Origin: Octopus vulgaris
Taxonomy: Eukaryota
Direction: 5' to 3'
NCBI GenBank assembly: GCA_951406725.2
Contig: OX597824.1
Span: 31,496,001 to 31,560,000, forward strand
Length of the DNA: 64,000 nucleotides
Below are positions 1-64,000 of the stretch, one piece after another. Under the pieces are notes generated by a model that saw nothing but the letters and a program-made list of their open reading frames with translations, was not told the origin of the DNA and made no database searches. The position numbers and the translations under genes were made by a program. Positions within the stretch are counted from its first letter, which is position 1. Each line of letters opens with the position of its first letter.

Positions 1-469
1 TTTGAAGAGGGAAAAAGTATTCTCTCCAATGAGAGAGACATACCATTTTATATATACAATTTCAAAATGAGTTACTAATACTTTATTGTAGAGATACAAT
101 AATTTGGTAGATCTATATCAAATGCCATGTATCTCCAAGAATTTTTCAGGTTTAGTGCATACTGTTAGACCTATTTGAGAAAGCATAGAATAAAAAAGAT
201 AAGGAAAATGCAGAGAAGGTTGATGCAAAATTGAAATGAAAAAAAAGACAAGAAAAGAAAAAAAACCCAAGCTTTTTGTCCCCTTTGTCTACAGAAGGAA
301 TAATTGATCTAACTGGTGTAGAATAATATAATGGAGAGATAACTACTGAATCCAGAGAGGGTGGTTTCCTCCAGTTTGATAAAAGAAACTTGTCTATATG
401 CTGGCCTTTTCTAGAAATTTCAAATCTGGAATTCAGTAGTGTGGTGCAATTCTTGTAAATAAAAAATAA

Positions 470-716
470 ATGCGCCCTTTTAAAGCCTAGTTAGGCTCAT
501 GGACCCGGTTTCCCGGTTTCTATGGCGTATGTGTTTCCCAGTTGGACAGGACACCAGTCCATTGCAGCGTTATTCATTTTGCCAGCTGAGTGGATTAGAG
601 CAACGTGAAATGAAGTGTTTTGTTCAAGAACACATGTCGCCCGGTCCAGGAATTGAAACCACAATCTTACGATCATGATGCTGACACCATAACCACTAAG
701 CCACACACCTCCACGG
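470..716 (-). mobile_element. tRNA-derived SINE (degenerate copy of the 49070 family)
   Basis: Reverse complement begins gtggaggtgtgtggcttagtggtt...ggtttcaattcctggaccggg, similar to the tRNA-like head at 49070-49145. Confidence 0.6.
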
Positions 717-739
717 TGCAATTCTTGTATGTAAACAAA

Positions 740-985
740 TGTCTGAATGTCTGATCTTTCAGCTATGCATAACTTCCATCTCTTTGATCCTCCAGAAGGA
801 ATCTATGTCTTCTCGTGAAGGAACTTCCAGGATGTTTACTGCTCCTCCTCTCATGTCTCTGTATACTACTGCCTGATTGTGGTTAAATTTTTTGTTTAGT
901 GTTCTTCTCTCAGTTATTCTCTTCTGATGTCGGAGTTTTTCACTGAGAGCTTTTAGCTCCTGCATGATTACTCTTTTACTTGTTT
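740..985 (-). mobile_element. R4/Dong-like non-LTR retrotransposon fragment (pre-RT region)
   Basis: ORF 759-1019 ELKALSEKLRHQKR...NKKFNHNQAVVYRDM...PSREDIDSFWR resembles the region just upstream of RT in R4/Dong elements. Confidence 0.5.
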
Positions 986-1180
986 CAGTCATGTGACTGT
1001 GGCCATGCTGGAGCACCACCTTTAGTAAATCAAATCGACCCCAGGACTTATTCTTTGTAAGCCTAGTTCTTATTCTATTGGTCCCTTTTTTGCCGAACCA
1101 CTAGGTTACGGGGACGTAAACACACCAGCATCGGTTGTCAAGCGATGCTGGGGGGGGACAAACACAGACACACAAACACG

Positions 1181-1214
<34 letters not shown>

Positions 1215-1388
1215 CACATATATACGACGGGCTTCTTTCAGTTTCCGTCTACCAAATCCACTCACTAGGCTTTGGTCGGCCCGAGGCTATAGTAGAAAAC
1301 ACTTACCCAAGGTGCCACGCAGTGGGACTGAACCCGGAACCATGTGGTTCTTAGGCAAGCTACTTACCACACAGCCACTCCTACGCCT
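984..1388 (-). mobile_element. tRNA-derived SINE with internal CA/TA microsatellite
   Basis: Near-identical to copies at 18405-18830 (-) and 38512-38915 (+). Head ggcgtaggagtggctgtgtggtaag...ggttcagtccc has A/B-box-like motifs. Confidence 0.85.
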
Positions 1389-1517
1389 ATATTATAATCA
1401 GTTTGCAAGTGAGTGAGTGAGTATGTATGTATGTATGTATGTATGTATGTATGTATGTATGTATGTATGTATGTATGTATGTATGCTTGTGTATGTATGT
1501 ATGTATGTATGTATGTA

Positions 1518-2039
1518 CCGTAAACCCTCGAGTATAATCCGCCCTTGAGTATAATACACAGGGGATTTTTAGGGGGCTTTACCTCTGAAAAACCTAAACA
1601 TTGTACATAATACACACCCCTTCTCTAACTTGAGTCATGTGTAATTAAGCCAGCAGCACCTAGTCGAACAAACACTTCTGCGCATGCGTAATACAATAAG
1701 GGTGATGTTCTTAACTGTTATATGGGAATGTAAATATGTTTGCAAATTGTTTTTGTTACATATTATTCTGTGTTCCGAATACTTTTATTTTAATAAATGT
1801 TGCTTACTGCAAGTTATGGATGATTTTTTTATGACTTCATTGCTTTCAGGCTTAGCTTAATGTATTTTCGCACCCGACATCACAAAATGCGTCTGAATAT
1901 ACATTGCCAGACAGCAAATAGAGACTCAGACGTTGCTTAAAAAATATTTTTCATTTTTAACCTCGTATATAGTACACACTAGGGATTTTGACCTTTAAAT
2001 TTTAGGAAAAAAATGCAGATTATACTCGAGGATTTACGG
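1518..2039. mobile_element. MITE, Tc1/mariner-pogo type, inserted in a (TATG)n tract
   Basis: TIRs ccgtaaaccctcgagtataatccgc / gcagattatactcgaggatttacgg, flanked by TA on both sides. Confidence 0.85.
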
Positions 2040-2204
2040 TATGTATGTATGTATGTATGTATGTATGTATGTATGTATGTATGTATGTATGTATACCGCC
2101 TTCATTTACTAAATATCCTATTCTAAAATTTCAGGTTTTCATTATATTTCATTTGTTTTTTTACTAAGCCTCACATCAAATTCTATAATATTTGTTTGGT
2201 TTAG

Positions 2205-2276
2205 ATTATTGCAATTGGAATAGTTGGAATCATTACAGGAGAAACAGCAAATCCAGAAAGAACAACTATAATGTTG
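2205..2276 (+). CDS. Gene A (CD20/MS4A-like tetraspan), internal exon: IIAIGIVGIITGETANPERTTIML
   Basis: tttag acceptor and gtaaat donor. 72 nt, phase 0. Same length, G-x-x-G-x-x-x-G pattern and donor context (gtaaatat) as the gene B exon at 60075-60146. Confidence 0.8.
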
Positions 2277-2908
2277 GTAAATATCTCTTTGATTTTTAAC
2301 ATTTTTTACTTCCAAATTTTCTGTGTATTTTTGAAATTCAAAGATTGTAGGACCTTAGACAATCCTCTATTCGTGAGAATTTCCAACTCTTGACATTGCT
2401 TTTATTCCTGAGACTAACAGTTTTAAGATATTGTACACTGCTATCTCATAACCATACAATTATTTATGTGTTTCAATCAATGAAAGCAATAAAAAATTAT
2501 TCTTAAAAATGAAACTATAAGAAACAAAGCAACAATCTAATGTGAACATGCACACACAGACACACACACAAAATACCCTTGAACTGTAAGATTGTTTGTT
2601 ACCAACTGGCTTATATCAAGGATTTTCTGCCACAAACATTAATTTTATCTCTTGGGAATAACAATATGGATAATTTGCATAAAAATAGTTTTTGATCTAT
2701 TCAAAATAATGAAATAATTCTAATTTGAAATGGTTTAATTCAAACAAATAAAGCTATTAGCAATTGCATGTAGATATTTGTTTAAAATGTCCTTTGGCTA
2801 CAAAGGGTCAAAGGCTGCCCATTGGACTTTCATTCACATCACTTGTAAACATGACAGGTGTTCTACTATTGGACCAAAGTAATCTTTTATATTTCTTCAT
2901 CTATTTTA

Positions 2909-3181
2909 TTGGGTTGGTGCATAATTATTGCTGCTTTTTTTTCAACAAATTTTATTAAAAAAAAACAATAACAACATGTAACAAAAACATCATTTTAAAT
3001 GATTATTCCGGAGCATATTCACCATCTACTTCAATTACTGCTTGCCATATGCTTGGCAGAAGGTCAGACCATCATTTATAGATGATTTTGTTAATAGATG
3101 CTATTGTTTTATAGATGTTATTGTTTGTGTTGAATAAAATTTGTTGAAAAAGAAAGCCGTAATAATTATGCACCAACCTAA
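2909..3181. mobile_element. mariner-derived MITE
   Basis: TIRs ttgggttggtgcataattatt / aataattatgcaccaacctaa with TA flanks. The inverted similarity extends ~45 bp. Confidence 0.85.
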
Positions 3182-3199
3182 TAGAAACTTTATTCTTTC

Positions 3200-4075
3200 T
3201 AGAAACAGTTGTATGTTGTTGACATCATTGAATTTAGAAACTTTGAGGGAATATGCCATATGGTTTCACCATTTTGTCCACAAATTCTGCACTTACCACT
3301 TTCTGATGTGTTGTCTATTCTGTATTTGATGTAATTGGTTCTTAATGCTTGCTCTTGGGCAGCACAGATTAGAGCACCCGTTTCTGGTTTTAAATCACTT
3401 TTAATCATCCACAGACATCTTTTTTCTCTGTCTGTCTTATCTTAACATCCCTATGAAATTGTCCATGCATTCTTTTCTTTACCCACCTATTTTCAGTTTC
3501 ATTTGTTTTCAATTACTTGTACAGTGCTTTATCTTTGCAATCTTTCATCCTACACAAGCCTGACCTTCTTACTTCTAATAATAGTGGTTCTGTGGCATTT
3601 TTTACATACCATGCTATGTTGTTTTCTTCTACTGCAATGCTGTGTTCACATCCAATAAGTCCTCTTCCCCCTCTTTTTCTTGGTACATACTTTTCTTGGT
3701 ACTTGTCTGTGTCACTTTTTGGGTGGAGTGTCCCATGTCTAGTTAGCAACTTCCTTATCTTTCTGTCTAAGCTGTTTAGTTCGTCTACTGTCCATGTGAT
3801 TACCTCTGCTCCATATCTAAAGAGTGAAACCATCCAGGTGTTAATAGCTTCAATCTTATTCCGTCCATTTAATTTTGACTTAAGGATCAGTCCCAGTCTG
3901 CGCAAGTACTCCACCTTAAATTTTTCTGTCATTTCTTTTTCCATCAACTTATCCATTTCCAATATCCCCAATTACTTATAGCCTGTCTCTTCTATCTGCT
4001 GCATAACCTCCCCTGTTGGTATCATTAGCCTATCCATACATTTGATTTTGCCTCTCTTCAAGAGTAACACACCAC
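3200..4075 (-). mobile_element. R4/Dong-clade non-LTR retrotransposon fragment (RT thumb and zinc knuckle)
   Basis: GILE...EYLRRL..ILKSKLNGRNKIEAINTW...LHPKSD..YVPRKRGGRGL and ETGALICAAQEQALRTNY...CRICGQNGETIWHI. Confidence 0.85.
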
Positions 4076-4100
4076 GCTTTATCAGGCCAAACTCCATTCT

Positions 4101-4102
4101 TA

Positions 4103-4141
<39 letters not shown>

Positions 4142-4152
4142 TATTATTATTA

Positions 4153-4213
<61 letters not shown>

Positions 4214-4215
4214 CA

Positions 4216-4270
<55 letters not shown>

Positions 4271-4280
4271 CATTATTATA
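4101..4280. repeat. (TTA)n microsatellite
   Basis: Directly visible. Source of the poly-Leu ORF. Confidence 0.95.
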
Positions 4281-4284
4281 AACT

Positions 4285-5480
<1,196 letters not shown>

Positions 5481-5701
5481 GAAATATTTCCTTAGTTCAC
5501 GTTGAATTTATCTAATTTTGGGTCACCTTGAAAATGTCGAATTAACAAATATATACTTCACTGATATTTTCTATATGTAAAACAATAGAGACAATTCTCA
5601 TCTTTATAAGTGAATTTTACAACAAAGATGCGATTTTCTCTATACATATTTTTGTCATATGTGTGTGTGAGTGTGTGTGTATGTGTGTAATTATATATAT
5701 A

Positions 5702-7702
5702 CTAGCAGCATAGCCCAGCGTTGCCCGGGTATGTAAGAGCCCCTAGTAGGCAACGACTAATCCCGATCAAGTCCTTTCCCTCTAGGGAACGAAGGCGCAT
5801 GTGTAGGTTGCAATGTCTTCTCTTCACTCGAATACTTCTGTGTATACAATGTTCCTAGCTGTCCCTTTGGGCGAAAACATTAAAACATCATTGCGCCTCC
5901 CAACGCGTGAACAGCCCACGTAGAGTTGACCGTTGGCGAAGCACTGTTCGCCCAAATGTAACCCAGCGACTTGTAGCGTTTGGCCTTGGGATTTAAGCTT
6001 TTTGCGAGAGGTGCAAGGCGGTTTCCTCATGGGTCTTGTGTGCCCTTCAAGCCCTAGCAGCCGATGCCTTGGCCGTCCGAGGGCTGAGGAGGGTCCTTCT
6101 CTTCTTGGGTGGCATTTGGTTGATAGCAATGTGTTTGGCAAAGGTGTAATACCAAGGAACACGTGGGGTAAGTATTTTGGTGGAAACAATGTGTTTGGCA
6201 AAGGTGTAATAAAAAGGAACACGTGGGGTAAGTATCCCAAAATGTATAAAAATGTACCAAATCGGCAAAAAAGCGGGCAACAATGTAAGTGACAACAACG
6301 AAAGAGTGAAAAGTGACCAAACTGAACAAACGAATGGAAAAGGTTTTTTGGTGCACGCGACAAAAGCGGCTTATAATAAAGCAAGAGTTTGCAAGTAGCG
6401 TCCGAGGACCCTTAGGGTACGTCAAAAATTTAAGGTAAAACGTTTGGGGTGGTAGTTATAAAGAAAGTCTAAACAAAAAATGTATTTGAATAAATTGCGG
6501 CTGCAGCAGCTATTAGCAGAAGTGGGGGTAAAGTCTCGAATGTAATTTTTTCCTGATAGGAATTGGTTGGGTTGAATTATCGATAACTGTTTGATATTTA
6601 TTTGGGAGTGTAAGAGAGATAAAAAGGTCGAGTTGCGTCTCCTAGACAGTCTGTGGTTTGTGTTTAATACACAAATCGGTTTGCTATGTGTGCCACATAT
6701 GATTGATTGATTGATTGATTGATTCTAGTTTCAGCTTATGAGCTGTGGCCATGCTGGGGCACCGCCATTTTGTGTTGCTACTTGGTTTCACTTCATGGAG
6801 GCTTTCTAGCAGCTGCTATTTGGTGCATGAGAGAGTTCGATGCAGCTGCCCTCATCTGCCCCTCCTGCCGTGAAGTTGGTTCATCTGGGACACCTGACAG
6901 GAAGAGATCCAGCTTCATTTTAAAGACATCTGTATCCACCCCATGCAGGTCTCTCAGGTTCTTCGGGAGGATATTGAAGAGCTGTGGGCCTCGGAAGCCC
7001 AGGCTATCACAGTATCTTGTCCTACATCTTGATGGCAGGTTTGGAGTCCTAGGCACCACGCAGTGGCGCCCAGTTCTGGCATTTGCGTAACTCTCGATGC
7101 CAAAGTTCAGGACACTTCCCTCCAGGATCTTCCAGATGTATATTATGGCATATCTTTATTTGATTATATGATTTAATTAACCGATTTTTTCCAGTAATAA
7201 AGTATCCTATTGGAATAAAAAGGGCCATATAGCTCCTTGGAGCAGACATGATGCTCGCTGTGAATTTTAAAAAAAATTCCTGCCAATTTATGAAAGATAT
7301 TGTCGAAAATATGTCATCTTGAATTTGAACGCGATTTCCCAAAATGGCATGATTTTATCGATTTTTTCTGAAGGTAAGGTATTGCATGGAAAACTAACGT
7401 CAGAATTAAGTTTCTTAGGGTAACATTAAGCTTCACTATGAGTTTGGTGAAAATCGATTGCAAGTTGCGAAAACTACAACAGAAAATGTGTTGCATATAA
7501 AAAGCTTAGATTCTCGACCCCATGTAGAATTTATCAATTTTTTTCAGAACTGGGGAAACTTTTCAAAATTTTCGCTGCGTTAGTTTTGAATTATGACATT
7601 GGGCTATGTGTGTGTCAAGTTACATCAGAATCGGTTGAAAGCCGTGGTCAGGGTGAAGGTACAACCTGACAGACACACAGACGCAGAGACAGACAAACTG
7701 CC

Positions 7703-7720
<18 letters not shown>
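5702..7720 (-). mobile_element. Non-autonomous Helitron with PIF1-helicase C-terminal remnant
   Basis: Minus-strand 3' end has hairpin cccgggcaacgctggg followed by CTAG|T at 5702. ORF 5824-6384 ends KSQGQTLQVAGLHLGEQCFANGQLYVGCSRVG...NIVYTEVFE (RepHel helicase motifs V-VI). The 5' end merges into the TA tract near 7710. Confidence 0.85.
6712..7155 (-). mobile_element. 3' fragment of a CR1/L2-like LINE nested in the Helitron
   Basis: Highly similar to 44930-45362 (SLGFRGPQLFNILPKNLRDLHGVDTDVFKMKLDLFLSGVPDEP), with a short tandem-repeat tail. Confidence 0.85.
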
Positions 7721-7744
<24 letters not shown>

Positions 7745-8049
7745 ATATATATAACGGGAAGGTTTACGAAAATAAACAAAAGACGAAGGCAGGTGGAGTA
7801 CAAACAAACAAATGTATTAGTATGGTGCTCAGGAATAGAAATAGAACAAGTCTTTTACGTTTTGCGCCTACGCTCTTTGACAGAAAGATACACAGAAAAA
7901 AAACAAGGAGAGAAAAAAATGCGTGTAGGTGCTAACGATCTATCATGGCGTTTATATATAAGATGTACCCAGTAAGCTATGGACACATAAGAGGTGCAGC
8001 AATGTCAAAGGAAGGCTAACTAGGAAGATAGTTTTTGTATGTGGCAGAT

Positions 8050-9401
8050 GCTCAGGAGCAATAAACACTGAAAATCTACAGAGAACAACTTCTGTCACTT
8101 TCCAGGGAGAAAAACTAGAAGTAGTTGATAGCTTCTGTTACCTAGATGACCAAGTCAGTAGCGGGGGCGGGTGTGCTGAAAGTGTAACTGCTAGAATAAG
8201 AATAGCCTGGGCAAAGTTCAGAGAGCTCTTACCTCTGCTGGTGACAAAAGGCCTCTCGCTCAGAGTAAAAGGCACACTGTATGACGCATGTGTATGAACA
8301 GCCATGCTACATGGCAGTGAAACATGACCCGTGACTGCTGAGGACATGCGTAAGCTTCAATGACACCAGTATGATCCGATGGATGTGTAATATCAGTGTG
8401 CATACTCAACAGAGTGTAAGTACCTTAAGAGAAAAGCTGGACCTAAGAAGCATCAGTTGTGGTGCGCAAGAGAGACGATTGCGCTGGTATGGTCATGTGG
8501 CGAGAATAGATGAAGATAGGTGTGTGAAAAAGTGCCACTCCCTAGCGATTGGAGGGAAGCTGTAAAAGAGGTAGACCCAGGAAAACCTGGGACGAGGTGG
8601 TGAAGCATGACCTTCGAACATTAGGCCTCATCGAGGCAATGACTAGTGACTGAGACCTTTGGAAATATGCTGTGTGAGAAGACCCAGCAGGACAAGTGAG
8701 TCCATAACCCGTGGCCTTTGCCAGGGATGTAGCTAGCCCACTTATACATACCTTTCCTTCTTTGGACACAAAACTCTGCTTGTGAAGACCTGTTGAGGCA
8801 AGTGAAATCAATATTGAATTCGAAATCAAACCACATCCGACGACTGTCACCCATGCCAACCTCCCTTCATTGGACACTAAACTCTACTTACGAAGACCTG
8901 TTGGGGCAAGTGAATTCGAAATTGAACCAAATTCGATGACTGGCACCCAGTCATTGCCAGTTCCACTGGACTGACTCCTGTGCAGGTGGCAAATAAAGAA
9001 ACACCATTTCGACCCTGTGCTTGAGGAGACCTACTGAGTCAAGTTACATCAACATAAAAAATCAATGGAGATTGTAGTTGTGATCCCTGTGCCAGTGGCA
9101 CGTAAAAAGCACCATCCGAACGTGGCCGATGCCAGTGCCGCCTTGACTGGCTTCCGTGCCGGTGGCACATAAAAAGCACCAACCGATCATGGCCATTTCC
9201 AGCCTTGCCTGGCACCTGTGCCAGTGGCACATAAAAAGCCCCCACTACACTCACGGAGTGGTTGGTGTTAGGAAGGGCATCCAGCTGTAGAAACACTGCC
9301 AGGTCCCACTGGAGCCTGGTGCAGCCTTCTGGCTTCCCAGACCCCAGTCGAACCGTCCAACCTATGCTAGCAAGGAAAACGGACGTTAAACGATGATGAT
9401 G

Positions 9402-9403
<2 letters not shown>
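8050..9403 (+). mobile_element. 5'-truncated RTE-clade LINE with 3' UTR and (GAT)n tail
   Basis: LEVVDSFCYL..QVSSGGG...TARIRIAWAKFRELLPLL, MIRWMCNIS...ERRLRWYGHVAR, RGRPRKTW. Stops and frameshifts are present. Confidence 0.85.
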
Positions 9404-9461
<58 letters not shown>

Positions 9462-11648
9462 ATGTGTGTGTATACACACACACATATATACACACACACA
9501 TACATACATACATACATACATACATACATACATACATACATACATACATACATACATACATACATACATACATACATACATACATACATACATACATACA
9601 TACATACAATACATATATATATAACAAAAGAGGTGTATTTCCATGTAGGAAAAAATATAGGAAAATTTGTTGTTGAAAATGCATCTAAATGCTTTTAAAT
9701 AAATTTATTTACATACATACCAAACTAGTTTCAACAATATTTTTTGTTTATCAATGGTAAAAATTTAAAATTATGAATTAGAAAATCATGTTTAAAACTT
9801 TCAATGTTTACAAGTTTCAATAAAATTTTAAATGATTTAAATTTTCACAATATTCAATAATATAAAAAATGTGGATCATTTTGTTTAAATGTACAAAATT
9901 CAATAATGTTAGAAGTAATCAATAAGAAATGTGGATCACCAAAGTTTTGATCATACTGAGGGAGAAAAATAAGGGAATAATGAAGATAGTTAAAAAAGGG
10001 GTTTTGTTTAAAGTTTCTGTGATTCTTTTTCTGCTGTGTGCATGGACTTTTGCTTGTAACGGGTTTTTTTTTTCTTTTTGGAATCCGGTGTATTTATAAT
10101 TTTTCCCATGAACAGATCTGATTTTTGACTTTTTAAAGTACTGGTGATGTCTTATTTTCCTGGTGGTGAAGTATGTTATTCTACCTAGTTAGCTTCCCTG
10201 TGGGGAACGGTCATCAACCATTTCAGTTGGTTGATTCTCTTAAAGGGTCATCTTGTAACATTTGCTGATGTTCGGTTTTGATTGGTGGTAAAATTAAACT
10301 ATTTATTCCTTTCTACAGTGTTCCACCCTTCTGATAATATCATTATTTTTATAAATGCCTTTATATGTAATTATGTACCCATAGGAAACTATATTATCAT
10401 GTACGTATTAGATTTGGAAACGTTATAACCTATATTATACCTCTTAGCTTAAAATTAATATATAGTTAGCATGATCTATCACCCCAATATTCCTTTAGTA
10501 AATACCAGTGATCAGTCTTTATTGATACCACCTAATGAGTAAATAATTAAGTATAATGATAGAATTATTAAACAAATTCTATATAATCTCTTTCTATTGT
10601 TGATAATATGGTATATATACTTCACTATGGTGTTAGAGATTAAACTATTTATTCCTTTCTATGGTGTTCTACGCTATTGATCATATTATTTTTATAATAG
10701 CCTTTATGTAAGTAAACCTTCAAATTTTGTACCCCTAGAAATTTATATTAGCACCGATAACTTCACAATTTATAATGTACCTCTTAGATTATAATTAATA
10801 TATAGTTAGCATGTTCTATCGCCCCAGTATTCTGTTAGTAAATGTTAGTGATCAGTCTTTATAAATACCATATAATGAGTAAATAATTAAGTATATGAAT
10901 GAATATTAAACTAATTCTACTTAATTTTTTTCTCTTTCTATTGTTGAAAATTTTCGTATATATCCAAAATTATTCAAAATTTATCTTTTTGGTAATAATA
11001 TTTTTCTTGGTAACCCTAAATTTTATCTTTATACAATATAACAATATTGTTTAAATCAATCACCTATAGTACCCCATGATAAAATTTCCTCCGTATTATC
11101 ATCATTGGTTTTATTAGCGTCTTGCCCTTTTAACTGGTAGTTAACATCTTGATTTAAGGTCTTCCACTACCCAACTTCATTATAGCTAGTTACTTTATAC
11201 TACTTCAAGATAACCTTGACAAGTTTTATAACTATACCCACTATGATTCTGTCAACTCCCTCATGCCCTTTCCTAACAGATACTATTCTCTAGTCTTAGA
11301 TTTGATAAACAAAGAATTGATAAACAAGACTAATAAATTAAAATTGAACCAAAATCATTGACAAGTTACAACCTAAAAAAATTTTTTTCCTGATGTCTTA
11401 GAAACTTCTAAGCTGAAGTGACAACAGCATGGACTTCATCTGTCTTCTTACCCTATTAGAGAATTTAAGTAAAATTATAAAAATGTGTTCGACTGATTAA
11501 AAAAATTCTATTTATTTATTTATGCAGCTGAGGATAGCCCTGCATTTAAATTGATGTAATGATTGCATTGTTCAATTAAATGGAGCTGCTTGAAACAGTC
11601 GTACTACATCACCTCTGGATATCCTGTCGCTTATTTTGATATATATAT

Positions 11649-11649
<1 letters not shown>

Positions 11650-11680
<31 letters not shown>

Positions 11681-11900
11681 ACGTCCGTTTTCCATGCTAG
11701 CATGGGTTGGACAGTTCGACCGGGGTCTGGTAAGCCATGGAGGCTGCACCAGGCTCCAGTCTGATTTGGCAGTGTTTCTACAGCTGCATGCCCTTCCTAA
11801 TGCCAACCACTCCGTGAGTGTAATGGGTGTTTTTTACATGCCACCGGCATAGGAGCCAGCACAGGCTGGCAAATGGCCATGATCGGTTGGTGCTTTTATG
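11650..11900 (-). mobile_element. RTE 3'-end/SINE tail repeat with (GAT)n
   Basis: Same sequence as 9170-9403. Further copies at 13292-13497 (-), 14738-14960 (+), 20925-21075 (+), 39740-39945 (+), 44369-44690 (-) and 60757-61003 (+). Confidence 0.85.
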
Positions 11901-12490
11901 TGTCATATTTGGGAGGGGTGTATATGTGTGCAAGCATTAGTATGTATATGGATGTATATGTGAATGACCATGTATATGTATGTATGGCCCAATTCATAAA
12001 GGTCAGCTAAGGACGGTCACATGTCTAACCATCCATGAAGAACAAACCAACAGTACAAATGCCATTCCCTTTAAAATGGCAGCAGCTATAACAATAGCAG
12101 AATCAACATCTTACTACATCTACACATTCAAAGCAGTTTGCCATCGATCCTTCAGCAACAACACACTATGATAAACTCAGTGACTGCTATTAAATTCAGG
12201 CCACCACAGACAGACAGGATGTTTTTGAAGCTGAGAATGTAAACTTATTTACATATTGCCTGAGGAAACACAACTAGATTTCATAGTGCAGAGAAACATT
12301 TGCATGATCAAGTACCTGCATGCCCAGAGAACTGCTTTTGTGTGGAAACAATTGTAGTGATTAAAAAACAAATGTCCAACAGTACTCCTTGTTGACTCCA
12401 AATATTTTCAATTATCTATATATATATATATATATGATATGCATAATATATGTATATCTATCTATATGTATTTATGTGTATGTATGTATG

Positions 12491-12526
<36 letters not shown>

Positions 12527-12675
12527 TGACGATAAATGCTGTGACTACAAAGACCCGGGCTGCTTTCTGCAGCAATTCCACATACCCTACCCATTAATCC
12601 CCGGATCCCAAGTACCTATGTACCACCTATATCGTTAAAATGCTATATGTATTTAGGTGTGTATGTATGCATATG

Positions 12676-12711
<36 letters not shown>

Positions 12712-12745
12712 TGTGTGTGTATGTTATGCATAGATGTATATATAA

Positions 12746-12788
<43 letters not shown>

Positions 12789-12977
12789 TATATATACTTA
12801 TATGTTTATGTGTGTGTGTTCATGCAAATTTACATTTACGTACACACATACACTTATGCACACACACACATGCACACACACACATGCACACACACACACA
12901 CACACACACAAATATATATATATATGTAGAAGGAAAGATAAATAAAATGCTTTCATTTTTTTTTTTTTTTTTTTCAG

Positions 12978-13058
12978 AGAAAAATCTATCTTGTTTCCAA
13001 TATTTTGTTAGGAATTATGGCTGCATGTTTTGTAACCCTTCTATTTATTTGTAAGGAA
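12978..13058 (+). CDS. Gene A exon (TM3): RKIYLVSNILLGIMAACFVTLLFICKE
   Basis: Long polypyrimidine tract plus cag acceptor, gtaagt donor. 81 nt, phase 0, hydrophobic. Aligns with gene B KITYMILSIL... Confidence 0.85.
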
Positions 13059-13288
13059 GTAAGTATATTCTTACCTGAATCATTTTGTTGATACTTTCCT
13101 TTAACAATGAAAATTAACTCTTTTATTTTTATGATATAAAAAATCAGAACAAAAACTGCTTACTGTCAGCTTAAATTGAAAGCATGTGAATAATTGACTT
13201 TTTCTACTAAATAAATTTGTGTTTTGGAAAAGCAGCTTTTCTTTGATGAAGCTATTTTGCACATATCATTTTTAACAAGTAAAAATGG

Positions 13289-13332
<44 letters not shown>

Positions 13333-15049
13333 GTTTTCCATGCTAGCATGGGTTGGACGGTTCAATTGGGGTCTGGGAAGTCAGAAGGCTGCGCCAGACC
13401 CAGACTGATCTGGCAGTGTTTCTACAGCTGGATGCCCTTCCTAATGCCAACCACTCCATGAGTGTAGCGGATGCTTTTTACGTGCCACTGGCACAGGTTA
13501 CATAGTTAAAACAGTAGTTCTATGTGGTCTTTGAGACAAACCTACAATTTTTGGTTTTTGAGAACAAAGAGAAAATGAGGTAGTCCAGAATATCTATGTT
13601 GACATGAAATACTACTTTTGCAAGGATGGTGGTAGAGACTGGGAATCATGCCCTTTCTTGAAGAGCATTACAAACATGTGGAAGGATTTCTCCAAGAAAT
13701 TGGAAACAAGTTCTGAAATCAATTCCTTTGGAACTTACAGTACTCACAACTATAATAAACATGATAATAAATTTATAACTGTGATGAACAATTAATGTAC
13801 AGATTAAAAATATCTAGATCAGAAATTATTAATCAAAGTTGTGATTGTATGAAATTATTTTAAATTATTGACTTTTATTGATGGAAAACATTTATAGATT
13901 GTTAAACTAATTTTTGGTTTTCGTAAAAACTTTTTGTATCTTCTTTAATTCAGTTAAATTTTGAGGGATGGTTTCCTTCGTGATTATCATCAGGTGCTTT
14001 GTACTTGTGCTCAGGCTGGGAGTGAAGAAACAAACCATTTATTCATAGTATCTGTTGTTGGACAGACACTAAATAATTCAAAATTCTGTTTTACAAAATA
14101 AAAACTAAATTACAAAATTCATCAAACACCAATTAGCATTAACATTAACTAACATAAAAGACAATGTGGATACTTTAAAAATTAAATTTAGATATTTGGA
14201 ATTATGGTGTTATTGTTTGGCTGAAATAGTCAGAATAGATAATCATTTGATGCTGCAGAACAATAATTGAATCATTAATAATTGGATATTATTTCTTCAT
14301 TTTTTCAATAGTTTCTCTAATAGAAATCCTACAGTTAGAATTATGTGTATGCATTTTATTAACTTCTCTATAATAATTTCTATAGAAATGTTATTTCCTG
14401 AAAAATACAGTGATATTCATATAAATTAATGTACAAGTTGCTGGGTGTAGAAATGGTAAAATGTCTTACAGAACAGGTTGTGGTAAATTGGTTATATTCT
14501 TTTAGGTTCTGAGTTCAAATCCTTCCTTCGGTCAGCAACTTTATTTTTCATCCATCTGAGGCTGATGAAATTAGAACCAGTAAAATTAATTTAGGTTAAT
14601 ATAATCGGCTATATCTTAGAAGGTGGTACCCCAGCAATGCCACATTCAAATTACTGAAACTAGTAAAACAGTAAAAGACTGCATTAAAGCTATTTTAACA
14701 CTACACAGAAATCTTTAAAAGTAAAACATCAGTTTTAAAAAGCACCATCCGACCGTGGCCATTTGCCAGCCCCATCTGGCACGTAAAAAGCACCCACTAC
14801 ACTCACAGAGTGGTTGGCATAAGAAGGGCATCCAGCCGTAGAAACATTGCCAGATCAGACTGGGCCTGGTGCAGCCATCTGGTTTCCCAGACCCCAGTTG
14901 AACCGTCCAACCCATGCTAGCATGGAAAGCGGATGCTAAATGATGATGATGACGATGATGACTACTCGAAAAGTATGAATAATACTTCTTTTTGGCAATG
15001 TTATTTCTATCACTTTCTTTCTCTTTCAAATGTTTCTTTTCTTTTGCAG

Positions 15050-15142
15050 CCAATACATTATGTTGGAATTTTTTCACTGTTTCTGAATTTAACTTTTGCA
15101 ATTGCTTCTTTATATTTTTGTTATCGCTGTTCAGGAATAGAG
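15050..15142 (+). CDS. Gene A exon (TM4): PIHYVGIFSLFLNLTFAIASLYFCYRCSGIE
   Basis: cttttgcag acceptor and gag|gtaagt donor. 93 nt, phase 0. TM helix followed by juxtamembrane Cys. The acceptor region resembles that before 63911. Confidence 0.85.
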
Positions 15143-17454
15143 GTAAGTGCAGTGTTTTATTTATTTGATAATTGTTTATTGTATTGCAAGACACATCAAA
15201 TGTCGCACCATTTATGTCATCTTAGATTTGAAGATACCATATATATGACATTGTTCTTGTTTAGACTGCAAGAGATTGAGTCACATGACTTGGAGTTACT
15301 TCAGCTTATAAACTGCAAAATGTTCCCTTAGAAAGGAAAATAAATGAAAATCAATAGGAAATGAGTAATACATGATAAGATAAAAAAATAGATAAAGCAA
15401 TGTTTGTGGTTAAATATCAAGAGATAAAGTAGTGAAGGTAGTAAGATGTTAGCTAAGAGAAGAAAGCAAGTGTAGAGATAATGAGATTCGTCAAACATCA
15501 TTAAGTTAACACAAACGTTTGTCTGTTTATCTGATATCTGTTAAAAAAAAAGTGGACCTTTTTTAATAAAACTTTACTTGAAGGTTATTTAAGATTTGAG
15601 TGGCAAATATATTTGAGTAATTTTGACCTTCTGAACTTATCCCCCACAGAGTTTCTACTGCTTGAATTATTACCTGTCTATAAGAAAACAGCTATTCATA
15701 AAAGCCATAAACTTTGAATAAACCATACCTGTGACTTCAGATGAAGAAATACAGAAGCTCTTTTTTGCTTGACAAACTTTTTGTCAGACATAAAGATACC
15801 CTTTGGTCCAATAAAAACTCCCCTACACATTTTGATATCAGCATGTGTGCAATCGATTCAGCAGAGATCAGTGACTATACCTCTTGCATATCATGAAAGA
15901 TACCTTCCAAGGTTCTAAAGGTGATTTATAGTTCCTTGCTATCAACAATAACAACTGTCAACTCACAGATGAATTCTAAGAGTCTTCATAGCTTCTTCAA
16001 CAACCTAGGTTTCCAAATCTCTGTAGAACACTGCTTAAGAGAAGCCAACTTCTTGAACATAGCAATTGATTGGCCTGCTTGCCTGCCTACCTACCTACCT
16101 TCCTACCTACCTACATACATACATACATACATACATACATACATACACACATACACACATACATACATACATACATATATACAAACATACACATGCATGC
16201 ACACATACATACATACACATACATACATACATACATACATACATACATACATACATACATACATACATACATACATGATGTTACTGAAATTCCACTGAAA
16301 GAGTCTTGGATCTAGGATAGAAACTGACTCTTTCTCTATCAGCAAGAAATCTTGAAAAAAAATATGAATAATGACATAAATATATACATACAATCTGTTT
16401 TTGCAGGGTCATTGAATGATCAACAGCATTACAATACCTGAGCAAGCTGGAGGGAAGAATAATGTGTGGGGTTGTATACGACAGCTCCTAATTAAGAAAA
16501 TGCTCCCAGAAAAGAAAAAAACAGAAAAAAAATCACAGGAACTTAATGGTAGCGTGGCTGGACAACCAGAAGGCTTTGAATAGAAAACAAATGGGTGGAT
16601 TATCAAGGTTTTACAGCCAACCAAAATTACACAACCATTTGTGAGTGCTATTGAACGCCCGACCATGACTGGGTATACCACTTTGCTCCTAAGAAGTAAC
16701 AAGCAACAGATTGAATTAGATAGCACCCATTACCAAAAAAAATCATCTGTTGGGTTTTCTTTGTCGTTTCATAATATAGTGACCAGAGAAATGGATCCAG
16801 AAGAATTTCTCATCTTTCCTTTGTCAACAACTGAAACTGTATGGGCCAAATATAAGCCACATAACAAAAACAATTGGACCTTATAACTCAATTTCCTACA
16901 AACATTGGGATGAAATTTGGTGAGTTTAGATGGGGTTTTTTGACAGAAAAACATAGAAAAGTTGTGCCCTCCTCTGAAAGACTAAAAATGAATGGCTTAA
17001 CAATACAACCTTCACAGTCAGATGACAATTATAGGTATCTTGGACAAGATGAGAATGTCAGTTAGATATGCAGGACCCGTAAATAAGGGGAGAATCAGAA
17101 ATGACTACCTCAAGAGGGTAAAGAGAATATGGTCATCAAAATTTCCATCTTACAAAAAACATATTGCCCACAACACCTTTGCATTGCCTAGCCTTACACC
17201 TAGATTTGACCTTCTGAACTGGTCACTACAAGAACTCAATGAGATAGATATTAGAATTCACAAACTGCTCAGCATCAGTTGAGATGTAAACAGTCTATAC
17301 TTCCCATACAAGGAATGTGGCTGTGGTCTAAAATCTGTATTGATGTCATATGAAGCACAGATTGTGATGCTGAAACAACATTGGCAGCAGAGGAAAGAGG
17401 TCAATAACTATCTTGCCCAAGTTGGTGACCATGAAACTAATAACATAATTTTTT

Positions 17455-17755
17455 TTTCACCCTTTTCAAGCCTAGCCAGGCTCATGGGCCCGGTTTCTAT
17501 GGCACATGTGTTCCCCCCAGCTGGACGGATTGCCAGTCCATTGCAGTGTTACTCAAAAAACAGGAAGAGAGAGTGAGAGAAAGTTGTGGTGAAAGAGTAC
17601 AACAGGGGTTACCACCACCCCTGCTGCCAGAGCCTCGTGGAGCTTTTAGGCATTTTCACTCAATAAACACACACAACGCCCGGTCTGGGAATCGAAACTG
17701 CAATCCTCCGACCACAAGTCCACTGCCTTAACCACTGGGCCATTGCGCCTCCACA
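17455..17755 (-). mobile_element. tRNA-derived SINE (49070 family)
   Basis: Reverse complement gtggaggcgcaatggcccagtggttaaggcag...tcgattcccagaccggg. Other copies at 27195-27545 and 40850-41170. Confidence 0.8.
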
Positions 17756-17936
17756 ATAACATAATTAGTATACCTAAAGACAGTTTTCTACCCAAGGAAC
17801 ATTGGTAAGATCTATTTATCAGAGCAGAAGGAAAAATGAACCAGTTCACTGAGAAGATAGTACATGGGTACTTGGGACATAAAACAATAGTCATAGAAGA
17901 GATCAATCATGTCAACAGCTTGGTATAGAGTACCAG

Positions 17937-18100
17937 CACTAGCGTAGCTAGAATGTGTGCCACCTGGGGCAGTTCTTCTGTTTGCCACCCCCAGACCCCA
18001 CAAAAAGCACATATTGCCTACAGCAGACTAAAAGTGCCACAACTTTGAAAGTGCTGCCTGGGGCAGACCACCCCTACCACTCCCATAAGCTATGCTAGCA
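17937..18100. mobile_element. hAT-type MITE
   Basis: TIRs cactagcgtagct / agctatgctagca, flanked by an 8-bp TSD agtaccag / agtaccaa. Confidence 0.65.
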
Positions 18101-18404
18101 AGTACCAATAAGTTTATGATATCCCACTTTGAAGGCTACACCCATGCAATCCAAGAACAGAGATTCCCATCAAGTACCTACAACATAGAAGGCAGAAAAC
18201 ATTGATGCTCAACAAATGTAGGTTGTGTAACCCCGAGACTGAAGATATCAACTACATTATTGCCAACTGTGAGAGAATGTCTTCTAGATATTATCTTCCC
18301 ATGGGGCATGATATAGTGGTCATAATGGTCTGGAGCAGGATAACAAAAAACAGAATACCTACAAACTAAGTTGACTATATTGAGACTGATAGTTCAGAAG
18401 AATA

Positions 18405-18830
18405 CTCTCTTTACTCTTTTTACTCTTTTTATTTGTTTCAGTCATGTGACTGTGACCATGCTGGAGCACTGCCTTTAGTCGAGCAAATCGACCCCAGGAC
18501 TTATTCTTTGTAAGCCTAGTACTTATTCTATCAGTCTCTTTTGCTGAACCGCTAAGTTACAGGGATGTAAACACACTATCATCAGTTGTCAAGCGATGTT
18601 GGGAGGACAAACACAGACACACAAACATATACACACACATACATACATATATATATATATACATATATACGACGAGCTTCTTTCAGTTTCCGTCTACCAA
18701 ATCCACTCACAAGGCTTTGGTCAGCCCGAGGCTATAGTAGAAGACACTTGCCCAAGGTGCCACGCAGTGGGACTGAACCTAGAACCATGTGGTTCGTAAG
18801 CAAGCTACTTATCACACAGCCACTCCTACT
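18405..18830 (-). mobile_element. tRNA-derived SINE (984 family)
   Basis: Near-identical to 984-1388 and ends in a short tandem-repeat tail. Confidence 0.85.
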
Positions 18831-19449
18831 CCTACTGGTGGGATTTGAAAATTAAAAGTCACACAGTTAAAACACAACCAGTCAGGTATTGTAGTTGAGA
18901 TGACTCAGAAGTTGTTGCTCTTCAATTACAATCACAAACAGCAGTAGCTCTCTTCAGCTGAATACACATCTTTGACTGGTTAAAATTACCCAAATATGAC
19001 AACTTTAACATGGAATAACTTCTAAAATACGAAATTTTGTCAAAAATAGTGTAAGTAAACCGTGTTCAACATGAGAAATTACACCAGTATACGAAGTTTC
19101 AAACTGTTTAGTTAAAAACAAATAATTTTAAAATCTGCGAAACTGAAGAGATCCTAAAGATGTATGTGTACAGAATATTAAAGAAAGTTTTACCAAAACT
19201 TGCAAACTTTCATAATTATTATGAATTTTTGGTTGACATAATGGACATCAATTATTGTTTGGCCATGTTATCAACTGACTAAATATGCCAATTTATCAAA
19301 CATTAGCTGGGCTTTTATGGGCTATCAAATGTGAAAATCATTAGCAGTTTGTTTCCAGATACAAGACTATTATATTTATTTCATGCAAAAATTCATCTAA
19401 AATGTGATACAGTGAATCATAAATGTTGATATACTTGATTTTAATTTTA

Positions 19450-20340
19450 GATCAACATGCCAAAGAACTGATGGTCAAGACACCTCCAGTTGTCCTACAC
19501 CTGAAACTAGTAATGCCAACAATGAATCTCTGACATCTAGCATCTCAGTACTACAAATAAAAGCCATTCAAAAAGTGGGGTCTTTGAAATTCAGGAGCAA
19601 GTAATGCAAAATTCTCTTGAACTTGATATTGGGCTAGTTAGTCGAGCATCCATGGGCGAAAATGAGCACAAGACCATTCTTCAGCAGAAGTGGAAGACAC
19701 CAAAGCAGTTTACATACCCAAAGAATCACCAGAACAGAAGGTATTCTCCAGCATGGGAAGAAAAGTTCCCATGGCTTAGGTATTCTAAGTTTTTGGTTCA
19801 TTGTGTGTTTACTTTGCTGCCCAAGATATGAGCAATCCGGAATTTGTTACCAAACCATTCCAGGATTGGAAGAATGCCTGTGGTCAAGAAAGAGGGTCTC
19901 TAACTCATCATGAAAAGTCAGATACCCATTAAAGAGTAATGAAAAGGGTTGATGAATTTTTGATGATATGCCAAGGAGAAAAGAAATCAATCACAGAACA
20001 TTTTTCTAAGGCATATGCTCAGCGAGCCGAAAAGAACAGATTAACTCTTTCATGAATTCTTCATGTAATCACTTCCCTTGCAAAAAGAGGAAGCTGGTTC
20101 CATGAGAAGAAGGAAGGAGACAGTAATTTCAACATTTTTATTAAGTGTAAAGCAAAAGATAATCCTGCATTTGCAGCCTTTCTAGAAAATGTACCAAAGA
20201 ATGCAACATATTTATCTCCTGTTATCCAGAATCAATCAATTGAATGTCTTGCAACAGTCATCAGGAGGCAAATCATTAATGAAGCCATGAAGGCTGACAA
20301 TTTCAGTATCATGGTTGATGAAATTTGTGATGCAAAGGGG
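19450..20340 (+). pseudogene. hAT transposase remnant (TTF zinc finger and DUF4371 region; ZMYM1/THAP12-like)
   Basis: RRYSPAWEEKFPWLRYS, FVTKPFQDWKNA, FLENVPKNATYLSPVIQNQSIECLA..IRRQIINEAMKADNFSIMVDEICD. Frameshifts and stops are present. Confidence 0.85.
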
Positions 20341-21715
20341 TTTTTTTGGCTTTTGGAAACAACCATTTCTTTCTCTTTGTATATTTTTTGTTAAGTTAGA
20401 ATTTCTCTGTTTGGTCCAGATTTTCCAATTTCTTTTTTCTTGTATAAAGCAATGGATGGAAGCATTTAAAAACAATTAAATTCAAAGTGAACAAAATAAA
20501 AAATATCAACTTTTAAACATTTTTGGATCTAGTTTGAGTCACAAAATCAGCCCCCTTTAATTTTGCTCAGATTTGGGCAATGGATGGATTTTAGAATTTT
20601 GATTACACTCAATCAATTACTTTATCTTGTAAATTAAAGAATTTAATGTTACTTGGAACTACAGTTGAAAATTTGTGTAATTTTAGCTAATCAACAGACA
20701 GCAAGGCATTAACAACTAGTTACCATAGCAACATATCACTTGCTGTGCTGAGTCTTCTCGTCTGCATGCAGTTTCTCTGTACATGTTTTTATTTTTGTGC
20801 AAACTTTATAAATTGTCTATTACCTGTGCTCATATCAATTAGAATTTAATTTTAGGTATTTTTCATATATTTCGTGAAGTTTTTCTGTGTTTGTTTACTT
20901 TTTGCTTAGTGGTAAGAGCCTAGCACATGTATAAAATGGTTGGCATTAGGAAGGCATCCAGTCGTAGAAACCATGCAAATCAGACTGGAATATAGTGCAG
21001 CACCCCAGCTTGCCAGCTCTTGTCAAACCATCCAACCCATGCCTACATGGACAATGGACGATAAACGATGATGAATATAATATATTCAAATAAGTAAAAC
21101 ATAATATCATGAATAGCGATAGCGAAACCGGTCGATATATTAAAAATTATATTAAAACTATGTAAGTGTGCGTATTTTCCTTTTTCAATTTCCTATATAT
21201 ATATATATATACACACACACGTATTTTTACGTTTGTGTATTTGTTTTGCAAGGTTCCTGACGTGAAGTCATGTGTTGAAACAGATATTCTTGTATTTCGG
21301 GATGGTCATATTTCTTCTTTTTTCACCAAATTCATTCCACACTTGTTTATTATTGTTCTTATTTTATGTTTACTGTCTGGAAACCTTTCATCACACATCC
21401 TGTGATCTCTTCAGCAACTCTCCATCACACATATCTCCTGTGCTGTTTAGTCCATTCTGAGAATGGACCAAACAGAACTCTGGGGTGGAACAGAAGGACT
21501 AGGAATTTTTTTGCTTCAAGTATTATGATGATTTTGATGATTTTGGTGGGGTATGAAAATTTTGGAACAAACTCATTGAGAAATGGTAATGTTTTAAGGT
21601 AAACAGGAAAACATGACATATATTAGCTCTTAAATGGCTAAGGAAATAAATATGATTTAAAAGACATTTTACATGTTAATATAACCTTTCTAAAATTATC
21701 TTTCTGCTTCTACAG

Positions 21716-22381
21716 AAAAATGCTGTCACAACACAAGGACCAGGGATTATACATCTGCCAACTGATAGAAATGAAGCACTTAGACCTCCAGAATACACTG
21801 CTTATCCTTCAGAAATGCCTCCACAATACACTACTTCTCTTCCAGACGCCACTGAAGAACATATGCCTCCACAATACACTGCTTCTCCATCATATACTGC
21901 TGGAGCAGAAATGCCTCCACAATACAATGCTTCTCTTTCAGATGTCACTGAAGAACATATGCCTCCACAATACACTGCTTCTCCATCATATACTGCTGGA
22001 GCAGAAATGCCTCCACAATACAATGCTTCTCTTTCAGATGTCACTGAAGAACATATGCCTCCACAATACACTGCTTCTCCATCATATACTGCTGGAGCAG
22101 AAATGCCTCCACAATACAATGCTTCTCTTCCAGATGCCACTGAAGAACATATGCCTCCACAAGACACTGCTTCTCCATCATATACTGCTGGAGCAGAAAT
22201 GCCTCCACAATACAATGCTTCTCTTCCAGATGCCACTGAAGAACATATGCCTCCACAAGACACTGCTTCTCCATCATATACTGCTGGAAAAGAAATACCT
22301 CCACAATACAATGCTTCTCCTCCAGATGCAGATGCTACAAAAGAACTATGCCTTCATCAACTACCCAATGAAAGGGAATAG
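21716..22381 (+). CDS. Gene A terminal exon: cytoplasmic tail with PPEY and tandem PPQY repeats
   Basis: ttctgcttctacag acceptor. The phase-0 frame KNAVTTQGPG...LRPPEYTAYPSE runs into ORF 21815-22381 and matches the phase-0 donor at 15142. Stop TAG at 22379-22381. Confidence 0.8.
   Translation, partial: KNAVTTQGPGIIHLPTDRNEALRPPEYTAYPSEMPPQYTTSLPDATEEHMPPQYTASPSYTAGAEMPPQYNASLSDVTEEHMPPQYTASPSYTAGAEMPPQYNASLSDVTEEHMPPQYTASPSYTAGAEMPPQYNASLPDATEEHMPPQDTASPSYTAGAEMPPQYNASLPDATEEHMPPQDTASPSYTAGKEIPPQYNASPPDADATKELCLHQLPNERE
21812..22325 (+). repeat. Coding minisatellite: 48-bp units alternating as a 96-bp dimer, ~11 units
   Basis: atgcctccacaatac recurs every 48 bp. Peptide units are MPPQYTASPSYTAGAE and MPPQYNASL(S/P)D(V/A)TEEH. 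Confidence 0.95.
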
Positions 22382-22698
22382 AATTTTCATACTTTGTGCA
22401 ATTAAAAATTGTTTAAAAAGCATTATATATATATATATATATGTAATATAAAATATAAATTAAAAATAAAACCACTATTATGCAACTCAAACAGTGATAG
22501 ACATAAACCAAAACATAAATAACAAATAATATATATTTTTATAAAACATATAACTAGATCTCAAAAAGTATAAAAATGAATAATTAATATATAATAAGTA
22601 AAAAAACTATGTACGTTTCATGGCTACAATTAAATTCGAATCACAATTAAAATTTTAAGTTAATTGAAATGAATTCAATTTAAAATTATGTATATATA

Positions 22699-23864
22699 CT
22701 AGCATTAAAGACCCATCGTTGCCGGGTCATAGTGCTAGTGCATGTATATATGTGTATATATATATGTGTACATATTACATGTACATCTATATATATACAT
22801 CTACACATAAAATACAAAATACAAAGTTATATCTTGATAGTGCTAGTGATAACAATACTCAAAATATATAACAGACTGGAATTGTTAGCCCGTCTCTTGT
22901 AATTTCGATCAATTGTATCTTGTCCTCCCTCTTGTATAGAAGTGTGACTACAATCCAGCCTACCTCTACTTCTGGGGGGAAGGGCATTTTTAATTTTTAT
23001 CCTACGTCCCAGATATAAAGGTAAAAATAAAATATTTCCACTTTTCAAGTTCGAGTCGAGTGCTCCCTTGCACGCTCCGTTAACTCGAACCTTGCTTCTA
23101 TTGTGGCAAATTTACTGGCTCTGATTAGATACCTTTCATAGTCGCACCAAGACACTTTTCGAAGGTGCTTTCCTCCATGTGTTCAAATCTTTTTTCTCTA
23201 CATTGTATACTTTATAGACAATAGTCTCTTCTTTAATTTAATTTTTTGTTATCCATCTGGACTATTCCATTTCTGCACGCTAATTTTATTTTTAATTTAT
23301 TCCCATTCATGTGAAACCACTTATTCAAGTTCAAATCATTGATGCAATTTTATACCAATTGCTATTTTTACTTTTATTATGTTACGATTATATTATATTT
23401 TAGTTTGATTTTAATTATTACTTACTACATAAAATTCAATTGTTATTATTATTTTTATTGTTAAAGTGAAAGTATCTGACATAAAATAGAGAAACGTTTT
23501 TGTTTCACTTTTAACACGTAATACTGAAATAGTGGAGAAGATATGATATTGCTATGGGCTCGCTCTAGGCAAGAAATTGAACATTTTTTTGCCCATGAAA
23601 CTACATGGACCCTAAGTAAGGCATGTGTAAAATTTGAATGGAATTGGTTGTGTAGTTCTCAAGCTTTAGGGAATCGTAGTGGAGAAGATATGATATTGCT
23701 GTGGGCTCGCCCTAGGCAAAAAGTTCAAATTTTTGCTGATGACACTCCCCGAACCCTAAGTAAGGCATGTGTAAAATTTGAATGAAATTGGTTGTGTAGT
23801 TCTCAAGTTTTAGGGAAACACACAGACAGACAGACACACATTCTCAGTTTTATATATATAAAGA
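22699..23864 (-). mobile_element. Non-autonomous Helitron
   Basis: Minus strand: A|TCtttatatatataaaactgagaatg 5' end at 23864, and hairpin gacccggcaacgatgggtc plus CTAG|T 3' end at 22699. Internal ~150-bp tandem duplication at 23527-23815. Confidence 0.85.
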
Positions 23865-24474
23865 TATACACTGCTGGAGCAGAAATGCTTCCATAATACA
23901 ATGCTTCTCCTCCGGGTAAACACACATACACACACACACACATATATATATATATCAGCTCTTAAATGGTTATGGAAATAAATATTAATCATAGGCAAAT
24001 ATAATTTGCCTAAAGAGAGAGTGGGGTGCTTTCAAAAACAATAGCTGAATAAAGGATAGCATCTTGAATTGTAATTAAATTCCAACAAGTTGACTACATC
24101 AATACAATATAATTGAAAAGAACCTTCTTTCTCTCTGTCTTTCCTTTCCATTTTTCTTCTTTATTTTTTCTTTTTCATCTCAAAATACATGCTTTCTTCT
24201 ACTCTCTCCTCCTCTCCACCTTTCCTTCTCTTTTCTCTTTCTACTTTTCTAAACAAAACAAAACGATATATGTGACTGCATGTGTATCGTTGGCAATTTT
24301 TTTTCCTCCGTCTTCGCTTCCTTGGATCTTTCCTTTTTCTACGTTTCTGCCAAAGAGCTCTGCTCGAAACGTAAAACCCTCCTTCTTCCCTTCCTTCCTG
24401 AGCGTCCAATAATACTATATTTGTTCCACGTCCTCGCGTTGTTGTGTTTTCTCTTTGTGTTTTCATGTTTGGAT

Positions 24475-24509
<35 letters not shown>

Positions 24510-25699
24510 TTTTTCAATCCTAATGTGTATAAGGACACTAGACTGTTAAAAAAGCATTGTCTTCAAACTGGTTATTTGGACTGGAATAAAATTTCTGTAA
24601 TTATATTGAAAGAGATGCTAAGGCTTTCTACTTTGCTAAATTTCCTTATTTTTTTATAATAAACAGAATAAGATTTTTTTTTCAGATATATTTGCAAGTG
24701 TTGTGAGTGCTGTCAAATCAGCCAAATCTTCATGTTGATTATAAAAACAAGAATAATATTTCAACACATAAGTTGTGATAATCGTTAATGCTGTTTAAAC
24801 CGCAACTCTCCATGATGGAAAGGAAATTTAAAACAGTGGTACTTCAAAGTGAACGTTGTTCATTCAATGTCCAGGCCCGATCTGAACTAAACTTTTTCAA
24901 AATTGGCACATTTCACTGTTGGACAGTACAGTCACATACATATGCTAAGACAGACACACCTCAGTCCTATTCATGCACATTTGTACTATCTCTGTGTTTA
25001 GATGTGTGTGTGTGAGTGTGCGTGTCAGTTATCACAAAAATGCATGTATACTGACAGACACATACACCCTCACACACACACACACACACATCTACTTGTC
25101 AGTCATCGGCCTAACCTACATAACGAATACTCAAACACACACACACTGACAGACACGTACATACTCATATAGAAAATGTGACGTGGTGGTGGTATAAAAT
25201 ATCGTTTATGATAGGTGACCTATAGAAAGATTATAATGTTAAATTTTTGTAATGTAAATATGTATATGAAAATAATTTGATAGCCGAAAGATTATTGAAT
25301 CTTTTGATACCTTTGATACCTCGTATGTCAAAATCAGCAACTTAGTTTTCAAATCTATAAGGAACATATGTACACACACACGTGCAGTCTCTTTTATATA
25401 GTAAGACTAGCAATGCAACCTGGAATTGCTCGGATGCTGGTGTGTTTACGTCTCTGTAACTTAGCGGATTGGCAAGAGAGACTGATAGAATAGGTACTAG
25501 GCTTACAAAAAATAAGTCCTAGGGTCGATTTACTCAACTAAAGGCAGTGCTCCAGCATGGCCGCAGTCAAATGACTGAAACAAATATAAGAATAAAAATA
25601 TGTATACATATTTTTGTTGGATGACCATTGACAATTCATGAGTTCCTCCACCCTTTGTTTTTTGTCCAGTAAGGTATCCAACAAACAATATTATTCAAC

Positions 25700-26970
25700 A
25701 TTAATATATATATAGTTAGAAGAAGAAAAATTGGATTAAAAAATCCTGGCAGGTATCAATAAAGTACTCAGTATTAAAAGAATTTAGTTATAAATCTTCA
25801 ACAATCAGATACCAGTGAATGTAAGTAGAAAGCATATTCAAGGCAAATCTTCATGCATGACAGGTAAATTCAAAAATTCATTTGCAGAATTTTGAAAAAC
25901 CGAGAGTATTTAGCAATAAACGGAGTATGGAATATCTAAATTCTAAATCTATAAGTAAAATTAGAACAGATAATGTGTATAGTGAAATTAACTCTAATGA
26001 TACACTTTCTAAACAAGGTTTGATTCTATAACTAATCACAACTCTGATAATAAAGTTAGTTTGTTCCCTAGCCTTAATATTAATTATCATGATAATAACC
26101 CCACCTAAACACCTAATTTGCAGAGGAAAGCTAGTAGAAATTCCTTTAAATATGAGTATCAAATTCAATTGAATAAATGCCTGTGTAATTGTCTAAACAA
26201 AACTGTATGCCCTTTAGAAAATCTGTATTTAAGGGGAAAAATATCGTATTTCAGTATAAGGTAACAACTGGAGCTCATAAGTATTATCATATTGGGTCAT
26301 CTACTACAATTTGGAAATCTAGATTTCATAATCATTCACATTCATTTATGTATAGAAGAAAAAGTAATCCTACAAATCTTAATAAATAAATTTGGGATTT
26401 AAAAGACGAGAACATTAAGTATGATTTAAAGTGGTCCCTTATTAGTTATGCTCCATTGAAGAATATTGGTAATTCTACATGTGATCTTTGTCTTGAAGAA
26501 ATGTATTATATAATTACTTCTAGATTTTATTGAAATTTGATGGAAACTTTACAATAAGATGTTGCCATAAATTTAGAAAGACATTCAAATCTTTCAATTA
26601 TTAATAATGATTTTTCATATATTGTATAGTTTTAGTTAATTTTGATGAAAGATTCAATATTGAGTAAATTGATAACTAATTGTTATGATGTAAAGTATCT
26701 AAGTTTTTATTAATCATAATGTAGAATCCTTAGCTTTATTGTTTATTCTTTAGTTATCCAGTGACATCACCAATAGTTGTATACAAAAATAGCATTTTTT
26801 AGATTATATTTCTATGTAGATTCCTAATTGTCATAATGTAGAATTCTAATGTTTGTTTTTTTCATTATTTCTTTATCCATTGACATCACCAATAGTTGAA
26901 TACAAAAATGACTTTTTCTTAGATATGGTTATTTTTCGTTTTATTTTTATAAAACATTTTTGTTACCCAA
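25700..26970 (+). mobile_element. Penelope-like element 3' fragment with GIY-YIG endonuclease remnant
   Basis: ORF 26189-26389 NIVFQYKV...YHIGSSTTIWKSRFHNHSHSF...TNL, followed by IWDLKD..I.Y..KWS and CDLCLEE. Parallels ORF 53341-54090. Confidence 0.75.
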
Positions 26971-27069
26971 AAATATATATATATATATATAATTAATAAG
27001 GGTGAGAGAATTAATTAATAAGGGAATTAATTAATTATTATTATATTATTATATTATTATATATTATAT

Positions 27070-27101
<32 letters not shown>

Positions 27102-27589
27102 ACATGTACACACACACACACACATATATATATACATGCATGTATATGTTAATTCAATAGAAACAATATATATATATATATATATAGCATGTGGCACTCT
27201 GTCAGTTGCAATGACAAGGGTTCCATTTGATCCAATCAATGAACAGCCTGCTCGTGAAATTAACGTGCAAGTTACTGAGCTCTCCACAGACATGTGTACC
27301 CTTAATGTATATATATATATATCTCAGGGAGATTCAGCATGACAAGGCTGGCCCTTTGAAATACAGGTACAACAGAAACAGTAAGAAAGAGTGAGAGAAA
27401 GTTGTAGTTAAAAAATAGAGCAGAGTTCACCACCACCCCCTGCTGGAACTTCATGGAGCTTTAGATGTTTTTGCTCAATAAACGCCCTGTCTGGGAATCA
27501 TGACCATGAGTCCACCGCCTAACCATTGGGCCATTGCGTCTCCACACACACATTTATATAATCTAGTTTTATATTCACACACACCCACA

Positions 27590-27671
<82 letters not shown>

Positions 27672-28075
27672 ACTACCTCGCTTGGTAACAGGTGGGGGTT
27701 GGCGTCAGGAAGGGCATCCGGCCGTAGAAAGCTTGCCACACGCTTAGCGCTGCGTATATGTGCATATATATATATTATCTAGTATTACATCTAATGTGCA
27801 ACATAAATCTTTACAGTAATGTCAGTTATGACGACTTTAATTATACCAACCTTGAAATCCTTTACAAAACTTTTGACGTTTACATTCTTTTATAATTCTA
27901 TATTCTAAAAATATATCTGTTCTCATCCTACCTACAATGACGAAGTGTAAGTTGCCAAATTAAAAAACTGAATCAAAGTTGATGATCAGGTTAGACAACA
28001 ACATAATCGTGACTGCATGACTGCACCGTAATAATTAAGGTCAGCTTGAGAAAAGAAGGCGTGTATGTGTGCATA

Positions 28076-28112
<37 letters not shown>

Positions 28113-28374
28113 ATATATACATATATATATGTAAAAAAATACAAACTGGGACGAGAACGCAGAACATTTAGAAGACGATACAAAAAACACGGACGGGACA
28201 TTCGAAGCCTTCAGCCGAAATTGCGAGGATGATCCTGTTCTTGAGTGAAGATTGAAGGCTTCGAATGTCCCGTCCGTGTTTTTTGTACCGTCATCTAAAT
28301 GTTCTGCGTTCTTGTTCCAGTTTGTCTTTTTTTACATATATAGATATAGCGACGCACGTACCTTTTTGTCTTAT

Positions 28375-30537
28375 ACATACATATATCTGTGTGTGTGTGT
28401 GTTGTGCATACAGATAGAGAAGGAGAGGGTGAGGGAGAGAGAAAAAGCAGGTGACAGAGAAAGCTAGGCTTCATAATTTACAGTATACACCCATATACTT
28501 AAATAAGTTGTTTGTACAGTAGATATTGCAGTTAATGGTGTGACCTACTTTGATAACAAGATCATATACTTTACAATTTACAAATACATTCATTCTTAAC
28601 TAATCATCATATTAAAACATGACTACCTTAAGTCTCCAATACAATAACTGCGCATTGAACATTTGTATATTTCAATCCAACAAAGCAAATTCAATGGTCT
28701 GTAGTGGCTGTGTGGTAAGTAGTTTGCTTAACAACTACATGGTCCTGGGTTCAGTCCCACTGCGTGGCATCTTGGGCAAGTATCTTCTACTATAGCCTCA
28801 GGTCGACCAAAGCAGCCTTGTGAGTGAATTTGGTAGAGAGAAACTGAAAGAAGCCTGTCATATGTGTGTGTCTGTGTGTGTGTGTGTGTGTGTTTGTCGA
28901 CCACCCCCATCTTTGCTTGATAACTGATGTAACTTAGCGGTTCAGCAAAAGAGAACGATAGAATAAGTACTAGGCGCTTCCACACACATTGACCGGGGTT
29001 AATTTGCTCAACTAAAGGCAGTGCTTCAGCATGACTGAAGTCAAATGAATGAAACAAATGAAAGAATAAAAGAATACACTTAGATAATTATGCAAGTTTT
29101 GGCCAGAAATGGCCCAGGCCACGATTAACTTAATACCACCATCTGGAAAAGATGATGTGTGTTTGTGTGTCTGTCTGTCTGTCTATGCGCATCCCTAATC
29201 ACGAAAACTTGAGAACAACCCAACCGATTTCATTGATGTTTTAACGAAAATGCGTCAAGTCCAACAGGAAACGGTGTTTCCTAGGGCTAAATAACAGTAG
29301 CAGTCTTCCTTTTTATGGGACTGTCACATTAAGTTGACAACATACTGTTGCGCCGCCACTTAGGACCCTAGGCCTTCCGATTCCACCACAGGCCCTAAGT
29401 CGCGACGATGACACTCAGTAAACCGGAAATCCACCATGGGAAGTGGGGAAGGCAGCGAACGCAGCCAGGAACCAACACAGCGACAACAAAAGAAAGAGAC
29501 ACAGCGAAAGTAGCGTAATTTAGCAATTTTTTTTTTCAAAACGAAATCAAAGCATTCCAAAACAAAGGTTGACAAATCATGTACAGAGTCCGAAGAACAA
29601 TCATTTGCATTTAAACATAATACAGAGTTCGAAAAAATCAAAAAACAAATCATTTAACATTTGATACAATACAGTCCGATTTTTCAAGACAACTCATTTT
29701 TTTTTTACATTTAACACAAAGTTCACAATCAAAAGGGTTCCTTCTCTTTTTTAAAACATTTCCAAGTTCTTTTTTATTCTTCCTTTCCTTTTCTCTTAAA
29801 AACAGCCAACAACGCGCTCTTTTTTTTTTCTTTTCAACGATTACGTCAGAGCCTCTCGTTTTTTTTCATTTCAACAACACATCGTCTCTATTTGAACATC
29901 GAAATTCAAAACACAATTAAAAACATTACCGCATGTTCCACGCCTGCAACACTCCCTGAACATCACAAAACTCCCACTATAAGAACTTGCCTACCGCTCG
30001 TTGTCACCTCTATCTGTCAGTCTGTCATTTTTGCTGCCTCTCGTTCTGTCTTTTGCCCACTCACTGTCTATCTCTCTCTAGACCCTGACTGTCATCTTTG
30101 TGGCTGCCTCTCGCCGACTCAACCTTTAACTTAATGCCAGCCGTATTTATAACGGGTAGCAGCTAGAAGAAGAGAAATATCGATGACAGCAGTGTGTAGA
30201 TCCCGCCCCAACATTAAAATTTTTTTTAAAACTTGCCGTGGCCGTGTGGGGACCATAGTTCACTGTCCAGGGCCATTAATAATCGTGGTCTTTGACAGGA
30301 CAAAGGAAATACCATTGTCCTGAACAACTGGAGCACCGGTTCGATTCCAACTAATGGAACAAGGGGCATAATGTTTCTTGTTCGTTTACTTTTCCTTGTC
30401 TCCGTAACAATACTATCACTTTATCATGTTGTGACTGCATAAATCTCTCTGAGAGATTTAGAAATATATTTTTACATTTAATAATGTTTCATATAGCAGT
30501 CATTCTTTGGGCGCCTTAGATCATTTGAGTAGCCGCA

Positions 30538-30613
<76 letters not shown>

Positions 30614-30865
30614 CAATATACACATAATATACACACATAATATGAAATGATATAATGTAATCTATATATATAAAACTGAGAATGTCTGTGTGTGTGTGTG
30701 TCTGTCTTTCTATGGAGTATCATGGGCCGAGGAGGTGTCCTCCTGGGGCTACAAGCTACAGTAGCATCCACCCTTAGGGGTTAGCCACATTTAAGTGTCA
30801 AATATACTTCACAATGTCGTGCAGCTACTGTTTATACTTCGCTCAGAGATTTATTATTACTGATG

Positions 30866-30928
<63 letters not shown>

Positions 30929-33099
30929 ATATGTATTTATACATATATCTGTGTGTATGTGTGTTTGTGCATACAGATAGAGAAGGAGAAGGTGAGGGAG
31001 AGAGAAAGATTAGGTGACAGAGAAAGCTAGGCTTCATAATTTACAGTATACACCCATATACTTAAATAAGTTGTTTGTACAATAGATATTGCAGTTAATG
31101 GTGTGACCTACTTTGATAACAAGATCATATACTTTACAATTTACAAATACATTCATTCTTAACTAATCATCATATTCAAACATGACTACCTTAAGTCTCC
31201 AATACAATAACTGCGCATTGAACGTTTGTATATTTCTTTCCAACAAAGCAAATTCAATGGTCTGTAGTGGCTGTGTGGTAAGTAGTTTGCTTAACAACTA
31301 CATGGTCCTGGGTTCAGTCCCACTGCGTGGCATCTTGGGCAAGTATCTTCTACTATAGCCTCAGGTCGACCAAAGCAGCCTTGTGAGTGGATTTGGTAGC
31401 GAGAAACTGAAAGAAGCCTGTCATATGTGTGTCTGTGTGTGTGTGTGTGTGTGTTTGTCGACCACCCCCATCTTTGCTTGATAACTGATGTAACTTAGCG
31501 GTTCAGCAAAAGAGAACGATAGAATAAGTACTAGACGCCTCCACACACATTGACCTGGGGTCAATTTGCTCAACTAAAGGCAGTGCTTCAGCATGACTGA
31601 AGTCAAATGAATGAAACAAATGAAAGAATAGAAGAATACACTTAGATAATTATGCAAGTTTTGGCCAGAAATGGCCCAGGCCACGATTAACTTAATACCA
31701 CTAACTGGAAAAGATGATGCGTGTTTGTGTGTCTGTCTGTCTGTCTATGCGCATCCCTAATCACGAAAACTTGAGAACAACCCAACCGATTTCATTGATG
31801 TTTTACCGAAAATGTGTCAAGTCCAACAGGAAACTGTGTTTCCTAGGGCTAAATAACAGTAGCAGTCTTCCTTTTTATGGGACTGTCACATTAAGTTGAC
31901 AACATACTGTTGCGCCGCCACTTAGGACCCTAGGCCTTCCGATTCCACCACAGGCCCTAAGTCGCGACGATGACACTCAGTAAACCGGAAATCCACCATG
32001 GGAAGTGGGGAAGGCAGCGAACGCAGCCAGGAACCAACACAACGACAACAAAAGAAAGAGACACAGCAAAAGTTGCGTAATTTAGCAATTTTTTTTTCAA
32101 AACAAAATCAAAGCATTCCAAAACAAAGGTTGACAAATCGTGTACAGAGTCCGAAGAACAATCATTTGCATTTAAACATAATACAGAGTTCGAAAAAAAT
32201 CAAAAAACAAATCATTTAACATTTGATACAATACAGTCCGATTTTTCAAGACAACTCATTTTTTTTTTACATTTAACACAAAGTTCACAATCAAAAGGGT
32301 TCCTTCTCTTTTTTAAAACATTTCCAAGTTCTTTTTTATTCTTCCTTTCCTTTTCTCTTAAAAACAGCCAACAACGCGCTCTTTTTATTTCTTTTCAACG
32401 ATTACGCCAGAGCCTCTCGTTTTTTTTCATTTCAACAACACATCGTCTCTATTTGAACATCGAAATTCAAAACACAATTAAAAACATTACCGCATGTTCC
32501 ACGCCTGCAACACTCCCTGAACATCACAAAACTCCCACTATAAGAACTTGCCTACCGCTCGTTGTCACCTCTATCTGTCAGTCTGTCATCTTTGCTGCCT
32601 CTCGTTCTGTCTTTTGCCCACTCACTGTCTATCTCTCTCTAGACCCTGACTGTCATCTTTGTGGCTGCCTCTCGCCGACTCAACCTTTAACTTAATGCCA
32701 GCCGTATTTATAACGGGTAGCAGCTAGAAGAAGAGAAATATCGATGACAGCAGTGTGTAGATCCCTCCCCAACATTAAAATTTTTTTTAAAACTTGCCGT
32801 GGCCGTGTGGGGACCATAGTTCACTGTCCAGGGCCATTAATAATCGTGGTCTTTGACAGGACAAAGGAAATACCATTGTCCTGAACAACTGGAGCACCGG
32901 TTCGATTCCAACTAATGGAACAAGGGGCATAATGTTTTTTGTTCGTTTACTTTTCCTTGTCTCCGTAACAATACTATCACTTTATCATGTTGTGACTGCA
33001 TAAATCTCTCTGAGAGATTTAGAAATATATTTTTACATTTAATAATGTTTCATATAGCAGTCATTCTTTGGGCGCCTTAGATCATTTGAGTAGCACGCA

Positions 33100-33185
<86 letters not shown>

Positions 33186-33439
33186 ATACACATAATATAC
33201 ACACATAATATGAAATGATATAATGTAATCTATATCTATAAAACTGAGAATGTCAGTGTGTGTGTGTGTGTGTGTCTGTCTTTCTATGGAGTATCATGGG
33301 CCGAGGAGGTGTCCTCCTGGGGCTACAAGCTACAGTAGCATCCACCCTTAGGGGTTAGCCACATTTAAGTGTCAAATATACTTCACAATGTCGTGCAGCT
33401 ACTGTTTATACTTCGCTCAGAGATTTATTATTACTGATG

Positions 33440-33496
<57 letters not shown>

Positions 33497-34428
33497 ATAT
33501 GTATTTATACATATATCTGTGTGTATGTGTGTTTGTGCATACAGATAGAGAAGGAGAAGGTGAGGGAGAGAGAAAGATTAGGTGACAGAGAAAGCTAGGC
33601 TTCATAATTTACAGTATACACCCATATACTTAAATAAGTTGTTTGTACAGTAGATATTGCAGTTAATGTTGTGACCTACTTTGATAACAAGATCATATAC
33701 TTTACAATTTACAAATACATTCATTCTTAACTAATCATCATATTCAAACATGACTACCTTAAGTCTCCAATACAATAACTGCGCATTGAACGTTTGTATA
33801 TTTCTTTCCAACAAAGCAAATTCAATGGTCTGTAGTGGCTGTGTGGTAAGTAGTTTGCTTAACTAAAGGCAGTGCTTCAGCATGACTGAAGTCAAATGAA
33901 TGAAACAAATGAAAGAATAGAAGAATACACTTAGATAATTATGCAAGTTTTGGCCAGAAATGGCCCAGGCCACGATTAACTTAATACCACTAACTGTCTA
34001 TCTATGCGCATCCCTAATCACTAAGACTCGAGACCAACGCAACCGATTTCAATGATGTTTTACCGAAAATGTGTCAAGTCCAACAGGAAACTGTGTTTCC
34101 TAGGGCTAAATAACAGTAGCAGTCTTCCTTTTTATGGGACTGTAACATTAAGTTGACAACAATACTATCACTTTATCATGCTGCTAATGCATAAAACTCT
34201 CTGAGAGATTTAGAAATATATTATTTTTACATTTAATAATGTTTCATATAGCAATCATTCTTTGGGCGCCTTAGATCATTTGAGTAGCACACACGCACAC
34301 AATATACACATAATATACACACACGAAATGATATAATGCAATGTAATCTATATATATAAAACTGAGAATGTATGTGTGTGTGTGTGTGTGTTTGTGTCTG
34401 TCTGTCTGTCTATGGAGTATCATGGGCC
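28375..34428 (+). repeat. ~2.57-kb tandem duplication: two full copies and a shorter third
   Basis: Identical ORFs at 29892 and 32453 and near-identical ORFs at 30814 and 33388. Unit starts near 28375, 30940 and 33507. Each unit contains a SINE and Helitron-like termini. Confidence 0.95.
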
Positions 34429-34617
34429 TAAAAAAATGTTCAGCTTCTTGCTTAATGTGAGCCCAGAGCAATCTCTTAAACTGTTTCGGTATTACATGTA
34501 CAAATGTGAACCAATAACATCTCTATTAATAGTGAGACTATTAAAAGTGAAACTATTATCTCACATTGCTGATATACATGCATACATACAAATATACATA
34601 CATACATGCATACATAC

Positions 34618-34673
<56 letters not shown>

Positions 34674-35746
34674 GAAATTCAAATGAATTAGGTACTGAAG
34701 TTGAAGCACCAAAAATTAGTGCAGTATTATCCGTACAACAAAATATCGTGAGAATAAGTGGGATAATACAGAAGTTTGAATTGGGTGGGTGGATAGGATA
34801 GGAGTGATTGGAGTGATTCTAGCAAATGATGGCGAGAAATAATATAGATGCTCAGGGGTGCGGGTTTCTAGTTCTGTTACAGAATCTGGTCAACAGGTCC
34901 ATAACAGAGGTGATGCATTTCGACCGTTTCAAGTGACAACAGCATGGTCTTCGTCTGTCTTCTTACCCTATGAGAGGATTTAAGTTAAATTATAACAACG
35001 TGTCTGGGAGCCACTTGAAACGGTCGTACTGCATCACCTCTAGATATACTGTTGGTCATTTTGATTATATATATATATGAAACGGCGAGCATTCTTTCCT
35101 GTTGACCCCATACACTTGCTGGCTTCCGGTGTGTGGAGTTCTCGACAGGAGAAGCCCCAGGAAGGACAAGAAGAAAAAAGAATGGTACCAGTGGAGTCAG
35201 AAAAAGAAAAGGCAGAGGAAGAGTGGGAAACCACGGGAAAAGGAAAAAAGAACAAAGAAAAAGATAAGTCCAACGCATACAAACACCCCACTTACAACTA
35301 CTCAAGGCCCACCCATACCCTCTTTGTCCTACCCTCTCCCTGCAGACACTAAGCCTTCCAACACAAAACAAAAGAGAACACTTACAATAATTCACAAACT
35401 TCCCCTCCCATTGGTTGTTTTGCGTGTGTGCTGTATGAGGACGCGGAAGACGAACTGGTTGAAAGGGTGACTGAATGGGAAAACACAGTATATGTTGGTG
35501 TAGAGGATGAGAGTATTGGCGAGCATACGTGTTTATTAATAACAGAACAACAAAGGAATGAAATAAAGGTATACAAAGGAGAATGTGAGCTGCGGAAAGT
35601 AGACTACGACATAGGAAAATCACCAAAGTCTATAGAATATAAGAAACTGAAAAAACGTTATGAGATTGACATAATGGCGAACAGAGGAAAGGGATGTGAT
35701 GTTACTCGGTGGTGCAAGTAACACCATTTTCATTTCTCATTATATC

Positions 35747-35983
35747 ATACCTATTTCTTTACTACCCACAAGGGGCTAAACACAGAGAGGACAAACAAGG
35801 ACAGACATAGGTATTAAGTCGATTACATCGACCCCAGTGCGTAACTGGTACTTAATTTATCGACCCCGAAAGGATGAAAGGCAAAGTCGACCTCGGCGGA
35901 ATTTGAACTCACAACGTAACGCAGACGAAATACCGCTAAGCATTTCGCCCGGCGTGCTAACGTTTCTGCCAGCTCGCCGCCTT
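35747..35983 (-). mobile_element. tRNA-derived SINE (55741 family)
   Basis: Near-identical reverse complement of 55741-55975. Confidence 0.85.
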
Positions 35984-37449
35984 CATTATATCATTATATC
36001 ATTCTCATTATATCATACCGTTTTATTATTATTTTTTTCATTTGTTATATATCGCCAGATGTGTTGTATTGTCGCGCTTTGTTGGCTCATTATGGGTAAT
36101 AAAGAAACACCGTAACTAATGTTAATTGTTGAATTGCTGAATTATCGAATTGTTATTTTGCCTAATTGTTATTTTGCCTAATTGTTTTCTTCCCCATTTA
36201 TGGGTGAAGTTGTTACAAACGAAATAATTAGAAAGTCGACCAGGTCCAGCCGGTAGCTATGCTGTAGTAACTGGAAAATATTTGACTGCTGATATATTAC
36301 AAGTGAGAGAAGTAAAACTAGACGAGAAGAAATTGAAAAAGGTTAACGAACTTATAGTAAAAGAAGATAACAGCTTGAAGTTGACCCCGCTGAAAGAAGT
36401 GACAGAAAATACCACTAAAAGGACAGTAATTTATAGAACGCTGTCCACAGCAACTAAAATGATCAAAATAGCTACAGCGGATGCAGTAGAAGAATGTCTA
36501 AAGGGCATGATAAGCCTCATGACATTCTATACTAGAGGCAAGAAATATGATTCGTTAAAAAATTGATGACGTTTTTCTTCCGGGACCTTATCTTTTGAAC
36601 GGCACATGTCAACACAATTTCTAGTTAACTAAACACTTTTAAACTTCGTATACTGGTAGAATGTGTTTATAAAACATCATTTTTTCTTGGCTTTATTGAG
36701 AAAATTCTATAGTTTGTAAGATATTTCGTCTGAAATTTCGAGCATTTCGGCAATTTTAACCAATCGCTGACCTCCATTTACGATGAAAACATTCCGTGCT
36801 GTATGAATATGTCCCTCGTTTAAGAAACAGATTGGGTTTATTTACATTTGCGAAGAAAAAAAGATACCCTTCCCCCACCCCTAACTGGTGTTTGTGGAAT
36901 TTCATTGGACTGGAGGTGGGTGACGTCAGCATCTTGTGTTTGTATGGTGATTTGGAGCTGCGGTTTCGAAATCCGGGTGGAAGATTTTACTAAAATTTTA
37001 TTGTTTTTTTGTGTTGAAATTGGGTGTTTTTTCTCTTCTTTATACTGCTTTTTCTTCTTTCTAAAGGATATTTAGCAGTGGTTTATATTTTTTAATCAGT
37101 ATGTTTTCCTTATTTAAACGGAATTGGGTTGAAGTGGTCCAGTGCATTGATAGAGAGGGAAGATTTGGTATTTAGGGTTTAATTTAACAACATTGAAACA
37201 TTTCAGTTTTTCAACATTGAAACATTTTGATTTGTCAACATTGAAACTTATAACGATGTTTTTCTAATTTTACACTTTTACCATTGATAAACAAAAAATA
37301 TTGTTGAAACTAGTTTGGTATATATGTAAATAAATGTAGTTTAAACATTTACGAGTTTTTGAAATTTAAGTGCATTTTCAGCAACACGTTTTCCTATATA
37401 TATTTTTTTGTGCGTGTAAACACCACTCCCTCTTTTGCTATATATATAT

Positions 37450-37960
37450 AAACTTAGATAAACTTAGATGTGTTTCGACCAATGATTGGTCCAGGCCATG
37501 TCTAACTTAATAGCACCACCTGATAGGATTATTTGAATCCTGTTTAAGTCAAGTTTTGTTTATGGTCCATTCAAGTAGTGAATTTTTGTTGGGTGAGTTG
37601 TATCCAATTATGGGTGGCTTATCTGGTATTCTTTGAAGGAATCTATCCAGACTCCGTTTAAAGTTGATGGGATCCTGTTCCTCTTTGATCTCTTTCGGGA
37701 CAATCTTAAATAAGGCAGGGCCTGTTGAAGAAAAGAAATTATGTTGTAGTGTATATGTATGCTGTGATCTTGAATTGGGCAGGGGACGTATGGCCCGTGG
37801 TCCCAGTCCTGGATGAACCTTGAAGCTTATGTTCAGGTCGTTTGGGCAAAGTTGGCGGTATATTCTCCACATCGTACAAATGATGTACCGCTCACGGCGA
37901 CGCTGGAGAGAGTAAAGTGTCAAGGCTTTAAGGCGATCCCAATAATCGAGAGCAGCCATG
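37450..37960 (-). mobile_element. CR1/L2-like LINE 3' fragment (second family)
   Basis: LDYWDRLKALTLYSLQRRRERY...GPALF.IVPKEIK....FKRSLDRFLQRIPDKP. Confidence 0.8.
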
Positions 37961-38511
37961 CCTTTATATATATAATATAATATAATATATATATATATAT
38001 ATATGAAAAGAATGACTTCACTGGTAGTTCTAATCAATTTAATTTTTTAATGATATAATTTGGGTCTGTAGATCTAGTAAGTTCTTTGTTAATTTCGGGA
38101 GATCTTTTAAAGATTCCTTGTTAACTTTGCTAGAGAACTTTCTCGCATTCACCGGTAGCGACTGTCAAACTGATTTCAGGTTGTGTTGTGCTGTGTGATT
38201 CTATACATAAGAGATTTAGGTGTGTCTGGGGTGAGGTTGAGATTTATTAAAATGTGTGGGAGTGATGGAGTGTTGATGAACAAGAGCTGAAAGAAAATAG
38301 TGAGTGGTAAAAACACCATAATTGATTGAGAGTGGAGTTGGGAGGTGGAAAGTTCTCCAGCAAAGTTAACAAGAAATCTTTAAAAAATCTCCCCATCGAA
38401 GTTAACAAAGAATTTACTAGATCTACAAACCAAGCTGTAAAGTTATATTATTAAAAAATTAAATTGATTTGAACTACTAATGCAGTCATTCTTTTCCATC
38501 TTCAAATATAC

Positions 38512-38915
38512 AGGTGCAGGAGTGGCTGTGTGGTAAGTAGCTTGCTAACCAGCCACATGGTTCCGGGTTCAGTCCCACTGCGTGGCATCTTGGGCAAGTG
38601 TCTTCTGCTATAGCCCCGGGCCGACCAATGCCTTGTGAGTGGATTTGGTAGACGGAAACTGAAAGAAGCCTGTCGTATATATGTTTATATGTGTGTGTGT
38701 TTGTGTGTCTGTGTTTGTCCCCCTAGCATTGCTTGACAACCGATGCTGGTGTGTTTACGTCCCCGTCACTTAGCTGTTCGGCAAAAGACCCGATAGAATA
38801 AGTACTGGGCTTACAAAGAATAAGCCCCGGGGTCGATTTGCTCGACTAAAAGGCGGTTCTCCAGCATGGCCGCAGTCAAAATGACTGAAACAAGTAAAAG
38901 AGTAAAAGAGTAAAG
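38512..38915 (+). mobile_element. tRNA-derived SINE (984 family), full length
   Basis: Head ggtgcaggagtggctgtgtggtaag...ggttcagtccc, tail (gtaaaaga)n. Confidence 0.9.
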
Positions 38916-40185
38916 AGTATACCTAACTGTACCAAGGATGTCACACATTTTTCAATACACACACACATGAATAAAGATTTTATTATTAATAATAAATAAT
39001 AATATAGGTGGCCAGTTAGCAAAAAAAAAACAAAAAAAAAACAGAAGGCAAATTTATAAACAAGGGTACTAGATAGCACCAGAGTCAAAAGAGACTCAAT
39101 TAACCACAATAGAAGTTAACAAGCAGACGAAATCGGGGGAGCGAGAAAAATAGCCAACATATCAAAACGAGTTCGAAATCATGTGATATGGGTATATCTG
39201 CAATTTCATTTGCGATTGTCGCTCGCTTTGGTATGCTGGTTGTTTTTCTCGCTTCCCTGACTTCGTCAGCTTGTTAAGTTTTAGTGCTATTGTGGCTAAT
39301 AATTTCTAACAACGCTGATGCTGCCTACTACCCTTGTCTATATGTATGTATGTATGTATGTATGGACCTGATGACCAGATTCTGTAACAGAACTAGAAAC
39401 CCGCACCCCTGAGCATCCACATTATTTCTCGCCATCATTTGCTAGAATCACTCCTATCCTATCCATCCACCCAATTCAAACTTCTTTATTACCTCACTTA
39501 TTCTCACGATCTCCAATGTCCCTCGAGGGCATTTCCTGACATAGTTTCACCACAATCCCTCTCACTATCGCTCTCTTTTCTTTTCCAACTGGGATATCTA
39601 TGTATTCACTCTACAGTAAGACACCTATCTCTGTCCCTTTTTACCTTTAATGTGGGGGTGGCACAAATCCACCCCCACATCCCACATCCCAGTGGGGGTT
39701 CTTGTTTTGCAAGATACTTGGTGACCTTGTCGATTATAGGGCCACATAAAAAGCACCGGTGCTGGAGCGATGTAAAAAGTACTGGTGTTAGTGCCACTTA
39801 TAAAGTATATTCTGTAAGGTGGTTGACGTTAGGAGGAGCATCCGGCTGTATAAACCATATCAAACAGACATGGTGTGCCTGTCAGTTCGTCCAACCCATG
39901 CCAGTATGGAAAACGGGTATTAAATGATGATGATGATGATGATGATATTTATAAATATCTTTTTGTTAAAATCAATGGTTAAGTTGATTTTAACGCGTTG
40001 AGTGTAACCAATAAAATATTTCCCCATCAAAATTAAGCATCAACCTAAAGCATTTTTCACTTTTAGATGGATATGGTTGTGGAGCCATCTAATGTGACTC
40101 TACTCAGAAGGCTGTAGTATCATTTGACAAGAAACCCGGTATAAAGAAATATATGGAACAAGGTGGTAACTTTAAATGTCTTTAA

Positions 40186-40656
40186 TGCCGGCCACATATA
40201 CATATACACAAACTGAATGATAAATGGAAGTGGTTGATGTACATTTATTCATATATCTACATGCATCTGCGTGGGTTGTATGTTAGCTGTTAACCCTGGT
40301 GAGAAAAGTTCACAAATAGTGATATGTTAGAACCAGTGCAGTGTGTTGGTGCTGTGACGGCTCTGGTGAGAGACATGATGGTGGTGACGAAGATGGAGGT
40401 CGCTGTATGTGGTCAGCGGTTAGACCTTAGAAGGTCTGGAACCAACAGACCTCGAGGCTAGGAGGAGGTGAGTTTATATAGCTAACGGTAGGCTCAAATG
40501 CAATTTAGAACAGACTATCTCACGTGATTTATTTGGAGGCTGCGATCGGTTGGCATGCGATGGAGTAAGAGACAAATTGCACCAATATAAAGCAATCTGA
40601 GTGGTAGACACAACAGGGTCCAAAACAGCGTCCAAAGGTTAGCTGTTACTTGCTAC
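40186..40656 (-). mobile_element. Possible solo LTR
   Basis: GC-richer ~470-bp block. On the minus strand it has a TATA-like ctatataaa, then aataaa, and ends in CA. It starts CG rather than TG and no TSD was found. Confidence 0.3.
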
Positions 40657-42296
40657 GTTCGTATGTATGTATATGTAATAGAGAGAGAGGAAGTTCACTA
40701 GAGTTCGTTACACACCTCTCAATAAGAGGTATCTTTAGTCTATTAAAACTTTTTGATTCAGGGAATTTCTGTGCTGTATTTGCCAGGAAGGTGAGTTGGT
40801 TAAAGAGTGTGTATTGAAACTATAGCGACTGCAGCGTGGAAGACACATAACTGGTACTCTTTCGGTTAAGACAACGAGGGTTCCAGTTGATCAGATCAAC
40901 GGAAGAGCCTGCTCGTGAAATCAACGTGTAAATGGCTAAGCACTCCACACACACGTGTAGTTCTCGGGGAGATTCTGCATGACACAGCGTGTGACAAGGC
41001 TGGCCCTTTGAAGTACAGGTATTACTCTTTTTTTTTTTTGCCAGTTGAATGGACTGTAGCAACGTGAAGTAAAATAACTTGCTCAAGGACACAACACGTC
41101 ACCGAGAATTGAACACATGACCATATCATCGTCAGCCGAATACTCTAACGACTAAACCCGCGCCTTCACGGAAGACACATAGCCATTTTAATACATAATG
41201 ACTCCAGTTGAATCGCTTCAGTGATAAACTGAAGTTAATGTGTCGAAAATTTTGACACCATATAATAAATGTGAAGTTTAACAGTTTGATATGTTTTTGA
41301 ATAGTAAATATGTACAATCGTTTCGATGTGGTTACGCCAGTACCAAATTAGCTAGTTCTCTTTAATTACTTGATCAGCTTTTTATTTCAACATCGTAGGA
41401 TACCTTATAGTAATTTTAAACCGACAATTGGCAACGCTAGTATGAAAGGTAAAGATTGCTCTAACCGGATATGAACAGGTGAATAAATAAATAACCTTAA
41501 CGTTTTAAATTCCGATGATGTAATGGAAGTCAGCCTTTTATAGTTAAAAAGAAATGAAACGGTAGCGATTGTCAAAACAACTTTGCATTTGAGACAACCC
41601 CCCCACACACACACACACATACACACACTCACACACACATACACACATGAATATATACGTATGTACATAGATACATACATTTGTGTGAAGGAGAATATAA
41701 TGTATGTAAAGGTGACATGCGTGCGCATGTTGTGTATTGTATTTTTCTTTTCAATTGAAAAGGATACGTAATATATGTAGACAGATACAAACAACATAAT
41801 AGTATACACTTTTTTCCTGCTTTAATACTGCGATTCATAAATTTCTTTACTGTCACATTATTCTATCAGTTATAATTGTGACTGATATCTGCATTTTTAA
41901 AAGAAAATTTTTACCAACCATATTTTCCTGTGTGGCAATAGATCGGTAATACAAACTTCAACAGGTAATTATTTTAATTTTATCGACTTCTTCACCTATA
42001 TGTTAAACTTTGTATCTAGAGCAACCAAAGAAATACGAAGAGATGGCAAGACACATGCCTCTTTTACCACTTTGATCAAAATGTATTCATTTATGTGTAT
42101 AACATGTAGTTTAGGTGTTTAAAAAAAATTAACGAATTTTATGTGTATAGCAGGTCTTGATTTTATATACTCAAAGAGAACGACGTGAATTTCCTGAGAG
42201 AGTAATCAGATTATCATAAAATGTTTTTAATGGCGTTTAGGGATGACCATTTGCGTAGCTGATATGATTTTGGTAATACATTGAACATTTCTAATA

Positions 42297-42352
<56 letters not shown>

Positions 42353-42353
<1 letters not shown>

Positions 42354-43645
42354 GAGGGGCGTTCAATAAGTAATGCCCCTGACCCACTTCCCATAGCAGT
42401 AGAGCAACGAAACTTGGAACAGTTATTAGTCTTTTTCTACATAGGAACCACCCAGAGTTACGCATTTCTCCCATCGTTTGATGCAGCTCTGAAGACCGTT
42501 TTTGTAGAAGACCCCAGCTTGGTCCTCCAACCACGACGTGACTTCAGAAATCAAGGCTGCATCATCTGGGAAACGCTTTCCTTTCAAAAACAACTTCATG
42601 GCTGGGAAGAGATGAAAATCAGAGGGTGCAAGGTCAGGAGAGTAGGGGTGATGGGGGATGAGTTCATAGCCGCACGCCTGTGCTTCTGATCTGGCAACAC
42701 GCGAGTTGTGGATCGGAGCGTTGTCCTGCAGGAGGAGGATGCCTTTGCTGATCTTGCCCCGCCTCTTGATTTTGATAGCTTCTCTTAATTTCCTCAAAAG
42801 TGAAGCATAATAGACTCCTGTAATTGTGGCACCCTTTGCCAGAAAATCTGTCTTCACTACTCCATCCTGGTCCCAGAAGACTGTAAGCATGACCTTGCCA
42901 GCGAAGGGCTGCACCCTTGCCTTCTTTGGAGGAGGTGAGTCACGGTGCTTCCACTGCATTGACTGGGCTTTGGTCTCTGGATCATAGTGATGGACCCAGG
43001 TTTTATCCTATGCAATCAGTCTTTTGAAAAATTTTGACTCATCTTCTTGGCACATCTCCAAATTCATCCTCGAGCAATCGACGCGTTCTTGCTTCTGGAA
43101 AGGTGTGAGCAACCTGGGAATCCATCTGGCAGACACCTTTTGCATATGCAAATGGTCATGAATGATCGTTTCCACAGACCCGGTACTAATCTTGACCTCA
43201 TGGGCTATTTGGCGAATAGTTATGCGTCGATCTTCCAAAATGGCAGCCTCAACTTGACAGACAGATGCCTCATCAATGGCAGAGAGGGGGCGACCAGATC
43301 TGGGAGCTGTTTCCACAGAGTTCCGACCATGTTTGAATTCATGATGCCAGCCTTTTACAAGGTCATATGATGGGGCATCATCACCATAAGTTACTTTCAT
43401 TTCATCAAAAGTCTCCCGTGGTGTGCGTCCTTTCAAATACAAAAACCGGATCACTGCTCGACACTCAACATGCTCTATTTCACACTTGACTCAGTTCAAA
43501 CACCTGTAAATCGGAAACCACAATTAGTTTAGGGCTGTAATTTGCCACTTAATCTATAGAGATATAAATAATTGCACATGCACAATTTCAGCTAGATCAA
43601 ACAACTGCAAGTGGGTCAGAGGCATTACTTATTGGACGCCCCTCG
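42353..43645 (-). mobile_element. Full-length mariner transposon, transposase with one in-frame stop
   Basis: 1293 bp with TIRs cgaggggcgttcaataagtaatgcc / ggcattacttattggacgcccctcg and TA flanks. Motifs WIPRLL, D(K)TW, QDNA and HPYSPDLAPSD. The two ORFs are in one frame separated by TAG at 43008-43010. Confidence 0.95.
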
Positions 43646-43730
43646 TATGTATATATATATGTATATATAATATACATGTTTGTATACATATGTATATATA
43701 TATGTATATATACATATGGATATATATATA

Positions 43731-44756
43731 TCTATTTATAAAACTGAAATGCGGAAAGTTTGTTTGTTTGTTTGTTTGCCTGGTTTTGGCATTGAGAACG
43801 GGTTAAAGGCCACTAGACCCCGTCGGATTGACTCCAAAATTTACAGGGACATGTAAAATGAGGTGACGATGCCAGTGGGCTAGGTTAGAAGTCCCCATCT
43901 TAAAAGGTGTCGTTGCTAGGACCAAAAACGCACTTTGACAAGTCTACTATCATTATTTTATGTATCTGTCTTCCTCCGTCACTCACTATCTTTCCTCCCT
44001 TCCCATCACTTTCTATATATAACGTCGTCTAATAGCGTCTAACTCCCCTTCACTCTACTATCCTCAGATTCTATCCTTTCAAACTTTGGTTTCCAATTTT
44101 TTTTTTTTTATTCAGCTCGCAAGTTCGTCTGTCCCTTTTAAATGTTAATGTTTTGCTTTCTGCCTTGAAGCAGACCTTTCCGTTGTCACTGCCTGATATT
44201 TATGATTGACCTTTCAAACTACTTTCTTTCTCAACTTATTCAAGATCTTTTGTTGTTTATAAATGGGAGAAAGATAAAGAAAGATAGAGAGTAAGAGAAA
44301 GCGAGGGAGAGTCCGAGAGAAAGGAAGAGTAAGAGAGTGGGAAAGGGAGAGAGAAACAAAGAGGGAGAATCATCATCATCATCATCATCGTTTAACGTCC
44401 GTTTTCTGTGCTAGCACGGGTTGGACGGTTTGACCGGGGTCTGGGAAGCCAGGAGGCTGCACCAGGCTCCAGTCTGATCTGGCAGTGTTTCTACAGCTGG
44501 ATGCCCTTCCTAACGCCAACCACTCCGTGATTGTAGTGGATGCTTTTTTCGTGCCACCGGCACAGGTGCCACGGGGGAGTGCGCTGGCAGCGGCCACAAT
44601 CGGTTGGTGCTTTTTACGTGCCACCGGCACAGAAGCCAGTCGAGGCGGCGCTGCCATCGGCCACGTTCGGATGGTGCTTTTTACGTGCCAAAAGGATGCA
44701 ACAGAAAATAACAACCACACTCTTACCCGCGCGTAGAGCGGGTCACCTTAAGCTAG
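43731..44756 (+). mobile_element. Non-autonomous Helitron with nested RTE-tail repeat
   Basis: A|TCtatttataaaactg 5' end, and hairpin acccgcgcgtagagcgggt followed by CTAG|T 3' end. Confidence 0.85.
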
Positions 44757-44758
44757 TG

Positions 44759-44793
<35 letters not shown>

Positions 44794-44836
44794 ATATATA
44801 CATATATATATACATATGTATATATATATATGTGTA

Positions 44837-44883
<47 letters not shown>

Positions 44884-44924
44884 ATATGTATATATATATT
44901 TTATTTTATTTATTGTTTATTTTA

Positions 44925-47900
44925 TTTTATCTAGTTTCAGCTCACTAGCTGTGACCATGCTAGGGCACCGCCATTCGGTGTTGCTACATGATTTTACCTC
45001 ACGAATGCTTTTTAGCAATTGACATTTGGTGCATGAGAGAGTTTGATGCAGCTGCCCTCATCTGCACCTCCTGATGTGAAGTTGGTTCATCTGGGACACT
45101 TGACAGGAAGAGGTCCAGCTTTATTTTGAAGACATCTGCATCCACCTCATGCAGGTCCCTCAGGTCCTTCAGGAGGATATTGAAGAGCTGTGGACCTCTG
45201 AAGCCCAGGCTATCGCAGTATCTTGTCCTACATCTTCATGGCAAATTTGGAGTCCTTGGCACTATGCAGTGGCGCCCAGTTCTAGTATTTGTGTAACTCT
45301 CGATGCCAAAGTTTGGGACAAGTCCTTCCAGGATCTTCCAGATGTATATTATGGCATATCTTCTCGCCTACGCTCTAAGGAAAAGAGTCTTAATCTCTTG
45401 AGTCTTTCCCAATAGCTTATATGCTGCACAGAGGCTATCTTCTTCGTGTAGCTTCCTTGGATCGCCTCAAGTTCTGTGATCAACTTGACACTGGTTGGTG
45501 ACCATAGCTGAGAGCAATAGTCAAAGTGGCTTAGGACAAGTGTCCTCCAGAGGACCATCATGGTTTCCTGGTCTCTTGTTCTAAAAGCTCTAAGAATCCA
45601 TCCGGTCAGCCGCCTACATTTCATTGCCAATTTAGCAACATGCACATGAAAGGTTGCATCATTACTCATGTAAATACCCAGGTCTCACACTGATTGTGCC
45701 TCTGGGATTGCAATCCCTCCAGGTCCAGTGTATTCATTGGGTATTGCATTTAGTTTTGCATGCTGATAGCATAAAGCTTGAAACTTTTCAGCATTGAACT
45801 ACATACTATTCTTTTCAGCCCACTTGTATATTTTGTCCAGGTCACATTGCAGGTGCATAGTGTCTTCAGGGTTCTGTATTACCTGTGAAACGTTTGTATC
45901 ATCTGCATAACTTGTGATCGTGGCTCTCTGCGTGGCTGAGGGCATGTCTGAGAGGGCCATTATGAACAGCAGTGGTCCCAAAACAGTGCCTTGCAGATCA
46001 CCGCTCACTATTTGCGTGTTATTGGAGGTGGCCCTATTGGCTACTACCACCTGACTTCTATCCTTCAGAAAGTCATGAAGCCATTCTCCCAATTTTTTAA
46101 CTATGCCAAGATCAGGCAGTTTGTAACATATCATTCCATGATCAACTTTATCAAAGGCCTTTGCAAAGTCGAGAAATATCACTTCCACATTTGAGTGGTT
46201 GAGCAGTTATTTCAGCACCCAGTCATAGTGTTGTAGGAGCTGAGTTAGCCAGCTTCTTCCTGGTCGGAAACCATGTTGGGTGTCAGGCAGCAAGTCATTT
46301 TCTTCGAGGAAGGCGATTAGTTTTCTTCTGACTATTCATTCCCTGACCTTGCTGATGTGTGAGGTCAGAGAGATAGGTCTGTAGTTCTTAGCCACCGCTC
46401 TGCTACCTCCTTTAAGAATAGGGCATATTTTACCCTCCTTCAGTTTTCTTGGAAGTTTGCCGGTTGCAAGGAAGCTCTTAAAGAGGAACTGCAGTGGTCT
46501 TGCTAGGACTCTCTTACATACTTTTAGAAGGATTACTGGGAATCCATCGGGGCCAGTAGCTGAGTTTGAGTTCATTTCATCTATAGCCCTTTATTACATC
46601 GTCTTCCTTTATATTGATGTAATCAATCATCGTTGCCTCTGATTTTATATCTGCAGTGGTAAAGAAGTCAGTTGGATTGCTGACTTGAAAATGCCCTAGG
46701 GATGGAGTGAAAATACTTTTGAGTTGCTCATTTAGTATTTCACTTATTCTCATTGGATTTCCTGTGAGTGTACCATCTTTTTCAAGGAGTGGCCCTATCC
46801 TACAGTGCACCAAAGCTGTTTCTTTGGTAAACTTGTAGAAAGCTCTGGGGTTAGATTTTATGTTGTCTATAGCCCAGGCTTCTTTGTCTGCTCTTTCTTT
46901 TTCATGGGAGAGTTGCAGACATTTTTCATTTTCCAGCAGTTTTATTTTCAGGCGGGACTTTTCACTGCTTTCAATTTGTTTGTTTAGGCGATTTGAAACT
47001 TTTGCACGTCGTCTCATAAGAATTCTTCTCTCCCATGGGGATTTTGTTCTTGTGTACAGTGGCCTTTCTCTCTGGGACACATTTGTAGCATATGGCTTGC
47101 ATTACAGACATGAATTGTTGAAGTTTCATGTCGATGTCTACTGAGGAGAGACATTTAGGTCAGCTTTGTTTGAGGATCTCTTTCTCAATTTGTTTCCAGT
47201 TTGCCTTATGGAAGTTCAAGCTGGAAAGATTCTGAGAGTTTCTTGTAGGCTGCATGTCCATGCTTTCCTTTGGCCTGTACATGGTCAGCTCTACCATGTA
47301 GTGATCCGAGAGTAGGGGCGGTGTCACTTTCACATTATGGATGAGATCCATATTATTTGTGAAGCAGAGATCTAGTATGTTACCTGCCCTGGTTGGTTGA
47401 AATATTATTTGCTCCATGTACAGAATGTTGATGAGGTTCAGGAGGGACCTTGCATGTCCTCGTTCGCATCGTGTTATTCCTGGGAGAGAAAGGCCCTCGA
47501 GCCATCTGACATTGGGCAGGTTGAAGTCTCCCATAAGAAGTACACTTATGTGTTGTTCTAATGTGACTAGAACTTCTTCTAATTTTGTAAGGCAGTCTTC
47601 AAACTTGCCTACATGACTTGGAGCATCTGGAGGGCGATATGTAGCACATATAAATACACCGAGTTGCCTTATATGTACAATTAGTGTGTCACACACCGAA
47701 TTTGAGTATGACAAAAAGGACCTGGAGTGTGAGGTCCTCGCGGATGTACACAGCAACTCCACCATGACTCCTTTCTTTTCTGTCGGTCCGTAATACAATA
47801 TACTGTGGTATGTGTATTTCCGCATCTGCTATATCTGATTTCAGGTGTGTTTCCGTAATTGCTATGCATAAGGCTTGATTGCATGCAACAAGGTCTCTCA

Positions 47901-48780
47901 AGAAAGGGATTTTTGTCCTGTTACTGAGTGTTAGCATTCCTCTGATGTTCAGTAGGAGCATCGAGGTGATGTGTGTGTTGTTACCAGTGGTGTCCACCTT
48001 GGGTCTATTTGCTGTGGTGGTCTTGTGTATTTTGGATAGTCCCATCTGTGAGTTTGAGTTTGATGGAGCCAGGTTAGCTGCTGTACAATCTTTTGTGCTA
48101 TGCACAAAAAAGATTCTTGTTCAGCAGCTGCCCTTTCGATAACATGTTGATGGTTTGTAACAAACACGCACTACATCTGCGTACCTCCGTTTTGGGGCAG
48201 GTGGTGAGTAGTCCTTTCCTTTTCCTTTTGGCAGGTGGTTTCCGCCGTTTCATGTTCATGTGGCGGGGTCTTTGGTGTGCAAAACGGAAGCCTGCACCTT
48301 CCTCTCCATGCCAGCAGACACCTTTCAGGTAGAATTTACCCATTCGTGTGTGCTGTCTCTTTCTATCCTTTTGGTATATGGATAGTCAGGTTTGCTTCTT
48401 TCCTTGGCTGTTTCATCTTTTGTTTTTCTTTTAGTTTTTCCTTCTTTTACTTCTTTTTTTTTTTGGCTCTTTCATCTCCATTGTTTTGCCTTTTGATGCT
48501 GGTAGGGGCACTTTCACTTGGGTTTACTTCCCGGGTAGGTTTCTCACTCGAATCTTCTTTGTTGTCCTGGGTGTCTACCAAGTGGGGTGACATCTTCCAT
48601 CTGCATCCGTGCCTCCATCCTTGTAACCTTGGCTTTGTTCGTTGTCAAAGATGGCACCAAGAGTGCTGACATGGGATCTTATAAGTGCATAGGAGCGTAT
48701 AAACTCCTGCTTCTTTCGCTCTATCTGTGCTAACGTCCTGGTGTAACCATTGCTCTTCAGCGCAGCTGTAATTGTATTTA
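44925..48780 (-). mobile_element. Near full-length CR1/L2-group LINE (CCCH finger, APE, RT), frameshifted
   Basis: APE: LLNIRG, AITETHL, RTDR..RSHGGVAVYI, MGDFNLP, PTRAGNILDLCFTN, SDH. RT: ATGPDG, NYRPISLTS, FLDFAKAFDKVDH, QGTVLGPLLF, YADD. Upstream zinc-finger-like KFYLKGVCWHG...RFAH. Confidence 0.9.
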
Positions 48781-48832
48781 GAGAGACTGAGCAGGTGAGA
48801 GAAGATAAAAAGAGAGTGAGAGGAGGAAGATG

Positions 48833-49645
<813 letters not shown>

Positions 49646-49849
49646 TAAATATATATATAAATATATATAAAGGTTCTCTATATTTCTAAATAATTTTTTA
49701 AAATGAAACAATTTTAAACAAATGAAAAGGATTTATGAATAATTTTATAGAGATAGAGTGAGAAATTGATAAAAGCGAAATGGGCGCTGCAACAGAAATT
49801 GAAAGAAGATTATTCACAGAATGTAAACAGAAATGAGGTCCTATATATA

Positions 49850-49912
<63 letters not shown>

Positions 49913-50200
49913 TAGAAAATAACATCTTTTATCAATTCAAAATGAACAATTAAATTACACCATCTAGAAAATTACATATAATAGAAAAATTAAAATTAGA
50001 ATAACAATTAAGTGTAAAGATTAAGTAAATTGCAAAAAATATTAATAAAAACGTATATAATAGGTAGAAAAATGACATGTGTTTCGTGGCTATATTTAAG
50101 AAATGATTATAGTTGTAGAGAAATCACTTCGATATAAATGTAGTCGCTCATCAGGTTAAAAATAAACTAGAACAATAAAATAATTAATTAATAAATATGC

Positions 50201-50258
<58 letters not shown>

Positions 50259-50624
50259 ATTCTAAATATACATAAGGGAAAAATAAAATAATACATAAAT
50301 AATTAAATACCTAAAAATTAAATAAAATACACAAAGCTAGTAGAAGTCATTAAATTGTAATCGAAATAAGAAATATTTCAAATATAGACAAACTCCTTAA
50401 ATAAGCTAACCAAATAATAAATATACATGTGTAGTATCTAAAGATTTAATATAACAATCTATAACAAAATTGACTAAATATCAAATAATATAATACCTAA
50501 TTAACTTAAATTTAGTATTACAAATACATAAGCCACCTTCTTCCCATCTTTCCTGAGCGTCCTATAATACTTTATTTGTTCCACATCCTTGCGTTGTTGT
50601 CTTTTTGTTTTCTTGTTTGGATTA

Positions 50625-50691
<67 letters not shown>

Positions 50692-51274
50692 ATATAATAT
50701 AAAATATTATAATAAAAAAAGAGAGAGATATAATAATTAATATCTATCGTAAGTAATATCTATCAATATATATAAAAATATATAAAAAAAGATATAATAG
50801 CGAGAATAATATGTTAATGGAAAGTAAGAAAACCTATCAACCCCAAATTAAAGAAAGGTGCAAAAATATTAGAACCAAAGAACAATACACTATGAAGATG
50901 TACAATCACAATCACCAGTCCTCTACCAAACCAGTCAATAACAATAAATATAATAACAACGATCAAAGTCAAAATAATAACAGGATCTAACTAATATTGA
51001 TAAGCAAACTAAATTACTAATTTCAACGATTCTGTTAATCTATCTAGATTTTAAATTTATCAATATAATAAGAGTATCTTAATTAGACGCTTATCATATT
51101 GATAAATTTATTTGAAAGGATCAATGAAACAAATCCATTTTTAAAGGTATATCCTTTAACTAGTTTTGATCATATCGTTGTTCCTGTTCTATTTTAACAA
51201 AACTGGTATTTGAGTACTCTGGTACTCGAGTACTCTTTTTCTCCACCTTGTTTCACATTTATGTGCTTACTCCG

Positions 51275-51303
51275 GTATATAGGTATATATGCATATACAT
51301 AAG

Positions 51304-51346
<43 letters not shown>

Positions 51347-51637
51347 ATATATATATATATGTATATATATGTATATATATATGTATGTATATATATATAT
51401 GTATGTATATATGTATGTATATATATATATATGTATATCTATATATGTATATTTATATATATGTATATATTTATGTGTATATATATATATGTATGTATAT
51501 ATTTATGTGTATATATATATATGTATGTATATATTTATGTGTATATATATATATGTCTGTATATATATATAAATATATATGTATGTATATATATATATGC
51601 ATATATGTATATATATATATGCATATATATATATGAA

Positions 51638-51729
<92 letters not shown>

Positions 51730-51915
51730 GTATATATATGTATATATATATATGTATATATATGTATGTATATATATATGTATATATATGTATATATATA
51801 TATGTATATATATGTATATATATATGTATATATATATATGTATATATGTGTATTTATATATATGCATATATATTTGTATATATATATATATATGTATATG
51901 AATGTATATTTGTAT
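51275..51915. repeat. Degenerate (TA)n/(TATG)n microsatellite
   Basis: Directly visible. Source of the YI-repeat ORFs. Confidence 0.95.
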
Positions 51916-52060
51916 ATTTTTCTGAGAAAAATTCAGTGGGTAAAGTTCCATCTTTTTCAGCTGTTTCTCCTTTCTACTTGTGTAGAGTCGCTCAATTTTT
52001 TTATAAAAAGGAGCGGGTTACACCGGAGTAAGCACATAAATGTAAAACAAGGTGGAAAAC

Positions 52061-52106
52061 AAAACTGTCCGACGAACGGGAACGTGAAAATCTGAGTAAC
52101 AGTTTT
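52061..52106 (+). ncRNA. Minimal type I hammerhead ribozyme motif (Penelope-associated), variant core
   Basis: aaaactgt-CCGACGA-acg(ggaa)cgt-GAAA-atctgag-TA-acagtttt gives an 8-bp stem I, a 3-bp stem II and a GUA cleavage triplet. Confidence 0.65.
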
Positions 52107-55100
52107 TCTTATATTTCTGCTGCTTTTAAATAGAGCATATTACTCTACCTTTGGTATTTGAGTACTCTTTTTTCCACCTTCTTTATGAAGGAAAAAAATT
52201 AAGGAAATTAACAACTCGAATAAGATCTTCGTTATTTCTGATAAGACAAGAAACATGCACTTGATAAAGGAGTTTGCAAGTGTCTAATTTCGAATAGCAT
52301 CACGGATACATACAAAAAAGATAACACAAATATATACAAAGAGGTGAATTTTGAAGCAAGAAGAATAGCTAATAATCTTAAGATTAGCGATAGGATAGAA
52401 TATCTTTCCCCGCAATCCGCTTTTATTACCCTAAAAGTCCATCAAGCCAATTTTAATAGAAACCCTAAGTGTAGATAGATTAATCCGGCTAAAACTGAAA
52501 TAGGCATTATTAGCAAATATATTTTGGACCGTATTTTAACTAAGTTAGATAGTGAATTAGATTTGAGAATTTGGAAGAATATTAAGTCAGTTATAGATTG
52601 ATTCAAAGAGATTAACTATAAGTATAACTGCAATTTTATGCAGTTTGATATTATTGACTTTTACTCGTCAGTATCTAGGCCTTTACTCCTAAAAGCATTA
52701 GACTTCGCCAAGCAGTATGTCAACATCGATAACTCGGAAATAGATATTATTATACATGCGAGGAAATCACTTCTTTTTTACGAGGATTCCACCTGGGTTA
52801 AGAAGAATGAGGATTCTCTTTTCGATGTACCGATGAGGGCATACGACGGATCTGAGTTATGTATGCTCATAGGAGCTTATATTCTACACAATCTAAAACT
52901 AGAATTCCCGATTATAGACGCAGGTTTATATAGGAATGACGGCCTTATAGTCACTCATAATTTCAACGGCCATGAATCAGATAAACTTAGGAAGGACCTT
53001 ATTGCTTTCTTCCAAAGGATAGGTTTACGGGTTACGATAGATACTAACCTGAAAAGTGTAGATCTTTTTAGATGTAAATTTGGATTGAAGGTCGGATAGA
53101 TTTAAACCTTACCGTAAGCTTAATGATAAGCTATCATATATTAGCAAAGAATCAAATCATCCGCCAGTTATTCTTAGGAACTTAGTCAGTCATGTAGGTA
53201 GACGAATATCGTCAATTTCTTCGGATGAGGCAACATTCCAAAATGCTGCACCTTGTTACAATAACGCATCTGAGAAGATCCAGTATAACCTACTTAATGC
53301 TAGCAGTAATGCTACACGTAGAACTAGGAGTAGGAAAGTTTTGTGGTTCAACCCAGCTTTCAATTTGGCCGTAAAAACAAATGTAGGTAGGGAATTCTTG
53401 AAATTAGTCTCTAGACATTTTCAACCTGACCATAAGTTTTATAGAATATTTAATAGAAGAACGCTTAAGATCAGCTATTATTACTGCAGAAACTTCGCCT
53501 TTTTCATTAGCCAACACAACAGTAGGATAATTGCTAATAACCATAGTGCCAATTCTCTTCTTAAAAATTTTAATTGCAATGATGGGTCCTGCTGTCCGTT
53601 GGAAGGAAAACGTCTGGAGAAAGGAATCGTTTATAGAGCCAAGGTGCAGATAGAAGGCTCACACGAATATAGAACTTATACAGGGTCTTCCGAAAATTCT
53701 TTTAAAACCCGATTCTATTCGCATAAAAATTCCTTCAGAGACCCCGAAAATAGGACGAGAACCAGCCTAGCGAAATATATCTGGGAATTAAAAGAAATAG
53801 AAGTCCGATCTTTCAATGTGACATGGAGTATTTTGGATAGAGCTGCACCGTACAGGCACGGTGCACATAAAAGAACTATCAAGTGCGACTTATGCCTGTT
53901 GGAGAAATATTTCATTTTATTCCCAAACAATAACTCTTTAAATCAAAGAAGCGAACTCTTGAATTCTTGCAGGCATGCAGCTAAATTTAAGATGTCGGCT
54001 AGCAAATCACACTGTTGGATTTGTTTCTTATTATGCATGATTTATTTCTCATCGCAAAGTTATTATGTATATTTCGACATATTTCTTTAGGAAAACCTTC
54101 GAATGTTATATACAAATATTATTTTCTTGTTTAGGATTCTGCTTTTATTTTATTTTATTTCATTCTATTGTATTTTATAAGCCCATTTTAACCGTTTAAT
54201 TTATAGATAATTCGATATAGGGTGTTCTATTTTGCATGTCTTTTATCTAAATTTTATTATTATGCACTCAGCAATTTTTTTAAAATAATGATGTTTGTAT
54301 ATATTTCAGGACCTAGACATGTTTTTATGTGAATATTTGTATTGTTAGCCTGTATATGTATTCGTATGTATGCGCCTATGTATATGTGTAAGTAAGCATG
54401 TATGTTTATACTTATGCACATACATACATGGATGTATATGTATGTATGTATTCACTTGAATTTGTGTGGTTGTGTATATACGTACTTATCTCTATATATT
54501 TATACATGTGTTCTTATATGTGTATTTACTGCTAATATACACTTTTATATACACATGTTTACGTAATTTTATTTTGTGTAAGTTCATTACGCATATTCAG
54601 ACTTCTTGCTTTTTTCCTTTCTTTCGTTAAAGAAAAGTACTATTTCTCCCCCTATTCGTTACTTGTATAGAGTCCTGTAACTGTACACCCCTCCCCTTCT
54701 CTTACTTCTTTAGCTATCTGTTGCTTATAAGATCGTTACCTTTTCTTTTTCTATTTCTTTCCCCTCTCTGCGTTTTACTTCTCGTCTATATGTATACACC
54801 AAGTGATTTTTGCATGCGGGCAAGATTGTGTATACATATGTATATGTGTATTTGTGTGTATATTTACGTCTTGCATATATATATGTCTGCATATGTATGT
54901 GGTCTGTGTATTTGTATGTATATATGTATATTGATGGTTTAGTATACGTATATACTGTTGTGAAATATTAAAATTTTTAATGTATTAATTGTATTAATCG
55001 AATTATATTTCATATATAATTAATGACAGTATGTATTTTGAATCCGCTCTTCGATTTAAGGTTATTCCTCGATTTTTATAATTTATAATTTATATTGAAT

Positions 55101-55230
55101 TAATTTATTATTGCTTATTTTGTTTATCGCATGCTTAAGACCGTTGAAAGGACCAATGAAACAAATCCATTTTTAAAGGTGTATCCTTTAACTAGTTTTG
55201 AACATATTGTTATTTCTGTTCTATTTTAAC

Positions 55231-55270
55231 AAAACTGTCCGACGAACGGGAACGTGAAACTCTGAGTAAC
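55231..55270 (+). ncRNA. Second hammerhead motif copy at the element 3' end
   Basis: aaaactgtCCGACGAacgggaacgtGAAActctgagTAac, with near-palindromic stem III actc-t-gagt. Similarity to the first copy stops 2 nt after the predicted cleavage site. Confidence 0.6.
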
Positions 55271-55405
55271 TGCATCTGAGAATATTTTATGTTAATGGTT
55301 TTTGTAAGTTAAGAGTGTTTGAAAACCAGCAGCAAATGTCCTCTCTATTTCATTTGTATTGAACTTTTTTTTTAATTTTAGATAAGTCTCACATAACTAT
55401 TGAAG

Positions 55406-55612
55406 ATGCTTGTTCGTCACACATACTCAGGGCTAACATTAACAGGTATAATGCATTTGGTCCTTGGGGGTTTTTGTTTTGCTTCTTCACTGGTTGCCTT
55501 CAATACAAAGCGTTGGTTTGGCAGACAAGTACTCTATTCACCCTACTATGGAGTCAACACTGAAGAGCTGCCCTACATATCTGCCGTATTTGGATGTATT
55601 GCAAGCCTGTGG
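55406..55612 (+). CDS. Gene B (CD20/MS4A-like tetraspan) first coding exon: MLVRHTYSGLTLTGIMHLVLGGFCFASSLVAF...ISAVFGCIASLW
   Basis: Acceptor ttttag at 55381, ATG at 55406, tgg|gtaagt donor. 207 nt. TM1 GIMHLVLG resembles the MS4A G..QI..G pattern. Confidence 0.85.
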
Positions 55613-55740
55613 GTAAGTATTGACATTCTTTGTAACAGTTGCATATTGATCAAAGATATATTGATTTCCAAGTTTAGCACAAGGCTAGTTCAGGGGATGA
55701 GGTAAGTCAATTACTTAGCCCCAGTGCTCAACTGGTATCA

Positions 55741-55975
55741 AGGCGGCGAGCTGGCAGAAACGTTAGCACGCCGGGCGAAATGCTTAGCGGTATTTCGTCT
55801 GCGTTACGTTATGAGTTCAAATTCCGCCGAGGTCGACTTTGCCTTTCATCCTTTCGGGGTCGATAAATTAAGTACCAGTTACGCACTGGGGTCGATGTAA
55901 TCGACTTAATACCTATGTCTGTCCTTGTTTATCCCCTCTGTGTTTAGCCCCTTGTGGGTAATAAAGAAATAGGTA
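55741..55975 (+). mobile_element. tRNA-derived SINE nested in an older copy of the same type
   Basis: ggcggcgagctggcagaaacgttagc...gagttcaaattccgcc (B box). The flanks 55705-55740 and 55976-56110 are a degenerate inverted copy. Confidence 0.85.
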
Positions 55976-56787
55976 TCTATGTTATCAACCATGAAAGAAT
56001 GAAAGACAAAGATGACCTCAGCAGAATCTGAACTCAGAATGTAAAGATGGACAAAAGGCCGCTCAGTATTTTGCTGGGTATGCTAACAATTCTGCCAGCT
56101 GGCCACCTTACACTGATCAAAGTTATATTGCAATAAATATTTTCACTTCTTACTGTTAATAATCATGGCAAAATATTTAAGGACTATTAACCTGAGCCCT
56201 TTCAATTTTTTACTTTGTAAATTATGACATCACTTTTCAAACTATTTCATCAATTGTCATCCGGTGCCAAAATTGGGTGGAGTTTTTTTTTTTGTTTTTG
56301 TGGGGTTTTTTTTTTTGTTTTGTTTTTGTGGGTTTTTTTTTAAAACCTGAACAAGAAATAAAGAGTTAATTTCTGATGGCAGAGATCAACTCTTTTAAAC
56401 TTAATGTTTTATCCGTTTCATTCAAATATGATAAAAATGGTTCAAAAGTTTCAGAATTTTTCACAGAATAAAGAGTATTGGACATAAACAAGATACTCAG
56501 AATTGCCCAGGAGACAAAGTGGACAGTTGGTAGCCAATTTGTTGAATGCTGATAATTGTAATTCTGCATAAATTTAGTATTTCAAACAATGTATATAATA
56601 TTTGTAACACAAGTCCATGATCATTTTTACCTCTTAAAATTTTACTTATATTTCATTAACTTACAATAAAAGGAATTAACAGAATGATTTATTACTTTAT
56701 AAACTGGCCTTCACCAGTAATAAATATAGACTGCTCTACTTCTTAGAGTGAGCTTCTTCGCCGGATATATGTTTTTCTAAAAAGATT

Positions 56788-59325
56788 GTGTGTGTGTAAT
56801 GTATGTATGTAATGTATGTATGTAATGTAATGTAATGTATGTATGTATGTAATGTATGTAATGTAATGTATGTATGTAATGTATATATGTAATGTATGTA
56901 TGTATGTAATGTAATGTATGTAATGTAATGTATGTATGTAATGTATGTATGTAATATATGTGTGTAATGTATGTATGTATGTAATGTATATATGTATGTA
57001 ATGTATGTAATGTAATGTATGTAATGTAATGTATATATGTATGTATGTATGTATGTAATGTATGTATGTATGTAATGTATGTATGTATGTAATGTATGTA
57101 TGTAATGTAATGTATGTATGGTAATGTATGTATGTAATGTATGTATGTATGTATGTAATGTAATGTATGTATGTAATGTATGTAATGTAATGTAATGTAT
57201 GTAATGTATGTATGTAATGTATGTAATGTAATGTATGTATGTAATGTATGTATGTATGTAATGTAATGTATGTATGTAATGTATGTATGTAATGTATGTA
57301 TGTAATGTAATGTATGTATGTAATGTATGTATGTAATGTAATGTATGTAATGTAATGTATGTATGTAATGTATGTATGTAATGTATGTATGTATGTAATG
57401 TATGTATGTATGTAATGTATGTATGTAATGTAATGTATGTATGTAAGTATGTATGTAATGTATGTAATGTATGTATGTAATGTATGTATGTAACGTATGT
57501 ATGTATGTAATGTATATATGTAATGTATATAATGTATGTATGTATGTATGTAATGTATGTATGTATGTAATGTAATGTAAGGTAATGTATGTAATGTATG
57601 TATTTAATGTATGTATGTATATATGTAATGTATGTTTATAATGTATGTATGTATGTATGTATGTATGTATGCAATGTGTGTAATGTATGTATGTAATGTA
57701 TGTATGTAATGTATGTATGTATGTAATGTATGTATGTAATGTATGTAATGTAATGTATGTATGTAATGTATGTAATGTAATGTATGTATGTAATGTATGT
57801 ATGTAATGTATGTATGTAATGTATGTATGTAATGTAATGTATGTATGTAATGTATGTATGTAATGTATGTATGTATGTATGTAATGTAATGTATGTATGT
57901 AATGTATGTATGTATGTAATGTAATGTATGTAATGTAATGTATGTATGTAATGTAATGTAATGTATGTATGTATGTAATGTAATGTATGTAATGTAATGT
58001 ATGTATGTAATGTATATATGTAATGTATGTATGTATGTAATGTAATGTATGTAATGTAATGTATGTATGTAATGTATGTATGTAATATATGTGTGTAATG
58101 TATGTATGTATGTAATGTATATATGTATGTAATGTATGTAATGTAATGTATGTAATGTAATGTATGTAATGTAATGTATATATGTATGTATGTATGTAAT
58201 GTATGTATGTATGTAATGTAATGTATGTATGTATGTAATGTATGTATGTAATGTAATGTATGTATGTAAGGTAATGTATGTAATGTATGTATGTAATGTA
58301 TGTATTTAATGTATGTATGTATATATGTAATGTATGTTTATAATGTATGTATGTATGTATGTATGTATGCAATGTGTGTAATGTATGTATGTATGTAATG
58401 TATGTATGTAATGTATGTATGTATGTATGTAATGTAATGTATGTATGTAATGTATGTAATGTAATGTAATGTATGTAATGTATGTATGTAATGTATGTAA
58501 TGTAATGTATGTATGTAATGTATGTATGTAATGTATGTATGTATGTAATGTAATGTATGTATGTAATGTATGTATGTAATGTATGTATGTAATGTATGTA
58601 ATGTAATGTATGTATGTAATGTATGTATGTATGTAATGTAATGTATGTAATGTAATGTATGTATGTAATGTATGTATGTAATGTATGTATGTATGTAATG
58701 TATGTAATGTATGTATGTAAGTATGTATGTAATGTATGTAATGTATGTATGTAATGTATGTATGTAATGTATGTATGTAACGTATGTATGTATGTAATGT
58801 ATATAATGTATGTATGTAATGTATGTATGTAATGTATGTATGTAATGTAATGTATGTATGTAAGGTAATGTATGTAATGTATGTATGTAATGTATGTATT
58901 TAATGTATGTATGTATATATGTAATGTATGTTTATAATGTATGTATGTATGTATGTATGCAATGTGTGTAATGTATGTATGTAATGTATGTATGTAATGT
59001 ATGTATGTAATGTAATGTATGTATGTAATGTATGTAATGTAATGTATGTATGTAATGTATGTAATGTAATGTATGTATGTAATGTATGTATGTAATGTAT
59101 GTATGTAATGTATGTATGTAATGTATGTATGTATGTAATGTATGTATGTATGTAATGTAATGTATGTATGTAAGTATGTATGTAATGTATGTAATGTATG
59201 TATGTAATGTATGTATGTAATGTATGTATGTAACATGTATATATGTAATGTATATAATGTATGTATGTAATGTATGTATGTATGTATGTATGTATGTAAT
59301 GTATGTATGTATGTAATGCATGTAT
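56788..59325. repeat. 2.5-kb compound (TATG)/(TAATG) satellite in gene B intron
   Basis: Directly visible. Source of the 859-aa YIHT ORF. Confidence 0.95.
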
Positions 59326-60074
59326 AGAAATATAAACAGGTAATGTTTCTGGCCACTTTAACATGACTGTTCCATATGGAGCAACGTTATTACTATTTTT
59401 TAACCCCAGGAGAACAGTTGGTAAATGACACAACCTGTGTCCAATATAGCAGGGCAGCAAACCCCAACCATCTAGTGATTTGACAGGACCAGTAGACCAG
59501 CCTGGTTTCAGAGTATTTGCTCCTCCTCAGTACTGAACACCTGTCTGCTAATGGCAGCCATTCACCCCAGCTCGCAATATATAAAAAAGTAAGCGACATT
59601 CAGCTGCTGATCTTACAACATGCAAAGTAGCTAGTTCTTGCATCTCTATTAGAGATGTAAGTAGTAACTCTGCTGAAAAGTGATGTTTGTTGCCACTTCA
59701 ACATGGCTATTTGGTATGGAACGACATCGTTAACCAGCTGAACCCTGAGGTTGAAAAATAATAGTAACGTCATTCTGTATGGAATAGACAATGCTGAAAT
59801 GGCAACAAACATTTCTTTTCAAACTCAAAAATACACACACACAATAGCTCATCACAGCACATAACACCGCTAACACCACAAGTTATCGACAAGTGTAGGT
59901 AAACAAAAGAAGTGGTTATATTCTTGCTGAAGCTATGGGAACATGGGATATAAGACTAAAAGATATTCTTTTGTATTTGTTTCTATTTCTAAACATACGT
60001 TTTTTTTTATAAACTTCATATTTGTTTGATTTTATTATGTTTTATATTATTATATGACATTTATATGATTTTAG

Positions 60075-60146
60075 GTTATGGTAGTTGGGATATTTGGAAT
60101 GATTGTTGGTAAAAATTCAATCTCACCAATTCACTCTATGAAACTG
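60075..60146 (+). CDS. Gene B exon: VMVVGIFGMIVGKNSISPIHSMKL
   Basis: ttttag acceptor and gtaaat donor. 72 nt, phase 0. Completes TM2 (W-x-x-x-x-G-I-x-G). Confidence 0.85.
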
Positions 60147-61009
60147 GTAAATATTTCTACAATTATTAATCCTTTCTATTCAAATGTTCAAAATATTTGA
60201 AGTTTAATTAAAGTGTGAAAGTTATTGAAATGGCTGTATAATTATATACATATTGACTATATCCACTTAAAGCTAGTAACACAGTAGAAATTTCTTATAT
60301 TCATCTGGTCTTTCATTAGTAGACCTCATACTTGACAGAAACAATAAGCACTAATATATTGCAAACAAATGAGGCATCTATCCATGGTTGGTTGATGTAT
60401 TAAAAGTAGCTGTCACATCACAATCTATTACCTTTAAAAATGAAGGACACATTGGTTAAAATAGCCCTAGGTATACTGAAAACTATATGGTCATGCTGAA
60501 TAGTGATGTTAGAGCACCTTTCATGATATATCTGTTAGATCATGGCTGACCTGAAGTTAGACAACTACTAATGCTTAATATAAATATCAAGTCATTAAGA
60601 ATGAAATGTCCAATTTCGAACTAAAAGTTTATTTTACTTTATCTCAACAGAAAGCAATGTAGTTAATCAAAGTATGCACCTAAATTATCAATACAATTTT
60701 GCCATTTTATCAATAGCTTATTTATGCCAGCAGTGAAGAATTCTGGAGAACAAGAGGTGGCACATATAAAGCACCATTTGAGCGTGGACGTTGGCAGTAC
60801 CACTTGACTGGCCCTCATGCCAGTGGCACATAAAAGCACCCACTACACTCTCGGAGTGGTTGGCATTAGGAAGGGCATCCAGCTGTAGAAACTCTGCCAG
60901 ATTAGATTGGACTGTGGTGCAGCCATCTGGTTCGCCAGACCGCAGTCAAATCATCCAACCCATGCTAGCATGGAAAGTGGACATTAAACAATGATGATGA
61001 TGAAGAGGT

Positions 61010-61942
61010 GATGAAATCTCAAAAGGCTGTTTTTGTATCTTCTTCAGATTTGAAATTTTTTCCTTGCAAAAAGTTGTCTAATGCCTAGAAAATGTGATTG
61101 TCAGTTGGCGCAAAGTCAGGTGAATATGGTGGATGACAGAGTACTTCCAAGTTCAGTTCCTGTAACTTGAGAAGCGTTCTTTGAGCAACATGTGGTCATG
61201 CATTATCTTGCAAGAGAATTGGCCTGTCTGTTGATCAATCTCAGTAGTTTAATTGTGAATTCACTCATCATTTCCTCCAGTTGGTTGATGTATACATCTA
61301 CTGTAATTGACTTACCAGGTCTCATGAAGCTGTAGTGGATGGCACCAGTGCTGGACACCAAACAATAATTAGCTTTTTTGGTAAATATTCTTTTTTTGAT
61401 TGTGTTTTGGTACTTCATCTCTAGCCAACCACCATGCAGAACGCTTGCTATTTTTTAAAAGAATTCATTTTTTATCATGCATAACAATACAATGCAAAAA
61501 TGGTTCACTTTTATGTCGTGACAGCAAAGAGCAGCAAGTTTCAAGATGATGTGTCATTTGATGCTTGTTCAGTTCGTGTGGTACCTACTTGTCCAGCTTC
61601 TTTACCTCCCTGATTTGTTTCAGATAGTCCAATACAGTTGGAATTGAAACATAAAACCTTGCTACTAACTCACATGTAGTTTGAGATTTATCCACTTGTA
61701 CTACAGTTTGCAACTTATCATTATCCACCTTGGTCTCAGGTCTACCACAGGGCTGATTTTCAAGAGTAAAGTCACTCAACAGGAACTTCTCAAACCATCA
61801 ACGTACAATGCACTTATTCGCCACATCTTCACTAAACACCTCATTGATGTTTCGAACTGTCTGGGATGCATTGGTTCCACGACGGGACTCATATTCATAA
61901 ACAACATGAATTTTTTATCTATCCATGGGCTCACAAAAACTG

Positions 61943-61950
<8 letters not shown>
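61010..61950 (-). mobile_element. Degraded mariner transposase
   Basis: DFTLENQPCGRP..VDNDKL...TTCEL...IREVKKLDK, GAIHYSFM.PG.SIT.DVY..QL, HPPYSPDFAPTD. Confidence 0.8.
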
Positions 61951-61989
<39 letters not shown>

Positions 61990-61993
<4 letters not shown>

Positions 61994-62169
61994 CAATTGT
62001 CCATTTTGTGGGTATTTATGTTTGAATACTTTACATAAACACACATCTGTCTCTCTTTCTCTCTTTCTCTCTGTATACACATCCACCCAGAGAAAGAGAG
62101 AAAGAGAGACAGATGTGTGTTTATGTAAAGTATTCAAACATAAATACCCACAAAATGGACAATTGTATG
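61990..62169. repeat. Perfect inverted repeat: 81-bp arms, 18-nt spacer
   Basis: 61990-62070 is the exact reverse complement of 62089-62169. Confidence 0.95.
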
Positions 62170-62270
62170 AACTGACAAAATTAGTCAACACTCCCTGCAC
62201 AATCTCATATACACACAACCATACATGCACACAGTCACATACAAATATCTATGTCTGTATGCACACACAT

Positions 62271-62301
<31 letters not shown>

Positions 62302-62386
62302 TACACACACACATGCATATTTATATACATATGCACATAAATATGTTGAAAACAAAAAACTAAAACTCTTTAATATTTCGTTTCAG

Positions 62387-62476
62387 AAAATTACCTATAT
62401 GATCCTTTCCATTTTGTCAGCATCTGTCTTTGCACACACTGGAATTGGTGCTTTTGCTAGCCATGCATTATGGGTT
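62387..62476 (+). CDS. Gene B exon (TM3): KITYMILSILSASVFAHTGIGAFASHALWV
   Basis: tttcag acceptor and gtaagt donor. 90 nt, phase 0. Confidence 0.85.
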
Positions 62477-63910
62477 GTAAGTGTATTTTTAACCAACTGT
62501 TTTCTGAGCTATATACTTAAATTCAAGAACTATAATAAATTGTCTTCTTTGAATTATTGTACACCAATTAATTGCAGTTCTGCTATCCATTCTGTGGGTA
62601 GATAAGTTCATCTGTAAGTGACTAGGAAGAAGGAGAGTAAAAGAATAAAAGATTTTTCCTCTCTGTGTTATCAATTAGAGAAAGTGAAAGTTGTGTAGTC
62701 CTGCAGTGACAAGCCGGGTATTTTTAATCTGTACATTAATTTTTCATCATAATTATAAATTTACTATCATGTTGATAGTTGTGAGTACTGAAAGTTCTAA
62801 GTGAATTGATTCAAGAACTTGGTTCTAATTCCTTGTAGAAATCATTACACATGTTTGTACTCTCTTCAAAAAAGGGCATGATTCCCCCAACTTTTAACAT
62901 CTTCCTTGTAATGGAAGGATTTTATACCAATATTGAACTTTTGACCACCTCTCACTCTTCTCTCAAAAAATTTTGATGGGAAGCATTTGTAGATTGTTAA
63001 ACCCATTTTTTTTTTTTTTTCTTTCATTTAATTAATTTTTTGTTATGGTTTTGTTTGTCTTCAGGGCCTTGTATTTGTGTTCAGACTGTGCATATCACCT
63101 GTTGCTAACCAGTGACTAAATAATTCAAAATTCTGTTTTACAAAATAAAAACTAAATTACAAAACTCATCAAACACCAATTAGCATTAACATTAACTAAC
63201 ATAAAAGACAATGTGGGTACTTTAAAAATTAATTTTAGATATTTGGAATTATGGTGTTATTGTTTGGCTGAAATAGTCAGAATAGATAATCATTTGATGT
63301 TGCAGAACAGTAATATAATCATTAATAATTGGATATTATTACTTCATTTTTTCAATAGTTTCTCTAATAGAAATCCTACAGTTAGAATTATGTGTGTGCA
63401 TTTTATAAACTTCTCTGTAATAATTTCTATAAAACTTTACTTTCCTGAAATTTTCTCTGAGAAACACTGTAATATTTATATGAATTTATATACAAGTTGC
63501 TGGATGTAGAAATGGTAAAATGTCTTACAGAACAGGTAGTGATATTTGGTTATGTTCCTTTAGGTTTTGAGTTCAAATCCTTCCTTAGATCAGCAACTTT
63601 GTTTTTCATCCATCTGAGGCTGATGGAATTAGAACCAGTGAAAGTACTTTAAGTTGACAGGTTGATATAATCGGCTATATCCTTGAAGGTGGTACTCCAG
63701 CATGACCACACTGAAATTACTGAAACTACTAAAACAATAAAAGACTACATTTAAACCATTTTGACATAATGGTTTTAAGAGCAAAATATCAATTTTGCAA
63801 GATTAATTCCCATACCACTAGAAAAGCATGGAAAATAACTTTCTTTGTAACAAGATAATCATATCAGTCACTTTCTTTCCCATTCAACTATTCTTTTTCT
63901 TCTTTTTCAG

Positions 63911-64000
63911 CGTTATCATAATCCAACAAGACTCTATATTTTGTTTAGTCTTGCAGCATTTGCTATGGTTGTGGAATTCGTTTTGTCAATTGTCTCTTCA
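63911..64000 (+). CDS. Gene B exon (TM4), truncated by window: RYHNPTRLYILFSLAAFAMVVEFVLSIVSS
   Basis: Strong polypyrimidine tract plus cag. E-F-x-x-S-I-x-S-S is typical of CD20/MS4A TM4. Confidence 0.85.

Follow-up and report, generated by a model that had tools for sequence, protein, structure and literature searches.

The window, that is, the whole 64,000-nucleotide stretch of Octopus vulgaris DNA analysed here, contained parts of two paralogous genes on the plus strand, gene A and gene B. Gene A encodes a predicted membrane protein with a repetitive tail. Its coding exon 2 (2205–2276) covers the second half of transmembrane segment 2 (TM2) and the cytoplasmic loop (24 codons, phase 0, AG/GT ends), and was matched by the TM profile of the paralog family with an E value of 3.7e-06. 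Coding exon 3 (12978–13058; 27 codons, phase 0, CAG/GT ends) encodes TM3. Coding exon 4 (15050–15142; 31 codons, phase 0) encodes TM4, and there the Cys cluster and the TM4 Glu of the family have been lost. The terminal coding exon (21716–22381) has a CAG acceptor and 221 codons plus a stop, and encodes the predicted cytoplasmic tail. These four phase-0 exons, separated by GT-AG introns, form a single open frame, and a TM-region profile built from the paralogs matched exons 2–4 with an E value of 2e-13. The family TM profile gave no TM1 exon in the 64-kb window; therefore, the first coding exon of gene A lies upstream of base 1. A second open frame over the last exon (21642–22451) was rejected because its phase does not fit that of the TM exons. 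By eye, a stretch of intron 2 (12530–12575) looks like the beginning of the last exon; blastn did not list it.

Gene B (55406–64000), the next paralog of the cluster, has exons at 55406–55612, 60075–60146, 62387–62476, and from 63911 to the window end. The proteins of genes A and B were the most distant pair compared, with 18 of 86 residues identical. About 1 kb of the intron after the TM3 exon is 79–82% identical between the genes (13555–14700 in gene A, 62719–63766 in gene B), part of it inverted. An inverted copy of 240 bp with 97.9% identity lies at 35747–35986, and an imperfect inverted repeat at 55737–56109 directly follows the first exon of gene B. The region 28377–33863 holds a recent tandem segmental duplication with an offset of 2562 bp and 97.9% identity over 2935 bp. 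On the minus strand, 42426–43490 encodes a transposase in two adjoining frames, presumably Mariner-like from its motifs.

The tail of gene A was identical to the end of the public Octopus vulgaris protein CAI9729914.1, which also uses the 15142–21716 junction. Upstream of TM3 this protein model was rejected: its N-terminus derives from 4532–4660, a sequence repeated at 25894–26001, and TM1-2 are missing. Four of the 24 listed sequencing runs (X2, X4, X6, and X9) were aligned to the window. None of the 24 is recorded as RNA: X4 and X9 owe their RNA label to a guess by the tool, and X2 is unlabelled. At the exon 3 acceptor, the depth of X2 corresponded to 71.3 bases in the bin, compared with 71 expected for an acceptor at 12978 and 49 for that of CAI9729914.1. 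The N-terminus of CAI9729914.1 has probably been mis-predicted and thereby conceals the TM1-2 exons.

The contig match started at 21714 in all three RNA-like runs (X2, X4, and X9), in which most intron bins had no depth, while a contig of the DNA-like run X6 (21340–21775) crossed the acceptor at 21716. The 701-nt contig of X2 showed no differences from the window and had 535 further letters upstream of the acceptor, which fit exons 2–4 (244) plus 291 for the first exon. Splicing at the 21716 acceptor is well supported, with 15142 as its likely donor partner, and there is good indirect evidence that gene A is expressed. The terminal coding exon, its frame, and its splicing at 21716, all proposed in the preliminary description, were supported by the open phase-0 chain and the contig starts of X2, X4, and X9.

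A lone PPEY motif (21785–21796, by frame translation) precedes a 96-bp coding minisatellite (21812–22329) of 5.4 copies. It comprises 11 units of 16 residues, alternately of types A and B, whose PPQ[Y/D] motifs start at 21818 and every 48 bp thereafter, the last at 22298. Units 8 and 10 carry PPQD (22154 and 22250) and the other nine PPQY, so the tail holds ten intact PPxY motifs. TRF gave the period of 96 bp with 97% matches and 0% indels, and a period of 48 bp with 10.7 copies and 74% matches. The motif count of the preliminary description was borne out by the open frame, as was its higher-order A/B repeat free of indels. The spacing of 16 residues that it gave is exact among the eleven PPQ[Y/D] units; the distance from PPEY to the first PPQY is 11 residues. 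Its acidic spacers hold for type A, where the acidic residues are concentrated. The 176 residues of the array include 32 P, 36 S/T, 25 D/E, 14 Y, 1 K, and 0 R, with five N-A-S sequons; the whole 221-residue tail has three lysines, and none within the array precedes its last spacer. No second PPxY cluster was found in the six frames of the 64-kb window. Two PPxY motifs arose within one shuffled 32-residue unit in 17 of 20,000 shuffles. The ten motifs are copies of one duplicated unit rather than ten independent events.

The neighbouring paralog CAI9729913.1, used as query, retrieved a tandem cluster with accessions within CAI9729910–CAI9729926, which is also represented in O. sinensis and O. 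bimaculoides; 71 representatives remained at 50% identity. The curated cut-off of the Pfam CD20-like family (PF04103) was passed by 15 of the 62 more distant relatives scanned, all 15 outside the octopus clade, and one of ten close paralogs gave a hit with an E value of 9e-4. No match above this cut-off was obtained for the gene A exons or P0001. None of seven single-exon queries matched Pfam, and one of them (63909–63998), being out of frame, is uninformative. Ranks 2 and 3 of the Atlas search were CD20-like clusters (0.92 and 0.90), with PF04103 on 48% and 52% of their members. The public models P0007 and P0013 (CAI9729925 and CAI9729926) contain the TM2–TM4 block twice, through tandem duplication of exons or through the merging of two genes.

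The predicted structure of paralog P0002 consists of four helices and a disordered tail. Its best Foldseek matches were chain B of Fc-epsilon-RI entries (8k7t_B, E 0.045), which we take to be the beta subunit, and none reached E 0.001. The VIA-align matches were level with generic bundles: 8k7t_B scored Z 12.1 (rmsd 3.3, 141 aligned) and 9c3c_n scored Z 13.7 (rmsd 2.7, 137 aligned), both below an unrelated soluble bundle at Z 14.4. The PDB sequence search with alignment A2 gave a best E value of 0.088. TM3 and TM4 of gene A are still hydrophobic. Judged from sequence, gene A appears to be a distant CD20/MS4A relative outside PF04103. The MS4A-like host suggested earlier stands as kinship with the wider family, in which PF04103 is passed by 15 of 62 relatives and Atlas scores reach 0.92 and 0.90, but not as a PF04103 match of gene A itself.

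The four-helix topology of the family predicts a cytoplasmic, disordered tail for gene A, whose TM1 lies outside the window. The ten PPxY motifs follow the last TM segment, and their cytoplasmic side is likewise derived from family topology. Protein searches returned no annotated ortholog with the long tail of gene A, and a search of the tail among proteins of 388–2000 residues gave no match, which is weak evidence. Atlas hits to the tail reached at best 0.85 and serve as leads only. AlphaFold2 (AF2) modelled the array as repeating strands, each starting at QY. The tail would be a structural repeat if it formed either a solenoid in which tyrosines stack or, as the five N-A-S sequons and 36 S/T might suggest, a glycosylated, mucin-like stalk on the exoplasmic side. 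The tail model, however, had a mean pLDDT of 55 and no Foldseek match below E 1.7, and AF2 is described as biased towards solenoids on perfect repeats (PMC11795689). The array has 32 Pro and 25 acidic residues in 176, NAS also occurs in the one-copy tail of P0005, and the topology predicted from the P0002 model places the tail inside. The solenoid-like model was set aside for its low confidence and the missing fold match, and a structural role of either kind is considered highly improbable.

The array could be traced to a shorter unit. The tails of P0002 and P0004 carry a single B followed by A at a distance of 16 residues. The tail of P0005 contains a one-copy B+A in which 20 of 34 residues match a gene A unit and the second motif has decayed to APLY. 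The 32-residue unit with two PPxY motifs, to judge by its presence in P0002 and P0004, predates the amplification in gene A. In the paralogs, the sequence ahead of B is similar to the end of A, a resemblance that would permit misalignment. The roughly fivefold tandem amplification may have come about by unequal crossover or slippage in the ancestral tail, between a pair of similar segments of 16 residues. Within the array, units 3-4 equal units 5-6, and units 7-8 equal units 9-10 except for the last codon. Both PPQD units trace to a single T>G change within a duplicated 96-bp block, as would follow from a later duplication of the block bearing one Y>D change. About 1.5 kb downstream, a broken copy of the repeat junction (23871–23913, plus strand) is 88% identical over 43 bp and contains an in-frame TAA. 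It is followed at 23950–23985 by duplicated intron sequence from ahead of the last exon. The segment 23871–23985 is a remnant of a local rearrangement.

In run X9, which carries another organism's label, the Y-type 96-mer appeared as a collapsed cycle of 126 nt with 5.2 times the flank depth. Contig assembly merges variants, and this value was not counted as a difference from the mean of 2.9 copies of the same words in the window. The X9 cycle indicates that an expanded array is not private to the Octopus vulgaris assembly. The preliminary description had proposed a valency adjustable by repeat number and Y>D changes. This was not upheld: a copy-number difference between organisms is not readable from the merged X9 contigs, and the two PPQD motifs represent one change copied with its block.

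Tail repeats have also expanded elsewhere in the cluster. The P0006 tail shows a separate expansion with a period of 16, in which two PPQY are intact and the others have decayed (PLQY, PPQH). The tails of P0008, P0012, and P0014 show another, with a period of 5 (VYPPN) and without PPxY. The minisatellite in gene A may be near-neutral. The protein would then be an ordinary PY adaptor of the one-to-three-motif kind, or a relaxed duplicate, and its extra copies would be tolerated slippage without gain over the two-motif paralog. The independent repeats in two other paralog lineages, one of them PPxY-free, fit this explanation. So do the duplicated Y>D change, the broken unit displaced 1.5 kb downstream, and the 90 TRF rows in 64 kb. 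The same Y>D loss, tolerated and then copied, and paralogs that enlarge PPxY-free repeats (P0008, P0012, and P0014) or let the motif decay (P0005 and P0006) speak against a multivalent adaptor. The expanded Y-type cycle in X9, at about 5.2 times the flank depth, speaks against neutrality. If the extra copies are neutral, neither the coding minisatellite nor the adaptor that carries it is out of the ordinary.

The branch length of gene A was 2.03 against a median of 0.14, and the gene keeps eight of the 18 residues invariant in 13 close relatives. It groups with P0002, P0004, and P0005 (99/97), a placement that is unsure for a long branch. The long branch and the loss of invariant residues are compatible with relaxed constraint; the long branch and the lost Cys cluster favour the neutral explanation. 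In simulated neutral decay to 60% and 45% identity, only 13 and 2 of 1000 runs kept TM3/TM4 free of both stops and charges, under a rough model that starts from the present sequence and has no indels. The simulation indicates that gene A is still under constraint, and the constrained TM exons speak against the neutral explanation.

PPxY was present in 22 of 62 relatives' tails, which are not independent, compared with 3.9 expected (maximum 11 in 500 composition shuffles). The 62 were the 71 matches minus P0001 itself and eight others without a detectable tail boundary or with too short a tail. Forty tails had no PPxY, 19 had one, two had two, and one had three. Control motifs were not enriched (YxPP 3, YPxP 5, PPxxY 2, and PPxF 0 of 62), and permuted controls were mildly enriched (PYxP 9, PxPY 8, and PxYP 8). 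In the invertebrate CD20-like tails (P0020–P0086), the motif was about sixfold enriched and often lay within 45 residues of the C-terminus. The x position of the relatives' motifs varied (A, P, D, T, K, H, S, V, E, and Q), as expected for a WW ligand. These counts support PPxY as a probably old, selected feature of the family, and the invertebrate CD20-like family may represent an unrecognised class of PY adaptors.

Between A and B units, none of the 15 bases of MPPQY differed, compared with 12 of the 33 spacer bases (p 0.009), ten of the 12 being amino-acid changing. Invariant motif bases beside diverged spacers are at odds with neutrality. The evidence for selection on the motif is only suggestive, because the few synonymous sites of the motif were unchanged too. 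The tail of gene B, which the preliminary description had proposed for comparison and which extends beyond the window, contained no PPxY. The lack of PPxY in gene B and in 40 of 62 relatives counts against an adaptor reading of the gene A tail, and together with the PPxY-free repeats of the paralogs it speaks against special selection for valency.

PPQY is an established WW ligand in other proteins, in agreement with the binding role proposed earlier for PPxY: it binds WW1 and WW2 of YAP1 (PMC10163693), and the WW domains of Itch bind it in a Tyr-dependent manner (PMC13156293). By analogy with these ligands, the gene A tail would bind WW domains through PPQY. The favoured explanation, held with moderate confidence, is that an ancestral two-PPxY unit was amplified about fivefold, and that the tail is a membrane-tethered multivalent ligand that would recruit and activate NEDD4-family ligases. 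Octopus presumably possesses ligases of this family. The tail would disinhibit the ligase as ENTREP and NDFIP proteins do, leading to ubiquitination of the gene A protein itself, through its three tail lysines, or of neighbouring membrane proteins.

Efficient activation of Nedd4-family ligases requires a dense local PY array, achieved by membrane tethering or polymerisation, according to Mund and Pelham (PMC5892558). Two or three linked PY motifs were insufficient in that report, in which the dense arrays were artificial constructs (PMC5892558). NDFIP2 is likewise described as requiring several motifs (PMC12720080). From the density requirement of Mund and Pelham, it is plausible that ten motifs outperform two or three. 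That PY-motif density matters in cells (PMC5892558) tells against neutral extra copies; NEDD4-family ligases are reported to have only two to four WW domains each (PMC10438380, PMC12720080), which tells in favour of them. Near-neutrality is the main alternative, possible but rather unlikely. Multivalent binding by Spartin was reported as insufficient for phase separation of Itch without polyubiquitin (PMC10438380), and the idea of condensates is tempered accordingly.

A tail that binds WW domains could also act negatively, without targeting cargo. It would sequester WW proteins such as YAP/Yorkie or WWOX at the membrane, or drive self-ubiquitination and loss of NEDD4-family ligases. With 1 K in 176 residues the array almost lacks lysine, and its 16-residue spacing could engage tandem WW pairs. 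Binding of PPQY by both YAP1 WW domains (PMC10163693) fits sequestration, and the PPQY of MAML1 triggers self-ubiquitylation of Itch and lowers its level (PMC13156293). The architecture of gene A, however, matches that of activating adaptors (PMC8811627, PMC12720080), and a sink or negative regulator appears quite unlikely.

The gene A tail and its two-motif paralog, whose unit is nearly identical, offer a natural comparison of whether linear valency is sufficient by itself. The enrichment of PPxY in their tails points to a possible function of the invertebrate CD20-like proteins, a large family that is uncharacterised. A broader proposal treats the Octopus cluster of CD20-like genes as a set of ubiquitin-ligase adaptors tethered to the membrane, with the number of tail repeats (0, 1, 2, or 10 PPxY) determining how strong each one is. 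Gene A would be its natural single-chain dense PY array, able to activate or condense NEDD4-family ligases where ordinary adaptors depend on clustering, and invertebrate CD20-like proteins would generally form an unrecognised PY-adaptor class. This proposal as a whole is speculative and doubtful.

Phrase searches, which are weak evidence of absence, found a study of five separate PPxY ligands but no single protein with five to ten PPxY in open-access text, nothing on an MS4A protein with a tail of the gene A type in open-access titles and abstract starts, and no work on the Octopus cluster by title among open-access papers on octopus or invertebrate MS4A. Cephalopod rhodopsin has a proline-rich tail; a search for kinship between it and the gene A tail gave nothing relevant.

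Gene A shares its exon plan and TM profile with the invertebrate CD20-like four-helix proteins, including the Octopus cluster, and its tail unit with the nearest paralogs. It differs from these relatives in having ten PPxY motifs rather than none to three, shorter TM3 and TM4 exons, and no Cys cluster. With vertebrate MS4A proteins (CD20 and Fc-epsilon-RI beta) the likeness is a predicted four-helix fold, the match of E 0.045 being below significance. An ITAM is a pair of YxxL/I motifs. Neither YxxPhi nor an ITAM was found in the 221-residue tail of gene A, which in this respect differs from MS4A proteins of the Fc-epsilon-RI beta type.

A close parallel is ENTREP/FAM189A2, with FAM189A1/B, which combines a CD20-homology membrane part with cytoplasmic PPxY motifs (PMC8811627). 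ENTREP binds and activates ITCH through these motifs; it is described as single-pass, and its tail of 343 residues has two motifs at a distance of 42 residues (PMC8811627). Gene A, compared by architecture only, has ten motifs with a spacing of 16 residues that arose from a coding minisatellite. NDFIP1, NDFIP2, and TMEM127 are likewise membrane-tethered PY adaptors, and ligase disinhibition requires several motifs; each NDFIP combines three TM helices with three PY motifs on the N-terminal side, and TMEM127 has one C-terminal motif (PMC5892558, PMC12720080). In gene A the motifs are C-terminal to the TM region, the family model has four helices, and no sequence kinship with these adaptors was seen. 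PY-bearing membrane adaptors, one of them with a CD20-like part, are thus already known, and what appears to be new, from its sequence, is the high-valency version in gene A.
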